Notes: generated by a model not told the origin, from the sequence alone. A stretch of DNA of 64,000 bases from an uncultured Chloroflexia bacterium (GCA_963797095.1 CAWCNY010000008.1:32001-96000); one strand, 5' to 3'. Positions 1 through 64,000 are shown, counted from the first letter of the stretch. A program made the numbers and translations.

Positions 1-77
1 CGCGTCCCTTTGATGATTGGCTCACCGCTCAGGATTTGCTCGTCTCTAATAATATAGAAGTGTCCTGTCGTTTGCAT
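1..77 (-). CDS. DUF433-family antitoxin-like protein (runs off the window edge)
   Basis: Manual translation from ATG at 77: MQTTGHFYIIRDEQILSGEPIIKGTR, the typical DUF433 'I..D..I.GGEP.IKGTR' motif. Confidence 0.7.
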   Translation of the reverse strand, partial: MQTTGHFYIIRDEQILSGEPIIKGT

Positions 78-288
78 ATCGGTGTGCCTCAACTGTTGCT
101 TTTCGCTTCATACCAGTGTCACTTTCCTCTCGACGTCGACGGGAGGAAATAGCTTCTTCCTCGCGATTTTAGCATATCAGTCGATGCGTCAACAAGACGA
201 ACTCGCATTCACTAGAGCACTGATCGAGAAACGACAGCACGGACGCCTGTGATAGCGTGATCTTGTGACCTTGTGACCTTGTGATTTC

Positions 289-662
289 ATGATATTGACC
301 GATACCGGTCCTATAGTTGCCCTGCTCAATTGCTCGATGCAGATGATCCCGATCATCCTGCCTATTTAGCTGCTGCGCAAAAGTTGTCGGCTGGCCCGTT
401 GCTCACCACATGGCCGTGCTTTACAGAAGCCATATATTCGCTTGGATCGGTTGGCGGGTATCCTGATCAAGCCAAACTCTGGCGAATGCTTGAGGAGAGG
501 CGACTGGTTTTGCACGACCTCACTCCCGTGGAGTTGGAACGTATGCCGATTCTAATGCGGAAATATAGCGACACTCCAATGGATCTGGTGGGCCCTTATC
601 CGGTCGGCGAGGTCCGGGTGATTGACGCTGTTACTGAAACCGAATCGGGCGCGATGCAATAG
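289..662 (+). pseudogene. PIN-domain (VapC-like) toxin, frameshifted and 3'-truncated
   Basis: ATG 289 gives MILTDTGPIVALL; removing the 8-bp insert AATTGCTC (~328-335) joins it to LDADDPDH...TTWPCFTEA...KYSDTPMDL; the expected 'ADASLV' continuation is missing. Confidence 0.7.
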
Positions 663-738
663 CGATTCAGATCGCGCGAAGCGCGCCACGCACTTCGCCT
701 GAAGGATGGCTAAAGGTATGGGCTCGAATGACGATACA

Positions 739-1071
739 CTACCAGGGGAAGTTGCCGGGATCAAAGACTGCTACTCTCTGACCGCCGCGCTGTGCCATCT
801 CGCCGTCCCACCTAACCCCAGGAAGGCCTAGCTGTTGGGCGGTGGCTACATACACTGCGTCTCCGGCCCTCAACCGCAAAGCAGCCGCTTCGGTCGCGGA
901 ATGCTGCATCAGTTGGCCGCTCATCGGAACTATCGAGATCTGCGATAGTGAGTAGACGCTGGTAGAGGTCCTCAGGCCATTAATCTGTGGGAAGCGAAGC
1001 GTCGCCGGAGTTACGGCGACTGGAGAGGGAGAAGACCCAGGAGGTGCAGGCGGATTGCTGGAGGCGGTCAC
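739..1071 (-). pseudogene. Decayed PIN-domain toxin
   Basis: C-terminal PIN motif 'LRLRAGDAVYVATAQQLGLPGVRWD' present, N-terminal acidic motif absent; directly downstream of a Phd-type antitoxin. Confidence 0.6.
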
Positions 1072-1077
1072 AGCGCT

Positions 1078-1344
1078 CTAGCTCCGCACATCCCTCATCA
1101 ACTCGACTGCATCAACGGACTGAACGCCTTGCCTCTCCAACTCCTGCCCGATCTCTTGAGACATACTGTCCCACTCAGCCCAAAAGTCAGTCAGGTCTTT
1201 TGGGGTGGAGCGGCCGTACACGGGGATGATCCGCGCCACGATTATCCCATTCCGGGTAATATCAATGTGGTGCCCTGTCTGGTCTATTTGCCGAAGCATC
1301 TCGTCCGAGTGGGCTGCCAGATAGTTGGCTTCAATTGTGGTCAT
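1078..1344 (-). CDS. Phd/YefM-family antitoxin
   Basis: MTTIEANYLAAHSDEMLRQIDQTGHHIDITRNGIIVARIIPV fits the Phd fold pattern; start chosen at ATG 1344. Confidence 0.75.
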   Translation of the reverse strand: MTTIEANYLAAHSDEMLRQIDQTGHHIDITRNGIIVARIIPVYGRSTPKDLTDFWAEWDSMSQEIGQELERQGVQSVDAVELMRDVRS

Positions 1345-1702
1345 TGAGTAGATCCTTCTCCTACGAACGGTCTGAGTGAGGGGGACTCTCAATTGCTATA
1401 ATCGTGCCTATTACAACCCCTCCATAGAATTATAACATGCCCGAGGTGCCACTGATAACGAGACACAGCTTGATTTTGCCATGCCTATCCGGATGTTACA
1501 CAAGGGCCAGCTAAAGGAGGTACTCGCTGCAGCGGTTTCCTTAGTCTCAGCCGGTTAGCCGCGGCCCCGCTACTACCGCATCACCCGAACGGTGCGTCCA
1601 ACACAAACGTGGTTGTCCCTCTTTCGTGGTAGTATTATCACCCTGGGACCTTTGGAGCATGTTCATCAAAATCGATGGCTGTTTTAGAACTTAAGTGCTA
1701 TA

Positions 1703-2152
1703 ATGAGAGACAAGAATCTGGTAGGCAAAGACACATTCAGGACACATTTAAGGCACCTACTTATGAACTACAATCAGGAAAAAGCATTACGCCACCCCAT
1801 ATTAGGAACGATCCCCGTCAGCACATCCGCTCAGCCGCGCATCACCTCCCAGGACGGGTACCGTCTCTCGGTGAGCCTCACCGTCATCGCCGATAAGGGC
1901 ACTGTTCAATCGAACGACGGCCGAGCGATATGGCACTGCACGGTTGCGATACTCAAAAAGGGTAGTGAAGCGATTACGGTCGAAGAGTGGACCCCTGAAG
2001 CGCACGAACTGGCACAGCAGATGGGCGAGGAGAGTCTCGAAGGGATTGGCGACCGTGACACGCTTTTTAGCAGCGAGACGGACGAATATGTGCTACACTT
2101 ATACCTCGCTCTTACCGAAGAAGAGCAGGAGATGCTTCCTCCGGTGCAGTAA
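1703..2152 (+). CDS. Hypothetical protein
   Basis: 149-aa ORF with globular, acidic composition; start uncertain. Confidence 0.55.
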   Translation: MRDKNLVGKDTFRTHLRHLLMNYNQEKALRHPILGTIPVSTSAQPRITSQDGYRLSVSLTVIADKGTVQSNDGRAIWHCTVAILKKGSEAITVEEWTPEAHELAQQMGEESLEGIGDRDTLFSSETDEYVLHLYLALTEEEQEMLPPVQ

Positions 2153-2240
2153 ACATACCAGCCGTGGCTGGAGCGTACCGCCTGGCCTCAAGACCCCTCT
2201 TGAGATACCGCAATATCACCTGTCTGGCACTGAACCTGGA

Positions 2241-2315
2241 TGGGCGGGCGGCGACTTCGACCCTCAAGAGTTCGACCTGGAGGATACCAACGACGCGCTG
2301 AAGAGGGTGCGCTAG
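2241..2315 (+). pseudogene. 3' remnant of a pRiA4b ORF-3-like gene
   Basis: WAGGDFDPQEFDLEDTNDALKRVR* is nearly identical to the end of 10718..11599 (WAGGDFDPEAFDMEEVNDALKRVR*). Confidence 0.8.
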
Positions 2316-2491
2316 AGCACGACTTCGCCTGTAGACTGAACTGCGCAGGCAGCTCGCGGATATTGCGTTCCTAACCCGTGCCAGACGAGGATCACTCGCA
2401 CGTATGGCGAACTACCGTGCTATAATGGGACTGGGACGGTCACAGGAGCGGCTAACACAGGAGTGGGTAGGCCAAAGGTAATGGCATAAAT

Positions 2492-2794
2492 ATGCGAACC
2501 CAGTCAACCGATACAGATCCGATAATTGAGCGAATACAGATCGCAGGGCTGCGGCGACTGACGCCAGGCCAACGCTTTCAAATGGCTAACAGTCTCACCC
2601 GAAGTGCTTTCACCTTATCCTGGAGTAACTTCCGGCGCAAGCACGCCGACCTGGACGAGCGTGAGGCAGCCTTGCTCTGGGTGCGACTGCTGTATGGGGA
2701 TGACCTGGCAGAGCGCGTGTCTGCGCACCTGGAGCACCTGGAGCACCTGGAGCACCTGGAGCACCCGGGACATCGACATAGCTCAAGAGGGTGA
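2492..2794 (+). CDS. Small partner protein of the nucleotidyltransferase (putative TA component)
   Basis: 'DT...ERIQIAGLRRLTPGQRF' type protein 4 bp upstream of an NTase-like gene; contains (GCACCTGGA)4 encoding HLE repeats. Confidence 0.65.
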   Translation: MRTQSTDTDPIIERIQIAGLRRLTPGQRFQMANSLTRSAFTLSWSNFRRKHADLDEREAALLWVRLLYGDDLAERVSAHLEHLEHLEHLEHPGHRHSSRG

Positions 2795-2798
2795 GTTC

Positions 2799-3383
2799 AT
2801 GATTCCCCCCGACTGGGTACCCGTTTTGCAGCCGGTCATTCACGCATTTGACGGGCTCGGTGTGCTCTATCAAGTGGGTGGCTCCCTTGCCTCCTCAGCA
2901 TGGGGCCTCCCTCGCTCCACCCAGGACGCCGACCTTGTGGCAGACCTACAGCTTCAGCATGTGGAACCGCTCGTGGCTCAGTTGCTCGACAGTTACTACG
3001 TTGACGCCTCCATGATCCGTGAAGCGATTGTACAGCAAAGCTCCTTCAATCTCCTGCACCTGGCTACCATGCTCAAAGTTGACGTATTTATTCCTAAGCG
3101 CAGCGCGTTTGACGAGGTAGCGTTTCAGCGCGCCCGCCCACAATGGCTGGACGCACCGCAATCGGAACAGGTACTCTTCACCTCTCCGGAGGACATAATC
3201 CTGCACAAACTGGTTTGGTACCGGTCGGGTGGCGAGGTGTCTGAGCGGCAATGGCTGGACGTTCTCGGCGTGCTGAAGGTGCAGGCAGAGGACCTGGATG
3301 TCACCTACTTACGGGATTGGGCTGCGAGGCTCGGCGTTTCTGAACTCCTCGCGCGAACCTGGCAAGAAGCAGGGCTCCTATAG
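2799..3383 (+). CDS. Nucleotidyltransferase-fold protein (AbiEii/DUF6036-like)
   Basis: 'YQVGGSLASSAWGLPRSTQDADLV' GS + DxD motif, 'SPEDIILHKL', 'RQWLDV'; start at ATG 2799. Confidence 0.75.
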   Translation: MIPPDWVPVLQPVIHAFDGLGVLYQVGGSLASSAWGLPRSTQDADLVADLQLQHVEPLVAQLLDSYYVDASMIREAIVQQSSFNLLHLATMLKVDVFIPKRSAFDEVAFQRARPQWLDAPQSEQVLFTSPEDIILHKLVWYRSGGEVSERQWLDVLGVLKVQAEDLDVTYLRDWAARLGVSELLARTWQEAGLL

Positions 3384-3475
3384 AATCAAAGACATCATTA
3401 CCGTGTATGTGTAGGGGCGGCTACTCTGTAGTTGGCAACATGGATGCCTCAGCAGAACATTCGCACCAGGTTGCC

Positions 3476-3517
3476 AGCCGTTATTATACTCTTCGGCCGA
3501 AGAGTATAATAACGGCT
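3476..3517. repeat. Perfect 42-bp palindrome (candidate recombinase/att site)
   Basis: AGCCGTTATTATACTCTTCGG|CCGAAGAGTATAATAACGGCT. Confidence 0.9.
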
Positions 3518-3547
3518 CCAGCAGTGATACACGGGTACAATAGGGGA

Positions 3548-3586
3548 GCCACTAAGGGAGCTACTTCGAGAGGCTCCCTTAGTGGC
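3548..3586 (-). terminator. Hairpin downstream of the integrase
   Basis: 14-bp arms GCCACTAAGGGAGC / GCTCCCTTAGTGGC with an 11-nt loop. Confidence 0.55.
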
Positions 3587-3610
3587 CTAATTTGAAACTG
3601 GGCCGCCGCT

Positions 3611-4752
3611 CTAGCCTTCCGTGAGCAGCGCATTCATCCTGTCGGCAGCTTCTTTCTGCAACGCCGGAATGACGTGGGAATAGGTATCCATAGTGAGGCT
3701 GATCTGGCTGTGGCCGAGCGTCTCCATCACCACGCGAGGGTGCACTCCCCGGGCCAGCAGAAGCGAAGCGCATGTGTGGCGCAGGTCGTGGGAGCGGATA
3801 TGGGGAAGGCCTGCACGCTGCAGCGCTTCCTGGAAGAGGCGGGAGGCGTTTCTCGGGTCGAGGGATGTGCCGATCGTCGAGGTGAAGACCAGCCCGCTCT
3901 CTTTCCAGCGGGTGCCTGCAGCAAGCCTCTCCTCCAGCTGGCTGATACGGTGGGAGCGCAAGGCGTTCACGGTCACCTGGGGCATGAAGATCGTGCGGCG
4001 GCTCTTCCGGGTCTTAGGCTCGACAAGCTGGGGCTTGCCGTCGATGCGCTGGAGGGGGTATCGGACGTTCAGCGTGCACTTGCCCATGTCGACGTCTTCC
4101 CAGCGAAGGCCGAGTGCTTCACCCTGTCGCAAACCGAGCGCGATAGCCACCGAGTAAAGGGCTTCCAAGCGGTCGCCGCGTACCGTGTTGAGGAAAGTGC
4201 GCGCTTCCTCGGGGAGAGGGAGCGCATCTCGTAACGGCGCGACCTGGGCGAGTCCACCAGCTGCGCTACATTGCGCGGCACGAGCGACCACTTGTACGCT
4301 CGTCCCAGTGCCATTTTGAGAATAGCATGGCAGTATCGTACGGTGCGGGGCGATAGGCCTCTTTTGAGCAGCTTGTTCAATAGCTGCTGGATTTCCTGCG
4401 GGCTGAGCTTGCCAAGCTGGATGTGACCGAGCTCGGGCCGAATGTACAGGCGCACGAGTTGTGCATAGCTGTCGTACGCCTTGGGCCGGACGCGGGGTCG
4501 CGCTGAATCTTCAAGCCATTTGCTCAGAAATTCGCCAACCGTCTGGCGCTCGACCGAGACAGGCAGGCCCTGCTGTCGGGTGTGAGGACCGCTTTTGAGC
4601 TGGTCGACCACCTCCCGGCGCGTCTTACCGTAGTAGACTTTACGTTGCCTCTTGCCATCCTGGTAGCCGAGGTCAATCCTGGCTTCCCATCTCCCGTCTT
4701 TGCGCTGCGTGATCCCGCCGTCGCCGTGCCCGCGTCGCTTCTCCGCCGCCAT
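3611..4752 (-). CDS. Tyrosine recombinase/phage-type integrase, split by a 1-nt frameshift near 4210
   Basis: N-terminal arm-binding/SAM-like part (4752 ORF) plus catalytic part with GLRQGE, HDLRH, LGHS and TMDTYSH; one extra C in CTCTCCCCGAG restores 'SLSPEEARTFL'. Confidence 0.9.
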
Positions 4753-4954
4753 CGCTTTGTCCTCCAGTCTCCTGTGCCGTTTCTTCCTCGTTTCCTGCAG
4801 GCAGAATGTCTTTGCCTTGCTGAGTATCGCGCGCCAGCCGGTCGATAGCCAGCATGATCACCGTACTTTCGGACATATCGAACCTGCTCGCAAGGTCTTT
4901 CAGTTGAGCTATTGTATAGCTCGATAGACGCACATTTACCTGCTGTCTTGGCAT
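4673..4954 (-). CDS. Ribbon-helix-helix-like DNA-binding protein upstream of the integrase
   Basis: MPRQQVNVRLSSYTIAQLKDLASRFDMSESTVIMLAIDRL fits the RHH/CopG pattern. Confidence 0.6.
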   Translation of the reverse strand: MPRQQVNVRLSSYTIAQLKDLASRFDMSESTVIMLAIDRLARDTQQGKDILPAGNEEETAQETGGQSDGGGEATRARRRRDHAAQRREMGSQD

Positions 4955-5083
4955 ATCTGCTCCATAACGCCTCCGTTCCTGCGATCCTTGGATCACTTCG
5001 CAGACCAACTTCCCCGCTGCCCGGCCATTGGCCTGTTATACCTTATTAGCACACCCTTCACCAACAGATGACTGAACAATTAG

Positions 5084-5100
5084 TATAGCATAATGCTATA
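5084..5100. promoter_or_regulatory. AT-rich palindrome, possible operator
   Basis: TATAGCAT-A-ATGCTATA next to TATAAT, between the divergent RHH/integrase and AbiEi genes. Confidence 0.4.
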
Positions 5101-5249
5101 TATAATGCAATATCTCCGGCCAAGAAAGGTGCTCCGAATCTTGAGTTGGCAGGTGAAAGCTAGCGTCCTGCTAACCTGAGAAAGGAAGTCACTACGGCCG
5201 GAACATGTAGAAAACTCATATATGGTATTATTTTCCCGCACGATCTTCC

Positions 5250-5684
5250 TTGCTACGCGGCATCTTGCGGTTGGTAGAAGAGGAGTACGACCTGAGAATC
5301 AGCAAACAAAGAGCTTTGATGGCGATCGCAAAAGACCAGGGTGGCTATTTCACCGCCCAACAGGCGCTGGCGGCGGGTTACACATACCAGGAGCAGCGAC
5401 ACCATACGTTGCGAGGCAACTGGGACAAGATCGAGAGACGCATCTATCGCTTCCCGGAGTTTCCGGAGCCGCGGTACCCTCAGCGGGATGACCTGGTGGT
5501 CCTGACGCTTATCAGCCACGATAGACGGGGAGAGCCGCAAGCCGTGGCATCCCATGAGACGCTGGGAATCTCACCTTTGGTCATATCGTCCATTGTAACG
5601 CCTTCTCCCTTCTCATCGAGCGTAATCGCAAACGCCACGCACAGCACGTACAGCCAAAAGCCACCAAGCCAAGGCGATGCATAG
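5250..5684 (+). pseudogene. Type IV TA AbiEi-family antitoxin, N-terminal part only
   Basis: 'IAKDQGGYFTAQQA...RGNWDKIERRIYR...AVASHET' then similarity is lost. Confidence 0.7.
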
Positions 5685-5744
5685 TGACGCAGCATGTAGA
5701 TGCATCTGCAGATTTGTAGCACTCGGCCTCGCGCTCATTTAGCC

Positions 5745-6500
5745 TCATTTGGCAGTCAGATCTTTGTCATCCATTTCCCAAGCGTGGTCGAGGGTGTGAA
5801 AGGCGGTGTGCCGGATGAGGTACCGCAGCGGCCACTTGCGAGCCATCTTGTTCTGGGAATGCAACTCCCGAATTGCGTTGCAGTATGCATCGCGATGGAG
5901 ACTCAGTCCCTCGTCGGTCAGCATCTCCTCCCAAGGCGTAAGCACCCCTACCTTCTTTGTGAAGTCCAGCTCCGAGAAGAGCGTATGACGGACGATGCGG
6001 TCCCGATCTCGCCCCCCGCCTCGCGGACCCTTCTGCATCTCAGCCGACACGCGAAAACGCACATCGTCGAAAAACGCCCAGCACGAGCGCATCAGCGCCA
6101 GTTCACGCTCCAATGCTTCGCCTGACATGGCCTGCTGGTCGATACGCGAAAAGGCGAACGAGATACCCCAGAAGTCGGTTGAGCCCGTGCCCGGATACTG
6201 CTCGACCACGTCAACTGCTTTTTCGACAGCGCTGCTGGTGGTGCTGGCAGTACTGATCGCAAACTCGGCCTCCAGCCCAGCCAGCTTTGCCACCGGAGCG
6301 TAGCGTGGAACGTAGGACACCAACCGTTCGATCGCAGCCTCCTCGGTCGTTGACCCGCGCTCCAGACCGGGCCAGTCCGGTGCCACCGCCACCACTCTCT
6401 TGCCTCTCAATCCGATTTCCAGCGTCACTCGAAGGTTGTTGGTTTCGTTAGCGTCATTAGCTTCGTTAGCGTCGTTACAATTCTTACTAGGGTTACCCAT
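5745..6500 (-). CDS. Conserved hypothetical protein (HicB-like N-terminus, DinB-like C-terminus)
   Basis: 'VAVAPDWPGLERG', 'KGPRGGGRDRDRIVRH', 'WPLRYLIRHTAFHTLDHAWEM'; RBS GGAGGAG. Confidence 0.7.
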   Translation of the reverse strand: MGNPSKNCNDANEANDANETNNLRVTLEIGLRGKRVVAVAPDWPGLERGSTTEEAAIERLVSYVPRYAPVAKLAGLEAEFAISTASTTSSAVEKAVDVVEQYPGTGSTDFWGISFAFSRIDQQAMSGEALERELALMRSCWAFFDDVRFRVSAEMQKGPRGGGRDRDRIVRHTLFSELDFTKKVGVLTPWEEMLTDEGLSLHRDAYCNAIRELHSQNKMARKWPLRYLIRHTAFHTLDHAWEMDDKDLTAK

Positions 6501-6637
6501 GGCTCCTCCTTAGCTCCTTAGGCATGAGCTTGCATGTACTGTGTAAGGGTAAGGGTAAGGGTAAGCTTCCAGACATGGACACCTGCACAAGCGAGTGCAA
6601 TGAGGGCACCCAGCAGCCATGAGTGCCCTTGTTTGCC

Positions 6638-7531
6638 CTATGCCTGATACGAACCTATGCTCTGCTCAATGCTCAATTCATCGAAGGCTTGCCCTATCAC
6701 GTTTGGAAGACGTTCTTCCTCTCCGCGAGGGGCAAGTTTGTGTAGCTGCTGTGCAACACGCGTGATGGTGGTCTCTCGGTCCCATCTGCCGGCGAGCGAT
6801 TCTCCAACCTGAGTATGCAGGGAGATAAACCAAAGTCTTAAGTCAGTCAGAGCATCAGCCCCTTGGATTGGACCATGACCGGGAATGACGTGCTCAACTC
6901 CCAGAGCTTCGAGCTTTTCCAGAGCCTCGATCCAGTTCACCACGCTCCCGCCGGAAGGCACCCCTGCAGCGCCATGGTTCCAGACCGGCACCTGGGCATT
7001 GAAGAGGAGATCGCCCGTAAACAAGGTGCGCGATTGGGGCAACCATGCGACGCTATCGCTCGGACTGTGCGCTCGGGCAAGATAGAGCAGTTGCACCTCA
7101 ATATCACCAATGAACACCGTCATCCTATCCTGGAAGGTGAGCGTGGGAGGAGTAATGACCACATCGCTTACCAATGCTGCTGTATCGGGATTCTGGCGCC
7201 AACGAGCAAGCGCCCCCTCTCCATGGGCAACCAGAGAATCTCGTACACCTCTGTGCGCGATGATGGGACAATCCGCAAATACCTGGTTCCCATACACATG
7301 ATCGCTGTGGAGATGCGTATTGAAAAGGTACAACGCACCGTCCCCGTCTCTATGACGTTCCTGTGCGGCATGTGCCGCAGCGGCAGCGCGTAAAGGAGCT
7401 GCTTCGGCCACGCCAATGCCAGAATCGACCACGAGCACGTTCCCGCCCTGAGAGATCAAACCGCGATTGCAGATTCCTCCAAGGGCGGCATGCACGCCCG
7501 GAGCAATCTCCTGAATGCTCAAATCAGACAT
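6638..7531 (-). CDS. MBL-fold metallo-hydrolase (cyclase-like)
   Basis: THLHSDH, AHSPSD, FTGDL and PGHG motifs. Confidence 0.9.
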   Translation of the reverse strand: MSDLSIQEIAPGVHAALGGICNRGLISQGGNVLVVDSGIGVAEAAPLRAAAAAHAAQERHRDGDGALYLFNTHLHSDHVYGNQVFADCPIIAHRGVRDSLVAHGEGALARWRQNPDTAALVSDVVITPPTLTFQDRMTVFIGDIEVQLLYLARAHSPSDSVAWLPQSRTLFTGDLLFNAQVPVWNHGAAGVPSGGSVVNWIEALEKLEALGVEHVIPGHGPIQGADALTDLRLWFISLHTQVGESLAGRWDRETTITRVAQQLHKLAPRGEEERLPNVIGQAFDELSIEQSIGSYQA

Positions 7532-7636
7532 TTCTTTCCCCTTTCCAGCGTCGCCCTAATTCGGTTGGTGTCGTTCGTGTTGTTGGTGTTGCTCTTATGG
7601 TTACCCATGGCTCCACAGTTCCTCCTTAGGACCTCC

Positions 7637-8326
7637 TTAGGATGTAAACAGTTTCCAATGGCCTTCGGTCACGACTTCAACGGTCCCCCTGGTCCCGTTG
7701 GTCCCATCGGTCACTTTGAGGGCGGTGTCATCGTCGATTGCGTAGAGGGGCACTGGCACCTCGGCCGCCATTCTTTCTACGTTGGCCGTGGAACTTTCCG
7801 GGTGATCCTCGTGATCCAGGTGCGGAAGCAACGCAAAGTCAACCAATCCCAGCCCCTCATCTATGACGTAGGGCGTATTCGGGTCGTCGTACGTCTCACC
7901 GTATATAGGGGCTGTCACCATACTGCCTGCGCTTATCCCCACATAGACTGTCTCGCGCAGTTCGGGCGAGGACAGGAGGTCTGCCAAGCCCGACTCTCGC
8001 ATCCAGCGGCACAGATACAGAATATCGCCACCATACACCAACAGGGCGTCAGTCTCCTGGACAGCTGCGATCCAGTACTCTGCTTTGATGCTTGGAAGCG
8101 CGGTGAGCTCCAGCACCCCCAACGACTGCCACCCCAATTCGCATATGGGAGTGGGGGCTGATCCGCTGATAAAGCGGTAGGCCATTTGAGGCCCGCCGGG
8201 GAAGGGGAGGATCGCAGTGGGAATGCACAGGGCGCTACACTCTGCAATGGGTTTGCCCAGGAGGTCGACCAGAGCGTTGTGGATGCTCGTATTCTTGATG
8301 CCAGCGGACGTGAGCAAAAGTTTCAT
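7637..8326 (-). CDS. pepE: Peptidase S51 (dipeptidase E-like)
   Basis: MKLLLTSAG start, 'YVGISAGS' nucleophile motif, 'PH', 'YAIDD'. Confidence 0.85.
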   Translation of the reverse strand: MKLLLTSAGIKNTSIHNALVDLLGKPIAECSALCIPTAILPFPGGPQMAYRFISGSAPTPICELGWQSLGVLELTALPSIKAEYWIAAVQETDALLVYGGDILYLCRWMRESGLADLLSSPELRETVYVGISAGSMVTAPIYGETYDDPNTPYVIDEGLGLVDFALLPHLDHEDHPESSTANVERMAAEVPVPLYAIDDDTALKVTDGTNGTRGTVEVVTEGHWKLFTS

Positions 8327-8372
8327 GTTGCCTCGTGCCTCTCCTTGCCGAACAATCGCTGCGCTAAATGCG

Positions 8373-8843
8373 CTAAAACTCGGGAGTTTCAAAGCCAAGC
8401 ACACCCAGCATGAGGGCAAGCTCCCCAGCATGGCACAGGTCGTGGTCGAGCATACCCCAGACGGTGCGCAGCCCATTCGCCTCCTGCTCGGAAACAGGGG
8501 CAGGATCGTCCCTGGTGGAAGGCTCGATATAGGCGCGCCATATCCGCCATGTGTGCTTAAGCCCGGTCACGATCTCGGCGACTGAGCGCGGCGGGTCGTC
8601 CGGCTCGTCCCAACTCATCATCGGCTCAAGCGATGGGTCCTCCACGACCCTGTGTACCCACAGAGCACGCCCGCGCACTATGTGCTCGGCCTGCTCTCCT
8701 AACGTGCGCACATTGGGTGCGATGCGCATGCTGATTTGTTCGTCGGTTAGCAGCGAAACCACTCGCACCAGTTCATCCTGCATGAACTGCCAAATCTCCA
8801 GTGCTCGCTCCGCCGCGATTTGCGATTTTGTCATTGGCCTCAC
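8373..8843 (-). CDS. DinB-family protein
   Basis: 'RTLGEQAEHI' and 'DHDLCHAGEL' His triad. Confidence 0.8.
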   Translation of the reverse strand: MRPMTKSQIAAERALEIWQFMQDELVRVVSLLTDEQISMRIAPNVRTLGEQAEHIVRGRALWVHRVVEDPSLEPMMSWDEPDDPPRSVAEIVTGLKHTWRIWRAYIEPSTRDDPAPVSEQEANGLRTVWGMLDHDLCHAGELALMLGVLGFETPEF

Positions 8844-8846
8844 TCC

Positions 8847-9479
8847 CTACCCATCCTTTTCCCTTTCCCTTTTGACCCGGAAGCGCGTGTGCGTCACGTC
8901 AGGAGCCAGCACCGCCACAGTGCGCTCCAGCTTGATCGGCTCGACCCCCAGGTATTCAAACAGGCGGATGCCCCGGCCTAGCAACACCGGCACCAGGTCT
9001 ATCTCGATCTCGTCGACAAGGCCTGCCTTGAGCGCCTGCTGTGCTACGTTGGCGCCACCCACGATCACCGTCTTTTCACCGGCCACCTTTTTCGCCTGCT
9101 CTATCGCGCTCTCTACACCGCCGGTACCATCGGAGGCATCAGTGACAAAGGTGAAAGGCGCGTCGCGGGGCCAGCCGTCGGGGAGTTCAGGCAGGCTGTG
9201 GCTGACAACGAAGGTCGGCACGTTGAGTGGATGGCTGCCGCCCCAGCCGTGGGCCAGGTCGAACATGCGCCGGCCGGTCACAAACGCGCCCACCATCTGC
9301 CACAGGTCGCGCAACACCATCGCGGTGGGGGGCGAAACATGTACAGTCATCTTGCCGTTTGGAAGGACGACCTCCGTGTCGCCGGTATCGAACCAATCGA
9401 ACAGCCCCTCGGTGCTGTCGTCGGGGTTGGCGATAAAGCCATCGAGGGACATCGTGAAGCCCGCCAAAACAGTCGCCAT
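8847..9479 (-). CDS. Dihydrofolate reductase/RibD C-terminal family protein
   Basis: MSLDGFIA, GRRMF, GGANVAQQ, PVLLGRGIRLF. Confidence 0.9.
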   Translation of the reverse strand: MATVLAGFTMSLDGFIANPDDSTEGLFDWFDTGDTEVVLPNGKMTVHVSPPTAMVLRDLWQMVGAFVTGRRMFDLAHGWGGSHPLNVPTFVVSHSLPELPDGWPRDAPFTFVTDASDGTGGVESAIEQAKKVAGEKTVIVGGANVAQQALKAGLVDEIEIDLVPVLLGRGIRLFEYLGVEPIKLERTVAVLAPDVTHTRFRVKREREKDG

Positions 9480-9550
9480 AGTGCTAAACCTCCCGTACTA
9501 GACGCATTCTTTGAACAACTGAGTAAGCTTGCTCACCTTGGTCACCTTGC

Positions 9551-10285
9551 TTACGCAATTCTTATCAGCTCCGCTCGGTCGTTGGCAGGATTGTTCACGC
9601 CTCGCCCAACCCGGTATGCGCTGATCTGGGTGTCAGGGTAAGGTCGGAGCAGGCTCAAGAGCCGTTCTGTCTCGTTCATGCCGGGATCGAGCCAGAGTTG
9701 CTCATCTTCCCTCGAAAGGATCACAGGCATCCTCTCATGCAGAGCGCGTATTCTTGGGCTCGCCTCGGTGGTGATGATAGTATAGGTCAGCAGCCGCTCA
9801 CCGTACGGTCCCTTCCACACGTCGTATAGCCCGGCCAGCGCCATTATCCGGTTCTCGTCCTTGTTGTCACCGCGGTTGCCACCAGTTATCTGCACGCGGT
9901 AAGGTTGCTTTCCCCCGGCGCCGCTAGAGGCAGCCCACTCAAAGTAGCCGGTGGCGGGCACCAGGCAGCGCTTGCCGGTGAGCAGCTTGCGAAACGCGGG
10001 CTTCTGGGTGATGGTTTCGGCTCTCGCGTTTATCGTGGAAAAGCTTGTCCTCGCCTCCTTAGCCCAGCCAGGCACCAGTCCCCACTTCATCAGGGCCAGG
10101 CGCTTCTCCTGGTCATCAGCGGTCACACCCCTCACGACCACCGGACTTAGCTGGCTGGGAGCGATGTTGTATCTCGGTTGCCACGCTCCCAGGCCCTGGG
10201 CGACCTGTCCCGCTTGCTCCGCGGCGACACCAAACCTCGCCGCCAGTGCTTGTCCAATGACTACCAGATCGTACCTTCCGCACAT
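9551..10285 (-). CDS. SOS response-associated peptidase (SRAP/YedK)
   Basis: N-terminal MCGRY, YNIAPSQ, WGL, NARAET, HERMPV. Confidence 0.92.
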   Translation of the reverse strand: MCGRYDLVVIGQALAARFGVAAEQAGQVAQGLGAWQPRYNIAPSQLSPVVVRGVTADDQEKRLALMKWGLVPGWAKEARTSFSTINARAETITQKPAFRKLLTGKRCLVPATGYFEWAASSGAGGKQPYRVQITGGNRGDNKDENRIMALAGLYDVWKGPYGERLLTYTIITTEASPRIRALHERMPVILSREDEQLWLDPGMNETERLLSLLRPYPDTQISAYRVGRGVNNPANDRAELIRIA

Positions 10286-10331
10286 AACACACCTCCCGGT
10301 TCGCAAGTATCTTCACTATTCTCGCACTCCG

Positions 10332-10360
10332 ATTATAGAACAAATGAGCTAGGAATGCAA
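10332..10360 (-). promoter_or_regulatory. Sigma70-type promoter of the SRAP gene with an overlapping LexA-like box
   Basis: Minus strand TTGCAT-17 bp-TATAAT; the spacer contains AGCTCATTTGTTCT (imperfect AGAAC-N4-GTTCT). Confidence 0.6.
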
Positions 10361-10717
10361 GTACAGGGCACCTCAGTTCTGTGCGCCGGTGTATGCTTGA
10401 GCTCTGCGACCTGCCGCGCCAAGTTCTGCGTTGACAGGGGGTAAGGAATGTGCCACCATATCCATACTCATAAACATCTCATCTTGCCGCGACCTGAACG
10501 TTCGACGGCACTCTACCGGCGGGAGGGTATTCCGTTCGAATGAAGCACATTGTCCCCACGATCTCCAGCAAGGGGCAGGTTGCGGTCTCTGCTGAGGTGG
10601 GCAGGCACCTTCGAGCAGGGTGCGGCTCCGGGTGAGGGAGACGTAAGCGGCAGGGTCCCGGCTATTTCGGCCCGCGCCATTCCGAAAGGGCTTTCGCCCA
10701 GACAAGGAGGAAAATGC

Positions 10718-11599
10718 ATGGTAAAGAAGCTGACAATTGAGCTACCCGACGACATCCACGCGTCGATGCTCGTGCTGTCCCAGGTCACGGGGCAATCTCC
10801 CGAGGAGATGGCCGCTGAATGGGTGACCATGGCGGTGACCGCTGTCACGGGCAAGCCGCTGCAGATTGCGAAGAGCATGGGGATGGGCAGCCCACTGGGA
10901 ACACCCCTGGACATGCCGCTGGGAAACCCATTGGGAAACCCATTGGGAATGCTGCTGGGATTCGACCCGTATGATAAGCCGGGCACGAGGGCCGGAAAGC
11001 GGTCGCAGGCAAAGGGTACGCTGCCCGCTCCAAACAAAGAAGCGGCCAAAGCGATCTACCAGCTAAAGGTCACCCTCAAAGATAGTAAGCCTCCCATCTG
11101 GCGCAGGATCCAGGTGCCGGGAAGCATAACGCTGGTCAAGCTGCACCCGGTGCTGCAGGTGGTGATGGGTTGGGAGGATTACCATCTGCACCAGTACATC
11201 GTGGACGGCGTCTACTACGGCACCAAAGACCCGGAGTTTGAGGTGATAGGCAGCGAAACGGTGAACGAGCGGGGCGTGAAGCTCTACCAGATAGCGCCCG
11301 ATGTGGGCTCGCGCTTCGTGTACGAGTACGACTTCGGGGACGGTTGGCAGCACCAGGTTGTGGTGGAGAAACTGCTGCCCGCCACAGCAGGAGCGACCTA
11401 CCCTGTGTGCATCACAGGCAAGCGTGCCTGCCCGCCGGAGGACGTGGGCGGCGTGTGGGGCTACGGCGATTTTCTCCAGGTGATCCGAGACCCCTCCCAC
11501 CCGGAGCACGATGAGATGCTTGAATGGGCTGGCGGCGACTTCGACCCTGAGGCGTTCGACATGGAGGAAGTCAACGATGCGTTGAAGAGGGTGCGGTAA
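10718..11599 (+). CDS. Plasmid pRiA4b ORF-3 family protein with an N-terminal RHH-like extension
   Basis: YQLKVTL..PPIWRRIQVP, YEYDFGDGW, GKRACPPEDVGG; RBS AGGAGG before ATG 10718. Confidence 0.88.
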   Translation: MVKKLTIELPDDIHASMLVLSQVTGQSPEEMAAEWVTMAVTAVTGKPLQIAKSMGMGSPLGTPLDMPLGNPLGNPLGMLLGFDPYDKPGTRAGKRSQAKGTLPAPNKEAAKAIYQLKVTLKDSKPPIWRRIQVPGSITLVKLHPVLQVVMGWEDYHLHQYIVDGVYYGTKDPEFEVIGSETVNERGVKLYQIAPDVGSRFVYEYDFGDGWQHQVVVEKLLPATAGATYPVCITGKRACPPEDVGGVWGYGDFLQVIRDPSHPEHDEMLEWAGGDFDPEAFDMEEVNDALKRVR

Positions 11600-11733
11600 T
11601 CCCGAACAGACGCGGGCGACGTACAGGCAAGGCACCGCAATGTCACTGTCACAGTGCTCCTTTGTAGAGGGTAAGGAGGCGTGCTATACTGAGACTGAGA
11701 GGTAAGAGGAAGAGGGTCCGGACGGAACTTGGA

Positions 11734-12414
11734 ATGCGACTGAAGCGGCCCTCTGAGATCTCAGGAGCAGGAGAAACTAGGGTGGCAAAGATAGCAGTCG
11801 ATAGCCCCACACAAACGATACACCTTGCCACGACTGACGGTGCGGTCATCGAAGGCTCGGAGGCGCTCCAGGGTACGTGGACGGTGGAGCAGTATCTGCG
11901 TCTCACCGACCACGCTAACCGCCTTTTCGAGTTCGCCGATGGAGAGCTGGAGCTATTAACTATGCCTACGGATAGGCACCAGGTTATTATTGCACTCTTA
12001 TATCGTGTACTCTTCCCTTACATGGAACGAATAGGCGGAGTGGTGCTGTTTGCTGCCCTGCGCCTTCAAATCCGAGAGGGCAAGTTCCGAGAGCCTGACC
12101 TGATGCTTCTGCTCGATGCAAACGACCCGCGCAGAGAGAACCGCTACTGGCTCGGAGCCGACCTGGTAGTTGAGGTCGTAAGTGAAGACGATCCTGAGCG
12201 CGACACGGTAGTGAAGCGAGCCGACTACGCAGAGGGTCGCATACCTGAGTACTGGATTGTGAACCCTATAGACGAAACGGTAACTGTGCTCCAGTTGGCG
12301 GAAGAGAAGGAAGGGTACACGGAGCATGGAGTATTCCGGCGGGGTGAGGCGGCCACCTCCGCGTTGCTGCCGGAGATCGGCGTGCAGGTAAACGCCGTCT
12401 TTGATGCCCACTAA
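11734..12414 (+). CDS. Uma2-family (PD-(D/E)XK) endonuclease
   Basis: 'REPDL', 'ADLVVEVVSEDD', 'KRADYAEGRIPEYWIVNP'. Confidence 0.9.
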   Translation: MRLKRPSEISGAGETRVAKIAVDSPTQTIHLATTDGAVIEGSEALQGTWTVEQYLRLTDHANRLFEFADGELELLTMPTDRHQVIIALLYRVLFPYMERIGGVVLFAALRLQIREGKFREPDLMLLLDANDPRRENRYWLGADLVVEVVSEDDPERDTVVKRADYAEGRIPEYWIVNPIDETVTVLQLAEEKEGYTEHGVFRRGEAATSALLPEIGVQVNAVFDAH

Positions 12415-12475
12415 ATGGGAGGATAAAGCAGAAGCTCCTGAGCAACAGACTGTGCCGTGCCATTACAGACATGTC

Positions 12476-12566
12476 GAGATGGCAAGAGATGGCAAGAGAT
12501 GGCAAGAGATGGCAAGAGATGGCAAGAGATGGCAAGAGATGGCAAGAGATGGCAAGAGATGGCAAG
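12476..12566. repeat. 10-bp tandem repeat (GGCAAGAGAT) x8 plus partial units
   Basis: Read directly; no spacers. Confidence 0.95.
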
Positions 12567-12663
12567 TGCGGCTCATGCAATGTGACCGCCGGAATCTGCG
12601 CCGGAGTTGTGGTCGTATGTCTACGGCGAGTCCCTCAGCAGGCGGCAACAGGGATGCCGCAAA

Positions 12664-12677
12664 CGAATATATGTTCT
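12664..12677. promoter_or_regulatory. LexA-like (GAAC-N4-GTTC type) box
   Basis: CGAATATATGTTCT, one mismatch in the core. Confidence 0.4.
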
Positions 12678-12688
12678 GATCAACGAGC

Positions 12689-12724
12689 CCTTATTATACT
12701 TTTCGCCCCAGAAGTATAATAAGG
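12689..12724. repeat. Second, imperfect copy of the integrase-linked palindrome
   Basis: TTATTATACT-N12-AGTATAATAA, same spacing as 3481-3512, followed by TGATACACGGGTACAA as at the first copy. Confidence 0.85.
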
Positions 12725-12814
12725 AGGCGGGCAATGATACACGGGTACAACAATGTACCCTCTCCGACAGGTTCCTCCCCCGTCTTCATCTTGCAGTCGT
12801 AAATCAATTCGTCC

Positions 12815-12953
12815 CCTGCCCCTCACTGAGCAGAGCATCCATCCTGTCGGTGGCATCACGCTGCAGCGCCTCCTGGAATAGGCGGAAGGCGTTACGAGGG
12901 TCAAGCGATGTGCCGATTGTGGAGGTGAAGACCAGCCCGCTTTCCTTTCAGCG
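12815..12953 (-). pseudogene. Internally deleted 3' remnant of a paralogous tyrosine integrase
   Basis: Translates KESGLVFTSTIGTSLDPRNAFRLFQEALQR/DATDRMDALLSEG; the HDLRH...Y segment between the two 'ALQ' repeats is deleted. Confidence 0.85.
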
Positions 12954-12954
12954 T

Positions 12955-13383
12955 GTGCAGATGTGGAAGCCCTGGAAGTTCCTCCCACATCCAGTGTCCG
13001 ATGGATTTGGAAGGCAGCGGAAGCAGTTCGACCAGGCAGGTGCCTCCGTCTGCTCTCCCCAGTGAGTGCCGTTGGTAGTCCAACACAGCTTGGGGAGTGC
13101 TCGAAGCTCCAGCACCATACGCCTCGGTAGAGGTCGCAGCAAGCAGGATGCGGATCAACCTGCCCCAGGTCTTTTGGGTTTTTCGCCAATCAGTTAGGAT
13201 AAGTTCTTCGAGCTCTGGCCGCCCCAATCGGTTCCACTTGATGATTCGAGCAGCGTTGTCTTCTACTGTCTCCGCACCGCCTCCCTCGATACCAACGAAC
13301 CGATATTGGCCGGCATAAGTGCCGTAGCCATAGAAGGTTTCGGCGTATTCGGCGAGGAGTTGAAGATCGAGGAGATCTTTCAT
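12955..13383 (-). pseudogene. Truncated hypothetical protein (possibly UDG-superfamily-like)
   Basis: 'FYGYG...FVGIEGGG', 'LVELLPLPS'; C-terminus replaced by the integrase remnant. Confidence 0.45.
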
Positions 13384-13664
13384 GATGTTCTTTCCCATAA
13401 CAGAGGCCGGCACCGATCTGCTAGCCATCCAAGGGTTTGGTCGTTGATGCCGCGAGAAGCAGGACACCGCGATGGCAAGCCGCGAAATGCTGGGGATCAA
13501 CGCCCGGAACGGCGGCCGAGCTTTAGCGTTATCATGCCGTGAGTTGAGGTTTTACCCTCTCCCTAAACGCCATTGGGTTGTGCCCCGAGGTTTCATAGAT
13601 TCTCCACAGCTCACTGCCTGCGGTGTCCCATTGACCGTGACATGATTTTTGCCGCCTGTATTTC

Positions 13665-14109
13665 TCGAAGTGTTCGAAAACTTCGTGGTTACCGCACTCC
13701 GGGAGGCGCTGGAGTTGAGTGAGGAGCGTTCCCGCAGGGAGCGAGAGGTAAACACCTCACACTTGATAAGGCTGGCTGGGTGGACCTGAGACCGGACATC
13801 TCCTGGTGGGAAGGGGGCCGGTGCCCGTTCGTGGGAGATGTAAAGTACGAGAAAATAAATGTCAAGGGTATTAAGCACCCTGACCTATACCAGTTGCTGG
13901 CGTATACTGTAGCAGTAGGGCTGCACGGTGGCCTGCTCATTTATGCAGATGGGGAAGGCTTTCCGGTGAAGCACGAGGTGGTGAGGCTAAACAAGGAACT
14001 TGTGGTGAGGACGCTAGATTTGCGCGGCTCCTCTGGAGAAATTCTGGCGCAGATTGAGGAGGTTGGGGAGGTAGTTCGCGACCAGCGAGAAGCAACCCTG
14101 AGGCAGTAG
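13665..14109 (+). pseudogene. mcrC: McrC-family restriction subunit, 3' fragment
   Basis: EVFENFVVTALREAL (frameshift) ...LRPDISWW...GDVKYEK...DLYQLLAY...GLLIYA. Confidence 0.8.
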
Positions 14110-14215
14110 CTGCATCCAAAGGGGTCAATAACATTCGCCGGGGCGGGCCCTTATGACACAGGCAACATGGCCGAGGTGCAGTACAGCGTGGCCTGCTACG
14201 GAGATCCCTACGAAC

Positions 14216-15028
14216 ATGCACGAGGAACTCGATAGACGAGTATACGCACTTGCCAGGGGCTATCTTCTCAGCCAAGAAGGTATGTCTGACGAATTGCTCG
14301 ACCGGCATGTGCGCCCATCTCCGGACGACCGAAAGTCTTTGACTTTGGCTGTAGTCTATGAGCGATTGCTGAGATCTGCGCAGAGCGCGCAAAGCATGCC
14401 GAACGTGATCGGAGGGTCGATCGGCGGCATAGTGAGATTGGGCACAGTTCTTTCCGGGTTCGACCCGGCAGTGGTTGCCGAGAAATATCCGCGGAGTGAG
14501 GTGGATTGCAAGCGGCTCTTCGACGACATCACAGGGCAGCTGGAACCCAGGGGCAAGCTCAACTACAACCCGCGCAGCCTGTGGAGGCGCTTTTGCGGCA
14601 CGGTCACCTCGGGTGCTGCTTTTCTCGCGGAGTTTCATGATGCGCAGACATTTTATGCGTGGGTCGAGCCATTCGACCTGGACGAGGACAAGCGCATAGA
14701 GGTAGCAACAAATATCGCCCGCCAGATAGACGGTATAGGATTCGCACTGGCGTGTGACTTCCTCAAAGAGGTGGGCTTTACCAACTTCGGCAAGCCGGAC
14801 GTGCACATCAAGGAGATATTCTCGCAGCTAGGGTTGAGCCGGTCGAAAGACGATATTGAGGTATTCAAGGCCGCTGGCAGGATAGCCCGAAACGTAGGCG
14901 TTACGCCCTATGAGGTAGACCAGCTATTCTGGTTGGTGGGTAGTGGGGATCTCAATTTTGCCGGGCGTCGAATTGCCAACAGCCGAGCCGAGTTTCTCGT
15001 CTATGCCCGCAAGGGGCTGGAGATTTGA
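14216..15028 (+). CDS. HhH-GPD-like DNA glycosylase-fold hypothetical protein
   Basis: 'IDGIGFALACDFLKEVG...KPDVHI' helix-hairpin-helix/PD motif; 'YEVDQLFW'. Confidence 0.6.
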   Translation: MHEELDRRVYALARGYLLSQEGMSDELLDRHVRPSPDDRKSLTLAVVYERLLRSAQSAQSMPNVIGGSIGGIVRLGTVLSGFDPAVVAEKYPRSEVDCKRLFDDITGQLEPRGKLNYNPRSLWRRFCGTVTSGAAFLAEFHDAQTFYAWVEPFDLDEDKRIEVATNIARQIDGIGFALACDFLKEVGFTNFGKPDVHIKEIFSQLGLSRSKDDIEVFKAAGRIARNVGVTPYEVDQLFWLVGSGDLNFAGRRIANSRAEFLVYARKGLEI

Positions 15029-16137
15029 CACTGATGCCTATGCACGAGCCGACACAAGAAAGAGAATATGCAAACTCGGCGGCCACGGATAGTAGCGCGG
15101 TCCTGCCGGTCCGAGAAGTAGTAGCAATTGTGCAGGAGTGGGTGGACCTCCATGCACGCCACCTGCCGGACTTTGCAGGCGCTTACCTGTGGGCCGGGAT
15201 TACTGCACTGCCGCCCGATGCACCGTTTCCGTTGTATCGTGATGTCGATGTAGTGGTGGTGCTGCCGGAAGGGGCGCAAGACGACACCGTAGAGGTCTTT
15301 TACCGGGACGTCATGCTGGAGGTCATCTCCCTAGACCTCAAAGCCCATCAGGATGCTGAAGCTATTCTTTCAAACCCCAGCCACGGCCCCAACATGGCCA
15401 CCACGCAAATCCTGGCCGACCCTACCGGCATTCTCACGCCTTTGCAACGGAAAGTCGCCGCGGACTATGGCCGTCGCCGCTGGATATTGGCACGCTGCGA
15501 GAAGGAAAAGGTATCAGCAGAGAAGCACCTCGCTGCTATGCGAGTAGCATCAACTCCACAGGAACGCCTCGATTCTGTGTGGGCATTTCTCAGCGCGCTC
15601 AGCGGACTGCTCGCGGTGGCTCAACTCAAGCGCCCTACCACCCGGCGCACGCTGGCTCTCTTTGGCGAACTGCTCGATGAACAAGGTAGGTCTGACCTTC
15701 ACGAAGCAGCGCTCACTCTGTTCGGGTCGGCACACATAAGCCGAGAGGATGTCCAGGCAATGCTCGACCGGAGCGTGGGTGCCTTTGACCGCTCAGTGGA
15801 GGTCTACAAGACGCTCACACCGTATGGGTTCACGATCCGTCCGCATCTACGGCCCTACCTTTCCGAAGCGAGTCAGGAGATGATCGACGAAGGCAATCAC
15901 CGCGAGGCGATGTTCTGGATCACGGCGCTGGCAGGCGAGTCTTATCTCGTGCTGCAAAACGATGCACCCGATGCGGAGAAATCGGGGTTCACGGCGGAGT
16001 TGCATACTATGCACGCCTCTCTGGGGTATGCGGACGTATCAGATGACGCGTGGGCAGAGCGAGTAGCGTCTGCCGAACATCTGGCACAGGAGATCTACCG
16101 CATGGCCGACGCGCTCGCTGCTCTCAGACCGGAATAG
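15025..16137 (+). CDS. Putative nucleotidyltransferase-fold protein
   Basis: 'AYLWAG...YRDVDVVVV' resembles the GS/DxD NTase motif; 'ILADPTG'. Confidence 0.55.
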   Translation: MTLMPMHEPTQEREYANSAATDSSAVLPVREVVAIVQEWVDLHARHLPDFAGAYLWAGITALPPDAPFPLYRDVDVVVVLPEGAQDDTVEVFYRDVMLEVISLDLKAHQDAEAILSNPSHGPNMATTQILADPTGILTPLQRKVAADYGRRRWILARCEKEKVSAEKHLAAMRVASTPQERLDSVWAFLSALSGLLAVAQLKRPTTRRTLALFGELLDEQGRSDLHEAALTLFGSAHISREDVQAMLDRSVGAFDRSVEVYKTLTPYGFTIRPHLRPYLSEASQEMIDEGNHREAMFWITALAGESYLVLQNDAPDAEKSGFTAELHTMHASLGYADVSDDAWAERVASAEHLAQEIYRMADALAALRPE

Positions 16138-16163
16138 GGGTGACCCTGGGGTCCGCAGGGTAA

Positions 16164-16472
16164 TTACTCAGCAAACTGCGGTTCGTTGTCGCCCAGTTGC
16201 TCTCGCATCCAAACTGCCAACCCTTCCTCCAGGGCCAGCAGCATTTGATCCAGAGTTGCATACTCGCTCTGTTCCTGCCCCTCCCAGACCATCCCACCGG
16301 TATCCAGCGCCCTGACAAACGAGCGACTGTAATCGTCTTCTCCGATCTCAATCCAACCAAGGGTTTTCACCCAGCGATTGATGTGTGGGTAAGACTTCTC
16401 GAAAGACTGTTCGAATGGCTTGCGCTTCTTAGGTTGCATGGGCACCTTGGGCTGCTCGGTCGGAGCCTGCAT
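16164..16472 (-). CDS. Small conserved hypothetical protein (paralog at 52752-53013)
   Basis: 'YPHINRWVKTLGWIEIGEDDYSRSFVRALDTGGMVWEG'. Confidence 0.7.
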   Translation of the reverse strand: MQAPTEQPKVPMQPKKRKPFEQSFEKSYPHINRWVKTLGWIEIGEDDYSRSFVRALDTGGMVWEGQEQSEYATLDQMLLALEEGLAVWMREQLGDNEPQFAE

Positions 16473-16485
16473 CCGCTGACCGGAA

Positions 16486-16561
16486 CTAAATGTACGGCAA
16501 TTGGTTCTGCATTTCGTCTGCTGTCAGATTATTGATTATGATCAGCCGCCTGCGCATAACC
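16486..16561 (-). pseudogene. 3' remnant of a DUF5615 PIN-like toxin
   Basis: EVMRRRLIIINNLTADEMQNQLPYI*, similar to the C-terminus of 46647..47006. Confidence 0.6.
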
Positions 16562-18493
16562 TCATAGGATGAGCAGCCGTTCGGCGAGTTGTAAGGCATC
16601 TGCGGGCCATAGTGCGGCGGGCCTCGGCTGGCGCGTAGGTGTGACACCATGCATAGGGCGGCAGGATAGAATCATGGCGCGCCACTGCTCAGGCCAGGCC
16701 TCCCGCCCATACACTGCGCCGAGTAGTGCGCCGCAAATTGCTCCATTGGTATCCGTATCTCCACCAGATCGAACTGTTTGCACTACCCCCTCTGCTGCCC
16801 CTGGAGCGTGCAGCAGACGATAGAAAGCGTTCTGCAGAGCGATGAGCACCCAACCCTGTTGGTGCATATAGTCGTCAGGTGGCGACTTAGCTGCCTTGCC
16901 TAAGGCATTCATGACCGGTTCGGGCACGCCCCGTTGCTGCGCCCAGGAAAGGGTCCAGGTATATACCTCTTGCGGAGTGCCGCCGTCCGCTATTGTATGA
17001 GCTATCGTGGCCGCAAATAGCCCCGATGCTGCCTGGCACACCGGGTGTGGATGGGTGAGCGAAGCATCGGAGCGTGCGGCTTCGTCAACCTCAAGGGGCG
17101 GACGCTGCCAGCCCCAGATACCGATCGGGCTCACACGCATGAGTGCACCATTTGCTTGGCTGGTGGTGCTGGCACTCGAGCGACAGACGGCGGCGCAATT
17201 ACGTTCAGTCATGTTCCTGGGTTGCACAGATCCGAGCGCCTGGGCTGTGGTATTTCCAACATCGAACGGACGGCACCCAGGGTGGCTACACGATTCTGGA
17301 CCTTCCTGGTGCAGCCAGCCGTGGTACCAGGAGGCATAGAGGGAGGCCACGTCATTAGCATCGAAGCCCTTTCTGCGCACAAGCGACCGTGCCAGGAGAA
17401 GCGCCAGCTCAGAATCGTCGGTTGGCTGGCCGGCCATAATGCGGTGAGGCCCTCCGTCGGCAAGCTCGCTGGGCCCACCATTGGGATAAGAGCGGGCGAT
17501 TGTCGTTGCTGATTGAAACTCGACGAGCGCACCCAGGCTGTCGCCTGCGAGCTGGCCCAAAAGGCAACCCTGTGCTCGGCGTAAGATCGCGGTATCGTGA
17601 ACCAGCTGCCCCGGTTCCAGGCGCACCGGAATTAGGGGGCTGAGGTCTGCGAGAGGAGCCGCTATACCAAACCCGCTGCCAAGGACCCGGCTCCAGGACC
17701 GGGAAGCTAACTCGACAGCCACTTTCGGATCACCACCAAAGCAGTAGCCGGTGTGACTGCGGCCGTCGAGGGTATAGATCACTTCCTCACCGCGCTCGTT
17801 GACCAGTACACCACCGACACCCTTCAGTAAGGCATGCCCGGCACCGTAGTCATAGTCGCCAGGTGAATTGAGCGAAACCGCTGCTATGCCTTCGGTAGCA
17901 GCCAGGGCCAGGCGATACGCGATGCTCGGCACATCCCGAAAGCGCGCCGGCTGAATACATTGCAGGTTGCCGTAAGGGTGACGGTCGGCGCCCTGCGACA
18001 CGAACACCACGCTGTCGGGCTCGAGCGCGCCAGGCCATTTCCTTGGGGGCAGGGGGCGACCGTTTCGTTGCAGCGGGCCGCAGCCTTCAGCCCATGCGAA
18101 TAGATCGCCATCGTCATCGGGTGCATCCACAGCGTATACGACACCCAGCACAGGCTCACCGGCCACCAGCAAGGCAATAGAGACGGCATGGCCCCGGAAG
18201 CCGTCCTGCATAGCTTCTGTGCCGTCGTTAGGATCTACCAGCCATATGTGGTCCTCTCCAGAAGCTGGAGGCTGGAAGCCGGTTTCCTCGCCGCGATAAC
18301 CCCAATCATCAGGACATGCTTGAAGCAAGTGCCTTCGGATCACACGCTCCGCCTCATCGTCAGCAGGGGAGTGACCTCTTGGACCACGAGGGCCTTGCAG
18401 GCGGGCACACTCGGCGCGGAGAATTGCCGCCGCAGCATGGGCAGCGTCCAGGGCAGCTTGTAAAGCAGACTGGTAAGAGAAACTGGTATGCAT
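16562..18493 (-). CDS. Inositol monophosphatase / ADP-ribosylglycohydrolase fusion protein
   Basis: N-terminal GEE and WLVDPNDGT motifs; C-terminal GDSLG, QPTDDSE, NGALMR and GGDTDTN motifs. Confidence 0.88.
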   Translation of the reverse strand: MHTSFSYQSALQAALDAAHAAAAILRAECARLQGPRGPRGHSPADDEAERVIRRHLLQACPDDWGYRGEETGFQPPASGEDHIWLVDPNDGTEAMQDGFRGHAVSIALLVAGEPVLGVVYAVDAPDDDGDLFAWAEGCGPLQRNGRPLPPRKWPGALEPDSVVFVSQGADRHPYGNLQCIQPARFRDVPSIAYRLALAATEGIAAVSLNSPGDYDYGAGHALLKGVGGVLVNERGEEVIYTLDGRSHTGYCFGGDPKVAVELASRSWSRVLGSGFGIAAPLADLSPLIPVRLEPGQLVHDTAILRRAQGCLLGQLAGDSLGALVEFQSATTIARSYPNGGPSELADGGPHRIMAGQPTDDSELALLLARSLVRRKGFDANDVASLYASWYHGWLHQEGPESCSHPGCRPFDVGNTTAQALGSVQPRNMTERNCAAVCRSSASTTSQANGALMRVSPIGIWGWQRPPLEVDEAARSDASLTHPHPVCQAASGLFAATIAHTIADGGTPQEVYTWTLSWAQQRGVPEPVMNALGKAAKSPPDDYMHQQGWVLIALQNAFYRLLHAPGAAEGVVQTVRSGGDTDTNGAICGALLGAVYGREAWPEQWRAMILSCRPMHGVTPTRQPRPAALWPADALQLAERLLIL

Positions 18494-19409
18494 TGCTAAG
18501 ATCTACCTCTGGTGGATGCGATTTCTCATGGGCTGCAGCGGCCGGCAGGCGTAGGTGGAGGGCGGAGATATAGATATAGTAGTGGTGTAACGCTCTATGT
18601 ATTTCACTGGCCGGAAGTCCTGGGCGGCGAGTGCCGCTTATCGCGGCAGGAATACCAGTCCCCCGCAAACGGGGCCACTGCCTCCCCAAAGATGTCAGTA
18701 AGCCAAAGGCGACAATAAAAGACATTTGGACCGAAGGTGGGCCTGCCGAAGACTTCGTTCCATTTCGTGGGGAACTGGGCTTCTATAGTTGACGAATTCT
18801 TCAGCGTGGGATTCGTCGAAGGCTTGTGGGTGGTATGCAAAAGCAGTCGGTCTCCGGCCACCGGACGTGCATATTGGGTCCGACCCATACTCGTTTGGCA
18901 GTCTTGCGCAATGCCTTTACCGGATAAGGCGGGGGCTATAGGTGTAGCCGTAATACATATAAACGGCACCTTCTTTGATATCATCGAGCGTCTCGACAAT
19001 TGGACTTTCAGCCCTGACAGGCCAGTTGAGATGATGTCGCACCTTCAGGTATGGATCACAACTATCGATTGGGACCTTGTTCATTAGATGCCCCTTGCTG
19101 AGGAGACTTAGCAAAGAATTGACGTTAGCTTAGCAAATGCCCGAGCTTGCGTCAACTTTGGAAGGATGAAACGCCCTCGCCTTTTACCCTCCAGGGACCC
19201 CAAAATAACGCCGGATTTTGACGGCCAATCTGATGATCAAACCCGCAAACTTCGATAGAGGCAGGCGTACAAGGATAACCCGATTAGCATCTGGAAACCT
19301 TTCCTGGGTCCAGAATTGAACGCTGCCTCAAGTTTCGTATATTTCGTTTGTTGCGATTATTTCAATTCTGTGCTATTATGTGTTATGAGCTGGAAAGGAG
19401 GAACTATCT

Positions 19410-19853
19410 ATGGCATTCACACCTGTGCCCGATCCGGTCACGGCTGCTCCTAATGAGCAGCATGTACTCGGAATGCTCGACGATGTCTTGCAGGCAGAGC
19501 AGCCCAGCGTTCCAAAGTTGCTTGGTCCGAACGGAGAGGAGATCGAACTTCCAGCATCGCTTCTCTATTTGTTGAAGCAAATGGTTCATGATATGTCCCA
19601 GGGCCGTGCTGTCATGCTTGTATCTCGCGATCAAATGCTCACCACTCAGCAAGCAGCAGATATACTCAACGTTTCGCGTCCATTTCTGGTAAAGCTTCTG
19701 GAAGAGCAGCGGATTCCCTTTATCAAGACCGGTAAACATCGCCGGATCACTTTCGAAGACCTGATGGTATACAAACACAAGCGCGATGCTCAACGCCGTC
19801 AAGGGTTGGCCGAGCTAACCCGGCTGGGCGAAGATATGGGCGACTACGATTAA
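19410..19853 (+). CDS. Excisionase-type HTH protein (antitoxin of an HTH-PIN pair)
   Basis: 'LTTQQAADILNVSRPFLVKLLE...GKHRRI'; RBS AGGAGG. Confidence 0.85.
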   Translation: MAFTPVPDPVTAAPNEQHVLGMLDDVLQAEQPSVPKLLGPNGEEIELPASLLYLLKQMVHDMSQGRAVMLVSRDQMLTTQQAADILNVSRPFLVKLLEEQRIPFIKTGKHRRITFEDLMVYKHKRDAQRRQGLAELTRLGEDMGDYD

Positions 19854-19897
19854 TCCGACCTGAGCGATAAACGTAACTAACACGACAAATGTAATCA

Positions 19898-20485
19898 ATG
19901 TCTTCCTTTGGGGTTGTGCTCGATGCAAATATCCTCTTCTCGGCCCCGTTGCGCGACACTCTCTTGCGTGCCGCCGACGCGGGCCTCTTTCGCTTGCATT
20001 GGACAGACCAGATCCTTGAGGAAGTCCGCCGCAACCTGATCGAAACCGGACGCTCAACCAAGCAGAAGGCTGATCGCCTGGTGACCACCATGCAGACATA
20101 TTTCCCGGAGGCCAACGTGACGGGGTACGAGCCAATCCTTCCTGCTATGACGAACGATCCCAAGGATCGACACGTACTGGCAGCAGCAGTAATTTCCAGG
20201 TGTCAGGTGATAGTCACCCACAACCTTCGTGATTTTCCTGAAGCCGCCCTCTCTGCATTCAAAATAGAGGTCCAATCCCCGGACCGCTTCCTCACCTACC
20301 TCTTCGACCTTGCCCCGGATATAATGACTCAGATCGTCAAGGATCAAGCTGCCGATCTCCACACCCGACCCCAGACCGTGGACCGCGTCCTCGATAGCCT
20401 CGCCAGGCATGCACCGGAGTTTGCAGATCTTGCCCGAGAGCATCTCTCCCTGGCTTCAACGACGAGTATTGTTTCCCACTGTTGA
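19898..20485 (+). CDS. PIN-domain toxin
   Basis: 'VVLDANIL...LRDTLL', 'DPKDRHVLAAA', 'IVTHNLRDFP'. Confidence 0.88.
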   Translation: MSSFGVVLDANILFSAPLRDTLLRAADAGLFRLHWTDQILEEVRRNLIETGRSTKQKADRLVTTMQTYFPEANVTGYEPILPAMTNDPKDRHVLAAAVISRCQVIVTHNLRDFPEAALSAFKIEVQSPDRFLTYLFDLAPDIMTQIVKDQAADLHTRPQTVDRVLDSLARHAPEFADLAREHLSLASTTSIVSHC

Positions 20486-20559
20486 GGGCCTTACACGAAC
20501 AAGGGTTTCATGTGCCACAAGATATTGCCGTCGTAGGCACGGACAACCTCGATTTTGGG

Positions 20560-20726
20560 CAGATCACAGGCCGAGTCTGACCACCGTCAGCTATGATATC
20601 CAGGCTATTGGCGCGCGAGTTATCGACTTGATCGATGCTCTTCTGCGCTCACGTGATGAAGTTTCGACTGCTCTGCCGTTCCCGCCCTTGCCATCGCCAA
20701 CGCTTATTGTGCGCGAGTCCACTTAA
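20560..20726 (+). pseudogene. C-terminal remnant of a LacI-family regulator
   Basis: 'RPSLTTVSYD...IG...PTLIVREST*' is the canonical LacI-family ending. Confidence 0.65.
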
Positions 20727-21009
20727 TCGGTCAGTGGGGCCGTGGCCTACTGCGGAGAGAAGTGAACACATAGGAACCTACCAGGCTAGTGCAAGACCAA
20801 AGGTACTGGCCTCGGACATATAAATAGGGTGCCCTATAGACACTTTCGAGGTGCCCAACCGGTCGGTTCGCCGGGAACCTGATTTTGGTCATGGCCAACT
20901 CCTTTCGGTCTCTATTCTTTTGCTTCATGTGGAGAGGCCGGGGTAAGGCTACCTGCCCTATCCCGGCCTGCGGCTTGTTGTCGCTTCTACATAGCAACGG
21001 CTGTGTTCT

Positions 21010-21561
21010 CTAGTATCTGCCCGAGAGGATCTGCTGGACGCGCTCCTGCTCATGGGGGGTGAGGTTGGTGCGGATGATCTTGCCGCCTGTGCCACGGAAG
21101 TAGCTCGCTACCTTTTCGGGATCGTGGCTCTCGACCAGTGCGAAGATGGCAGACTGGCCCCGCTTTATCGTCTCGGATACCTCATCTACAAAGTCTTCCG
21201 ATAGACCGTAATCCGCTTTGTCCATGTCGGCCACCGCGGCGCCGGTCGCCCCTCCGAGAGCCGCCCCACTGACTGCACCTGCCGCCACCGCTCCGGCTGC
21301 TGTTGCTGCGCTCAAACCTCCGGTGAATGGGGCCAGAGCCAGCCCGCCCAGGACCGTGCCTAGCAGCACACCCCAGCCCGCACCCGCCAGGGTGGTCGGC
21401 TTGTAGCTATCCTGGATGTGCAGTTTGCCGTCCCCGTCCCTCGCCACCGCTACCGCGTCGTGGATGTCCACGATCCAATCGTAGCTGAGATTGCGTAGGG
21501 TTTCCATGTTCTCCTTGGCGCTATGCTCGTTCTTGTATGTCACGACGATCAGGTCTTCCAT
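21010..21561 (-). CDS. DUF1269-family membrane protein
   Basis: 'DLIVVTY...DAVAVARD..GK', Gly/Ala-rich glycine zipper, 'SAIFALV', 'IIRTNL'. Confidence 0.85.
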   Translation of the reverse strand: MEDLIVVTYKNEHSAKENMETLRNLSYDWIVDIHDAVAVARDGDGKLHIQDSYKPTTLAGAGWGVLLGTVLGGLALAPFTGGLSAATAAGAVAAGAVSGAALGGATGAAVADMDKADYGLSEDFVDEVSETIKRGQSAIFALVESHDPEKVASYFRGTGGKIIRTNLTPHEQERVQQILSGRY

Positions 21562-21693
21562 TCTCTTTGCCTCCTATCTGCTTGTCTGGTCTTGTCTCTT
21601 CTGCTTGTCTTGTCTCTTGTGCCGCACGTGGGCCGGTTCACGAGTGCCCCACGTGCGGCTTTCACGGGTGTGATTGTTTTGCGGGCCCGCCGA

Positions 21694-22263
21694 TCACCGG
21701 GCAGCGGACGCGGCGCTTTGCAGCGTCTTGCCAAAGCTCCTGACGCGGAAGGCCAGGACGACGGTGGCGATGCCGAATACGACTGCGTAGCTGGCGATCA
21801 GCCAGAGGATACTCAGCGCGCCGGCCCCTGGGAAGACGAACACCAGCACTCCAAAGATCACCGAGAGGAGGCCAGTGAAGATCAGCATCCACTCGTCGCT
21901 GATTACCTTGCGCAGCTCGATTGCAGCTACGATCTCGAAGATGCCTGTCACGATAGCCCACGCCCCGATGAAGTAGAGCAGGACCTCGGCTGTTATATTG
22001 GGGTAGAAGAAGGTGATGAGGCCCACGATGACGCCGGCTATACCTCCGAGCACCAGCGACCAGCGCGAGCCGCCGGTCAAACCCCACCCCGATATACCCG
22101 TGGCGATGGCGAAGATGCCATCCACCAGGGCGTAAGCTCCGAAGAGCAGCACCAGAGCTGCCAGCGTCGTACCGGGCCAGACGAAGGCCACCAGGCCAAA
22201 GAGGATTGCCGCCACGCCGCGCAAAGCTACCATCCACCAGTTTCGAGTAAGAATCTCTGCCAT
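21694..22263 (-). CDS. HdeD/DUF308-family membrane protein
   Basis: 'NWWMVALRGVAAILFG...WPG', six hydrophobic helices; RBS AAGGAG. Confidence 0.88.
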   Translation of the reverse strand: MAEILTRNWWMVALRGVAAILFGLVAFVWPGTTLAALVLLFGAYALVDGIFAIATGISGWGLTGGSRWSLVLGGIAGVIVGLITFFYPNITAEVLLYFIGAWAIVTGIFEIVAAIELRKVISDEWMLIFTGLLSVIFGVLVFVFPGAGALSILWLIASYAVVFGIATVVLAFRVRSFGKTLQSAASAAR

Positions 22264-22423
22264 TTTGATTGTGCTCCTTTCCGTAGATTTCGTACGGTCC
22301 TGTAAGTTGTTCTGGGAACTTTGTGTTAGATTTTTCCCAGCCTTTCTGTATCCGCCCATTGTTGGTGGGCACCTGCCGCCTTTCTATCGGTTTTGCTCGC
22401 CTCCGCTTGACGGTTCTGTGTTG

Positions 22424-22467
22424 AGTATAGGAGAGGAAGATCCGCAGTTCATGACCCAAGAGTGCCA
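22424..22467 (-). promoter_or_regulatory. Regulon promoter 1 (hdeD-like/DUF1269 operon)
   Basis: Sense strand TGGCACTCTTGGGTCATGA; ATGAAC-17 bp-TATACT. Confidence 0.75.
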
Positions 22468-22572
22468 AAAAGCGACTTTGTGGGGCTCATGAGCGATGGC
22501 GAAAAAGTATCAGTAGAACGCAGCCAGGGCACTAACACTTTTCGCCGGTTGGCTTGCCGGAGCCAGGCGGCG

Positions 22573-22974
22573 TCACGCCTCGGCGGCAAGCCAGACAACC
22601 ACTCGCCAGTTGCTACGCCCCGCCATCCTGTCGAGGAGCGGCTGAATTCGAGGCTCGTGCTTGCCTGTCAGGGCGTGATAGCGCGCATCTACCTCCGCTA
22701 ACTCGGCTGGATTAAGCCAGGTGGGATGCTGGGGGTGCTCTGTGGCTGCCGCCACCTGCACCGCCCGCGACAGATTGGGGGGCAGCCCGCGCTCAGGCGC
22801 GACCGGTAGTTCAGTATTCGTTGCGCCTGTTCCCATAAGCAACGCTAACAGTACGGGCTCCGGTAACAGTACGAGCTCATCGTGGGCGTATAGGGATTCG
22901 ACGTAGAGATAGTGAGCGCCTGAGTTTTCTTCTTCAACATACACGTGGATCTCATAAGAATGAGCGCTAAGCAT
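22573..22974 (-). CDS. Hypothetical protein
   Basis: 133-aa ORF downstream of a regulon promoter; 'RGLP', 'HPTWL..EL', 'RVVVW' pattern. Confidence 0.6.
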   Translation of the reverse strand: MLSAHSYEIHVYVEEENSGAHYLYVESLYAHDELVLLPEPVLLALLMGTGATNTELPVAPERGLPPNLSRAVQVAAATEHPQHPTWLNPAELAEVDARYHALTGKHEPRIQPLLDRMAGRSNWRVVVWLAAEA

Positions 22975-23045
22975 AGCAACAACCTCTCAGGGACGACGGT
23001 AATACGACAAATGGTTTCGAAATTGCATATTGTCTTTCTATTGGG

Positions 23046-23091
23046 AGTATATAGGAGGAGACGTTGCAAGGGTCATGACCCAGGAGTGCTA
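23046..23091 (-). promoter_or_regulatory. Regulon promoter 2
   Basis: Sense TAGCACTCCTGGGTCATGA; ATGACC-17 bp-TATATA(CT). Confidence 0.65.
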
Positions 23092-23119
23092 ATGTTGGAA
23101 AGGAGTCGGCGGCGCAGCT

Positions 23120-23163
23120 TGGCACTTTTGGGCCATTACACGGGGCATAAGAGCGCATACAAT
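23120..23163 (+). promoter_or_regulatory. Regulon promoter 3 (P450)
   Basis: TGGCACTTTTGGGCCATTA; ATTACA-17 bp-TACAAT. Confidence 0.7.
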
Positions 23164-23499
23164 CTGTAGAGGAAGGGTCCGGACGGGACGCAAATCTGGT
23201 TGAGAAAAGCAGGCATTCTGACAATGGCATATGAACATCTACCGGCACCTTGCTCTGCACCTCCGTGAGTTCCATGAGAGGCGCGCAACACAGCCGGTAT
23301 GGCACGATGAGAAAACGGCAACCTGGCACATCTACCGGTATTCCGATGTGGAGCGCGTGCTGACCGACGCTGGGCATTTCGGAGAGGCACGCTTCTCCGG
23401 TTCCTATTTCTCGGCTCTCCCAACCGTCTCTCAGTCGCCAATGGACGCACAACGACACGCGGTCGTCCTCAGCCTAGATCTTGTCAGACCCTTCCTTAG

Positions 23500-24975
23500 C
23501 TCGACTTTGTACATTACCAACTCAATAGCAAACCGCGTAGGCCAGTCTCTCCACGTGTGAGCGTGGGACTAAACAGACATCAGGGTCTGTGGGGGCTGTC
23601 TGAAAAGTGAAGTTGCCCCACAAGTGCCGTCTGACTTGTGCCAGCACGTCCGAGAAGGTAGCCTCCCTCTTTTGGTACCAGGCAGTGCGCTGCACAGGCA
23701 CTTTTCCGTCTGGGTGTAGAGCCTTTCCAAACAGAGCCACCAGGCTGAACATGCCAAGCAAGCAGGGTGTGCTACGCTCAATCGCCAGGTCTGACCATTG
23801 TCGCTGGGTTTCCACTCCCAGGTGTGCTCGGCTCTCCTCAAACGTCACCTCGATAGTCCACCGCTTGATGAACCGGCTCACCACCTCCACTGCCTGCAAG
23901 CTCTGGTCAGTGCACAAGTAGGCTCGCGGTTCTCTGTTGCCTTGAGGGTCACGGGTGAGCACCCACCTGATTGGCAACACCGCAGAGCCAATCCGATACC
24001 ATACGCACGTGCCGCTTGCCACTTCAAGTTCTTGCTCCGATCCGTCATACCACCTTACCTTTATCTTCACCCACTCCGTGTTGGGGTCTGAGAGTACCTG
24101 GCTCAGTTTGGGCAAGGCTGCTCCTTTCACTCTCGGCCTGTCCATTGTGCCCGGTTTGCGAGGTGGCGCAGGTTCATACAAGGCGCATTCCCAACGCATT
24201 GGCGCTACAAGCGTGATCTGGTGCTTGACACAGCACAACCCCAATTCCAAGATCGAATAGGCAGTGTCGCCAACCAACGAAACAGATATGTCTGGTAGCC
24301 AGCGCCTTACCATCATCACCATCTGCTGGGCTATCTCTCCTACCGTCTTGTGCGCCTTACCCAATTGCTCACTTACTTTAGGTGTGGTGGCCAGCACTGA
24401 GAAGAAAGGAAGCGCCCATGCCCTGCTTGACCAGGGTACTTGCACTACCAGCATCATTACCACCCAACGCAACCCACTTGTACTGACCGACTGCTCTTTG
24501 CTCGATTGCACCGAGTCTCGGTAATGGCCGCGCTTGGAGATTTTGCGGCCCCATCTTCTTTCCAGCGTCTCGTCAATAGCAATCTCGACGGTTGCACCTG
24601 CCGCAACAAACGTATTGACCAGCAATTGGAGAAGGAGCCGGCTCAACATTAGGCAAGACCAGCTTGCACGGTTGAGCACCTGATGAAACAGGGTAAAGTC
24701 CTCACCATGTTGCAAGCCCATCTGCTTGAGGGCTGCCGTCACGGTCCGACGGCCTCTTGCCAGGATTGTGCCAACCACCAGCACGAGCGCTTTGTCCCAG
24801 GTTGGACGGGTGAAAGCTGGCCTGAAATGGAGCAGCACCTGTATAATCGGGTTGGGTAGGGACATCGCTTCTCTCCTTGTCGCAGATGGTGTTGTGGTAG
24901 ACTTCCATCTTACAACAAAGGGTCTGCGGGTCCCTTTACCCGTTTTCACCTCCTTTCATTTTGTACAAAGTCGAG
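23500..24975 (-). mobile_element. IS701-family insertion sequence
   Basis: 14-bp IRs CTCGACTTTGTACA / TGTACAAAGTCGAG; 5-bp TSD CTTAG (23495-99, 24976-80). Confidence 0.88.
23522..24865 (-). CDS. IS701-family DDE transposase
   Basis: 'IAIDETLERR', 'VGDTAY', 'RWTIEVTFEE...LGVET'; likely start MSLPNP. Confidence 0.88.
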   Translation of the reverse strand: MSLPNPIIQVLLHFRPAFTRPTWDKALVLVVGTILARGRRTVTAALKQMGLQHGEDFTLFHQVLNRASWSCLMLSRLLLQLLVNTFVAAGATVEIAIDETLERRWGRKISKRGHYRDSVQSSKEQSVSTSGLRWVVMMLVVQVPWSSRAWALPFFSVLATTPKVSEQLGKAHKTVGEIAQQMVMMVRRWLPDISVSLVGDTAYSILELGLCCVKHQITLVAPMRWECALYEPAPPRKPGTMDRPRVKGAALPKLSQVLSDPNTEWVKIKVRWYDGSEQELEVASGTCVWYRIGSAVLPIRWVLTRDPQGNREPRAYLCTDQSLQAVEVVSRFIKRWTIEVTFEESRAHLGVETQRQWSDLAIERSTPCLLGMFSLVALFGKALHPDGKVPVQRTAWYQKREATFSDVLAQVRRHLWGNFTFQTAPTDPDVCLVPRSHVERLAYAVCY

Positions 24976-25862
24976 CTTAGCGAGACACTCTCTCCACGAG
25001 CCATCTTGCAGATGCAGCCACTCGTTGAACGCACTGCAGGTGAGCTGCTCGATCCTCTACTCTCCGCTGGCAAGATGGAGGTCATGAGCGACCTGGCTCG
25101 GCCTCTTGCAGCGTCGGTAGTTGCTGAGTTAGTAAGGGTTCCCCTCGAAGGCAGGGGCCGTAAGGAGTTAAGCATCAGCAGACTACGATCCGTCGAGAGC
25201 GGCGGCCAGCGCCTTACCGGCGATGAGGTAGCCGCCTCGTCTCACTTCTTCATGACAACCGCGCGCCGAACACTCTCGGACATGCTCGGCAACACGCTGC
25301 TCCTTCTCAGCCTGTATCCCGACGTGCTGAAGCGTCTACATCACCAGCCTGCGCCCTTGTACAGCACGGTCGAAGAGGCGATGCGCTACGTGCCTCCTGT
25401 ATGGGCTGCTCAACGCACGGCCATCGCCCCGGTGGCTCTGGGTGGGCAGAATCTGCCTCAGGGAGCACACGTACGCGCCTGGGTTGTCTCGGCTAACCAC
25501 GATCCGGAGCAGTTCGTCCAGCCGGAACGCTTCGACATAGAGCGCGTCCCCAATCGCCGCCTCAGCTTCTGGGACGGTGGCCCTTTCTCCTGCCTGGGCG
25601 TGGGTCCGGTGCGGCTGGCGGCGCGCGTAACCCTGGCTGCCATCGTCAAACGCGTCTCCCGCTTCGAGCTCGCACCTGGAGACGCGGTAGAGGTCGCCAC
25701 GCCACGCGAACCAGAACCAGCTGAGCCGCAAGAAGCGCTGACCCAGCCTGAAATGGAACAGCAAATGCAGCCCTGTACGACCTTGCCTGACCGGTGCAGC
25801 CTCACCAGGCTGGCTGTTGTGTTTGAAGCACGCGATTGAGCAAGAGATATGCTGACCAAATA

Positions 25863-25897
25863 GCCCTCAGCCCTCAGCCCTCAGCCCTCAGCCCTCA
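25863..25897. repeat. Heptamer tandem repeat (GCCCTCA)5
   Basis: Read directly; forms one arm of a hairpin with GGCTGAGGGC(TA). Confidence 0.9.
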
Positions 25898-25923
25898 GCC
25901 GTCGACTGCTACCGGCTGAGGGC

Positions 25924-27375
25924 CGTGTCAACTCAAATGAAAATGTTACCGAGAGAGCCTTAGAAAGCACGGTTCACTCAAATGAAAATGTTACTGAGCT
26001 CGGCCCTCCTCCTTTTTCATGTTTCATGGTGCTTTCATGCTGCTGGTTCTGATCTCGGTAACTTCGGTAACCGCTGTTGTTCTTGCTCTTGCCACAGCCA
26101 TAACTGGGATAACCTCTTGTAGATTTCCTGGCGTAGCTGCCGAGGATTGGTCTGCGTGTACAACAGCTCCAATCTCGCCTGCCCCTCAGCGCTCAACGCC
26201 CCGCACTCTTTCAGCCGCTGGTATGGGGTGCGTGCTTGGTCCAACTTGCGCCTCATTTTGCCTTTCGCTAGCCGATACTGCTTCTCTGATAGATGTAGCA
26301 CCGGCTGGAACAGGTTGTAGTACACCCACATCAACTCGTACAACTCGTTGAGGGAGGCCAAGTGCTGGGCAGTGTCCAGCCTGCCATTGCCCAGGTATGC
26401 CCTCACCAGCGTGTCGTTCTTCTGCTCCACCCACCTGTTGTCGTTCTTGTGGTATGGTCGTGACCTGGATAGACGTAGCCCTGTAAGGTCCTCTCCCCAG
26501 AAGCGTACCATCGCGTCATTGAAGAACTCAGGTCCGTTGTCGGGGTGTAGCTCCTTAGGTGTAGCTCCTTAATGGTGAACGGCACCCTCTCCTGTACGCG
26601 TCGAAACCCCGCCTGCATAGCAATCTGTCCCCTCCCAAGCACCGCCACTCGCTCACTCCACCCTGTGAGAGCGTCCACCATCTGCAAGGTGTGCACGTAC
26701 TCTCCCTGCGTGCTCTCTCCACAGTGATGCACCAGGTCCACCTCGAAGTGCCCAGCCTCCTGTATGTCCCACGGTATTCGACCCATTGGCACTCCTCTGG
26801 TGGCTGAGTTGGCGCGATTGGCGGCTTGCGGTCCTCGCCTGGGCAGAGGGGAGTGGCGGCGACCAAGCCGCGCCAGCTTGGTGAGCGTGCGCTGCACCGT
26901 AGCTCGGCTCACATTGGCAAGTTGCCCCTCCAATTGAGGGGTGAGCACTACCCCCACCCGCTCAAGCTCCCCGAACTGCGCAAGGTGGCGAGCTGTGCAG
27001 AGCAACTGGGGAGTGAGCCGCTCGGCACATACGTAGTCGAGGCTCTCCCACGCCACTTCTACCACAGCTTGCACCGCCTTGCCATAAGTAGGTGGACGTT
27101 TTGCCTGGGGTTTCTTGCGTTCGAGTGCTCCTGTGTGAGCAGAGCGCATCAAGCGGTTGAGGCTCTTGCGGTGCATGCCTGTGACCGCTTCCATCTCTGT
27201 CAGCAGGACACTCCTGCCCTCCTTGTCAGCTTGTGAGTATCTGGGCCACATCTTCTTCAGGTACTTGCGTCTCTCATTCAGCGTCATTGCGTCTTCGGCC
27301 ATACAGCTCCCTCGGTAACATTTTCATTTGAGTGAACTGTAGCACCTTCGGTAACATTTTATCTGAGTGTATACG
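25924..27375 (-). mobile_element. IS481-like/ISNCY insertion sequence
   Basis: Ends CGT...ACG with two CTCA(A/G)AT(G)AAAATGTTAC boxes at each end; 6-bp TSD GAGGGC (25918-23, 27376-81). Confidence 0.85.
26035..27302 (-). pseudogene. DDE (rve-type) transposase frameshifted by a 14-bp tandem duplication
   Basis: 'EVDLVHHCG', 'VDALTGW', 'SRPYHKNDNRWVEQKN'; GGTGTAGCTCCTTA is duplicated (26544-57, 26558-71) and removing one copy restores 'KELHPDNGPEF'. Confidence 0.88.
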
Positions 27376-27519
27376 GAGGGCTACCAATAAAGCCGTGCAA
27401 GTGCTATAATCTATAATCAACGCGTATTAATTTCCGGGCCGAAACTAATCTGCTTCTTATGTTTGCGGATTAGACCGGAACGTTTGGTCGCACCAATTTG
27501 CTAGCACAGGGCACCGGCT

Positions 27520-30500
27520 ATGGCTACACCAACGCAGGCAGTAGACCAGTTGCTGGCTACCAAGTTCTTTGTGCCCGTTGCGTCCCAGCCTCTGGTAGCC
27601 CGCACCAGGCTGACTGCTCTACTCAATGAAGGTCTGCACCGCAGGCTCACCCTGGTGTGCGCTCCCACCGGGTTCGGGAAGAGTACGCTCCTTGCCGAAT
27701 GGGTGCGCTCCCTCCCCCCTCCTCCTGACGGCCCCTTTGTGGCCTGGGTCTCTCTCGACGAAGACGACGACAACCCCGCCCGCTTCGGGGACTACATTAT
27801 CTCCGCCCTGGACAGGTCCTTCCCAGGAGTGGGGTCCCGGGCGCTGCAATATCTGCACGCTCCCGAAGGCCGCAACACCAGAACAGGGCTGATCGCCCTC
27901 ATCAACGGCCTGGCAGGCTCCGGCGCAGAGCACCTTCTGGTGCTGGACGATTACCACTACGCAACCGACCCTGAGATCCACAGCGCTCTCGCCTATGTGC
28001 TGGACCACCTCCCTCCAAACGTGCACATCGTCATATCAACCCGCTCGGAGCCTCCCCCTTCCCTGCCTCTGTCCCGGTGGCGCGCACGAGGAGAGCTGGT
28101 GGAGGTGCATACCGACGACCTGCGGACTACTGTTGACGAGGGGATTCGTTTCCTCCGGTATACGGCCGGGGTCGAGCTTCCCGACGCTGAGTCCCAGGAG
28201 CTGATCCAGCGAACGGAAGGGTGGCTTGTGGGTCTGCAACTGCTTGCGCTGTCGGTGCGAGGGAGCTCAGAACCGGTTAGTGTGCTGGAAGAATTGAGCG
28301 GCACCCAGGAATACATCGTCGATTACCTCACCGAGGAAGTGCTGCGCAGGCAGCCGCAAGAGGTGCAGACCTTCTTATTGTCGACTTCAATCCTCAATGA
28401 GCTGAACGCATCCCTGTGTGATGCAGTAATGGGCTACGAGCAAAGCGAGGGGCATGAGGACGATAGTTCGCCTTCGGCTCATCGAATGGGACAGCGGGGG
28501 GCTGGCGAAGGACGAGAGTTCGCAAGCTCATCGGAGGCGGGCTCCGGAAGCCGGAAGTGGGAAGACAGCCAGGCGATACTGCGCTACCTGGAGCGGTCCA
28601 ATCTCTTCCTGGTGCGGCTCGACGCCCAGCGGCAGTGGTACAGATACCATCACCTCTTCGCTGAAGCGCTGCGCTACCAGCTTGAGCACAGAAATGCCGG
28701 ATCTGACGAGCCTGGCACGGCATCAGCGGCCCCGATACCCCTCCTCTACCGGCGGGCAAGCACCTGGTATGCGGCGCGCGGACGAAACAGAGAGGCTGTG
28801 GATTACGCGCTCCTGGCGAGCGATTGGGGCCTGGCGGTGGATTTGATCCAGGCCCAATTGGGCGAAATAACCATGCGAATGCCAGCCGAAATGCCGACCT
28901 TGCGGCGCTGGTTTGCGCGTCTGCCGGAAGCGGTGCTGCATGCCCAACCGCGCCTCTGTATCGCCTATGTGAACGCACTCTTCTGGACCGGCCAGACCTG
29001 GCAAGCATTCCCCTGGCTGGACGCTGCGGAAACGGCGCTCCGAAAGCCTCCCGGCGGTGATATGCCGGCGGGAACGGAGCCTGAATTGGGCGACGAACCA
29101 CGAAGTGGGTACCCAGAACCGGAGCGCGAGAGGATGCTCGGCGATGCTATAGCCAAGCGCGCTTTCACCTTTGCTGCCTTTGAGGAGGACGCGGAGCGTG
29201 CCCTCGCGCTGTGCGACGAAGCGTGCTCGCACCTGGCCGGGGAGGACCACAACGAGCTGAGCATTGTCGCCTGGGCACGCGAGCTCGCTCATATCTCTCT
29301 GGGTCGTGCCACTGACGCGCGAGCCAACGCGTTGGGGAAGGCCGGCCACAGACGTAGTGCAGGGTTCATCTATCTGTATATTGCTGCCTTAGCTGATGTC
29401 GCCGCCTTGTTCCAGGTAGAGGGAAAGCTGCACGCGGCGGAGCAGACATTCGCGCAGGCAATCGCCCTGGGCAATCCGGAAGACCGTCCCGCATATTCCT
29501 CCGCCGCTTTCGCTTACATCTTCGAGGCCGAGTTGTTGCGCGAATGGAACCGGTTGGACGAGGCGTTGGTGGCGGCGAGCAAGGGGCTGCAGATCGCCGG
29601 GGACATGTGGGCCCCAGTGCTGCGTCGCAGCGGCACCTACGAGGTGCTGGTGCGCCTGCACCTGTCGCGGGGCGAATTGGACGAGGCGTTGCATGCCCTG
29701 GAGGGGGCCAACCTCACCCCTGAGCTTGCTCGCGAGGAAGGAGACCCACAGCCCGTTACCGGCATGCAACCGGCGGGGACAGCGCACGATCCCACAGGAC
29801 CACGGGGAGCACAGGGGGAAGGGTTACAAGAACGGTACATGCACCCGTGGTGTGCCGACGCCGAGAGGGTGCGGCTGTGGCTGGCGCGCGGGGAGGTGGA
29901 TCGCGCGGTGCGGTGGGCAGAGCAATTAGTAAGGCAAAGGCAGGTGGACCTCAGCGCCTATGGCAGGCCCTATCCGGCCCAGTACAGGCGCGACTGTGAA
30001 GACGTAGCACGCGCACGCGTCGCGCTCGGCCTCTCCAGGCTCGACGAAGCGCTTGAGATGCTAGAGCCTGTGGCTGTACGTGCCGAGGAGGGAGGCCGCC
30101 GGAGCCATCTGATAGAGATTAAGCTGCTCCAGGCGTTGGCTCACAGCATGCGCTCTCAAAAAGGTGAGAAGGGTGAGGAGGAGAAGGCACTCACGCTTCT
30201 GGAGGAGGCAGTGCGGCTGGGCGAGGCGGAGGGTTTCATACGGAGCTTCGTGGACGAGGGTCCTCGCCTGGCCGCCCTGCTCTCTCGGCTTCGTGCCCGC
30301 GAGCGACACTCTCAGGTCTCGACACCTGGTGCTGGAACGATGGAGTACCTGGACGTACTACTGGCCGCCTTTGAGGGGGATGGACCGGCATCGCTTACTT
30401 CTAAGTCCAAGCGCACGCCGGTAGCGGTCAAGCTAAGAGGCCCAGGCGCGGGGGGGGCGGGCATAGCCGACCGGGTTCTGGTCGAGCCTTTGAGCGAGCG

Positions 30501-30684
30501 TGAGCTTGAGGTGCTGGGCTTGCTGGCGGAGGGGGCATCCAACTCCGAGATAGCCGAGCAACTTGTGCTTGCTATCAACACCGTCAAGCGTCACGTCAGC
30601 AATATCTTTGAGAAGCTTGGGACCTCCAGCCGCACCCAGACGATAGCCCAGGCGCGGGCGCTCGGCCTGCTCGTTGATGAATAG
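27520..30684 (+). CDS. MalT-like STAND ATPase/TPR/LuxR transcriptional regulator
   Basis: APTGFGKST, WVSLD, LVLDDYH, TEGW, WYRYHHLFAE; C-terminal 'LSERELEVL...NTVKRHVSNIFEKL'. Confidence 0.93.
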   Translation: MATPTQAVDQLLATKFFVPVASQPLVARTRLTALLNEGLHRRLTLVCAPTGFGKSTLLAEWVRSLPPPPDGPFVAWVSLDEDDDNPARFGDYIISALDRSFPGVGSRALQYLHAPEGRNTRTGLIALINGLAGSGAEHLLVLDDYHYATDPEIHSALAYVLDHLPPNVHIVISTRSEPPPSLPLSRWRARGELVEVHTDDLRTTVDEGIRFLRYTAGVELPDAESQELIQRTEGWLVGLQLLALSVRGSSEPVSVLEELSGTQEYIVDYLTEEVLRRQPQEVQTFLLSTSILNELNASLCDAVMGYEQSEGHEDDSSPSAHRMGQRGAGEGREFASSSEAGSGSRKWEDSQAILRYLERSNLFLVRLDAQRQWYRYHHLFAEALRYQLEHRNAGSDEPGTASAAPIPLLYRRASTWYAARGRNREAVDYALLASDWGLAVDLIQAQLGEITMRMPAEMPTLRRWFARLPEAVLHAQPRLCIAYVNALFWTGQTWQAFPWLDAAETALRKPPGGDMPAGTEPELGDEPRSGYPEPERERMLGDAIAKRAFTFAAFEEDAERALALCDEACSHLAGEDHNELSIVAWARELAHISLGRATDARANALGKAGHRRSAGFIYLYIAALADVAALFQVEGKLHAAEQTFAQAIALGNPEDRPAYSSAAFAYIFEAELLREWNRLDEALVAASKGLQIAGDMWAPVLRRSGTYEVLVRLHLSRGELDEALHALEGANLTPELAREEGDPQPVTGMQPAGTAHDPTGPRGAQGEGLQERYMHPWCADAERVRLWLARGEVDRAVRWAEQLVRQRQVDLSAYGRPYPAQYRRDCEDVARARVALGLSRLDEALEMLEPVAVRAEEGGRRSHLIEIKLLQALAHSMRSQKGEKGEEEKALTLLEEAVRLGEAEGFIRSFVDEGPRLAALLSRLRARERHSQVSTPGAGTMEYLDVLLAAFEGDGPASLTSKSKRTPVAVKLRGPGAGGAGIADRVLVEPLSERELEVLGLLAEGASNSEIAEQLVLAINTVKRHVSNIFEKLGTSSRTQTIAQARALGLLVDE

Positions 30685-30708
30685 CGTTTCGTCTGCTGCG
30701 CTCACCGC

Positions 30709-31029
30709 CTATCCGTCCAAAGGGCGGGTGGAGGACGGGCCTGGGGAGTTTGCGTACACGTCGTATTCGGACTGCTGGTTGACGGTCATTATTCTGAGTA
30801 TTTCAATGTCGCCTTCCTTCAGGTCGTCGTGCAGGAGGTCTCGCTCCGCCTCATCTGCTGCACTGTCTCGCTCAATCCTGGCCGCTTCGCGTTTCAGGTC
30901 GCGTTCTACCCGGCGCCGCACCTGCTCGAGCTTGCCACTCGCCTCACGCATAACTGAATCCAGTTGCGTGAGTGGTGCTGAGTTGTCAGGTTCGCGGGCT
31001 GCCTCGGTTCTCTTGTTATTGCGTGACAT
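30709..31029 (-). CDS. Small hypothetical protein
   Basis: Charged helical ORF; RBS GGAGGG before ATG 31029. Confidence 0.5.
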   Translation of the reverse strand: MSRNNKRTEAAREPDNSAPLTQLDSVMREASGKLEQVRRRVERDLKREAARIERDSAADEAERDLLHDDLKEGDIEILRIMTVNQQSEYDVYANSPGPSSTRPLDG

Positions 31030-31119
31030 AGTCGTAAGTCCCTCCAGAGGTGCGCCCCTTCTCCGTCCATGTTTCGCAAACGTAGGTATGTGCTCACTCG
31101 AAGAAGGGGCGCTCCACAA

Positions 31120-31566
31120 TTACGCGGTGGTCTTCGCCGGTGGCCGGTTTTCCAGAGATTTGGCGTAGGTCCGTGACTGGGTTGCATCGAGCATGGCCGC
31201 GTTCGCCTCAGCCGCCGCCGTATTAGCAAACTCGGTGGCAAGCTCGGCGTAGGCTTCATCCAGATCAGCGGCCATTTGCGCGGTGTCCACATCAAGAGCA
31301 GTCTTGTTCGCAGCCGCTCTGGTGCGCGCGGCAGCAACCTGGTCGTTGAAGCTCTTCTGCACACCGCGCCAGTGCGCAGACACGGAGTCGTGGATGTTGT
31401 CCAGCTTGCCCGAGAACGCAGCCTGGGCCTCCTGCACCGACTTCTGAGCCTCTGCGACTTCCGCGTCGAGTTCCTGTACATTCTCCTCATTGAGCTCAAC
31501 AGCGCGCTTTTCAAAGGCGGCTGCCTTCTGGCTCATTTCGAGCAATTGTTCCGATAGCTTCTTCAT
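31120..31566 (-). CDS. Alanine-rich coiled-coil hypothetical protein
   Basis: 148 aa, RBS AGGAG, downstream of a regulon promoter. Confidence 0.75.
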   Translation of the reverse strand: MKKLSEQLLEMSQKAAAFEKRAVELNEENVQELDAEVAEAQKSVQEAQAAFSGKLDNIHDSVSAHWRGVQKSFNDQVAAARTRAAANKTALDVDTAQMAADLDEAYAELATEFANTAAAEANAAMLDATQSRTYAKSLENRPPAKTTA

Positions 31567-31650
31567 TGTCTTCTCCTTTTGTCTTTGTCCTTGTGCCCAA
31601 GTTTGTCCTGGTCTCTACCGGCTATGAAGCATATCTCTGCCGGCAATTGC

Positions 31651-31694
31651 AGTGTAGCCGTCTTCTAACCGGTGGTCATGGCCCGAAAGTGCCA
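31651..31694 (-). promoter_or_regulatory. Regulon promoter 4
   Basis: Sense TGGCACTTTCGGGCCATGA; ATGACC-17 bp-TACACT. Confidence 0.75.
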
Positions 31695-31791
31695 AAAGCC
31701 GGAATCAACTCTGGAGAGGCCTGGCCGGCCCTCGATGATACTTTGTAGCCAAAGGACCTGGCCTTTCGTATCCCAACTTGTGACGCGCTTT

Positions 31792-31835
31792 TGGCACTCT
31801 TGGGCCATGACCAGGGGCGTACCTGCATCTATACT
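31792..31835 (+). promoter_or_regulatory. Regulon promoter 5 (doxX-like operon)
   Basis: TGGCACTCTTGGGCCATGA; ATGACC-17 bp-TATACT. Confidence 0.78.
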
Positions 31836-31880
31836 TCGGATGCAGGCTCAACCTGTAACAGCCATAAGCTGACCGGAAAA

Positions 31881-31936
31881 GCCGACGGCTGACGGCTGAC
31901 GGCTGACAACCGATAACTGTTAGCTGATAGCTGACA
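31881..31936. repeat. Degenerate heptamer array (GCTGACG-like x8) in a 5' UTR
   Basis: gccgacg gctgacg gctgacg gctgaca accgata actgtta gctgata gctgaca. Confidence 0.8.
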
Positions 31937-31952
31937 ACAAGGAGTTAGGGAT

Positions 31953-32324
31953 ATGAAATCGCCACAAGTTATAGCTCGCCCACTGGCAGCTTCTATCTTC
32001 ATCTTAAGTGGAGGGGATGTGATCAGAGACCCGAGCGACCGCGCTCGGGCCGCAGCCTCCATGGGGGTGCCCCAGCCCGAACTGGCTGTGCGAGCAAATG
32101 CCGTCGTCATGATGCTGGCTGGTGCCGCCCTGGCCCTGGGTATCTTCCCGCGCCGGGCAGCTGCTCTGCTTGCCGGTACGCTGGTACCCACAACGCTTGC
32201 TGGGCACCCATTCTGGAAGGAACAGGACCCCCAGAAGCGCAAAGGGCAGCTCGCTCACTTCTTGAAGAATCTCTCTATACTTGGCGGGCTTCTCTTCATC
32301 GCCGGCGGTGAGGGCCCCAGCTAG
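31953..32324 (+). CDS. DoxX-family membrane protein
   Basis: 'ARPLAASIFI..G', 'PTTLAGHPFW', 'HFLKNLSILGGLL'. Confidence 0.9.
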   Translation: MKSPQVIARPLAASIFILSGGDVIRDPSDRARAAASMGVPQPELAVRANAVVMMLAGAALALGIFPRRAAALLAGTLVPTTLAGHPFWKEQDPQKRKGQLAHFLKNLSILGGLLFIAGGEGPS

Positions 32325-32354
32325 GGCCGCAGGCTAGAGCACATTGCACTTTTT

Positions 32355-32390
32355 GTGGAACACGCTGCCGATGGGCACAGCGTGTTCCAC
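32355..32390 (+). terminator. Intergenic hairpin
   Basis: 13-bp arms GTGGAACACGCTG / CAGCGTGTTCCAC. Confidence 0.45.
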
Positions 32391-32419
32391 GCGCGATATG
32401 TTCGATATGTTACGGTAGA

Positions 32420-33340
32420 GTGGCAGCAAGGAGTACATCAATGGCACCATCAAATGCAACATCATCGGAATTGACATTGACTAAGACCGACCTAGACGTT
32501 CTGCAGACGATCCCACTTTTTCGAGATCTTCCTGAAAATGACCTGCGGCAACTGTTGGGTTTGCTCGCAGAGCGCACTTTCCAGGCGGGAGAGGAGATCG
32601 TTTCGCCAAATCACCCCAACGATGGCCTATCAGCAGGGTATCTTGTGGTCAGTGGGCAGGTGCAGCTATCTTTGCGCGACGAGGACGGACGGTATATTCC
32701 CCTCGATATAGTGGAGCCTGGCGAGTATTTCGGCGAACAAGTCCTCGGTACCGGCGAGGCAAGGCAGATGACCGCGAAGGCTCTTACTCCGATCAGGGTG
32801 GTAGAACTCGACCGGGACATCTTGTTTGACTTCCTTGATAGTCACCCCGCCGCCGCCAGGCATACAATAATGGGGCTGGCTCGTCGCCTGCGAGAGACCG
32901 AGCACGTGCTGCAATACAGGGCCAGCCAGAACCCGAACACCGTTGGTGAGAAGCAGGTGAGCCTGGGGCAGCGCATAGCCGACCGCATAGCCGACTTTAG
33001 CGGAAGCCTTGTCTTTCTGAATATCAACGTGCTGCTGTTTGCAACCTGGATAATCGTCAACCAGCCCGCAAGCCCCCTCAGGTTCGATCCGTTCCCTTTT
33101 TCCTTCCTCACGATGATGGTGTCGCTTGAGGCGATACTCCTCTCGATCTTCGTCCTCATCAGCCAGAATCGCCAGGCAGACAGGGATCGCATCAAGGCAG
33201 ACCTGGACTACCAGGTGAACCTCAAGGCCGAGCTTGAGATAGCCCTTATCCTCAAGCAGCTCACCGAGTTGCAAAATCGAGTGGAGATGGTACAGCAGGA
33301 TCAGGCGCACCTGCGGAGCTCGCTGGGCCATCTGAAGTGA
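32420..33340 (+). CDS. Cyclic-nucleotide-binding domain + DUF1003 membrane protein
   Basis: 'PGEYFGE' CNB motif; 'RIADRIADFSGS...FDPFPFSFLTMMVSLEAILLSIFVLISQNRQ'. Confidence 0.9.
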   Translation: MAARSTSMAPSNATSSELTLTKTDLDVLQTIPLFRDLPENDLRQLLGLLAERTFQAGEEIVSPNHPNDGLSAGYLVVSGQVQLSLRDEDGRYIPLDIVEPGEYFGEQVLGTGEARQMTAKALTPIRVVELDRDILFDFLDSHPAAARHTIMGLARRLRETEHVLQYRASQNPNTVGEKQVSLGQRIADRIADFSGSLVFLNINVLLFATWIIVNQPASPLRFDPFPFSFLTMMVSLEAILLSIFVLISQNRQADRDRIKADLDYQVNLKAELEIALILKQLTELQNRVEMVQQDQAHLRSSLGHLK

Positions 33341-34442
33341 GGGCGACCGTCTCCTCAGAGGGGTTCAAATAGTCATGAACAAGCTGGATGGTTGGGCGGG
33401 CCAGCATTCCAATCGTAGAGGCTATCGGTATCCCAAAGAACGCACCCCAGAAGCCGCCCAACTGGCCGAATATGAGGATGGAGGCCGTCGTCACAAGCGG
33501 GTGCATCTTCACCGCTTTCGCCATTATCCGAGGGCTTACCACGTTCAGATATATCCCCTGCATGATAGCGAGTACCAGGAACAGGATCAACGTCTCGTCG
33601 GGCCGGGCAACCAGGCAAACCAGCACCGGCGGAATGTACGCCAGGTAATTACCGACCAACGGAATCATGATAAACAGCCCCGCTAGCAGCGATGCTACGG
33701 CCACATTCGGCAGGCCGAAGGCGAGCATTGCCAGGGCGGTAAGGACTCCGTACGCGAGGGCGGCGAGGAGCTGCCCGCGTACAAAGCTGCCGAAACTCGT
33801 TTCGACCGCCTTGACGAGCAGATTAGCCCTCTCCCGCCACCGCTCAGGCAACGCGGCCAGGGCCTTACCCCCCAACTCACCACCGTCCACCAAGAATGAA
33901 ACTGAGAAGACCAGCACAAGGGAGATGCGGAAAAGCTCGTTCGCGATCCCCCCAACTGCGCCAACTCCGCCTGTGAGCACGAACTGGCCGGCGCTCTCGG
34001 CTGCGTCTCTTATCTTATTCTCTGCCTGCTGTATATCCGAGGGGTTTATGCCTAACGAGGCCAGCGCTCCCTTCGCGGAATCGATGAGGCCGTTCAGCTT
34101 ACCCGTGTACTCGTCAAAGTGGTTGCTGATCTGGGCGGCCTGTTCGGTAATGGCAGGGATAAGCAGATAGACAACCAGAAGCCCCAGTACAGGCCCGATG
34201 ATATACACCAGAGACACCGCTACCCCGAACGGCAGCCCGACCCGTGTGATCCTCAGAACCAGGGGCCTTAGCAGATAAGCGAGGAGCCAGGCGAGGAAGA
34301 AGAGCACAAAAGTGCCCAGGAACTGGGACAGGAAGAGCCAGGCAACGCCTATCAGGTAAGTAACGGCGACGAGGATAAGCAGAGAAAGGAGTATCTGCAC
34401 CCGTCGGAATGAATTCGCGGAGCGAAGAAGCTGCGCTTGCAT
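33261..34442 (-). CDS. AI-2E-family transporter
   Basis: 'FVRGQL', 'IPLVG', 'PRIM...MHPL', 'GFWGAFFGIP'. Confidence 0.9.
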   Translation of the reverse strand: MQAQLLRSANSFRRVQILLSLLILVAVTYLIGVAWLFLSQFLGTFVLFFLAWLLAYLLRPLVLRITRVGLPFGVAVSLVYIIGPVLGLLVVYLLIPAITEQAAQISNHFDEYTGKLNGLIDSAKGALASLGINPSDIQQAENKIRDAAESAGQFVLTGGVGAVGGIANELFRISLVLVFSVSFLVDGGELGGKALAALPERWRERANLLVKAVETSFGSFVRGQLLAALAYGVLTALAMLAFGLPNVAVASLLAGLFIMIPLVGNYLAYIPPVLVCLVARPDETLILFLVLAIMQGIYLNVVSPRIMAKAVKMHPLVTTASILIFGQLGGFWGAFFGIPIASTIGMLARPTIQLVHDYLNPSEETVALTSDGPASSAGAPDPAVPSPLDFATR

Positions 34443-34445
34443 ATC

Positions 34446-34715
34446 CTAAACGTCCAGCGCCACCAGGGGCACTTCTGCTTCCTCAAATTGCTTGAGACTG
34501 GGGAAGCACTTCATGCATATGTTGGGCAGGGGCACCGGGTAGAAACCCGACCCCCCGCTTCCGCTCATGCCCCCTACCATATCTGCCCACTCCCCTTCCA
34601 TGCCGCCAGGGCTTTCCCCGCACACTGCAACATCGACCGTCGGGTTATCCTCGTCCACAGCCTGTAGATGGACTCTGTTGTCCGTTGGGTTCACAACTAA
34701 TCTGATCTTTGTCAT
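34446..34715 (-). CDS. Small Cys-containing hypothetical protein (possible Zn binding)
   Basis: RBS AAGGAG; 'VHL...AVCG...ICMKC' H/C/CxxC pattern. Confidence 0.55.
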   Translation of the reverse strand: MTKIRLVVNPTDNRVHLQAVDEDNPTVDVAVCGESPGGMEGEWADMVGGMSGSGGSGFYPVPLPNICMKCFPSLKQFEEAEVPLVALDV

Positions 34716-34809
34716 GGCCGTCTCCTTGTGAGTGGGAGGGGCCGGGGTAAACTCGACCTGTCCAACCCCAGCCCATCCATCAGTTGCTATGGCTGCGCGG
34801 CCGCTTCCT

Positions 34810-35374
34810 TTAGCGCCTGCCTGCAAGGACCTGCTGCACCCGATCCTGCTGCTGGGGGGTCAGGTTTGTGCGAATGATAGTGCCTCCCGTTCCACGGAAG
34901 AAGTTGTCAACCTGGTCGGGGTTGAGAACTCTCTACCAGAGCGAAAATGGCTGAGCTGCCAGGCTTTATATTCTGCGACACCTGATAGACGAAATCCTCA
35001 GACAGGCCGAACTCATCCTTGTCAAAAGATGCGGTCGCCGCCCCTGTCAGGCCGCCAAGGGCCCCGCCACCCATGGCACCCGCCGCGATAGTTCCGGCTG
35101 CGGCGGTTGCGCTCATGCCGCCGGTGAAGGGAGCGAACAGCAGGCCACCAATTACGGTGCCCCAAAGGACCCCCCATCCCGCGCCCTCTCCGGTGGTCAT
35201 CTGGTAGCTGTCCAGAACGTTGAACTTGCCGTTCACATTCCTTTCAACCGCTATCGCATCGTGTAGGTCCACTATCCAGTTGTCGTTGAGACTTCGCAGA
35301 ACGTTCATGGTTTCTTGGGCCTTGTACTCGTCGTCGTAGGCCACTACAATCAAGTCTTCCATCAAGTCTTCCAT
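34810..35374 (-). pseudogene. Second DUF1269 paralog with a +1 frameshift near 34925
   Basis: Close paralog of 21010..21561; the shifted frame continues NPDQVDNFFRGTGGTIIRTNLTPQQQDRVQQVLAGRR*. Confidence 0.8.
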
Positions 35375-35517
35375 TGTTTTTCTCCTCTCTTATCTTGTTG
35401 CTAATACCGCTATCGCTGTCGCCTGTCGAACCTAAGTTCTCAGTCCTGGCGCTCAGTACGCCGGTTGCCCTCTGCCGCTGTCGAGCAATTGCTCACCGGC
35501 ATATCCAATGTATGTCC

Positions 35518-35562
35518 AGTGTAGTCATTTCCCACCCGGCCCGTCATGCCCCAAAAGTGCCA
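35518..35562 (-). promoter_or_regulatory. Regulon promoter 6 (DUF1269/AI-2E operon)
   Basis: Sense TGGCACTTTTGGGGCATGA; ATGACG-18 bp-TACACT. Confidence 0.72.
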
Positions 35563-35889
35563 AAAGAGCCAGGTGCGCCGCCAGGCGCGACTGATACTTT
35601 CTAGCCAAAACGCTCGACCCCGTATGTTTCTTGCTTGTCCTGCTCTTTTGATACTGTGGACCATGACGTGCGCTACACCCAGCTTCATATTTAGAGTGGA
35701 ATGAGCATACGGCCACGGCGATAGCGGCTGCTATACGGCACATATGGGCACCGCAAGGCGGGCCTTAGATGAGCCTTAGGTGAGGAGGGTATGCGATAGA
35801 TACGCAGCAGAAAACCTCGGCGCAGCAAGCCCGCGACAGATCAACCGGGCAGCAGCAAAACCAACAGAACCAACACAGCAACGCCCGGA

Positions 35890-36023
35890 GGGCACCCACG
35901 GAGGGCGGAACGAGCAGTGTACCGAAGAGCGCCTGCAACAGGTGCAGCTGGCCGATTTGCTGCAGGGCTATTAATGGACTGGAGTTGGATACAGTGATCT
36001 GCGGCGAGGGGGGCCGAGGTCAC
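35890..36023 (-). pseudogene. DUF3368 PIN-like toxin, 5' fragment
   Basis: Shifted frame reads ITVSNSSPLIALQQIGQLHLLQALFGTLLVPPSV; overlaps the UPF0175 stop (GTGA). Confidence 0.7.
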
Positions 36024-36280
36024 AGAGCTCCGCTCCGCGCTCGTTCCTCAGCCCACTCATCTTGAGAGAGGGTAAAGTAGGGTACACCTAACCGCGAGGC
36101 GTAGTGGATGAGTTCCCAGCGGCTTATACCGAGTAGCTCGGCGGCTTTACCGCTGGAGACCACACCCCGGCGGTACAGTTCCAGCACGATCAATTCACGC
36201 GCTGACTGCTGCACGGGTTGATTGAACTGGTGAAGCAAGGCCACAGGGTCTTCCTGCAACTCAATATTAACGCTGGCCAT
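36020..36280 (-). CDS. UPF0175-family antitoxin
   Basis: 'LELYRRGVVSSGKAAELLGISRWE'. Confidence 0.85.
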   Translation of the reverse strand: MASVNIELQEDPVALLHQFNQPVQQSARELIVLELYRRGVVSSGKAAELLGISRWELIHYASRLGVPYFTLSQDEWAEERARSGAL

Positions 36281-36330
36281 CCTGATTCCCCCCATGGCAC
36301 TTCTACCCGGCGGCTTATGCACTGTTTACC

Positions 36331-37152
36331 CTATGCCATGCTCAACAGCTCGTTCGTTTCCGTTTTTGCAGACCTGGAAGCAATTGCGGCCATTGCAGAT
36401 GAATTGAAGCCTTTGACAATCAGCCACACCGCCAGAACCATTTCATGCACAGCGATGGGAAGGATCAGGAGCGCGTACCCGGTCACAGGACTATCGCTGA
36501 ACAAGGCCAACAAGCAAGCCGCCAGCATCAGGACACTTGCAGCAATGCCCCAGCCCGACAGCCACCGGGGAATTAGCCGCGATTGGAAGAACAGGTAGTA
36601 GTACATGACGGCACCCAGGCAGAAGGCGAAGACCCCCACCAGAGAGGCGTGTTCGCGCACGCTCAGCAGCAAATCGCCAATGGCCTGAAACGGAGCAAGA
36701 TCGGCAGCTCCTGCATTTCCTGCATTTGCGATGTGTTGGCTGAGTGTCGCCAGGGACAGCAGGCTCACGACTGCGGCTATGTACATGACCGCCTCGATGG
36801 TCCTGAAGACAACAGATCCAAGGGCCACCCCCGCGTTCCACTTCTTCAACACCGGATAGAGCGAAATGGCTATCCCGACGCTGGAGAAAGCAGCGATGAG
36901 ATATAAGAGCGCTCCGCCGGCCAACTGGCTTGCGTTTGCGGCCACTTTGGTAAGGTAATCTGTACCACTCAGAACAGGTGCAACCGCCGCAGCAGCCAGA
37001 GCTGCGACAGTCGCAATTATGAACAGAACGCCCGTAATGACCGCATTCTTTCTACTTGAATTCATCTGTTTGTCTCCTTCAATTGCTGAGGTGTTGTTGA
37101 TCGAATCTATTCTTTCGTTGGTAGCCATCGCGTTGGTAGTTATCGTAGCCAT
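36331..37152 (-). CDS. DUF4386-family membrane protein
   Basis: 'AVITGVLFIIAT', 'LYPVLK', 'FRTIEA', 'SRLIPRWLS.WG', 'EMVLAVWLIVKGF'; alternative start at 37065. Confidence 0.88.
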   Translation of the reverse strand: MATITTNAMATNERIDSINNTSAIEGDKQMNSSRKNAVITGVLFIIATVAALAAAAVAPVLSGTDYLTKVAANASQLAGGALLYLIAAFSSVGIAISLYPVLKKWNAGVALGSVVFRTIEAVMYIAAVVSLLSLATLSQHIANAGNAGAADLAPFQAIGDLLLSVREHASLVGVFAFCLGAVMYYYLFFQSRLIPRWLSGWGIAASVLMLAACLLALFSDSPVTGYALLILPIAVHEMVLAVWLIVKGFNSSAMAAIASRSAKTETNELLSMA

Positions 37153-37224
37153 TGTCTTTCTCCTTTTTGACTATTTCGTATACTGACGAGTTTCGTTGAT
37201 ACGCATCTGCGTGCTCTACCTGCT

Positions 37225-37491
37225 CTACCTGGCCGGGTCTGACACTCCGGCACCAATGACTGAGATCAGTGGCATTCCTAGATCACGCACTTTTCTCAGC
37301 AAGCCATGTAGCGCCGCCTGATCAACCACCCGGCCTGTTAGAAGCATATCGCCGTTGTCTGCCAGCTTGAGGGCCATACCTTCAAACCAGGCGGCCCACC
37401 GGTTATCAAGGTGTCCCTTGATACGAATCTCATAAAGTCCAGGCTCGTCTTGGACCTCATGGTCCTCGGGCGCTGTGTATGTTTCACTCAT
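37225..37491 (-). CDS. Conserved small protein typically adjacent to MalT-like regulators
   Basis: 'YEIRIKGHLDNRWAAWFEG...DQAALHGLLRKVRDLGMPLISV'. Confidence 0.85.
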   Translation of the reverse strand: MSETYTAPEDHEVQDEPGLYEIRIKGHLDNRWAAWFEGMALKLADNGDMLLTGRVVDQAALHGLLRKVRDLGMPLISVIGAGVSDPAR

Positions 37492-37608
37492 TTTGCGCCT
37501 CCTGCATTTCCCTCATGTAATGGTTCCCTCCAGGACAGCTGAAGCTCCTCGTGGTTGGATTGCTTCTTGCCTTCCGCCAGAGCATACAAACCAATGCAAT
37601 GAGACAGC

Positions 37609-37626
37609 ATCAACACATGTGTTGAT
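37609..37626. promoter_or_regulatory. Palindromic operator candidate for the second MalT-like regulator
   Basis: ATCAACACATGTGTTGAT, followed by an extra half-site ATGTGTTGAT. Confidence 0.55.
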
Positions 37627-37689
37627 TGATGTGTTGATCTATGCAACCGGCACGCTGCGAGCGGCGAGGGACGTGTGATGGCAATATAA

Positions 37690-37725
37690 AGCCCCGGCAG
37701 GCGGTACGACAAACCTGCCGGGGCT
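37690..37725 (-). terminator. Hairpin downstream of the regulator gene
   Basis: 12-bp arms AGCCCCGGCAGG / CCTGCCGGGGCT followed by TTAT on the minus strand. Confidence 0.55.
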
Positions 37726-37790
37726 ACGAGCTGTGTGTGGTGTTATATGGGTGTTATGCGGTTCTTGTTTGCGCGTTCGTTACGGCAACG

Positions 37791-40700
37791 CTATAACAAA
37801 CCGAGATCCTCAGCCCGGCGAACGGCCGCACGGCGGTTGTTCATCCCGAGCTTGGCGTAAATGTTATTGGTGTGAGTCCTCATGGTGTGCAGGGACACCA
37901 TTAATTCACGGGCAATTTCCGGTCCGGTCAATTCGGTCCTGAGCAGCCGCAGCACCTCAAGCTCACGCACGCTCAACGGCTCGACCAAACCCTGTCTGAC
38001 GGGCGTTCCATCCTGACCGTCCTGGCCCCCAGCTTTGCCGGCCTCCCCAATCTCCTGGGTCTCCCCAGTCTCCCCAAAAGCTGCAAGTAGTCGAAGGACA
38101 TAGCTCTGCGCGACCCTGCGTTTGCCGGCCTCTTCCAGCAGCACGGCCATTGGCATGCCTTCGTCCACGAAGATTCGGACGTAGCCCTCCGGCTCGCCCA
38201 GCGCCAGGGCGCGTTCCAGAGGCACAAGAGCCGCATCGATATCACCTTGCATCCGGTGGGCGAGAGAGAGCAACACCAGGATTTCGATGACGCTTCCCAT
38301 CCTATTACCTTCTTCCGCTGCCTGCAGAAGGCGCTCGAGGAGGCGCAGTGCCTCATGAATGGAGCGGTCTGCATGGTCGCCACCACCCCCACGGTGCTCT
38401 GCATGGTCGCCACGCTCGCTACGGTCGATACTGTACTGGGCCAGGAGCAGCCTCGCCAGGGTGATGTGCTCGAACTCGTGCAGGTAGCTCAGCTTGCCGA
38501 GAGCGTCCTCGACAGACAGGCCCTGTTCACGCACCCAGGCCGCTGCTTCACCCAGCATACCCTGCATACCCTGCATACCCTGCCTACCCTGTGTGACCCA
38601 CACCCGTGCCCGGAGTGCCGGTACTGGGCGCACATTTGGAAAGAAGCCACCCACATACAGGCGCTCTGCCTTCTGGAGCGCTTCGAGAGCGCCGTCCAGG
38701 TCTCCCTGGGCCTCCCTTATTCGAGACATGGCAACCCACCAGCGATAAGGGTTTTGCGGTAACCCGATCTGCGCACCCAATTCCTTGCTTCTCAGCAGGT
38801 ACTGCATGGCGGCATTCAGGTCGTTACGCTCACGGTGGATCTCGCTCATTCCTGCGTACATATCTACCGTTCCCCGGAGCACAGGCGCGCCCTGCTGCTC
38901 GGCAAACTGCGCCGCAAGCTGCAATGCCCGCTCATAGGTGCTAGCTGCCTCGCGGAGGCGACCCTGCGCAATCCGTATATCAGCCAGAGCGGTTGTTGGC
39001 CCGCCTGCGTCAGAGGCGTTCTCGGCCTTCCCGGCTTTCTGCACGCTCGCCATGCCCTCGGCAAGAGACCGGTGGGCCACGTCGAGGTCGCCGCTCGCCC
39101 AGGATGCGAGTCCCAGGAGCGCCGCTGCCGCTCCGCGTAGAAAATAGTCGTCCTCAGGTACCAACTCGAGCACCCGCCGGGCGTATGTCACGGTCTCCGG
39201 CACATGGCCCAGAGCCATGGCGTAGCCGGCACGGTACATAGCGATCGCACCCGGAAGACGGCGAAACTCCTTTTCGTCTATGACGACCATCTCGACCATC
39301 TCACCTGCTGAGTCAGCCGATGGCACTTCCGCTTGCTCACGCATAATGAGCGGGGTGCTGTCAGCAGCTTGCGCTGGGCCGCGAACTACGGTCGTGCCCG
39401 GAGTGTTCACGGTGTCCTGGGTGTCCTGGGTGTCCAGCCACCGTTCGGCATCGCGCAATCGAGCCTCAACGCCTTCGAGTTCGCCGCCGGCCAGTAACGC
39501 CCCAGCATAACCAACGCTGAGCACGGGTCTGAAGTGGACCAACTCATCGGGCAGCGCCTTGAACCAGCCCAGCATCGTGGCCTCCTGGCTACTTCTGCGC
39601 ATGGCCGGCACTGCCAACTCGACCAGGTTCGCTGCTCGCTCGAAATCCCTGGCAGCCAGCGCATGGCGGATCGCACTGGCCATGGCATCGGGCGCCGAAC
39701 CGTTATGCTCGTACCACTCGCTCGCGCGCCGGTGCAGTATAGATACCTGATCGGTCGTCTCAGCCGTTTCTGCAATCAAATGGGTATGGAGAACTTCGGC
39801 AAAGAGGTGGTGGTAGCGATACCACTGGCGCTTGTCATCAAGCGGAACGACAAAGAAGTTGCCTCTCTCCAATGCCATCAGCTGTATATTACTTCCTTCC
39901 TGCCCGGTAACGGCATCGCATAGGGAGCCACTTAACCGGTCGAGAATGGAGATCTGCAGCAAGAAGCTGCGGATGTTCTCGGGCTGGTGCTGCAATACCT
40001 CTTCGACCAGATAGTCCACGATGTAACGGTGGTCTCCGGCGAACGCCCGGATGAAGGCGGGGATATCCTGCTCCTCGCGGCCCCGCATGGAGAGTGCTGC
40101 TAATTGCAGCCCGGCAATCCAGCCTTCAGTGCGCCTTTCCAGAGCGCCGATATCGTCTTCCGAAAGGTTCAGACCCATCGCCTGATTGAAAAATGCCGCG
40201 GTTTCAGAGGGGGTGAAGCGCAAGTCGGCGGCTCGCAACTCGGCCAGTTGGCCTCTCGCACGCAGCCGTGCCAGGGGTAGCTGGGGATCCTCACGGCTGG
40301 CGATGACCAGGTGCATGTGTGGCGGCAGATGGTCGAGCACAAAGGTGATGGCCCTGTCAATGGCCGCGTTGTCAATAACATGGTAGTCATCCATGACAAG
40401 CACGGAATCGGCCGAAAGGGTGGCGATTTCATTGAGCAGAGAAGTCAAGACTACTTCCACCTGAGGAGGCTGGGATGACTGGGAGGACTGAAGCATACTC
40501 AACAGTCTTTCTCCCATATCGGGCGCAACGGTCCGTAAAGCAGCCATGAGATATGTCAGAAAGCGTGCAGGATCGCTATCCTCTTCATCCAGCGACAGCC
40601 AGGCCACTTTGCGACCACCGGGGTTGGAAGTCGCCCATGCACTGACCAGGGTGGACTTGCCGGAGCCTGCGGGGGCCGAGATGAGCGTCAGCTTACGGTG

Positions 40701-40799
40701 CAGACCCTCGTTGAGCCGCTCCATTAACCGGGGACGAAGTACCATCTCAGGGAGAGGTGGTGGGATATATAATTTGGTGGACAAGATTGGTGAAGCCAT
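37791..40799 (-). CDS. Second MalT-like LuxR-family regulator
   Basis: APAGSGKST, MDDYH, TEGWIAGLQL, WYRYHHLF, C-terminal LuxR HTH. Confidence 0.93.
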   Translation of the reverse strand: MASPILSTKLYIPPPLPEMVLRPRLMERLNEGLHRKLTLISAPAGSGKSTLVSAWATSNPGGRKVAWLSLDEEDSDPARFLTYLMAALRTVAPDMGERLLSMLQSSQSSQPPQVEVVLTSLLNEIATLSADSVLVMDDYHVIDNAAIDRAITFVLDHLPPHMHLVIASREDPQLPLARLRARGQLAELRAADLRFTPSETAAFFNQAMGLNLSEDDIGALERRTEGWIAGLQLAALSMRGREEQDIPAFIRAFAGDHRYIVDYLVEEVLQHQPENIRSFLLQISILDRLSGSLCDAVTGQEGSNIQLMALERGNFFVVPLDDKRQWYRYHHLFAEVLHTHLIAETAETTDQVSILHRRASEWYEHNGSAPDAMASAIRHALAARDFERAANLVELAVPAMRRSSQEATMLGWFKALPDELVHFRPVLSVGYAGALLAGGELEGVEARLRDAERWLDTQDTQDTVNTPGTTVVRGPAQAADSTPLIMREQAEVPSADSAGEMVEMVVIDEKEFRRLPGAIAMYRAGYAMALGHVPETVTYARRVLELVPEDDYFLRGAAAALLGLASWASGDLDVAHRSLAEGMASVQKAGKAENASDAGGPTTALADIRIAQGRLREAASTYERALQLAAQFAEQQGAPVLRGTVDMYAGMSEIHRERNDLNAAMQYLLRSKELGAQIGLPQNPYRWWVAMSRIREAQGDLDGALEALQKAERLYVGGFFPNVRPVPALRARVWVTQGRQGMQGMQGMLGEAAAWVREQGLSVEDALGKLSYLHEFEHITLARLLLAQYSIDRSERGDHAEHRGGGGDHADRSIHEALRLLERLLQAAEEGNRMGSVIEILVLLSLAHRMQGDIDAALVPLERALALGEPEGYVRIFVDEGMPMAVLLEEAGKRRVAQSYVLRLLAAFGETGETQEIGEAGKAGGQDGQDGTPVRQGLVEPLSVRELEVLRLLRTELTGPEIARELMVSLHTMRTHTNNIYAKLGMNNRRAAVRRAEDLGLL

Positions 40800-40950
40800 G
40801 TATCAATTATATACGCATCTATAGCTACCCAAGCTCTGAAGCCCTGCCATTGCTTCAACTGCCTGAGCCTCCGGAGAAATAGGCAAAGGGTAAAGGTGCG
40901 ATCCACGATATCTGCTACGACACGAGAAGTATTACAATACAGCTCAGGTG

Positions 40951-41004
40951 CAATAAAGAGTACAAGGAGCGCACAGTCAATAAAGAGTACAAGGAGCGCA
41001 CAGT
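40951..41004. repeat. Perfect 27-bp tandem duplication
   Basis: CAATAAAGAGTACAAGGAGCGCACAGT x2 upstream of the regulator. Confidence 0.92.
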
Positions 41005-41375
41005 ATAGTAAAGACTCTGACTATTGAGCTACCGGACAACATCCACGCGTTTGGCGGGCGTTCCGGCATTCGGGCTTTTTGTTTGGGTTTGACGGCCAGA
41101 CTCCAAAATCTGTCCAAATCATGCGGTCCGCCAAACTCTCGCCAGGCACGTACCGGCTCACTTTTGCAGCCACCCGCATTCCCGGCGAAGCGATAGACGG
41201 TCGCTTCTCGTTTCCAGATCCGATGAATGACCGAGGAATAAGCATGAGGGTAGAGTGATATAAATGCTGATATACGGAGTTTGCATATCACGGAATCTGC
41301 AGTTATGAACGAGGGATATGCCAGGTCTCGAGCACACCGGGCGATTACTCATGGAGGGTACGAAAGGTAAGGGCA

Positions 41376-41630
41376 ATGGAAATCACTCTCACCGGTGACA
41401 TTGAGAAAGCATTGCTAGCTGAGGCCAAAGAGCATGGAACCTCACCGGAACAATTGGCTCTAGATAGCCTGCGCCGCGAATTCGCGTATACTCTGCAGGG
41501 CAACAACTCGTCAGATGGTCTGTCGGCTCAGGGAAGCGACGGAGCTCCGGGGACGCTGGCTGAATATCTCGCTGATTATGTCGGGATTGTGCACAGTCGC
41601 GAGCATGTGCAGGTCGCCCGGCATCGCTGA
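41376..41630 (+). CDS. Orphan antitoxin-like small protein
   Basis: 'MEITLTGDIEKALLAEAKEHGTSPEQL...TLAEYLADYVG' RHH-like; no toxin follows. Confidence 0.5.
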   Translation: MEITLTGDIEKALLAEAKEHGTSPEQLALDSLRREFAYTLQGNNSSDGLSAQGSDGAPGTLAEYLADYVGIVHSREHVQVARHR

Positions 41631-41650
41631 GAGCGTAGAGATTACACCGC

Positions 41651-42348
41651 ATGGATATCTATATTGCCGACAACTTCCGGCAAACTTACCCACATGCAAG
41701 CATCGGAATACTGGCGATGGAGGGCGTCGATAATCCCCCGGATAGCACCGCGCTTGCTGAGTACGTGCAAGAGTTGGAGGCCGACCTTCGTAGCCGGTGG
41801 GCTGGTGCTGCCAGGGCTGACTTGAACAGGCTTCCTGAATTTGAGGCTTATCGCAACTACTATAAGCGCTTCGACAAGACATACCATGTCCAGGGCAGTT
41901 CGAGTCGGTCGCGCTCAAGGGAAAGACGCTCCGCAGTAGCGGCTCACTCGTCCTGGCGATGTTCGCCGCCGAACTGCACAACCGGCTTCTCACAGCCGGG
42001 CACGATCTTGACGCGATCGAAGGTGGCATCAGGGTCGACGTGGCACGGGGCGGCGAGCAGTACATAGGCCTCGGAGGTCGCGACCTGACCCTGCAAGCAG
42101 GCGATATGCATATGCGGGACGAGGCGGGAATCATTTCCAGCGTGCTGTATGGTCCCGACAATCGGACCCAGGTCAGAGCGAACACCCAGCGTGTGGTCTT
42201 CTGCGTGTACGCACCCGCCGGCATCCAATCAGAGTCGGTCGAGAGCCACCTGGCTGATGTCACACGCAATGTGCGACTTGTTGTGCCAAATGCCTCTGTT
42301 ATTCAGCAGCAAGTCTACCCTTCCACACATCAAGCCGGAGCCCTATAG
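41651..42348 (+). pseudogene. B3/B4 (PheT-related) tRNA-editing domain protein, 1-nt frameshift near 41893
   Basis: 'AYRNYYKRF.KTYHV' joins 'QFESVALKG...TAGHDLD...GDM.MRD...SSVLYGPD.RT' if GGG is read as GGGG. Confidence 0.8.
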
Positions 42349-42434
42349 CTGTTCAACTTTTGGCTATCGACGGAAGTCAACAACCCTGCTGACACCGGCG
42401 ATATCAGGGCAAAACAATCTATCGTGCCTGAAGT

Positions 42435-43579
42435 GATACCGCTGGCGAACCCATGCTCAAAGGCCACCTGCGGCGGAAACAGGCATAAGTGCGAGTCCCA
42501 GTCTGCTTGCCGGTGCCGCAAATGCCGATATGCATGTGCGAGCCATCGGACGATCCTCGAACCACTCCACTAATCGCAGCAAGTTTATCCCCACTGCTAT
42601 CAAGATGTTTTGCAGAGCAGTCTTCGCCGCTCCGATATAACGGCTCTGGCGTAGCCCGCCAACCCTCACACCTCGACTGAGCGTGCCTTCTACCCCTGCC
42701 CGTCGCTTGTACTCTTCCTTGAATTGAGTGCTCTGCTGCTCCACTCATTGCGCCAATATAGCAAAATGCTCTGCTCTTGGTCGCAATGTCAGCCCTCTTC
42801 CTGCCCGTGCCGATTTGGTACATTCTTGCCGTGCTGCACAACCCCGGCATGTTGCCGCTGCGAAATGCACGTGGATCGCCTCCTTACCGCGGGCTGTATG
42901 CGCTGGCGTCCAACTACTGCTTTGTTTGCCTGCTGGACATGTTACCTTCTGCCCCTCCCAGTCCACTACGAAACAGTGCGGCGAATACCCCTTACCAGCC
43001 TGCGTTTGCCAGCTATTGTCATCAGGTAGCGGTCCCACCAATCGCACCTCGTACTGCTCCTTGCTCTCTGTCAGTCGTGCCGCGTCAACATATCCGGCAT
43101 CAACCAAGTGTTCTGCTGGTAATAGATCGCGCTCTTTCAACGCCTCGTGAATCGGCTCTAACGCGGCTTCATCGGTGGCGGTAGCCGTGGTAGTTTCCAC
43201 ATGAGTTATCAGATGTGGACCATCGTCATCACACGTCTCGGTGACATGCACCTTGTAGCCGATCCAACGATGCTCTCTTTTCTTGCCGGTGCGTGCCTCC
43301 ACATCATACGGAGAGATAATTAGCTGAGGCATGGTCATAATTCATTTTTCACGCGTGGCGACGGATCAAATAGTGAGCCGAACCGCGTATTTTGGCTCTA
43401 TTCAGACCACATCGTGAGCGTCAAATTGTGCGTAATTGGTATTTATGACCATGCCTCAATTAGCTGCCTAACAGGTGGCAGATCACCCGCTTCCCGCCAA
43501 TGGATGGATCCATCCTCGGCAGGCGCATAAAATTGCTGTAGCCACACCTTTCGTAGAACCTGCACCTGCGGCAACAGTC
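42435..43579 (-). mobile_element. IS1182-family element remnant (5'-truncated, internal stop, MITE insertion)
   Basis: 'VLRKVWLQQF...SPYDVEAR...WIGYKVHVTETC...DAGY...CPAGK...YKRRAGVEGTLS'; TGA at 42745-47; end TTCGCCAGCGGTATC. Confidence 0.85.
43326..43457. mobile_element. 132-bp MITE
   Basis: 15-bp IRs GAGGCATGGTCATAA / TTATGACCATGCCTC; 8-bp TSD AATTAGCT (43318-25, 43458-65); excision restores the transposase frame. Confidence 0.88.
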
Positions 43580-43876
43580 TCAAGTTTGGTGGGGCATCTT
43601 CGTCATAGACCGCTGTCGCAAGGTCTCGACGAACAGATCGTCTTCTGCGATCTGTCGATCTACCTCGTCGCGATTGTCAAAATAGTAAGCCAAAGCGGCG
43701 TAGACATCGCTGAGAGTCAGGTTGTATTCAACCGTAATCTCAGCGACGCTCATTCCCATGCGCTCATGCCAGATAGCTATGTCGTGCACGGTGATGCGGT
43801 GCCCGGTGATGTGCGGCTTGCCTCCGGCTATGCCAGGTGTTATCTCTATATGCCCATCAAGGACCTTAACGATCAT
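43580..43876 (-). CDS. DUF433-family antitoxin (orphan)
   Basis: 'IEITPGIAGGKPHITGHRITV...LTLSDVYAALAYY'. Confidence 0.88.
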   Translation of the reverse strand: MIVKVLDGHIEITPGIAGGKPHITGHRITVHDIAIWHERMGMSVAEITVEYNLTLSDVYAALAYYFDNRDEVDRQIAEDDLFVETLRQRSMTKMPHQT

Positions 43877-43956
43877 ATACTGTCCCCGATTCGCTTGCTT
43901 GCTCCCTGGATCGATCATAGCACATACAGGTGGAAGCGATAGCATTGAAGAACTGT

Positions 43957-46206
43957 TCAATCCTTCAATACAATGCGATGTAATTCCTCCACAAGGGCCT
44001 CGGAAGCACGTTCCATCCGCAAGTCCGCTACGGCACGAATAAAGCGCGGCACATCAAACTGCTCGACCACGGCCCGGCGTCGCAGCTCCACAGGAACCAG
44101 GTGGTGATATGCTCCGAGCGCCAGCATAGGCTCGTAAGCGCGATAATGCTCACGAAGGTATCGTTCGACCTGTGCAGGCGTAATTGTGGGGATGGAGCGA
44201 GGCTCGTCCCGCAACAGCAAGCACAACCCGACCTGAGACGCCGGCGCTATTGGCAAGGTATAAGCCAGGAGGTCCAGGATCGCCCGCCCGTAGACATCTC
44301 CCAACCAGTGGTACCATATCCACCCGCCGTCGTTCGGGACCAGCGGCGCTGTCCCGGGAGAAAGCCCAAGCTGGGACGGAAATCGCCTGGCAAGGTCGTA
44401 ACTCAGGGTCTGCCTTGTCGAGAGATATCGCAAGGGTGTCGAGTAGGCCGCCTCTGCGCTTTCTCCCGCCTTGTTATCTCGATTGACCGACACCCACAGC
44501 GACTCCCCATCGTACCATTCGACGTTCAGAGGGCGTCCTTCCAGGGTCAGTATGTCCCCATCAAACCCCTGGCGATCAATGCTTGCAACCACACGCTGGC
44601 TATCGCGATCGCGGATCTTGATGGGCGCACCTCCCATCTCTATATTACTGTGCAGGCTCAACGTGCTGTACTCAGCCGCCTGCAGATCGACCAACCGGTT
44701 CAGGCGCTCGCCCGCACGCCATTCCCCAGGCCGGCCACTCGTCAGGTATCCCAGGGCCTGCAGAGTGCCTAAGAGAAGGCGCAAGTCTGTGGTTGAAAGC
44801 ATTCCCTCGAACAAACGGGACAGGGGATTGAGGCGTACAGCGCCTGTGGGACTTTGTTTCAAGAGGCTGAATATCTGCTGGATAGCAACTGATGGGCGGA
44901 AGCTAATCGCTGCCGTCTGTGCCTCAGTCCAGTCCGCTGCCTCTGAGGCCTCGGAGATATCAGGGAGATCGGTAGCACTGTTGACAGCATCGAGTATCGC
45001 GCCGAAAGTGATGCGTTCCAGCGGCGTGCGATAGAAGCAGGCTACGCGGGCGAATTTCCGGCGTCGATTGGCACGCCCTACTCGCTGGACGAACGAGTGG
45101 GTGCTGCCGGGCGGGCCGATGAGCAGCGTCACATCAATGTTGCCCACGTCTATGCCAAGCTCAAGAGTGCTGCTGGCGAAGCAGAGGGCCGCTTCGGCTT
45201 GCGCGAACCCGTGCTCAATCTCGCGCCGCCTCTCCCAATCGAGATTGGAGTAGTGCACGTACACGGCGTCTCCGAAGGGTGACCCTCCACTCCGAGCGTT
45301 GCGTATGGCGGCGGCATACCTCTCTACCTCGGCGCGTGTGTTGCAGAAAGCCAGGGCCTTTCTCCAGCCGCGCTCACGGAAAGTGCTCAGGTAGTCGAGC
45401 AGCGCTCCGACGGTGTCTGCTTCGAGAGCGATTAGCTCGGACTCAATAGCTCTCGCGCTCGTCAGATTCCCCTGGTTCCCTTGCTCGCCCGTAGTTTGCA
45501 GTCGTGTCACCTCGACCACTCGTGCATTCTCGAAATATCGCCCGGCAACCCCAGCCGGTTCCGAGAGCGTCGCCGACAAAGCTACCACTTGCACGTGTGC
45601 ACCGGTCGCCTCGGTTGTATCACCGGCACCGGCATCACCCGCTTTGGCTGCGTGAGCGCGCACCTCTCGCAGGCGATTGAGCAGGACGCGCAACTGGTCG
45701 CCGCGCACCGTGCCGTCGGACGTGTGCAGTTCGTCCAGCACTACCGCCCGCACTCTCGCCAGCGACTTCGTCCGGTTTGACATGAGAGCGTCCAGCGACT
45801 CGGGCGTGGTCAACAGAATGTCGGCCGGGCGCTCAGGGTCGAAGGTATTGAAGTCGTGCGTCTTGACGGCACATGACACCCGCAAGGTTTCCAAAGGCAC
45901 GTGGATGCGTGCCCACAGGTCACTTATCAGGGCTCGCGTGGGCAGAAGATAAAGGATAGTCAAGCCGGGAGTGACGCGCTCTGCCGGAAGGTATCGCTCG
46001 ATCAGGGGGGCGAGGGCGGCTTCCGTTTTACCGCTGGCGGTCGGCGCGCAAAGGATGACGTTCTCTCCCTCCAGTACAGAGGGGATAGAGGCAAGCTGGG
46101 CGGGAGTGAAGTTGCCGTGCCTGCGAAAGAAGGCTCCCCACGTGCGTGGCAAGGCAGCCTTTAGCGCGTGCCCATAAGTCCGAGTTTGCTTTGGAGAAGC
46201 TTTCAA
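43957..46206 (-). CDS. Lhr-like SF2 DEAH helicase (BrxHI-like)
   Basis: Q motif TPAQ, APTASGKT, PTRAL, TTPESL, DELH, SAT, FCNTR, STLELGIDVG, QRVGRANRR. Confidence 0.88.
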   Translation of the reverse strand: MKASPKQTRTYGHALKAALPRTWGAFFRRHGNFTPAQLASIPSVLEGENVILCAPTASGKTEAALAPLIERYLPAERVTPGLTILYLLPTRALISDLWARIHVPLETLRVSCAVKTHDFNTFDPERPADILLTTPESLDALMSNRTKSLARVRAVVLDELHTSDGTVRGDQLRVLLNRLREVRAHAAKAGDAGAGDTTEATGAHVQVVALSATLSEPAGVAGRYFENARVVEVTRLQTTGEQGNQGNLTSARAIESELIALEADTVGALLDYLSTFRERGWRKALAFCNTRAEVERYAAAIRNARSGGSPFGDAVYVHYSNLDWERRREIEHGFAQAEAALCFASSTLELGIDVGNIDVTLLIGPPGSTHSFVQRVGRANRRRKFARVACFYRTPLERITFGAILDAVNSATDLPDISEASEAADWTEAQTAAISFRPSVAIQQIFSLLKQSPTGAVRLNPLSRLFEGMLSTTDLRLLLGTLQALGYLTSGRPGEWRAGERLNRLVDLQAAEYSTLSLHSNIEMGGAPIKIRDRDSQRVVASIDRQGFDGDILTLEGRPLNVEWYDGESLWVSVNRDNKAGESAEAAYSTPLRYLSTRQTLSYDLARRFPSQLGLSPGTAPLVPNDGGWIWYHWLGDVYGRAILDLLAYTLPIAPASQVGLCLLLRDEPRSIPTITPAQVERYLREHYRAYEPMLALGAYHHLVPVELRRRAVVEQFDVPRFIRAVADLRMERASEALVEELHRIVLKD

Positions 46207-46347
46207 GCGTCACGCTCCCGGTCAGCGATCCGACACGTGGCTCAGGCTTTCCTCTCCGGGCCTAAGCAGTGAATTATAGCAGATTGGCGGATTGCTCTAT
46301 TCAGGCAGAGGGTCTACAATGAGGGCGGATAATGAAAGGAGAGGAGA

Positions 46348-46650
46348 ATGATATCTACAACAGAGCCGGTTGATATAGGTAAGCTTATCTCCAGGGTGCC
46401 GGAAATCTGGCATGGTTTGCCCATTATTGCGGGTACCCGGATAACGGTGGCGGGCATCATTAGCTTGTATGACGAAGGAGTAACAGCAGAGGACATAGCA
46501 CATCGCAAGCACTTGACACTGGCCCAGGTGTATGCTGCCCTGGCTTACTACCATGCCAACCGGCAGCAGATAGAGACAGAAAACACTAAGGAACAGGCTG
46601 AATACGACAAGCTGGCGGAAGGGGCACAGCGCGCTGAGAGCCGTACATGA
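46348..46650 (+). CDS. DUF433-family antitoxin
   Basis: 'PIIAGTRITV...LTLAQVYAALAYYHAN'; RBS GAGGAG. Confidence 0.9.
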   Translation: MISTTEPVDIGKLISRVPEIWHGLPIIAGTRITVAGIISLYDEGVTAEDIAHRKHLTLAQVYAALAYYHANRQQIETENTKEQAEYDKLAEGAQRAESRT

Positions 46651-47006
46651 GGCTACGCCTCTACCTTGACGAAGATGCAATGGATGACGGGTTTAGGGAC
46701 GCTCTTCGCGCTCAAGGAATTGATGTAAGAACGGCTGGAGAAGAAGGAACCGAAGGCTACTCTGACGAGCAACAACTGCTTTATGCAAAGGCTTTGGGTA
46801 GGGTAATATACAGTTTCAACCGGGGAGGCTTTATGGCTTTGCACACTCGGTTTCTCACAGAGGGTACGTCCCACGGCGGGATAATTCTTGCGCCTCAGAG
46901 ACGCTTTTCAGTGGGTGAACAATTGCGCCGACTCTTGTTGATCATTGATGCCAAACAGGCTGAGGAGATGGAAGACCAGGTCATATTTCTCAGCAATTGG
47001 GGGTAG
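46647..47006 (+). CDS. DUF5615 PIN-like toxin
   Basis: 'LYLDEDAMD', 'SDEQQL', 'HGGII'; ATGA overlap with DUF433; the usual N..DF reads NRGGF. Confidence 0.85.
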   Translation: MRLRLYLDEDAMDDGFRDALRAQGIDVRTAGEEGTEGYSDEQQLLYAKALGRVIYSFNRGGFMALHTRFLTEGTSHGGIILAPQRRFSVGEQLRRLLLIIDAKQAEEMEDQVIFLSNWG

Positions 47007-47023
47007 TTTGCAGGGCGCACACC

Positions 47024-47269
47024 CTAAGCCATTGCCTTTGATGCGAACTTGGTCTCGTCCACCTCCACGAATCCTGCCTGGGTGGCGCTCATCGGAGGCA
47101 ACGGTTGCCCGCGCTCAAGAGCTACCTCAAAGTAGAGTTCGAGTGCTTCCTGCATGTTCTCCAAAGTGCCGGCAACAGTGTCGCCGACGGTGCCCACGCC
47201 TGGCACATCCGGAGCATAGGCTGAATACCCGTCCAGCGTCTTCTCTATTACCACGGGATATTTGTGCGT
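47024..47269 (-). CDS. hicB: HicB-family antitoxin (expected start codon reads ACG)
   Basis: RBS AGGAGG, then ACG CAC AAA TAT CCC GTG = (M)HKYPVVIEK...YSAYAPDVPG..TVGDT. Confidence 0.8.
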   Translation of the reverse strand, partial: THKYPVVIEKTLDGYSAYAPDVPGVGTVGDTVAGTLENMQEALELYFEVALERGQPLPPMSATQAGFVEVDETKFASKAMA

Positions 47270-47301
47270 ACCTGCCTCCTGAATGTTGGCACCTTTTCGG
47301 A

Positions 47302-47487
47302 CTACTCGCCAAGCTTCGCAATATCAGGTAATATCTTCAGTGTGCAAGTTGCCAGTTCTTTATTCTGCCTGGGGATGACTAACTGGCTCGGCTTCGCTGG
47401 GTGAACATAGACATCGTGCTTCTTGCCATGCCGATAAAGTACCCAACCGTCTGCCTTCACTTTGCGAACCAACTCACTCGCTTTCAC
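47302..47487 (-). CDS. hicA: HicA-family toxin
   Basis: 'ELVRKVKADGW...HGKKH..Y.HP...VIPR'. Confidence 0.75.
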   Translation of the reverse strand: MKASELVRKVKADGWVLYRHGKKHDVYVHPAKPSQLVIPRQNKELATCTLKILPDIAKLGE

Positions 47488-47490
47488 TTA

Positions 47491-48987
47491 TTATAACTTT
47501 AACCCGCGCTTCAACTCCTCCAGCATCTCGCTCGGCGGGTAGTCGGGGTGGAGGTAGAGCAGGTCGCACACGGTTACAGCAGTGCGGATCAGTTGGCGCA
47601 GGTTGATGCGATGCTGCGAGAGGGCGCGTGACAGCATCCCAGGCACGGTGGAGGATACCTCAGTGTAGCGTTCAGGCGTGGAAGACCCGTTCTGATCATA
47701 GTCATAGGCCAGCGCGTGGTAGCGCTGCAGCGTGCCGAAGAACTCTCGGATATCCTTCTCGATGAAGCGGTCGTCCAGCCGCACAATCTGGGAGGGGGCT
47801 AGCCACGAGCCTACAGGCATCCGGTCAGCGCTTTCTGTAAGGGCGAATAGAAAGAGGAGATGCGGCTCGGATACGTAGCTTACAGGGTATTCGGAACGGG
47901 GATTGTCCGGGATCGTGCGGGCATCGATGCGCCCGTTGTTCAGGCCCAGCGCCGACACGGTCATCGCCTTGAAGAAGGAGTCGGCCCGCTCTCGCTGCGT
48001 CGCCCGCAGCAACGAGTAGTGCTCGGACTCGTCTATCAACACCCCAAGCCCGCTGTATCCGAGCAGGGTCGCCAGCGTGCTGATACCGGTGAGCATGTAG
48101 CTGTACTGGCGCGCCGTTTCGCGGGTCACGTACAGGGGCGGTGGCTTTTTCAGACAGCTTCTCATTTCTGCCTGCGGTTTAGCCTGCCCGCTCAACCACT
48201 GCACGATCTGGTCGAAGGCCAGCTGGCTGGAACAGTCCTGCAAAGCCAGCAGCGCCGACGCCAGGGGACAGTTCTTCGGCTCGCGTGGGCACGCCTCAAC
48301 GAGCCTGGCAATCACCGAGGGGTTGTCAAGCGCCTTGTTGATCAGGGGAAGAAGGCCGCGCTCCTCGGTGTCTGGGTAGCGCAGTGAGGTTACCAGTGCC
48401 TCGTAAATCTTGTGGGCTTTGCCGGGAGGTACCTCCACCAGATCGAGGCTGGCCGAGGCAACCAGGAAGTTCTCGCGCAGGCCGCGCCTGGCCGCAAGCT
48501 CGATGAAGTGGCTCTTGCCGAAGCCGTAATCGCCTATCACGGCAAGCGCGTCGCCGCTGCGCTCGCGGCTCCTTGCGAGCGCCCTATCCAGCGTCACCTG
48601 CTCGGCTTCCAGCCCTATGGTGAGGGTCTCGGCGTCCTGCACGGGTACCACACCCACGCGCAGCGCCTCCAGTGTTTGCTGGGCGCGGAATTGATCGCCT
48701 TCCAGCACCATAGTGCGCGCAGGCCTGAATTGGCCTTCGGCCAAGAACCGATGTGCCTTCATCGCAGGCGCATGGGGCGACTCGTCGAACTCTCTTGAAG
48801 GCAAGCGGAAACGTCTGCCGGACTCGAACTGAACCTCCCATTCGAACCCGCCCATGAAGGTTCGCAGGAGCGTGCCAGGGCCGAACTGCGGGTGATGCAC
48901 CCGGTTGGTTTCTTTGGCCTCTACAGAGCCTGCAGGCTCTGCAGGGTCCATGAGGTCCATACGGTCGCGGTTGTCCAATTGATCCAA
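47491..48987 (-). CDS. DUF2791/BrxD-like P-loop ATPase with an N-terminal SH3-like domain
   Basis: 'EALRVGVVP', Walker A GDYGFGKS, Walker B VLIDESE; N-terminal 'RVHHPQFGPG...VQF'. Confidence 0.8.
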   Translation of the reverse strand: MDQLDNRDRMDLMDPAEPAGSVEAKETNRVHHPQFGPGTLLRTFMGGFEWEVQFESGRRFRLPSREFDESPHAPAMKAHRFLAEGQFRPARTMVLEGDQFRAQQTLEALRVGVVPVQDAETLTIGLEAEQVTLDRALARSRERSGDALAVIGDYGFGKSHFIELAARRGLRENFLVASASLDLVEVPPGKAHKIYEALVTSLRYPDTEERGLLPLINKALDNPSVIARLVEACPREPKNCPLASALLALQDCSSQLAFDQIVQWLSGQAKPQAEMRSCLKKPPPLYVTRETARQYSYMLTGISTLATLLGYSGLGVLIDESEHYSLLRATQRERADSFFKAMTVSALGLNNGRIDARTIPDNPRSEYPVSYVSEPHLLFLFALTESADRMPVGSWLAPSQIVRLDDRFIEKDIREFFGTLQRYHALAYDYDQNGSSTPERYTEVSSTVPGMLSRALSQHRINLRQLIRTAVTVCDLLYLHPDYPPSEMLEELKRGLKL

Positions 48988-49001
48988 TAAGGGCCTCCGA
49001 C

Positions 49002-50300
49002 CTAATATGGACGCTGCTGCTCGTCGGCCAGCAGGTCGAGGGCGTTACTCTCCCCTCTGATGCGAGCGTCGGCGTACTCCGAGTTGATGGCTGTCTGCCC
49101 CTCCTCTTTCTGGCGGAACCACTCTGTTACGAGCGCTTTCACGAAGAGGCGGCGGTGACTTACCGCCAGGTAAGAGTTGACCGCCGCTTCCGCCAGCACG
49201 CGGATGTTCTGGCTCTGCATCTCTCCATCAAGCTTCACGTCGTACGCCGTCTCGAAGATTGGCATGAGGCGGTAGCCGATCTGCACCAGCAACTCCTCGT
49301 CGGGCATGTCGAGGTGGTCCAGGTCGATCTGGGGGCTGAAAGGGTTGGTGCGAGAGAAGTAGTCGGCGGCCTGCACCCTCTGCTGCAGAGCGGGGTACTT
49401 TGGCACGACCGTATGGAGGAAATCGGGTGGCACCGCGTACATGAAGAGTGCGCCCGGAAGGTCCTCGCGGCAGCGGTCGATCACCTCGCGCAGGTTATCG
49501 GTGGCGGTCTTCTCGGCCTTGCCGCCGATGCTCAGCATCCGGTCGCCTTCGTCGAAGAGGAGAGCGAGCCCGGTGTAGCCCAGGGCGCGTACCGCCTGGC
49601 ACAGGGAGCGGAGCATCTTGAAAGCGTTGTTGCGGTTGATCTTCTCGGTCACGCCGATTGAGCGCAGGTCGCGCATATCTTCGGGGGTGACTTCCTCGCC
49701 CTGAAACCAGCGCTCTAGCGAATCTTCGCGGCGCTCCTGCCCTCGGAGGAGGGCGGTGAAATACCCCTGCACGGCTTTGTGGAAGCTGAGGCTATCTATG
49801 TGAGTTGAGGCGATAGTGCTCAGGAAAGCGCGCACTTCGGGGATCTCTTCCGCGCCCTCGTCCTGCAAGTCGAGGCCGTGCGGGCTGACAATGCGCCGCA
49901 GGGTGCCTTCGAGAAAGCGCCCCAGGCCGTACTCGTCTTCGGCCAGCCCGCCCAATTCATGCCATACTATGGATGACGCCACTGCCCCATACACCCGCCT
50001 CTGGTCGTCGTATGGGCTTTCCTTGGGACTGAGGTCCACTTTGCTCACGGCGAAGTCGCGCTGCCAGGCGCGGTCGCGCACACAGTAGAGGAAGTGCGAC
50101 TTGCCGCTGCCGTAGTCGCCCACCACCAGCTTGAACACGGCACCACCATCGGCCAGGTATGAACCGAGGTAATGGGTGTCGATGGCGTTGAGGAGCGATT
50201 CATTGCCCACGTTGTAGTAGCTTACGCCTCTGGGCATGGGAGTGCCGGATTGCCCCAATGTCTCGATGATCTGGCGGGCCAGGCGCGGTTCAGGTAACAT
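49002..50300 (-). CDS. DUF2791/BrxD-like P-loop ATPase
   Basis: 'FKLVVGDYGSGKSHFL', 'LGYTGLALLFDEG', 'NLREVID', 'YPALQQR'. Confidence 0.82.
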   Translation of the reverse strand: MLPEPRLARQIIETLGQSGTPMPRGVSYYNVGNESLLNAIDTHYLGSYLADGGAVFKLVVGDYGSGKSHFLYCVRDRAWQRDFAVSKVDLSPKESPYDDQRRVYGAVASSIVWHELGGLAEDEYGLGRFLEGTLRRIVSPHGLDLQDEGAEEIPEVRAFLSTIASTHIDSLSFHKAVQGYFTALLRGQERREDSLERWFQGEEVTPEDMRDLRSIGVTEKINRNNAFKMLRSLCQAVRALGYTGLALLFDEGDRMLSIGGKAEKTATDNLREVIDRCREDLPGALFMYAVPPDFLHTVVPKYPALQQRVQAADYFSRTNPFSPQIDLDHLDMPDEELLVQIGYRLMPIFETAYDVKLDGEMQSQNIRVLAEAAVNSYLAVSHRRLFVKALVTEWFRQKEEGQTAINSEYADARIRGESNALDLLADEQQRPY

Positions 50301-50392
50301 AATTCGTCCTCCGGTGTGAAACTCCTATCTCGGAGTTGCGCCAAATGTGCAGTTATCATCAAGGCGCTCATAGCGAAGTGGTACAGGGGCAT

Positions 50393-50683
50393 TTAGCGGC
50401 GGTCCTCGATGACCATTTGCGACATAGGCTTGCCTTTGACCTTTATTGGTCTGCGGTTCCCCTTTGGCTCAACGTGCGATTGGTGCTTGATTTCCAGGAT
50501 CAAACCTCTTTCAAGTAGGTGTTGCCTGAAAGCCTCTTCTGCTGCCTCAAGTGCTCCGGGCAACATGAACTCATCGACGGCAGTAGGTACAACCGTGACC
50601 TCGACCTTCGTGCCGTCTTGAAGGTGCACGTCCTCGGGTAGCAATACGACATTGTCCTTTACAACGCCTTCATATACGGTCAT
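50393..50683 (-). CDS. Orphan antitoxin (DUF104/AbrB-like) followed by a PIN-start remnant
   Basis: 'YEGVVKDNVVLLPE...GTKVEV'; tail 'GKPMSQMVIEDRR'; the next ATG reads MPLYHFAMSAL (decayed 'YFDTSAL'). Confidence 0.65.
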   Translation of the reverse strand: MTVYEGVVKDNVVLLPEDVHLQDGTKVEVTVVPTAVDEFMLPGALEAAEEAFRQHLLERGLILEIKHQSHVEPKGNRRPIKVKGKPMSQMVIEDRR

Positions 50684-50692
50684 GAAGCCTCC

Positions 50693-51761
50693 TTACTCCC
50701 TCACAAACTCGACGTCCGCGATGTACCGCCCATCGTAAGGCGTGTCTCCTTCCACAATCCACATGCTCTTTGTGGGGCTGTCGGTCTGCGATTTGACGGC
50801 GCTGTGGGCCTTCACGACGTGACTATCATATACGAGGCGCTGGCGGCTGGAGAACTCGTAGAAGTCGTATTCGAATTGCGCCCGCAAGTAATCGGTGAAA
50901 GTGTGCTTGCTCGGCTGGCTGGCGAAGGCTCGGCCCTGGCGCAGCAGCACCATCTCTATGTAGCAGTCCACGATATTCACCCGTGCCGATCCCGATGACT
51001 GTGTCTGCGTGCCTCGTTTGCGGCGGGCAGTCTGGTACGCTTCATGGAACTGGGCAATCCAGGCTTTGCCATCCTGGTTCCGTCCCATTATAGCCTTTGA
51101 TGCGCTCGCGTAGGCTTTTATGGTGGCTTCCACAGTGATGGGGGCATGGGGCACCACGACGTCCTTACCGTAACGCAGCACTACGAAGCGTTTGGCGAAG
51201 TTGGCCTCAAGCTCGAAGCGCCCGATCTCGAACCGAGGTGCGCGCCCTCCTATATGTATCCCCTGTTCCGCCAGGGCCGAGCGGAGCCTGTGGCCGAATT
51301 CGTCGCCGAGTACACGCTGGGCAACATCCAGCTCTTCGCGCAGAAGGGGGAGCGTCTCGCGCACGTTCTCTTGCTTTGCCAATTCCAGTGTGGCAAGAGC
51401 TTTGTCCAGCCGCACCACGTCCACAGGCTCGGTGCGTAGCGCCGACGACGCATCTTTCAGCGCGCCGGTGAGGGTGGCCAGAACTCTTTAGCTCGCGCCG
51501 TATGTCGGGCAGCAGCGGGTCCACGGCATCTTCTTTCAGCCTGCTCGCAGAGAACGCTTCTTGAGCACCATTGAGGCCGTCAGCGGAAACGCCTGAATTC
51601 AGCATACTGAGGTCTCGCAACGCCTTCTGCGCTTTGCTATGGGCGTTCGTGACTCCCTTGAATGCCGCCTGCAATCCGGCAACAGCTTTCTGCTGCTGAG
51701 AATAGGTCTCACGCAACGTATCGAGTTGGGTAACTAGGGTTTCGTTGGTCATGATGATCAC
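50693..51761 (-). CDS. Coiled-coil protein with a globular C-terminal domain, +1 frameshift near 51484 (first gene of the ATPase-helicase operon)
   Basis: Two overlapping ORFs join as '...RRELK-LATLTGALKDASSALRTEPVDVVRLDK...' after removing one base. Confidence 0.7.
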
Positions 51762-51984
51762 TTACCTGGCAATAAATATTCGAAGTGTCAAGCAGCAGCT
51801 ATTTTACCTTATTAGAGTGAGACAGCCAATCGAGAGTGCGTGGCGTCTGAGCACTTCTCCGGGGCTGCTTCTTGCGTGATCCTGGACGCGAGGCCAGCTT
51901 GCTGCAAGTTGAGGGCCATAACGGGGGTCACAACGGAGATCCTGTCCTGTTCCTCCGCTTTCGGCGGGATTGACCTGACCTGTG

Positions 51985-52263
51985 TCAGTAGTGGAACCGC
52001 GCCTGCAGGAAATCGATCCTATCCTCGCGCACCAGGTAGACGAGACGGTGCTCTTGCGTGATTCGCCTCGACCAGACGTTTGGCCCCAGATACTTCAACG
52101 GCACAGGCTTCCCTATGCCTTCGAAAGGATCTCGCAACACAACCTCCACCAGGCTTAGCACTCTCAACGCTGTGCGGCGATCGGTTTCTACCCGGTGGCG
52201 TTCAGCCCAATGGCGTAGGTCTTCTCGAAACTCCGGCTGAAAGACCGCCTGACGCTCACTCAC
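51985..52263 (-). CDS. yoeB: Txe/YoeB-family toxin
   Basis: 'RDPFEGIGKP.PLK...WSRRITQEHRLVY...QARFHY'. Confidence 0.9.
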   Translation of the reverse strand: MSERQAVFQPEFREDLRHWAERHRVETDRRTALRVLSLVEVVLRDPFEGIGKPVPLKYLGPNVWSRRITQEHRLVYLVREDRIDFLQARFHY

Positions 52264-52648
52264 GTTCCGGTGTGTCCTGGTTATCCTGCTCCGAAGTAGC
52301 TCGCTTTGATCTCGGCTCCGATTCCAGCCCCATCTCTTTGCGAAGTTCGTCCACCGTGCCCGGCTTCTCGCTCCCCTCAAGGACACGACTCAAGGCTGCC
52401 ACCAGCCTTTGTGCGTTATGAGGCGAACTTAACAGGTGCGCGGTTTCCATCAGGCTCTCCAACTCCTCCGCCGACACTATGGCGACGTCTCTGGCGCTGC
52501 CGCCTTTGCCGCCTTTGCCGCCTTTGCCGCCTTTGCGCCTGCGCACGATGATAATTTCACGGTCATCGACAGCCCTATCAAAATAGGATGCCAGATGCTC
52601 CCGGGCCTCTGTGTAGGTAGTTTCCACTGTCAACTTCACGTCCCTCAT
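52256..52648 (-). CDS. yefM: YefM-family antitoxin
   Basis: 'TYTEAREHLA', 'ESLMETAHLLSSPHNAQRL'; contains (GGK)n from a 9-bp repeat. Confidence 0.9.
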   Translation of the reverse strand: MRDVKLTVETTYTEAREHLASYFDRAVDDREIIIVRRRKGGKGGKGGKGGSARDVAIVSAEELESLMETAHLLSSPHNAQRLVAALSRVLEGSEKPGTVDELRKEMGLESEPRSKRATSEQDNQDTPERE

Positions 52649-52649
52649 G

Positions 52650-52690
52650 TATAATCATCACGTACAGCCTTCCTGTACGTGATGATTATA
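52650..52690. promoter_or_regulatory. 18-bp perfect inverted repeat; yefM-yoeB operator/promoter
   Basis: TATAATCATCACGTACAG-CCTTC-CTGTACGTGATGATTATA directly upstream of the ATG. Confidence 0.75.
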
Positions 52691-52751
52691 GCTCAAAGGC
52701 ACCATTCAGTCCAGCCCTGATCCGTCAAGCCGGCCGAATCGAGCAGTAAGC

Positions 52752-53013
52752 CTACGCTTCGCCTTCGCCCAACTGCTCGCGCATCCATGCTGCCAGCCCT
52801 TCCTCCAGCGCACGCAGCATGTCACCCATTGTCGCGTACTCGCCCTGTTCTCGGCCCTCCCAGACCATCCCACCGGTATCCAGCGCCCTGACAAACGAAC
52901 GGCTGTAATCGTCCTCCCCAAACTCAATCCAGCCATGGGTCTTCACCCAGCTAGTGATGTGGGGGTACGAGCGCTCGAAAGTACGCGAATTGCTTGCGCT
53001 TCATTGGCTCCAT
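52752..53013 (-). pseudogene. Paralog of 16164..16472 with a 2-nt deletion near 52985
   Basis: MEPMKRKQFA (shift) RTFERSYPHITSWVKTHGWIEFGEDDYSRSFVRALDTGG. Confidence 0.75.
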
Positions 53014-53060
53014 GGGGTATCTCGGGCTGCTCAGATAGCTCGTGTATCCGCTGATCGGGT

Positions 53061-53185
53061 CTAAATGTACAGCAATCGATTCTGTATTTCGTCTGCGGTC
53101 AGATTATTGATAATGGTGAGCAGCCTGAGCATGATCTCGTACGGCGAGCGGCGCACTGCCAGAATGATGCTATAGTGTCTGGGCT
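53061..53185 (-). pseudogene. 3' remnant of a DUF5615 PIN-like toxin
   Basis: HYSIILAVRRSPYEIMLRLLTIINNLTADEIQNRLLYI*. Confidence 0.65.
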
Positions 53186-53309
53186 ACCGGGAGCGGCAGG
53201 TCATCAACCCGCTCCGTCATAACAGTGAGATTCTCGGTCATGCCGGGAGCTTACCGCAATTCGCTCAACTCGTCCAGATTCGAGCGAAAGGCATGTCTTC
53301 AGGCCAGGT

Positions 53310-53645
53310 TTGCTTAAATGTTCGCTCGGGCGGCGTTGAAACTCCGGCCACGTCGCGTCCGCGGGGGCGCCATCGGCAGGCTGCCCTCGATAAGCCGCGG
53401 TGAACTGCTTGCCCAAATGCTTTGCCAACGCGGCGGCGAGGCCAGTCTGCTTGCGCACCCATTGCGCCAGGTCGTAGACCGACTTCTCGGCCTGTAGCGG
53501 CACGCCGTCGAAGCCGAGCACCAAGTGAGCGCGGCCGGGTCATTACGGCGCTTGATAAGCCTGTCGTACGCCCGTGTGAACGGCGCCTCGCTCGGGTAGG
53601 TGGTAGGCAGGATGCTGATCTGCACCGCGGCGCAGTATTGATCTG
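53310..53645 (-). pseudogene. Internal fragment of a PEP-utilising/PPDK-like enzyme
   Basis: 'SEAPFTRAYDRLIKR..DP.A' (shift) 'LGFD..PLQAEKSVYDLAQW...W.EFQRR'. Confidence 0.45.
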
Positions 53646-53687
53646 GCATGCAAAGCTCGCTTCCTGCGAAGTCCCGACGTCCAGAGG

Positions 53688-56273
53688 TCATGGCGTTTCA
53701 CTTTCGTAGGCACCTATGTCGAAGCCCTTTCCTTGTGGGCGCGGGTATCCCAGATAGTCAAGCTGCATGTTTGTATCGGCCCCAGCGTCTATCGCTGGGC
53801 TGTTTGCTCCGGGGCGATAATTCCCCGTCTCTATATCCAGGAGAGCCGGGTCCGCGCTGAGGCTGTTGGAGTCCCAATCTGGGCAGTCGCCCGCACCGAA
53901 GCAGAGGTTATTGCTTGCGTTGAGCGACGAGGATTGTGCACCCCATTCCTCGAGACTGTAATATAACTGGTCGGAGCGCGCGTACAGGATGTTGTTTTGT
54001 ACGGTTACTCTCCTGTTACCCGCCCTCTCAAGGTATATTTGCGCGGTGCTGTTGTCATAGAAGGTGTTGTTCTGAACATAAACCGTTCCCTGAGGGTCGT
54101 TGACGCGCAAGCCTGGCTCTCCCGAGCCTTCGATAATGTTGTTATAGACATAGATAGTGCCGAGCACCTCTGTGCCGCCATCGCTACCGCCGAGGACGAC
54201 GTTGTTTAGCTCGGCTCCTGAGAGGAGGTTGTCATGAATGCGTATATCCTCGATCCGATCGTTCGCCAGATGGCCGTAAAGCTGTATGCTGCGCCCACCC
54301 TCTTGATTCTGAATCTGGTTCCACCCGAATTCGATATCGCTGTTGGTTCCATATCCGCCTATGTAGAAAGCGTGACCGCGCAGCTTTTCGCCTGGCGTGC
54401 CATTGTTGCTGAGTAAGTTGCCCAGGACTTTGATCTGCGAACTGTCGGTATTGATGCTGAGTGCTCCGCTATCGTCCAATGCGCTGTCATGCAGGTAGTT
54501 ACCTATCACTCTGTGCCCGACCCCTGACAAACTAATAGGATTCATGGATGCTACGAAAGTCAAGTTAGCGATAATGTAATAAGATTGAGCCAGATCGGAG
54601 GTGAGAGTGAGGATTCCGCGCCTTGCGGCAAGGTTACCCAACACAGGGCTTTCTCCGGGATAACCAATGTAGGCTACAGGGCGGTCGGGTGTGCCGGTCG
54701 CCGCGCCGGTGTCGGGATCGAGCATCAAGATGGCATCCCAACCTGGACCTGTGGGGTCCATTTCGCTAAGAGTGCCGCCCCTGATGTAAACGATGTCACC
54801 AGCCTTGAGAAAGTCTCTGGCTTTGTATGGCGTCTTGAACGGCTCATCGAACGTCCCCGGGTTGGAGTCGTCGGCGTTCCCGGCCCCTGGCGCTACGAAG
54901 TATATCTGCCCATCTCTGACAGTGAATGGTAGGGAGTTGCTGGCCTTACCGTTTACCGTGACGCTGATATTTCCCGTACGCGCATTGCCACCCAACTGCA
55001 CGACGATCATATCCAGCTCGCGGGCAAATGCATTGTCCTCTCCCCAGATGATGTACTTTGCCACTTCCTGCCCGCCTATAGTGACTGTAGAGTCGCCACG
55101 GTTCACCCCAAACCCCTCTCCCCACAAAGTGATAAATACCCCCAGGTTGTCCTGCCCGCCGCTATTCGGCCCCGATTCGATGTCACTGAAGAAGAGTCTG
55201 GGCCCTCCCGGGTCGCCGGGCTGGGAAGGATTCAAGGCTATAGCGGTCGGAACTACGCCGGAGGTGGCAGTGGCGTGGGACATCGGCGGCTGAGGAGTGG
55301 GCGGGTCGACCGGCGGGAGCTGAGCTACTGGCTGGAGTTGAGAGCGAATCGCGTCGAACCAGATCCGGGCGATGATTTCATAGCCGCTGGGATTAGGGTG
55401 GTTACCGTCGTAGGACAGCGTTGCCTGGTTGGTGAAGATGGTGGTATTGAAGAAGTCAACGGTGATAGCGCCATGCTCGGCCGCTTTGGCGGTGATCGCT
55501 TCGTTGTAGGCTCTGACTCGGCGCGACATCCTGGCCAGACCGGCTGCGGTAATGTTACCTCCGTCGGGGTTCCTGGCGAATGGGCGCAGCGACTGGTCAT
55601 CGAGCAGTGCAATGAAGGTAAGGGCTCCCGCTCCTCTTAGTGCGCGAAGAGTTGCATCAATATTGATGGTGTAGTTGCCCAGATCCCATTCTTCCTGCTC
55701 AAGGGCGTTGTTGTACCACAGGTCGTTGGAGCCGATCCAGACGAGGGCGATGTGCGGCGTCGACTGAAGAGCGGCGGGGAGTTGTTCAGCCAGTAACTGG
55801 CCCGAATCCCAGCCCGACTTACCGAGGTTGATGACGCGAGAAGCTGGGCGTAGAGTGTTCATCATCTCGCCCAAGCGCCCCGGATAGCCGCCACGACCGC
55901 CGGGATCGTCACCGTCGCCCTCGGTGAGGCTGTCACCGAGGGCGACGATGGTCAAAGGGCCGGCGGGCAGTGGCTGAGGGATTGCCCCTGCATTGGTGGT
56001 AGGAAGGGGAGCAGGCGTGCTAAGTTGAGTAGGCGCCTCCTGAGCGGTCGTCTCGCCGGTTGCTTCAGTTGTAGGTTGCGGGATGGCCTCTTGCGTAGGT
56101 AGCACGCCGGTAGCCTGCGCCACGTCGGTCGGAGGCGCGATCACGCTGCCGCCGGTTGGCAGAGGGGTAGGTGATGTTGGAGCCGCACCGTTATCACAGC
56201 TAGCAACCACCCCAGCGAGGATCACGAGGGCCAGGCTGAGCGCTGTCGTGCCCCTCGTTCGAAGGCGAAGCAT
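53688..56273 (-). CDS. Lipoprotein with SGNH/GDSL hydrolase, IPT/TIG and right-handed beta-helix domains
   Basis: Lipobox VVAS-C; P/T linkers; GDSLT, GSND and DGNHPN motifs; beta-helix 'NN' ladders; C-terminal 'SPAIDAG...DIGAYE'. Confidence 0.85.
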   Translation of the reverse strand: MLRLRTRGTTALSLALVILAGVVASCDNGAAPTSPTPLPTGGSVIAPPTDVAQATGVLPTQEAIPQPTTEATGETTAQEAPTQLSTPAPLPTTNAGAIPQPLPAGPLTIVALGDSLTEGDGDDPGGRGGYPGRLGEMMNTLRPASRVINLGKSGWDSGQLLAEQLPAALQSTPHIALVWIGSNDLWYNNALEQEEWDLGNYTINIDATLRALRGAGALTFIALLDDQSLRPFARNPDGGNITAAGLARMSRRVRAYNEAITAKAAEHGAITVDFFNTTIFTNQATLSYDGNHPNPSGYEIIARIWFDAIRSQLQPVAQLPPVDPPTPQPPMSHATATSGVVPTAIALNPSQPGDPGGPRLFFSDIESGPNSGGQDNLGVFITLWGEGFGVNRGDSTVTIGGQEVAKYIIWGEDNAFARELDMIVVQLGGNARTGNISVTVNGKASNSLPFTVRDGQIYFVAPGAGNADDSNPGTFDEPFKTPYKARDFLKAGDIVYIRGGTLSEMDPTGPGWDAILMLDPDTGAATGTPDRPVAYIGYPGESPVLGNLAARRGILTLTSDLAQSYYIIANLTFVASMNPISLSGVGHRVIGNYLHDSALDDSGALSINTDSSQIKVLGNLLSNNGTPGEKLRGHAFYIGGYGTNSDIEFGWNQIQNQEGGRSIQLYGHLANDRIEDIRIHDNLLSGAELNNVVLGGSDGGTEVLGTIYVYNNIIEGSGEPGLRVNDPQGTVYVQNNTFYDNSTAQIYLERAGNRRVTVQNNILYARSDQLYYSLEEWGAQSSSLNASNNLCFGAGDCPDWDSNSLSADPALLDIETGNYRPGANSPAIDAGADTNMQLDYLGYPRPQGKGFDIGAYESETP

Positions 56274-56401
56274 GGTAACCTCCTTGTTCGCCCGAGTACC
56301 CGGTCAGTACCCGGTACATGGGTACAGGCATAAGCCGGATTAGGACACTTGCACAAGGGAACAATGAGCATCGGATGCCCTTCTTCGCGCTTTGCCGACG
56401 C

Positions 56402-57085
56402 CTAGCGAGTGCGGGTCAGCGTATATACTGCTGTGTACTTGCTCCCGTCGCCCTGCACCTGGGCCACAGCCGAGGTGGACTGGCCAGGCACCAGGCTATC
56501 GAAGCGTCCCAGGGTGAGCAGGAGGCGATTGGGAGAACCAATCGGGTCATCGTCGGTCGCCTGAACCGCATCATAGATGGAGTTGGCAACTACACCGCCC
56601 AGGGCCATTGGGTCAACGATCCCGGCGGCAAGAGCGTCGGCGAAGTCGACATTAGCGTTCACCATGGCATTACCGATCGCCAGGGGAGCATCTCCATCGC
56701 TTTCAACTACTTGAGTAACGAGTGCTACTACTCCCTGCACATTGCCATTCAGAACGTCCAGATTGGGGACACGACCCTCACCCGCGTCAACGCCATTGTA
56801 AACATCAGTATGCCACATGGTGAGGCTGGGAGGGTCAGCCAGCGTCGCAGCCCTGACCATACCAACTATAACATAGGGTTCGTCGCTGGAAAATAGCAGG
56901 CCGCTATCTTGTTCATTCTGGCAGAATAGCATGGTCAGCCGGATGCGGAACTGCTCCCAGGGCTGTATCTGCGCCAGTGGTGCTGAGCCGGGGCTGCCTA
57001 CAGAGGCCGATGTTGATGCTGGTGCAAGCAGGCCCAGGACCAGCAAAGCCAGTGCTGCTAAGGTGAAAAACCTGCGTCCATTCAT
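56402..57085 (-). CDS. Secreted hypothetical protein (C2-like beta-sandwich)
   Basis: Signal peptide MNGRRFFTLAALALL...ASA; 'RIRLT...C..E.....SDEPYVI...VVESD...DDDPIG'. Confidence 0.75.
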   Translation of the reverse strand: MNGRRFFTLAALALLVLGLLAPASTSASVGSPGSAPLAQIQPWEQFRIRLTMLFCQNEQDSGLLFSSDEPYVIVGMVRAATLADPPSLTMWHTDVYNGVDAGEGRVPNLDVLNGNVQGVVALVTQVVESDGDAPLAIGNAMVNANVDFADALAAGIVDPMALGGVVANSIYDAVQATDDDPIGSPNRLLLTLGRFDSLVPGQSTSAVAQVQGDGSKYTAVYTLTRTR

Positions 57086-57156
57086 TTCTTTTCTCCTTTC
57101 TTTGATACATTTGACAGGGTAGGTAGGGGCGGGCCACAACCCGCCCCACGGATCTT

Positions 57157-57876
57157 CTAGTGCGTGCGCTCGATCTCGAAGGTCAGGGTGTAATCCGCAC
57201 CCTTGCCTACGAAGTTGCGCGTCACAGTGCTGGCTCCGTTCAGGGCCAGGTCATCGAACGTCGTATAGCTAGCGATAAAGCGTGCTGCAGGCCCGATAAC
57301 GTCGTCGTCATCTACCAGAGGTAGCGCGGCGGCATCCACTGCGTCATGAATGGACGTGGCGACGATACCACCCAGTGTCCAGCGATCCCGGGTTCCTCCC
57401 GTCACTGCGCGCACAAAGTCGGCCGTCGCGGCCACTCTTGCCGACTCATAGATCAGGTTTTTCTCGCTGTCGTCGTGTTCGACCACCTGGGCTACAACTA
57501 CCATCGAACTCTCGATATGGCCGTTCAGTACGTCCAGGTTGGGGTATCTGTTATCATGGGGGTCAAAACCGTTGTAGATCCTGGTAATGAAGAAGCTGAG
57601 TCTCGGCGTATTCAGGAGACCGCCAGGCCCTATTGTCGCCAGAATCACATAGATTTCGTCGCTATTGAACACGCCATCCTCGTTGGTATCGGAGCAGTGT
57701 ATCTTGGTCAGCCTGATGCGATGCTGCTCGCCCGGTGTGATGAAGGCTGTGGCCATACCTGGCCCGAGTATGGAGGCCAGACCCCGGGCGTTGGCCCGGA
57801 GCGCAGACCCAGGAGCCAACATACATATAGCCAGTAATGCGAGCGCACACAGCGCGTGAACCTTGTGGGCTTTCAT
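57157..57876 (-). CDS. Secreted hypothetical protein, paralog of 56402..57085
   Basis: Signal peptide; shares RIRLT, SDE.YVI, PNLDVLNG, QVVE.D and DDD.IG. Confidence 0.78.
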   Translation of the reverse strand: MKAHKVHALCALALLAICMLAPGSALRANARGLASILGPGMATAFITPGEQHRIRLTKIHCSDTNEDGVFNSDEIYVILATIGPGGLLNTPRLSFFITRIYNGFDPHDNRYPNLDVLNGHIESSMVVVAQVVEHDDSEKNLIYESARVAATADFVRAVTGGTRDRWTLGGIVATSIHDAVDAAALPLVDDDDVIGPAARFIASYTTFDDLALNGASTVTRNFVGKGADYTLTFEIERTH

Positions 57877-58178
57877 CTTATTCTCCTTCCAGTACTTGGA
57901 CTGCTGTGGTTAGTTCGATTGTTGTTGCCGTCTTCACGATATCGGATCAGTTGGCGCATCGGCTGGCCGCCTTTGCGCTTGCTGTTCCCTGCCTTTCTCA
58001 TCTCATAAGCCTTCGCCTCCTGTAACGGCTGCCGTCCGACGTTGTCCTGCTCGAATCCTCGTGGTTAGCCGGTACCGTTCGCAATGATAAATCGGGGCCT
58101 TGTGCTATAATTTGGGTGCGGTTTCGGTACAGTTCCGGTAGTATTCTTGGGAAACTGGCCCGGAAAGGGGCGGTTTGG

Positions 58179-60245
58179 ATGGGTCGGAGGCATACTCGCT
58201 CGGACGAATTGCACGCTGCGCAGGCCGAAAGATTCGCAGCGCTTCTGGCGGATCTGCTCTACCAGGTCGGCCTCACCCACAAGGAAGTCGCCCAGATGCT
58301 CGGAGTGCCGGTTGGCACGGTTGATTCTTGGACTCGCGGCTCAGATCCCAAAATCCCGTCCGAGACCAACTTGTCGGCGCTGTGTGTCATGCTCAACGAG
58401 CACAAGCCCGGCGCTGGGGTGGAACTTGCCAGCGCCGCGGGCCGTTCCTGGTCGCCCCCTAACCCCGCCCCTAACTCAGCCATTGAAACCGGTCATGAAG
58501 TCCCAACAGAACCTCTCGCTGCTGACGTAACCACAACCTCGCTCGAAGCCAGGGCGGCCTCGGATACGGTCAATCTCTCGCCTATTCAGAGCGCCGTCGT
58601 GAGGGCAAAGCAGGAGGGCAAGACGTTTCTTGCGCCCGCAGCCCTCGTGATGGTCCTGTTGGCACTGTTGGCTGGTGGAGCTATTCTGATGCAGAGCCGC
58701 AACTCGAGCCCTGGCGGAGACCCAACCACCACGCCCAGTGTCAATCCAACGCCTCCATCCGAAGGCGTACAACTGGGAGATCGCCTGTTGGCAGAGCGCA
58801 AGCCCGATCAGGCGTTGAGCGCATATGAGCTGGTGCTGGCCAGCGAATCAAGCAATGCCCAGGCGCTGCTGGGCAAGGGGCGGGCGTTAACCGACTTGGA
58901 ACGGTACGGAGAAGCCGTTGGGGCGCTGACTGACGCATTGGCCGCAAAGCCAGGCGATTTCCAGACTTTACTGGCTCGCGCTCATGTTTATCTCAGGATG
59001 AAATACTGGGGTTACGCCCGTGATGATGCCAACCGGGCGCTTGAACTGGACGAGGCTTCGCTGGACGCTTTGCTGGCAAGGGGACACGCCGCTGCCGGAA
59101 GTAACGCGTGGGCGGAGGCGCTTGCAGACTACGATGCCGCGTTGAAGACTCACTCCAACGACCCCTCTGTTTACCTGGATCGTGGGGAAGCGTACCTGGA
59201 ACACGGGGATGCTGCACAGGCAACCGCCGACTTCAATAAAGCTTTGTCGCTAAATCCCGGGCCCTCGCGCGCATTGGTCGCCCTGGGCCGCACCTACCTC
59301 ACGGGCGATCTGATTCAGCCCAACAGGGCGCTCGAATACTTTAGCCAGGCCATTGAAGCCGAACCAGATAGCAGCGATGCATATTACTGGAGGGGCTACA
59401 CTTACATGGATCAAATAGGGGTGCCTGCAAGCGCACGTGATGACCTTACAAAGGCCATCGACATCGGCCCGGCCAATTCACGACTATACCATGCGCGTGC
59501 TAAAAGTGAGGAGTTGTTGGACGACAGAGAAGCACAACTTGCCGACCTGGACCGGGCGGTGGCTCTCGATCCCAGAAATCCGCAGGTCTACCATTGGAGA
59601 TACGAGTATTCCTACTGGAACCGAGATTACACTCATGCACTCAGCGACCTAAACACCGAGTTGGGAAGCGACAGAAATAACCCGCTGCTACATATCTACA
59701 GGAGCGAGTTGTACCTTCTGCTCGAGAACCCGGTCCAGGCCGAGGTCGACGCACGCCAGGCCGTGGTTCTAGGCCATGAATATGCTCTCACTTATGTCGC
59801 CCTGGCTCAGGCGCTGTCCATACAGCAGAAATACACAGATGCTCTTGCCGAGGCCAACCGGGCTGTGCGCGCCAGCGATCCAGACAACCACGTTGCCGCT
59901 CTTGCCGCAAGAGGATGGGTTGAATTGAAAATGGGGCAGATTAGCCAGGCCACCGCCGATTTTGAGGAGGCGCTCAAGTCCGATGGCTTCAACAGGATAG
60001 CGCTCTTCGGTCGTGCCAGCATCTCTATTGACAACAACCAGTTTGAATCCGCTCTGAATGATATCGAACTCGGTATAAACCAGTATGATCGCTACGGCCT
60101 TGGCTATTTGTTGCGCGCCCGCGTGGCGATGGCCCAGGATAAGCCCGACAAAGCTCGTGCGGATCTATCAGAGGCCCAAGACCGAATCCTGTATCCAGAC
60201 GAGTCTTCTCAGGTCAAAGCGTTACTGGGAGAACTCAATCCTTAG
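58179..60245 (+). CDS. XRE-type HTH + transmembrane helix + long TPR array
   Basis: 'LTHKEVAQMLGVPVGTVDSWTRG' HTH; TM 'AALVMVLLALLAGGAILM'; more than 10 TPR-like repeats. Confidence 0.85.
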   Translation: MGRRHTRSDELHAAQAERFAALLADLLYQVGLTHKEVAQMLGVPVGTVDSWTRGSDPKIPSETNLSALCVMLNEHKPGAGVELASAAGRSWSPPNPAPNSAIETGHEVPTEPLAADVTTTSLEARAASDTVNLSPIQSAVVRAKQEGKTFLAPAALVMVLLALLAGGAILMQSRNSSPGGDPTTTPSVNPTPPSEGVQLGDRLLAERKPDQALSAYELVLASESSNAQALLGKGRALTDLERYGEAVGALTDALAAKPGDFQTLLARAHVYLRMKYWGYARDDANRALELDEASLDALLARGHAAAGSNAWAEALADYDAALKTHSNDPSVYLDRGEAYLEHGDAAQATADFNKALSLNPGPSRALVALGRTYLTGDLIQPNRALEYFSQAIEAEPDSSDAYYWRGYTYMDQIGVPASARDDLTKAIDIGPANSRLYHARAKSEELLDDREAQLADLDRAVALDPRNPQVYHWRYEYSYWNRDYTHALSDLNTELGSDRNNPLLHIYRSELYLLLENPVQAEVDARQAVVLGHEYALTYVALAQALSIQQKYTDALAEANRAVRASDPDNHVAALAARGWVELKMGQISQATADFEEALKSDGFNRIALFGRASISIDNNQFESALNDIELGINQYDRYGLGYLLRARVAMAQDKPDKARADLSEAQDRILYPDESSQVKALLGELNP

Positions 60246-60284
60246 GCATCCATGCCATCAGGCTCATAGTAGGAGCAATATCAT

Positions 60285-60360
60285 GGTGCAAGTAAACTCG
60301 TAAGCGCCAATGTCGTAGGCCTTGCCACGTGGCCTGGGCACTCCCTTATAGTCCAACCGA
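60285..60360 (-). pseudogene. 3' remnant of another beta-helix protein
   Basis: RLDYKGVPRPRGKAYDIGAYEF parallels LDYLGYPRPQGKGFDIGAYES of 53688..56273. Confidence 0.65.
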
Positions 60361-60532
60361 CTTCGATTTGCTTGTTACTTCCAGAGCCTCCAAGATAGAA
60401 ACCGTGATCTATATGGGTAATGGTTTGCCAAAACATTCATGATCGCGTAAGCGGTCAGAGTAAGCCATGGCCCTACAGGCCACCATTACCGATGAAAATG
60501 GATATACTGGTTCAAGGAGGTTGCCAAGGCTA

Positions 60533-60680
60533 AAGGTCGGCCCCAACCTGGTGCCCCGAGCCTGTTTCAGAGTATGACCTGGGTATCTTCAGGCACCATT
60601 GTCTGTCGCTCCTTCTTGAGTTCTTGAGAAGGAAGCACGTAGAGGAGAATCTTCGCATAATGGATACCCGCTTGGCCTAC
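60533..60680 (+). ncRNA. Putative bridge/seek RNA of IS110 copy 1
   Basis: Blocks conserved with copy 2 (AAGGTCGG, CTGGTGC, CGAGCC, TGACCTGGGT, AGGCACCA, GGAAGCACG, AGAATCT); boundaries approximate. Confidence 0.65.
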
Positions 60681-60730
60681 CTCCTGTCTCCGCCTGTCTG
60701 CTGATTACGCGAAAGGAGGTACAGGCAGCA

Positions 60731-61954
60731 ATGAACATACTTTATGAGCGATGCTGTGGGTTGGATGTTCACAAGAAGAGTGTGGTGGCTTGCTTACTCA
60801 CCCCACAGGGCAAGCAGGTAAGGACGTTCGGCACCATGACTGGCGATATCCTTCAGATGGCAGACTGGCTCCAGCAAGAAGGGTGTACTCATGTGGCGAT
60901 GGAATCGACCGGCGTCTATTGGAAACCGATCTACAACCTATTGGAGGGGGAGTTTGAACTGCTCTTGGTCAATGCCCAGCACATCAAAGCAGTGCTTGGT
61001 CGCAAGACCGATGTACGCGATTGTGAGTGGATCGCCGACTTGCTCAGACACGGCCTGCTGAGAGGCAGTTTCGTACCTGATCGCCCCCAACGGGAGTTAA
61101 GGGAACTAACACGATACCGCACGCAATTGATAAGAGAACGCTCTACTGAGGTCGACCGGTTGCAGAAGACGTTGGAGGGAGCCAATATCAAGCTGGCAAG
61201 TGTTGCCACCGACATCATGGGAGTATCGGGGAGGCAGATCCTTTCGGCGTTGCTGGACGGACAGGTCGATGAGCGAGCGATGGCAGAACTTGCCAGGGGG
61301 CGGATGAGGGAGAAGATACCCCAACTGCAAGAGGCACTCCGAGGATGCTTTGGTGCCCATCAACGCTTCATGCTAGCTCACCAGTTAGCCTTGATCGACG
61401 TGCTAGACGCATCGATTGAGGGGTTGAGCCGCGAGATAGAAGAGAGGGTGAGCCCTTTTCAGTTGGCGTTGGACTTGTTGGTGACGATCAGGGGAGTGGG
61501 GCAGCGCACAGCGGAGGTGATCGTCTCTGAGGTAGGAGTTGATATGAGCCGATTTCCCACATCTCGGCATCTGGCCTCGTGGGCAGGGATGTGTCCTGGC
61601 AACAACGAGAGTGCAGGTAAACGCAAGAGCGGTAGGACCCGTAAAGCTAATCCGTGGCTGAGAACGGCATTAGTGGAGGCCGCTCAAGCAGCTGCTCACT
61701 GCAAACAGAGTTACCTGTCAGCACAATACCACCGGATAGCCAGGCGTGGAGGTGCCAACAAAGCTGCAGTAGCTGTAGGTCATACTATTCTCGTTATTGC
61801 TTATGAGATGCTGACGCATCAAACCACCTACAATGAGTTGGGAGGAAACTACTTCCATGAGCGAGACCGCAAGGCCAAAGAGCGGCGTCTGATCCATAGC
61901 CTGGAGCGACTTGGATACAAGGTTTCACTTGAGCCGGTTGCTTCGGCTGCATGA
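60731..61954 (+). CDS. IS110-family DEDD transposase/recombinase
   Basis: CGLDVHK, AMESTG, GRKTDVRD, ESAGK. Confidence 0.95.
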   Translation: MNILYERCCGLDVHKKSVVACLLTPQGKQVRTFGTMTGDILQMADWLQQEGCTHVAMESTGVYWKPIYNLLEGEFELLLVNAQHIKAVLGRKTDVRDCEWIADLLRHGLLRGSFVPDRPQRELRELTRYRTQLIRERSTEVDRLQKTLEGANIKLASVATDIMGVSGRQILSALLDGQVDERAMAELARGRMREKIPQLQEALRGCFGAHQRFMLAHQLALIDVLDASIEGLSREIEERVSPFQLALDLLVTIRGVGQRTAEVIVSEVGVDMSRFPTSRHLASWAGMCPGNNESAGKRKSGRTRKANPWLRTALVEAAQAAAHCKQSYLSAQYHRIARRGGANKAAVAVGHTILVIAYEMLTHQTTYNELGGNYFHERDRKAKERRLIHSLERLGYKVSLEPVASAA

Positions 61955-62078
61955 ATTCCAGTTATTTTCAGAGGAGAGGAGTTTGTCATGTCGCTGGGGA
62001 CACCAGCGTATGAATGAAAATGGTTGAGCCACCCCTTGACCATGTGCTATGCTACTCGTTAGGCACTCTGAGCGCAAC

Positions 62079-62260
62079 AAGGTCGGGCTTGGTCTGGTGC
62101 TGCGAGCCCGTAAGAGCAGTTTGACCTGGGTGTCCCGAGGCACCACGTATTGTTGCTCCCATGCCTGTCCAGGCATCACCACTGTTGTGGGTCGGTGATT
62201 GGGTTGGGGATGGGAAGCACGCACAGCAGAATCTGTGATCAGGTGGACACCTCGCTCAGT
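62079..62260 (+). ncRNA. Putative bridge/seek RNA of IS110 copy 2
   Basis: Same conserved blocks as copy 1, with a longer variable stem; boundaries approximate. Confidence 0.65.
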
Positions 62261-62296
62261 GTCATGGTAAGTGTCATTTGTCTTAGCAATCTGAAC

Positions 62297-62350
62297 GAAC
62301 GCGAACGCGAACGCGAACGCGAACGCGAACGCGAACGCGAACGCGAACGC
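62297..62350. repeat. (GAACGC)9 microsatellite inside the IS110 left end
   Basis: Read directly; copy 1 has a single ACGCGAA at the equivalent position. Confidence 0.93.
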
Positions 62351-62375
62351 GAACAGGGCATAGGAGGTGGCTACG

Positions 62376-63644
62376 ATGCAAGTGGTTTATGAGAGATGCT
62401 GCGGGTTGGACATTCACAAGAGGACAGTAGTGGCTTGTATAATCTTGCCAGGAACGCTGGGACCCACCGGCCAACCCACCGGCCAACCCACCAAGGAAGT
62501 CAAGAGCTTTGGCACCATGACCGATGATCTGCTCCACCTGTCCGACTGGCTCCTCTCCCATCGAGTGACCCATGTGGCCATGGAGTCGACAGGGGTCTTT
62601 TGGAAACCCATTTACAACCTGTTGGAAGGGCAGTTCGAGCTTTTGTTGGTCAACCCCCAACACATCAAGGCGGTGCCTGGTCGCAAGACTGACGTGCGAG
62701 ACTGTGAGTGGATTGCCGATCTTTTGCGTCACGGGCTGTTGGCTGGGAGTTTTGTGCCTGACCAGGGACAGCGAGAGCTTCGGGAATTGACGCGCTACCG
62801 CACCCAGTTGATAAGGGAGCGTGCTTCTGAGGTCAACCGACTGCAGAAGACGTTGGAGGGGGCCAACATCAAGCTGGCAAGTGTCGCTACTGACATTACG
62901 GGAGTATCGGGGCGTCAGATACTGCAAGCTTTGTTGGAGGGGCAGAGCGATGAGCGAGCAATGGCCGAGCTTGCCAGGGGGCGCATGAGGGAGAAGATAC
63001 CGCAGTTGGAGGCGGCTCTCAAAGGGAGGTTCAGAGCACATCAGCGCTTTATGGTAGCCCAGCAGTTGGCCCACATAGACTTCCTGGACGAGGCCATTGA
63101 GAAGGTGAACATAGAGATAGAGGCAAGAATGGCCCCTTTTGGGTGGGCGCTGGACCTGTTGGAGACGATCCGGGGAGTGGGCCAGCGCACGGCTGAGGTG
63201 ATCATCGCAGAGATAGGGGTTGATATGGAGCGTTTCCCCACCTCCCGCCATTTGGCATCGTGGGCTGGGATGTGTCCTGGGAACCATGAGAGTGCGGGTA
63301 AGCGTAAGAGTGGCAAGACACGTAAAGGCAATGTGTGGTTGCGAACGGCGTTGGTGGAGGCCGCTCAAGCGGCGGGGCGGTGCAAAGGGAGCAAGGAGAG
63401 CTACTTGTCTGCTCAGTATCGGAGGATAGCCCGCAGTGGTGGGTCCAACAAAGCGGCGGTGGCTGTGGGCCACTCTATTCTGGTAATTGCCTATGAGATG
63501 TTGAAGCATCAAACCACCTACAACGATTTAGGTAATGGTTACTTTGATGAGCGAGACCGGCAAGCAAAAGAGCGGCGGCTGATACATAGTTTGGAGAAGC
63601 TGGGATACAGGGTCTCTCTTGAGCCTCTCCCTTCAGCTGCCTGA
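62376..63644 (+). CDS. IS110-family DEDD transposase/recombinase
   Basis: CGLDIHK, AMESTG, GRKTDVRD, ESAGK; RBS AGGAGG; closely related to copy 1. Confidence 0.95.
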   Translation: MQVVYERCCGLDIHKRTVVACIILPGTLGPTGQPTGQPTKEVKSFGTMTDDLLHLSDWLLSHRVTHVAMESTGVFWKPIYNLLEGQFELLLVNPQHIKAVPGRKTDVRDCEWIADLLRHGLLAGSFVPDQGQRELRELTRYRTQLIRERASEVNRLQKTLEGANIKLASVATDITGVSGRQILQALLEGQSDERAMAELARGRMREKIPQLEAALKGRFRAHQRFMVAQQLAHIDFLDEAIEKVNIEIEARMAPFGWALDLLETIRGVGQRTAEVIIAEIGVDMERFPTSRHLASWAGMCPGNHESAGKRKSGKTRKGNVWLRTALVEAAQAAGRCKGSKESYLSAQYRRIARSGGSNKAAVAVGHSILVIAYEMLKHQTTYNDLGNGYFDERDRQAKERRLIHSLEKLGYRVSLEPLPSAA

Positions 63645-63666
63645 TCCTGAGTTATTTTCACAGCAG

Positions 63667-63689
63667 CAGAGCAGAGCAGAGCAGAGCAG
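63667..63689. repeat. (CAGAG)n pentamer repeat flanking IS110 copy 2
   Basis: cagag cagag cagag cagag cag. Confidence 0.85.
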
Positions 63690-64000
63690 TTGAGGTGGAG
63701 CAATTTCCACGATATGCTTGGGGCATGACGGGGCAGACCCTTGAAGAGGAAGTAATCGCATTACGGGCAGAGGTAGCCAGCCTCGACTGACCTGATTTTC
63801 AAATGCCAACCTCATTTCTGACACTACCCGGGAGCTATTCTTGTACCTGGCCATTCAGGAGTCTCCCTGACAGGCCCTCAAGGCTCTTTGGTATGTTGGA
63901 GATTGGTGATGGCATTGCGCGAGCTAATATAGCCGCAGTCTCGCCTCTTGCTGCCTCAGTGTCCATCATGAATGCGCTATGCTATCGCTACATCTGTGAG

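Follow-up and report, generated by a model that had tools for sequence, protein, structure and literature searches.

A conserved four-gene ATPase–helicase cassette in Chloroflexota, probably an unnamed stand-alone system related to Shango and BrxD–BrxHI

Do four neighbouring genes of an uncultured Chloroflexia bacterium make up a system of their own, and what would such a system do? The genes lie on the minus strand of a 64,000-nucleotide stretch of DNA (GCA_963797095.1 CAWCNY010000008.1:32001-96000; hereafter the window), all in the same orientation and in the order X, ATPase A, ATPase B and DExH helicase (Table 1). The original prediction, which saw in them a stand-alone defence system, had located the four reading frames correctly, including the 14-nt spacing between the two ATPases. 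The start of the first gene had to be moved: instead of the GTG at 51761, X more likely begins with the ATG at 51752 (MTNETL..., matching its relatives). ATPase B probably starts at the ATG at 48960.

Table 1. Features of the cassette locus in the window
Feature	Position	Strand	Description
Promoter-like site	51801..51829	minus	about 50 nt upstream of X; lead only
Gene X	50693..51752	minus	family-less protein; split by +1 frameshift
X frameshift site	51482..51483	minus	TT in place of the single base of the paralogous copy
Small ORF	50393-50683	minus	96 aa; between X and ATPase A
Small ORF	50222-50392	minus	56 aa; overlaps ATPase A start
ATPase A	49002..50300	minus	432 aa; full-length DUF2791/BrxC_BrxD-family AAA+ ATPase
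ATPase B	47491..48987	minus	498 aa; divergent DUF2791 ATPase with putative N-terminal Tudor/SH3-like domain
HicA toxin gene (insert)	47302..47487	minus	PF07927, 6.1e-9
HicB-like antitoxin gene (insert)	47024..47254	minus	PF15919, 7.9e-9
DUF5615 gene (insert)	46647-47006	plus	PF18480, 2.3e-10
DUF433 gene (insert)	46348-46650	plus	PF04255, 1.1e-16
Helicase	43957..46206	minus	749 aa; Lhr-like (Ski2-like) SF2 DExH

A recurrent and self-contained gene set

The small genes that interrupt the set had been taken for inserted toxin–antitoxin genes. This holds between ATPase B and the helicase, where the adjacent small genes belong to type II toxin–antitoxin families (HicA/HicB-like and DUF433/DUF5615). 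For the two ORFs between X and ATPase A (50222-50683) the label is unsupported because neither has a family match in Pfam, PADLOC or NCBIfam; in relatives no such ORFs separate the two genes, which are directly adjacent. Since X is frameshifted and four to six small genes have been inserted, the window copy may be inactive. Upstream in the window, Pfam also finds YoeB/Phd_YefM. Promoter-like sites are as numerous in the region as expected from shuffles.

A survey of gene neighbourhoods for the same four-gene order without inserts, as proposed with the original prediction, found it again in Chloroflexota genomes (tblastn), where the genes directly adjoin one another or share 4 nt. Among 26 loci of the Chloroflexota clade, ATPase A follows X in every one, ATPase B follows ATPase A in 22 of the 23 that extend at least 400 nt beyond A, and the helicase follows ATPase B in 18 of the 20 that extend at least 400 nt beyond B. 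The distant family was represented by 80 metagenome contigs, some of them near-duplicates, that had been chosen on distant X relatives alone. Here the expected successor is present behind X (ATPase A) in 67/67 testable loci, behind A (ATPase B) in 56/60 and behind B (the helicase) in 47/49. The complete four-gene set is found in 42 loci; the families were confirmed with Pfam in 22 loci. Such recurrence of four families, in the same order and in dozens of independent loci, is beyond chance. The four genes are strongly co-conserved as one compact unit, a self-contained cassette of which the window locus is a copy.

Its distribution is patchy, with 3 of the 401 Chloroflexota genomes sampled carrying it. 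Desulfomonile tiedjei and Aulosira laxa have the cassette on plasmids, one conjugative and one of 27 kb (D. tiedjei); X relatives were found on no plasmids beyond these two, and none turned up in phage records or IMG/VR with the queries used. Decayed or truncated copies exist, and a second, decayed copy lies on the same contig as the window.

The cassette is independent of BREX and Ter, as its proposed autonomy implied. Neither PglZ nor TerB was found in the whole genome (93% complete), PglZ is missing among the window neighbours, and no BREX core gene (PglZ, PglX, BrxC) or TerB flanks the cassette in the 14 Chloroflexota and 25 metagenome loci examined. Neither ATPase reaches the BrxD equivalog score of 350 bits (NCBIfam BREX_BrxD, NF033438). 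One cassette, that of the Aulosira plasmid, neighbours a BREX operon; this operon has its own BrxD and its own helicase, and its BrxD scores 434 bits against PF10923 versus 165 and 49 bits for the cassette ATPases. Moreover, the gene set corresponds to no named system in PADLOC-DB v2.0.0. None of the three computational outcomes that the original prediction had named as speaking against it (no co-conservation elsewhere, location always inside BREX or Ter clusters, identity with a named system) was observed.

Two ATPases and an Lhr-like helicase

The ATPases are two distinct proteins with the Walker A motifs ascribed to them, GDYGSGKS at residue 61 of ATPase A and GDYGFGKS at residue 152 of ATPase B. 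Both exceed the gathering score of PF10923 BrxC_BrxD (22.2 bits) and, with their conserved Walker A and B residues, belong to the DUF2791 family. ATPase A matches profile positions 3-394 of 414 with 152.2 bits (2.7e-44), and ATPase B scores 94.8 bits (7e-27), its best stretch lying only in the N-terminal part of the profile. In PADLOC, ATPase A matches BrxD (5.3e-35) and SngB (6.3e-27), as does ATPase B (1.1e-19 and 1.5e-11, respectively); against NF033438 they obtain 121.1 and 70.5 bits. All 54 aligned relatives of ATPase A keep K67 of Walker A and D250-E251 of Walker B, and all 49 of ATPase B keep K149 and D310-E311. ATPase B is a divergent paralogue. Between genomes with 60-75% identity in RpoB, ATPase A retains about 83%. 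This conservation, higher than that of RpoB and unlike that of the usual fast-evolving defence genes, would be compatible with a conserved role in the cell as well.

The SH3-like N-terminus noted for ATPase B corresponds to a Tudor domain at about residues 28-70, an assignment that draws on Pfam matches of relatives, hhalign and a PDB profile search. The window's own region has no direct Pfam or PDB match, and neither its segment nor those of three Chloroflexota relatives match PF21196 (PcrA_UvrD_tudor; gathering score 23.9 bits) at E<=0.1. The profile is above cut-off in 5 of 48 ATPase B N-terminal segments; these five, with 37-45 bits, are among the 44 distant relatives. The window segment is joined to the PF21196-bearing relatives by hhalign (98.1%, E 1.4e-13), and it is this profile–profile link that points to a Tudor domain in the window protein. 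In the PDB profile search with the Tudor region, 7 of the 8 listed rows were UvrD/PcrA chains, aligned in their C-terminal Tudor region. In PcrA and UvrD, this C-terminal domain is an RNA-polymerase interaction domain. The aligned histidine and aromatic positions needed for RNA polymerase binding are retained in ATPase B, and the PcrA K712/L714 region is not alignable with its Tudor domain. Similar as the domains are in these respects, their settings differ: in PcrA/UvrD the domain sits C-terminally, at the end of an SF1 helicase, whereas in the cassette it forms the N-terminus of an AAA+ ATPase, with RNA polymerase binding as a putative function.

Pfam (DEAD, 7.6e-30; Helicase_C, 1.4e-12), PDB profiles and motifs agree on an SF2 DExH core in the helicase. 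The motifs are TASGKT, DELH (residue 158), SAT (211) and QRVGR (374), so that motif II is DELH and not, as first claimed, DEAH. PADLOC matches are to BrxHI (9.5e-60) and to SngC (2.9e-54, over 505 of 720 positions). Lhr, YprA (MrfA) and Hel308 are the closest solved kin of the core; the nearest structure is the M. smegmatis Lhr core (5v9x, 1.1e-21), and 7lhl and 6znp are the other best matches. The C-terminal half of the window protein has no Pfam match and shows hints of an Lhr-type winged helix: one helicase relative matches WH_Lhr below cut-off (E 1.8e-4), and a feature-based comparison places the half near clusters with WHD_Lhr in 17-26% of members. Compared with Lhr, YprA and Hel308, however, the cassette helicase scores far below every NCBIfam equivalog cut-off and has different genomic partners.

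Gene X

In the window, X is spread over two frames that overlap, 51207-51761 and 50693-51424. Aligned with its paralogous copy at the DNA level, it shows one extra T at 51482/51483, which is either a mutation or an assembly error. Intact relatives read ...RRELKSLATLTGALKDA... over the break, with ...KS/G-LATLTGAL... across the frameshift site. Their length is 344-352 aa within the Chloroflexota clade; outside it they have about 280 aa. The family is large (336 relatives at E<=1e-3) and falls outside known families: the window pieces match nothing in Pfam, PADLOC or NCBIfam, and no Pfam domain is on record among the 120 relatives listed. TerB/SngA was found by Pfam in none of the two window pieces, 20 distant relatives and P0001, an intact relative 91% identical to X, and by PADLOC in 0 of 99 family members. 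The predicted fold of P0001 (pLDDT 96.2) consists of an N-terminal helical bundle and an alpha/beta domain, and the latter holds the family's most conserved residues. A PDB structure search with this fold gave no clear match, and searches for TerB likeness returned lists filled with generic helical bundles.

Related systems and possible function

Shango consists of a TerB-like protein, an ATPase and a helicase and has modest anti-phage activity (10.1101/2022.11.11.516204, 10.1101/2022.05.11.491447). For BrxD and BrxHI a tight linkage has been described, with BrxD, classed as an ORC/Cdc6-type AAA+ ATPase, as the proposed loader or activator of the helicase (PMC12839542). The cassette is of the same broad kind as both, but has another first protein and two ATPases and stands alone. 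With Shango (SngA, SngB, SngC) it shares a stand-alone operon, a small first protein, a DUF2791-type ATPase and an Lhr-like helicase, and with BrxD–BrxHI of BREX types 2 and 6 the same two families. Unlike Shango, it comprises four genes, with an X in which no TerB is recognisable by sequence and two different ATPases, one with a putative Tudor domain; the SngB and SngC models match, but BrxD and BrxHI score higher. Unlike BrxD–BrxHI, it lacks a BREX core, adds X and ATPase B, and has ATPases far below the BrxD equivalog cut-off that also score below the true BrxD of the same Aulosira plasmid. The cassette resembles Shango yet carries no published name; it is probably an unnamed Shango/BrxD–BrxHI-like stand-alone system with an anti-phage or anti-plasmid role.

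Overall, we consider a four-gene ATPase–helicase cassette acting in defence the best explanation and hold it with somewhat better than even confidence. This role is suggested by kinship with defence families, a patchy distribution, occurrence on plasmids and neighbourhoods that are in part defence-like. Neighbours across loci include RM, GmrSD, Cas1/Cas2, DUF499, PLD (a nuclease, at locus L072) and AbiE (AbiEi/AbiEii in D. tiedjei). Among 25 metagenome loci, 11 have restriction, CRISPR, TA or mobile-element domains no more than 6 kb away. Chloroflexota flanks are mostly metabolic genes, with TA, HNH or transposase neighbours in only 3 of 14 loci. With no control set, these raw counts are no enrichment test. 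No nuclease or other effector is recognisable among the four proteins.

Having a Tudor domain and an Lhr-like helicase is also typical of machinery for transcription-coupled repair and for handling R-loops. The cassette might be an accessory genome-maintenance module, whose RNA-polymerase-tethered ATPase pair brings the helicase to R-loops or stalled transcription complexes and so serves transcription-coupled repair or the resolution of conflicts. The Tudor domain of PcrA/UvrD/Mfd type (PMC5397179), a helicase nearest Lhr, YprA and Hel308, an ATPase A conserved very strongly, beyond RpoB, the metabolic genes that flank 11 of 14 Chloroflexota loci and the lack of an effector domain would suit such a role. 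We nevertheless think it unlikely, given the rarity of the cassette in the phylum, its plasmid-borne and its decayed or truncated copies, the defence-like neighbours listed above, and BrxD/SngB and BrxHI/SngC as nearest named families. It is more improbable again that the cassette is a divergent Shango with an X whose TerB domain has diverged too far for sequence recognition: the gene logic, the SngB and SngC matches and an N-terminal helical bundle that could be a TerB fold are set against the missing TerB/SngA matches, the extra alpha/beta domain with its conserved residues, the second, Tudor-bearing ATPase, and SngB scores below BrxD scores for both ATPases.

Two further readings deserve very little credence. 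A module for replicating or maintaining a mobile element, made of ORC/Cdc6-like initiator ATPases and a helicase, would accord with the class of BrxD (PMC12839542) and with the 27-kb D. tiedjei plasmid, on which the cassette accounts for 4 of 23 genes, next to ParA. Most loci, however, are chromosomal, the flank Pfam matches include no integrase, relaxase or replication-initiator family, and IMG/VR and phage records yielded no relatives with the queries used; we rate this reading as highly improbable. Scarcely credible is a stranded remnant of BREX type 2 or 6 that has lost its core. The PF10923 and BrxHI-like matches and the one locus adjoining BREX would agree with it, but the conservation counts and scores of the cassette contradict it: X and the second ATPase, both absent from BREX, are conserved, the ATPases score 121 and 70.5 bits where BrxD requires 350, the genome has no PglZ, and the Aulosira plasmid carries a true BrxD–BrxHI pair plus the cassette.

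If the cassette acts in defence, we infer that ATPases A and B would assemble into a hetero-oligomer and load the helicase onto nucleic acid or activate it there. Through its Tudor domain, this complex would be anchored to RNA polymerase or to some partner with a similar motif, and X, taking the place of TerB, may be a non-enzymatic sensor or regulator. The helicase would then act on transcribed or replicating foreign DNA and so confer anti-phage or anti-plasmid protection. A broader idea, which we put forward tentatively and with considerable doubt, is that a DUF2791 ATPase and an Lhr-like helicase constitute a portable engine with swappable front ends, namely the BREX core, TerB in Shango, and X. 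The cassette would represent a third class, in which heteromeric ORC/Cdc6-like ATPases, anchored to RNA polymerase by a UvrD-type Tudor domain, load the helicase on transcribed foreign DNA or R-loops under the control of X, whose fold has no recognisable relative. If this were true, it would be an immune system that senses invasion through transcription by the host polymerase.

The cassette in the source genome

Four co-oriented minus-strand genes were confirmed at the positions of the original prediction. They encode a first protein of no known family (X), two DUF2791/BrxD-like ATPases (A and B) and a helicase, whose motif II reads DELH rather than the DEAH first assigned to it. In the window, X is split over two reading frames. 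Intact X relatives are 344–352 aa long and continuous across the break, and DNA alignment with a paralogous copy placed one extra T at 51482/51483. The extra T may be a mutation or an assembly error; no public sequencing run contained more than 0.11 of the sampled words of this stretch, and no RNA run containing it was listed.

The genes had also been described as separated only by inserted toxin–antitoxin (TA) genes. This description fits the B–helicase junction, which contains HicA, a HicB-like protein and an opposite-strand DUF433/DUF5615 pair, but is unsupported for the X–A junction, where two small ORFs match no Pfam, PADLOC or NCBIfam family. The B–helicase junction is a repeated landing site of small selfish genes across different Chloroflexota genomes. 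Downstream of the helicase, the transposase fragment and the family-less ORFs around it suggest that region 40977–43338 is rearranged and insertion-rich. A promoter and terminator scan of the cassette region gave sites at chance level.

Coordinates of the cassette genes, of neighboring features in the window and of inserts at the B–helicase junction
Feature	Location	Strand	Description
ATPase A	window 49002–50300	minus	432 aa; PF10923 (BrxC_BrxD), 152 bits, almost the full profile; Walker A GDYGSGKS
ATPase B	window 47491–48987	minus	498 aa; PF10923, 94.8 bits, mainly N-terminal third; Walker A GDYGFGKS
Helicase	window 43957–46206	minus	749 aa; DEAD and Helicase_C domains
MalT-like STAND regulator	window 37791–40799		1002 aa; AAA_16, MalT TPR and LuxR/GerE HTH; about 3 kb downstream of helicase
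DDE transposase fragment	window 42745–43338		among several family-less ORFs (from 40977), between regulator and helicase
YoeB toxin/Phd_YefM antitoxin pair	window 51985–52648		immediately upstream of X
B–helicase junction inserts	window 46348–47487		HicAB and DUF433/DUF5615
B–helicase junction insert	L010 5396–6019		Uma2 endonuclease
B–helicase junction insert	L033 14424–14789		MazF/PemK toxin
B–helicase junction insert	L032 14038–14274		DUF2442

A second copy lies about 50 kb upstream, outside the window (contig C8 of source genome G000, about 19.7–30.2 kb; locus L009, 5669–16245). It and the window cassette account for all strong PF10923 matches in the genome. Its X carries an internal stop and is followed by an inserted DUF5678 gene and an aspartyl-protease-like ORF. 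A frameshift divides its ATPase A; its ATPase B is intact, with 85% identity to the window's B. Downstream of B, an ADP-ribosylglycohydrolase fragment and a 1491-aa PD-(D/E)XK plus SF1 helicase occupy the place of the Lhr-like helicase. This locus is a decayed copy of the cassette.

Gene order and independence from BREX and Ter

The proposed gene order, X–A–B–helicase, does recur elsewhere, in Chloroflexota loci without the TA inserts and on metagenome contigs. A search of a protein collection clustered at 90% gave 336 relatives of X (E ≤ 1e-3); of the 120 listed, none is recorded with a Pfam domain. A genome-collection scan queried with an alignment of 20 X relatives returned 26 loci, all in Chloroflexota MAGs. 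According to tblastn with the window proteins, X is followed by A in every one of them, A by B in 22 of the 23 loci reaching at least 400 nt past A (the exception being L031), and B by the helicase in 18 of the 20 reaching at least 400 nt past B (it is absent there in L014 and L035). Adjacent genes abut or share 4 nt.

The family grew to 518 relatives, 212 of them at E ≤ 1e-10, in a profile search of 1.84 billion representatives. Most of the 518 are about 280 aa long and do not have the first ~80 residues. Twenty sampled distant relatives had no Pfam family above the cut-off, bar P0213, combining the X region with Rho_N, and P0232, combining it with phosphoglucomutase domains. From a 7-member subcluster, 80 metagenome contigs were fetched on X alone; they represent one branch of the distant family, and several are near-duplicates of each other. 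Gene order, scored by local HMMs over six-frame translations, was X then A in 67/67 testable loci, A then B in 56/60 and B then helicase in 47/49, with 42 complete cassettes. Pfam confirmed the families in 22 loci. In 18 of these, X is followed by a full PF10923 protein (~410 aa), a protein matching PF10923 only N-terminally and a DEAD/Helicase_C protein (~530 aa). The order is also found in a cultured organism: plasmid pDESTI.01 of Desulfomonile tiedjei DSM 6799 (NC_018026.1, cassette at 10215–15641) encodes, in succession, a hypothetical protein, two ATPases and a 701-aa DEAD/DEAH helicase. The cassette is likewise annotated on plasmid3 of Aulosira laxa NIES-50 (AP018310.1, cassette at 18893–24287), where X matches the family profile (hhalign 98.8%, E 1e-16).

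Two loci contain in-frame fusions or deletions that link an ATPase with the helicase. In L059 (10082–12082) the N-terminus of ATPase B is joined in frame to the helicase (666 aa), and in L031 (11085–13280) ATPase A is truncated at residue 342 and followed by a fused helicase fragment.

The original prediction also held that the cassette stands apart from any BREX core or TerB gene. Indeed, the source genome (93% complete) encodes neither PglZ nor TerB. Flanking ORFs were also screened, 136 around 14 Chloroflexota loci and 129 around 25 metagenome loci, and neither a BREX core nor a TerB gene was detected. In Aulosira, the plasmid-borne cassette comes immediately after an operon encoding PglZ, a BrxD that scores 434 bits against PF10923, and a DEAD/DEAH helicase. 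The adjoining cassette has ATPases of its own, with A and B scoring 165 and 49 bits; the two are therefore distinct modules that are able to coexist. This plasmid is conjugative, with the BREX-like operon and the cassette at 2651–24287 of AP018310.1 (L118/L119), and the operon has a type-6 order of three small genes, two large ones, PglZ, BrxD and helicase, with PglZ and BrxD being the verified members. The available part of a 2026 BREX survey describes the BrxD–BrxHI pair only within BREX (PMC12839542).

Domains of the ATPases, helicase and protein X

The two ATPases are distinct, as proposed, and in each the lysine of Walker A and the Asp-Glu of Walker B are conserved in every aligned relative. 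In PADLOC, BrxD is nearest to both (A, 119 bits; B, 69 bits), followed by SngB, the Shango ATPase (93 and 42 bits). Scores against the NCBIfam BrxD equivalog, 121 bits for A and 70.5 bits for B, are far from its cut-off of 350. ATPase A had no match in a search against PDB.

The SH3-like N-terminus noted for B is borne out as an N-terminal extension with a predicted Tudor/SH3-like domain. Of 48 B N-terminal segments, 5 passed the cut-off of PF21196 (PcrA_UvrD_tudor) and about six others matched it with sub-threshold scores; CarD_TRCF_RID was also matched by some. When B segments were used for a PDB profile search with E up to 10, seven of the eight rows listed were UvrD/PcrA chains aligned in their C-terminal Tudor region, although these matches were marginal (E 0.007–1.2). 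The window's own segment had no direct match, nor did the Chloroflexota Tudor alignment in a PDB profile search, but the window's segment aligns to the other segments (hhalign 98.1%, E 1.4e-13). The accessible part of a study of PcrA reports that its Tudor domain binds RNA polymerase and needs H681, W684, K712 and L714 to do so (PMC5397179). ATPase B has an invariant His at the position aligned with H681 and an aromatic residue at that aligned with W684. A predicted complex of X, ATPase A and the Tudor segment of B scored 0.00, providing no evidence either way.

Among solved structures, the mycobacterial Lhr core (5v9x, 1.1e-21) is nearest to the helicase, with YprA and Hel308 next; in PADLOC the helicase matches BrxHI (201 bits) and SngC, the Shango helicase (183 bits). 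Its C-terminal half has no Pfam match and resembles clusters in which 17–26% of members contain WHD_Lhr. In the distant form from genome G355 (L036 188–1921), the two PF10923 ATPases are followed by a 577-aa frame without a Pfam match instead of a recognizable helicase, a frame call that is uncertain in this high G+C DNA.

With 99 aligned relatives, X was predicted to fold confidently (pLDDT 96.2, pTM 0.87) into a helical bundle (residues 1–162) and an alpha/beta domain (165–352). The latter contains the most conserved residues: Q272, F276, P280, Y288, R290, F293, D296 and W331. An earlier model from 20 close relatives was poor in its C-terminal half, and Foldseek with it was uninformative. 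The whole good model had no Foldseek match in PDB at E ≤ 0.001. VIA-align, wide and re-ranked, found only generic helical bundles matching residues 1–148; the best, CHMP3 (Z 10.9), is below the tool's meaningful level for such bundles. Residues 160–352 matched solely unnamed clusters of the same kind in the ESM Atlas. By our reading, the conserved residues contain no apparent nuclease-like or other catalytic motif. X is without a model in PADLOC-DB v2.0.0, a release that covers candidate systems as well; none of the 99 family members matched SngA (the Shango TerB protein), and at most four gave weak coiled-coil-type matches.

Distribution and possible role

The cassette was present in three of 401 sampled Chloroflexota genomes, including the source genome; one of the three has the distant form, X followed by two PF10923 genes (G355). 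Outside Chloroflexota, its range is defined by the two plasmids and Atlas labels (Chloroflexota, Myxococcota). Within the limits of pattern and BLAST searches, no X relatives were found in plasmids and phages (queries P0168 and P0001, the latter an intact relative 91% identical to the window's X) or in IMG/VR (queries A4 and A1).

Identity of the cassette proteins and RpoB to those of the source genome (X, C-terminal frame of 243 aa)
Genome (locus)	RpoB	A	B	Helicase	X
G403 (L034)	75%	82%	78%	65%	73% (110 aa only)
G402 (L017)	64%	83%	70%	58%	67%
G401 (L012)	60%	84%	74%	57%	74%
G404 (L028)	60%	83%	71%	58%	62%

ATPase A is 82–84% identical across genomes whose RpoB identity is 60–75%, with no drop as RpoB distance grows; recent transfer or very strong constraint could explain this. 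Rarity coupled with high conservation is consistent with within-phylum exchange under strong constraint, the nature of which these data do not tell.

Restriction, CRISPR, TA or mobile-element domains lie within 6 kb in 11 of 25 distant-family loci but in only 3 of 14 from the Chloroflexota clade, counts that are descriptive, being without a control set. Neighbors include a type I/IIG methylase (L042), GmrSD (L080), Cas1/Cas2/Csa3 (L096), DUF499 (L102), SNF2-NOV_C with PIN (L055), HepT (L059) and HEPN/MNT (L107, L105); AbiEi/AbiEii are nearby in D. tiedjei.

Some neighbors are close to the cassette itself. A divergent 764-aa Phage_portal protein is encoded just upstream in three related contigs (L047 4468–6762, L048 1955–4249, L049 4899–7190), two of which have TnpB-like genes nearby. 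A PLD-family nuclease gene overlaps the helicase stop in L072 (6857–7417) and is apparently operonic. Also apparently operonic with the helicase are a 1179-aa SF1 helicase (L042 9454–12993) and a 194-aa ORF followed by the DUF499 protein (L102 10830–14372).

The data establish the make-up and order of the gene set, its domains and conserved NTPase motifs, and its independence of BREX and Ter. What the cassette does is a matter of probability: a putative role in defence appears the reasonably probable explanation, an accessory role in repair or at R-loops is rather improbable, and the remaining alternatives share what probability these two leave. For a defence role, a mechanism may be sketched from related modules. 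The accessible part of the BREX survey places BrxD among ORC/Cdc6-type AAA+ ATPases and mentions a proposed role in loading or activating BrxHI (PMC12839542). By analogy with BrxD–BrxHI, A and B might assemble into a hetero-oligomer and load the Lhr-like helicase, and the Tudor domain of B could link this hetero-oligomer to RNA polymerase or to some partner carrying a similar motif. X might occupy the position that TerB has in Shango and act as sensor or regulator. Since the set includes no nuclease, the effector would be either the helicase or a nuclease from the host or from a neighboring gene.

The cassette is a variant of DUF2791 ATPase plus Lhr-like helicase modules and has no name in PADLOC-DB v2.0.0 or in the literature that we searched, which yielded no published description. 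In RefSeq, the D. tiedjei ATPases are labeled 'BREX system ATP-binding domain-containing protein' and X 'hypothetical protein'. As defence components, Shango and BrxD–BrxHI are validated or accepted; how they work is, to our knowledge, not established. The cassette adds a third context of the same ATPase–helicase pair, one that is compact and widespread, and new experimental handles: a predicted Tudor domain of the type that binds RNA polymerase and a confidently folding protein of no known family. Because it is present on small plasmids of the cultured, non-pathogenic strains D. tiedjei DSM 6799 and A. laxa NIES-50, it is open to direct cloning and testing. If protective against phages or plasmids, it would be a new named system that present annotation tools miss or see as stray 'BREX system ATP-binding' genes; if not, it may show a general role of the DUF2791–Lhr pair.

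Follow-up and report, generated by a model that had tools for sequence, protein, structure and literature searches.

Two head-to-tail IS110-family elements with predicted bridge RNAs and an unusual junction history in an uncultured Chloroflexia bacterium

The window analysed here, a stretch of 64,000 nucleotides from an uncultured Chloroflexia bacterium (GCA_963797095.1 CAWCNY010000008.1:32001-96000), contains two IS110-family elements arranged head to tail, referred to as copy 1 and copy 2; in each of them, a predicted bridge RNA is encoded in the interval from the left tip to the recombinase gene. Copy 2 probably came to lie on the right junction of its sibling, while the spacer between the elements and the array behind copy 2 would be slipped repeats, and the resulting tract would have been copied to a second locus later. 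The window by itself is an ordinary IS110 pair with an unusual junction history. Bridge recombinases are under engineering as programmable genome editors, and the mechanistic work has almost all been done on IS621. The clade around the two copies is of interest because nature supplies about 77 different guide sets in it on a single conserved scaffold; for three of the four guides, and for the handshake, the reading frame is complete. The features are listed in Table 1.

Table 1. Features of the two elements and their junctions, with positions counted from the first nucleotide of the window.
Feature	Position	Strand	Remarks
Copy 1, IS110-family element	60461..61976	+	ends read in sequence; end forms common to homologs
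TGAAAAT, conserved left-end motif, copy 1	60493..60499	+	inverted repeat of ATTTTCA, 61964-61970
Copy 1 RNA stems	outer 60523-28/60671-76; A 60534-38/60576-80; B 60581-87/60663-69	+	covariation
Copy 1 bridge-RNA gene (predicted)	60525..60686	+	covariance model R1, 105 bits, E 9e-21
Copy 1 right-target guide position, GCCCCAACCT	60540..60549	+	predicts AG+GTTGGGGC; present right flank differs
Copy 1 RNA hairpins	F 60550-63; C 60605-38	+	covariation
Copy 1 left-target guide, TTCAGAG (AG preceded by 5 nt of flank) + handshake TA	60566..60574	+	flank GTCAGAG/TA, heptamer at 60454-60
Copy 1 donor guide AGAGGAG	60641..60647	+	equals element's last 7 nt, 61970-76
Copy 1 recombinase gene, 407 aa	60731..61954	+	domain and NCBIfam matches
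AGGAG spacer	61977..61981	+	repeats copy 1's last 5 nt
Copy 2, IS110-family element	61982..63666	+	ends read in sequence
Copy 2 bridge-RNA gene (predicted)	62071..62269	+	R1, 100.7 bits
Copy 2 right-target guide position, GGCTTGGTCT	62086..62095	+	predicts AG+ACCAAGCC; present right flank differs
Copy 2 left-target guide AGAGCAG + handshake TT	62113..62121	+	flank AGAGGAG/TT, heptamer at 61975-81; mismatch at -3
Copy 2 donor guide ACAGCAG	62223..62229	+	equals element's last 7 nt, 63660-66
Copy 2 recombinase gene, 422 aa	62376..63644	+	ATG at 62376; domain and NCBIfam matches
(AGCAG)x5 array	63665..63689	+	TRF 5.0 copies at 100%; begins on AG core of copy 2's right end

Both copies are apparently intact, and they have diverged to 75% nucleotide identity over the ORF. 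The ORFs possess the DEDD (RuvC-like) N-terminal and Tnp C-terminal domains that the IS110 family requires, with matches to DEDD_Tnp_IS110 and Transposase_20 (PF01548, E 9e-34 and 4e-30; PF02371, E 5e-24 and 2e-24) and scores of 290 and 294 bits, at a cut-off of 140, for the NCBIfam family NF033542 'IS110 family RNA-guided transposase'. The non-coding left ends measure 270 nt (copy 1) and 394 nt (copy 2), the right end 22 nt. The left tip of copy 1 (4-5 nt + CATG + hairpin) and its right end (TTATTTTC + 7 nt) have the same form in homologs; of 74 elements, 62 have TGAAAA no more than 80 nt into the left end, and of 76, 63 have TTTTC directly ahead of the final 7 nt of the right end. The IS-C copies and copies 1 and 2 have neither terminal inverted repeats nor a target duplication beyond the core, as in the IS110 family, and what is shared at both junctions is AG alone for the IS-C copies and copy 2, and GAG for copy 1. 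The boundaries are backed by two identical IS-C copies in different flanks and by a deleted relative of copy 2 on contig C2. Since the donor heptamer of copy 1 fits two registers 5 nt apart (61970-76 and 61975-81), an end of copy 1 at 61981, directly abutting copy 2, is equally possible. Copy 1 has 12 matches in its own genome and copy 2 an identical twin on another contig (C5:607625-609309); a tblastn search against plasmids returned no named IS closer than 62%.

As far as an alignment of homologs can tell, both elements encode a structured bridge RNA, whose expression is predicted and whose fold is strongly supported by covariation. One outer stem encloses two homologous loops, each of which is closed by a stem and carries a small hairpin. 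Among 41 sequences, 85.3% of 928 cells pair in this fold, as opposed to 32-44% when the partners are slid; 16 of the 23 pairs show changes on both sides, and the score was reached by none of 500 shuffles. With two conserved A.C positions set aside, G-U outnumbers A-C by 60 to 20, which favours an RNA from the plus strand. The original prediction of IS110 elements with bridge RNAs is supported by the protein family matches and by the covariation-supported fold, and the covariance model of the left ends that it had proposed has been built: this model, R1, has an RNA match ahead of the ORF at 78 of the 80 homolog loci (the homologs being kin picked by protein similarity) and at 10 places in the own genome. 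Folded as a single sequence, the copy 1 RNA recovers the stems, but no better than shuffles do (z = -1.5; 18 of 200 shuffles). A further stem, D (GGTGC with GCACC), was rejected by eye because it lacks covariation. An Rfam scan of 59500-64000 returned nothing but two sub-threshold chance matches, and a scan for sigma-70-like promoters and terminators gave none above shuffles.

The four heptamers named in the original prediction were read directly and are placed as it had stated. Directly 3' of the hairpin in the target loop stands a heptamer that equals AG preceded by 5 nt of left flank; the dinucleotide behind it, TA in copy 1 and TT in copy 2, repeats the start of the element. The heptamer 3' of the hairpin in the donor loop equals the last 5 nt of the element itself plus AG. 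The 'Tw' formerly taken as conserved context behind the target heptamer is this handshake dinucleotide. The strand 5' of the hairpin in the target loop is complementary to AG plus right flank, and the right-target guide, which had been left unassigned, falls on this 5' side of the first loop.

The heptamers are to be regarded as real guides, since across homologs fixed columns of the alignment co-vary with the left flank and with the right end of the element concerned, on a shared core as predicted. With guide-aided boundaries, the target-guide columns agree with left-flank positions -6 to -3 at identities of 0.94-1.00 (0.75 at -7) and the donor-guide columns with right-end positions -7 to -3 at 0.91-1.00 (n = 32-34, z = 6-9). 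The handshake agrees with element bases +1 and +2 at 0.94 (n = 33, homologs; z likewise within 6-9). Exact-match tests were made on 36 homolog or own elements; they are non-circular, as the heptamers come from fixed alignment columns, and they leave out the near-duplicates L044, L045, L047, L091 and L098 and loci with too little flank. The donor heptamer recurs exactly within 155 nt after the own ORF in 30 of 36 elements, against 16 of 1232 trials with heptamers of other elements. For the target heptamer, the element's upstream flank contains an exact match in 18 of 32 (others' heptamers, 5 of 1118), and in 16 of 32 (0 of 1120) when the following 2 nt are included. The exact-match tests and the handshake identity alone are free of guide-aided boundaries, which enter the column identities, the flank lists, the TTTTC count, the right-target runs and the core counts. 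Guides were taken from alignment columns instead of by regex extraction, which is error-prone.

For the right-target guide, a complementary run of at least 5 nt is present in 31 of 67 own pairs compared with 9.3% of 2958 mismatched pairs, and one of at least 6 nt in 21 of 67 compared with 2.6%. In copies 1 and 2, the longest match between this guide and the right flank is 3 nt, which is background level, and because neither right flank fits, both present junctions are at best half-matched. A fit of the copy 1 guide to TTGAGG past the array by way of a 1-nt bulge was discarded as too weak. The left flank fits the own guide at 6/7 in copies 1 and 2, at 7/7 in IS-Cb and at 5/7 in el3; the IS-C guide ACCTAAG faces ACCTAAG (7/7) and CCCTAAG (6/7) in the flanks of two copies. 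A mismatch at -3, as in copy 2, occurs in only 3 of 68 elements. A right-donor guide, that is, the reverse complement of core plus left tip, was found adjoining the core neither by eye nor by covariation, and the variable 5' segment of the donor loop resembles, in sense direction, left-end positions of about +20 to +30. A genome scan for predicted full targets gave many sites with two mismatches and is not decisive; the predicted 14-mer of copy 2 occurs once, at C6:1058227(-), where the site is empty (about 0.05 expected, four patterns tried).

It is highly improbable that recognition of ends and targets by protein alone, or shared descent, explains the heptamers and that the left end is a leader or regulatory region. 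The conserved TGAAAAT/ATTTTCA and CATG do suggest direct protein contacts, but it is the variable positions that track flank and end, the RNA fold is backed by compensatory changes, and the NCBIfam family is itself named RNA-guided. Moreover, bridge RNA or seekRNA function is experimental in IS621 and ISEc21, as these are described (PMC11208160; PMC11187229). By analogy with these two elements, the RNA would bind the recombinase, its donor loop would take the joined ends of the excised circle and its target loop the target, and strands would be exchanged at AG.

Set beside known elements, the pair represents, judged by its guides and loops, a known type of system whose layout is varied, with the loop topology of IS621 and mirrored DNA polarity. 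In common with IS621 as described (PMC11208160; PMC11208158), there are a DEDD + Tnp recombinase, a left end that holds the RNA gene ahead of the recombinase gene, and two pseudo-symmetric loops (stem - guide - U - stem-loop - G N - 7-nt guide + 2-nt handshake - stem), each half having a conserved G and, five nt ahead of it, a conserved unpaired A. Both loops read the same dinucleotide core, of which one base is invariant: T of CT in IS621 and A of AG/AA here. In contrast to that description, the 3' guide and handshake are sense here (left flank-core-element start) and the 5' guide is antisense to core plus right flank, whereas the 5' guide of IS621 is sense; both heptamer guides lie 3' of the small hairpin in their loop, those of IS621 on the 5' side; the core on the gene's sense strand is AG/AA rather than CT; and a contiguous right-donor guide was not found here. 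R1 and Rfam share no model with the IS621 bridge RNA. The same core ends the target and donor loops in 75 of 77 guide sets. Of all 77, 61 have AG and 15 have AA, so that the predicted 'AG-core subfamily' stands as far as the letters go; with the reversed guide order, however, AG/AA reads as the CT/TT core of IS621 on the other strand.

The order of the guides, top-strand complement first and bottom-strand match second, is the reverse of that in IS621 and ISEc21, which makes the clade well suited to testing whether loop polarity can be separated from gene position. In the ISEc21 control (L112), the sense left-flank match (303-309) precedes the antisense right-flank match (328-333), that is, bottom-strand match before top-strand complement, in line with the accounts of ISEc21 (PMC11187229) and IS621 (PMC11208160; PMC11208158). 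ISEc21 resembles the present elements, according to its description, in that an upstream non-coding region supplies the guide RNA and another mobile element serves as target, there an IS3-family transposase gene (PMC11187229). Its recombinase aligns over 77 aa only, with 29% identity, and R1 has no match in L112. The IS1111-type seekRNAs (ISEc11, ISKpn4, ISPa11), as described in the same source (PMC11187229), share with the present RNAs the top-strand complement 5' of the bottom-strand match, but their non-coding region follows the recombinase gene, whereas the one here precedes it. The subterminal inverted repeats of that type are given as 11-13 bp (PMC11187229); a possible counterpart here is an inverted motif of about 7 bp, TGAAAAT/ATTTTCA, placed asymmetrically, with about 32 nt between it and the left tip and 6 nt on the right side.

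Target guides in this clade appear often to equal the donor end of a sibling, which would bring an element to that sibling's right junction. At the inner junction, copy 2 would have landed in this way at the right end of copy 1, with a 6/7 guide fit. The spacer and the (AGCAG)5 array repeat the last 5 nt of copy 1 and copy 2, respectively, and would be slipped repeats of these terminal pentamers. Removal of both elements leaves a repeat array, as originally claimed, which reads AGGAG + (CAGAG)x4 + CAG and not (CAGAG)x3. The further claim, that the elements target a host microsatellite, a (CAGAG)n array which pre-existed at both loci and for which both were programmed, inserting 5 bp apart, is not supported, and we consider it unlikely. 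It is true that the AGAGCAG of copy 2 occurs in every unit junction and fits any (CAGAG)n array, that the TCAGAG of copy 1 fits the start of the array, and that a microsatellite at both loci would supply the right-hand homology for the 2.78-kb conversion tract treated below. However, the 6.0-Mb genome holds only two arrays of at least three CAGAG units, each directly after a copy-2 right end; the array lies solely on the right side, in phase with the AG core; and the right-target guides predict GTTGGGGC and ACCAAGCC instead of CAGAG. Among 71 homolog and own right flanks inspected by eye, just one other, at L037, holds a short tandem repeat. The deleted relative of copy 2 on C2 can be read both ways: its left flank AGAGCAG/TT matches the guide at 9/9 and reads TCAGAGCAG, as a microsatellite would suggest, but this is preceded by an apparent 45-nt remnant of a sibling rather than by repeat.

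A near-identical tract of 2.78 kb, from about 60900 to 63689 in the window, recurs on contig C5, whereas over their first ~440 nt the left-hand elements of the two loci are only ~65% alike. Because of this near-identity, the second locus is not an independent insertion, which likewise counts against the microsatellite, and the tract from the middle of copy 1 through the array would have been copied there by homologous recombination. To the right of the array, there is no homology to account for the gain of the tract at the second locus. Such a mosaic is typical of homologous recombination and also fits an account without targeted insertion, in which unequal crossing-over or gene conversion between IS copies made both the tandem and the duplicated block and the guide fits at the inner junction are incidental. 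This account, which we regard as quite unlikely, could draw on el3, whose donor guide no longer agrees with its right end, and on a preprint in which, in the portion drawn on here, whole IS110 modules are reported to be duplicated in tandem (n = 437) with no appeal to targeting (bioRxiv 10.64898/2026.08.14.744561). On the other hand, the left tip of copy 2 begins exactly at the canonical first base after AG, the handshake TT matches along with 6/7 guide positions, and general recombination does not predict exact sibling-end junctions with matching guides that recur in unrelated genomes.

The pair may also be compared with the expanded and tandem IS110 loci of two preprints (bioRxiv 10.64898/2026.08.14.744561; 10.64898/2026.08.31.748434). 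As far as their main accounts go, they likewise describe tandem whole modules, insertions that fit half of the RNA, and element-adjoining repeat units that keep left-donor matches; they also state that insertion does not regenerate the target. There, one element is duplicated and the repeat units are at least 50 bp, whereas here two different elements and a 5-bp unit are involved, and the target guide of the downstream element equals the donor guide of a sibling, a case that the preprint supplements may also hold. Another IS110-family element likewise targets the end of a mobile element, there an unrelated transposon and not a sibling's right junction. In the wider surroundings, no DNA match to the 1,061-nt left flank was found in 30 relatives, and contigs of four runs (2 studies, low depth) contained neither an empty site nor a circle junction, only the occupied junction; the copy 1/copy 2 junction is bridged in run contigs (X1 record 6, X2 record 12), which may come from the source sample.

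The genome records in which elements of this clade were seen bear the labels Chloroflexota, Bacillota, Acidobacteriota, Actinomycetota and others. Tentatively, we propose that it may be a widespread clade in which the bridge RNA lies upstream but has its guides in the order of the IS1111 type, and in which target loops are habitually aimed at sibling right junctions and build head-to-tail chains (A/B, Y/X/Y) in safe sites, the pentamer arrays being traces left by slips of register from one AG core to another 5 nt away. If true, this targeting would explain multiplication without hitting host genes and provide a natural answer to how integrated copies are recognised for excision: should target and donor guides converge, both junctions of an integrated copy would be full donor and target matches, and excision would become an ordinary bridge reaction.

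About a quarter of the left flanks in the clade appear to resemble a sibling right end: with guide-aided boundaries, TTTTC (at least 4/5) stands at -12 to -8, as in right ends, in 19 of 69 distinct left flanks, compared with 1.5% of 18,410 control 5-mers. In all five 5/5 cases, sibling remains or a sibling ORF lie upstream, or a true partner is present in another genome. In the partner case L084/L047, donor guide and target guide are both ATGGTAG. The target guide of copy 2 equals the donor guide of el3; when elements like el3 whose right end is intact were sought in the family, only fragments turned up, in 2 of 25 genomes. A same-genus element whose target guide is ACAGCAG, the donor guide of copy 2, adjoins ...ATTCACAGCAGCAG, and a Y/X/Y chain is found on another same-genus contig.

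Copy 1 and copy 2 are head-to-tail elements separated by the spacer AGGAG, and direct reading found every string quoted in the original prediction in its place. The array 3' of copy 2, however, had been taken one unit too short, as it reads (CAGAG)x4 + CAG. Circle junctions are predicted as ...TTTTCAGAGGAG|TAAGCC for copy 1 and ...TTTTCACAGCAG|TTTGTC for copy 2. The ORFs of 407 aa (copy 1) and 422 aa (copy 2, from the ATG at 62376) share about 75% identity, and both contain the DEDD_Tnp_IS110 and Transposase_20 domains and reach the NCBIfam family NF033542, "IS110 family RNA-guided transposase". No fitting model for the RNA of the elements was found in Rfam 15. Between bridge RNA and ORF, the left end of copy 2 carries a perfect microsatellite, which is 25 nt shorter in one contig of the sequencing run X2 and is replaced by a different, GATCAGATCG-like repeat in IS-C, a further element of the same genome. 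A 12-nt repeat in the ORF of copy 2 encodes a PTGQPTGQPT insert that is absent from copy 1.

Features of copy 1, copy 2 and the adjoining array, with positions in the window
Feature	Position	Strand or sense	Remark
Copy 1	60461 (TAAGCC...)-61976 (...TTTTCAGAGGAG)	+	ends read directly
Copy 2	61982 (TTTGTC...)-63666 (...TTTTCACAGCAG)	+	ends read directly
Putative right-target guide, copy 1	60540-49		between stem A and hairpin F
Putative right-target guide, copy 2	62086-95		between stem A and hairpin F
Handshake, copy 1	60573-74	+	TA; alignment columns
Handshake, copy 2	62120-21	+	TT; alignment columns
Left-end likeness, copy 1	60598-60603 vs 60480-60491	sense	approximate
Left-end likeness, copy 2	62140-62145 vs 62005-62015	sense	approximate
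Microsatellite, copy 2	62296-62354		(CGAACG)x9.8
ORF repeat, copy 2	62462-62492		ACCCACCGGCCA x2.6
Array	63665-63689		TRF: (AGCAG)x5, first unit on the final AG of copy 2

For the analysis of the RNA, homologs were collected with one genome per species and the best 80 of 591 relatives were kept, which show 49-65% amino acid identity. The covariance model of the left ends that the original prediction had suggested was built from 41 aligned left-end segments, and it places an RNA upstream of the ORF at 78 of the 80 homolog loci; of the remaining two, one has no upstream sequence and one gave no match. The alignment folds into an outer stem enclosing two loops, the first (target loop) closed by stem A (AGGTC/GACCT) and containing hairpin F (GGuGC...GCCC), the second (donor loop) closed by stem B and containing hairpin C (GUyGC...GCAC). 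Standard pairs occupy 85.3% of 928 cells, compared to 32-44% with the partners slid by 1-3 columns, 16 of the 23 pairs show two-sided changes, and the covariation score was attained in none of 500 shuffles. Copy 1 RNA folded alone recovers the stems with a z of only -1.5. Two columns first taken as pairs hold a conserved A facing C; in both, a conserved G follows five nt further on, an arrangement that resembles the flipped-out A and syn G of IS621 (Hiraizumi et al.). Without these columns, G-U exceeds A-C by 60 to 20, which favours transcription from the + strand. The model also matches in four of 25 other genomes of the genus.

The guides were read by comparing alignment columns with DNA in 32-34 non-redundant elements, with z values of 6-9 for all identities. 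The first (target) heptamer agrees with the left flank at positions -6 to -3 (identity 0.94-1.00) and at -7 (0.75), and the second (donor) heptamer with the right end at -7 to -3 (0.91-1.00). The two nucleotides after the target heptamer agree with element bases +1 and +2 (0.94), an identity that is independent of boundary placement because the boundary was set from the heptamer alone, and they match the idea of a "handshake guide" in IS621. The heptamers were additionally sought in their own flanks irrespective of boundaries, five near-duplicates and loci with short flanks being left out. Exact matches were obtained for 30 of 36 donor heptamers (other loci's guides: 16/1232) and 18 of 32 target heptamers (5/1118), and for the target 9-mer in 16 of 32 cases (0/1120), so that the heptamers originally proposed as guides do track flank and end across homologs. 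Among 77 guide sets, 61 have AG as core and 15 have AA; the target loop and the donor loop share their core in 75.

Stem A is followed, before hairpin F, by a segment complementary to the core and right flank. Complementary runs of at least 5 nt occur in 31 of 67 own pairs and in 9.3% of 2958 mismatched pairs, runs of at least 6 nt in 21 of 67 and 2.6%, respectively, which identifies this segment as the putative right-target guide, left unassigned in the original prediction. The full targets predicted from the guides are AGAGC-AG-ACCAAGCC for copy 2 and TTCAG-AG-GTTGGGGC for copy 1. No guide for the left tip of the element adjoining the core was found in the RNA loops. In the donor loop, the variable segment at the 5' side is sense-like to the left-end bases immediately preceding the conserved ATGAAAAT (common runs of at least 5 nt in 32 of 66 own pairs vs 7.0% of mismatched pairs). 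This likeness may reflect a duplicated module or the right-donor contact that is otherwise missing. Taken as bridge-RNA elements with these guide assignments, copies 1 and 2 are described with high confidence.

The sole exact genomic match to the predicted 14-nt target of copy 2, AGAGC-AG-ACCAAGC, is an unoccupied site near an ORF start (C6:1058227, minus strand), which may be due to chance (expected number about 0.05, with four patterns tried). A repeat, ...gcagcagcctccTTCAGAGGTTCGGCttgcacc..., present six times in the genome (C4:544481, C4:702701, C4:533505(-), C5:162191(-), C6:1008481 and one more), fits the target heptamer of copy 1 in 7/7 positions, followed by GTT, which fits the first 3 nt of the copy 1 right-target guide, and could be the usual target of copy 1.

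For both loops of IS621, the 5' guide is described as pairing with the bottom strand, i.e., as sense of left flank and core; the 3' guide, after which come the handshake bases, pairs with the top strand (PMC11208160, PMC11208158). ISEc21 has the same guide order, while it is reversed in IS1111-type seekRNAs (Siddiquee et al., PMC11187229). Reading the non-coding region of the ISEc21 locus, L112, we found ACAGCGA (sense of the left flank ...ATAGCGAC) at 303-309 and, 3' of it at 328-333, CCCTGG, which is antisense to CCAGGG in the right flank. The present clade shows the opposite guide order to both IS621 and ISEc21. Its loops agree with those of IS621 in topology and in the lengths of their parts (5' guide, U, hairpin, G-N, 7-nt guide, 2-nt handshake). 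This is most simply explained by a recombination site that lies inverted with respect to the genes. AG/AA (invariant A) on one strand corresponds to CT/TT (invariant T) on the other, and the T of the IS621 CT core is nearly invariant (Hiraizumi et al., PMC11208158); the polarity is probably mirrored relative to IS621. The guide order is that of the IS1111 type, whereas the upstream position of the RNA gene resembles the IS110 type. The elements also have a short inverted motif, with TGAAAAT in 62 of 74 left ends and ATTTTC in 63 of 76 right ends. Exceptions in gene position are described, such as ISMtsp17, for which guides are not read in that source (Siddiquee et al., PMC11187229). An IS1111-type guide order with an upstream RNA gene was not seen described, a point on which the supplements of these papers may bear. 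The recombinase is remote from that of ISEc21 (29% over 77 aa) and shows full-length identities of 24-32% to various plasmid-borne IS110-family genes, including ISKpn4.

The assembly of 6.02 Mb in 8 contigs, of which the window covers C8:32001-96000, contains ten matches to the covariance model. A second tandem, at C5:605985-609309, has a duplicate of copy 2 (100% identity) on the right and an element named el3 on the left. Over the left end and first ~440 nt, el3 shows only about 65% likeness to copy 1, to which it is near-identical from window position ~60900 onward. Since a tract of ~2.78 kb containing the spacer, the whole of copy 2 and the array is common to both loci, the C5 tandem is a recombinational copy and no independent insertion. 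The two loci share no homology past the right side of the array. Copying of the tract also explains the present mismatch in el3 between donor guide (AGAGCAG) and right end (AGAGGAG). IS-C is present in two identical copies on C6 (66% to copy 1) with unrelated flanks; its target heptamer ACCTAAG stands opposite CACCTAAG| at one copy and CCCCTAAG| at the other, and its donor heptamer AGAGGAG equals its own right end. On C2, el4 is an internally deleted relative of copy 2 whose left junction ...TATATCAGAGCAG|TT fits the copy 2 guide and the next two bases in 9/9 positions and whose right junction reads ...TTTTCACAGCAG|CCAGG with no repeat beyond. Two further copies of a model-positive RNA (79.5 bits; C1:486071-486245(-) and C5:326308-326482(-)) adjoin IS110 domain matches with open frames of only 175 aa and probably represent a fourth type of element in broken form.

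The present junctions of copies 1 and 2 are not clean canonical products. The left junction of copy 1 fits its guide (6/7 plus handshake), while the left flank of copy 2 mismatches at -3, as in only 3 of 68 elements with guide-assisted boundaries, and neither right flank fits its own right-target guide. Half-matched insertion is documented for IS621 (bioRxiv 10.64898/2026.08.31.748434). An empty site was not found, the left flank having no DNA match in 30 relatives. A right junction of a sibling, i.e., an element of the same clade, would read TTTTCAGAGCAG followed by flank. The original prediction saw a host (CAGAG)n microsatellite as the target, and the array does hold four exact matches to the target heptamer of copy 2, for which reason it might act as a landing pad. 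However, arrays of (CAGAG)>=3 occur in this genome only at the two tandem loci and none is unoccupied; the array is confined to the right side of copy 2 and begins on its core; and the last 5 nt of the left-hand element recur in both cases, as the spacer AGGAG after copy 1 and as the unit AGCAG after copy 2, which makes a host microsatellite an unlikely target. AG recurs 5 nt apart in the 7-nt ends (AGAGGAG, AGAGCAG-like), because of which the donor guide fits two registers, and a register slip during replication or recombination would give extra pentamers. At the homolog locus L079, the end AGAGCAG is followed by one AGCAG repeat, and at L052 the right end is duplicated. Repeat units beside IS110 elements are described as retaining left-donor matches (preprint 10.64898/2026.08.14.744561, section 8).

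Insertion next to sibling ends recurs in the clade. The right-end motif TTTTC (at least 4/5) is found at -12 to -8 in 19 of 69 distinct left flanks, compared to 1.5% of 18,410 control 5-mers, and the five full (5/5) matches all belong to bona fide sibling ends. Among these, L038, L050 and L054 have miniature siblings with the left-end motif upstream, as has L046 (4/5), and L077 has a sibling ORF upstream. The remaining case, from Bacillus sp. AFS088145, is L047 with the target guide ATGGTAG, whose left tip follows directly on the right end of L084, which has ATGGTAG as its donor guide. The target heptamer equals some donor heptamer of the set in 13 of 77 cases (5.6 +/- 2.2 for column-shuffled guides). 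Within the genus, a chain is formed: the right end is AGAGGAG in both copy 1 and IS-C, and el3 has the target guide GGAGGAG; the el3 donor guide AGAGCAG equals the copy 2 target guide; copy 2 ends in ACAGCAG, which is the target guide of an element in the genome G013 adjoining ...ATTCACAGCAGCAG|. The whole 1814-nt contig L135 (G036:C72, reverse strand) forms an alternating chain, in which X, a mini element that has no ORF but a full bridge RNA with ATATCAG+GT as target guide and ATACTAG as donor guide, is flanked on both sides by a second mini element, Y; at both contacts an element abuts the right end of its neighbour. A copy 2 relative in G037 kept the donor guide ACAGCAG and has the target guide ATGAGAG, which fits its own flank 7/7, an instance of natural reprogramming.

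Based on the element-derived repeats and this recurrent habit, copy 2 would have inserted on the right junction of copy 1, either directly into a pentamer-expanded right end or 5 nt past it, and we somewhat favour the view that the tandem arose by targeting of a sibling end.

A soil metagenome contig (run X4) shows a ~95%-alike copy-2-type left tip after ...GTGTATTTTCAAAGT + AG, which is right-end-like and corresponds to the loose end before window position 61980. In L062 (CAGGGAG) and L058 (GTACCAA), the target heptamer equals the own donor heptamer, so each insertion would remake the left half of the target at its right junction. Target duplication is unusual for IS110; the eight-bp direct repeats flanking L031 and L040 (GCGCAAAG and CCACAGAG) look like such a duplication or a tandemly repeated target.
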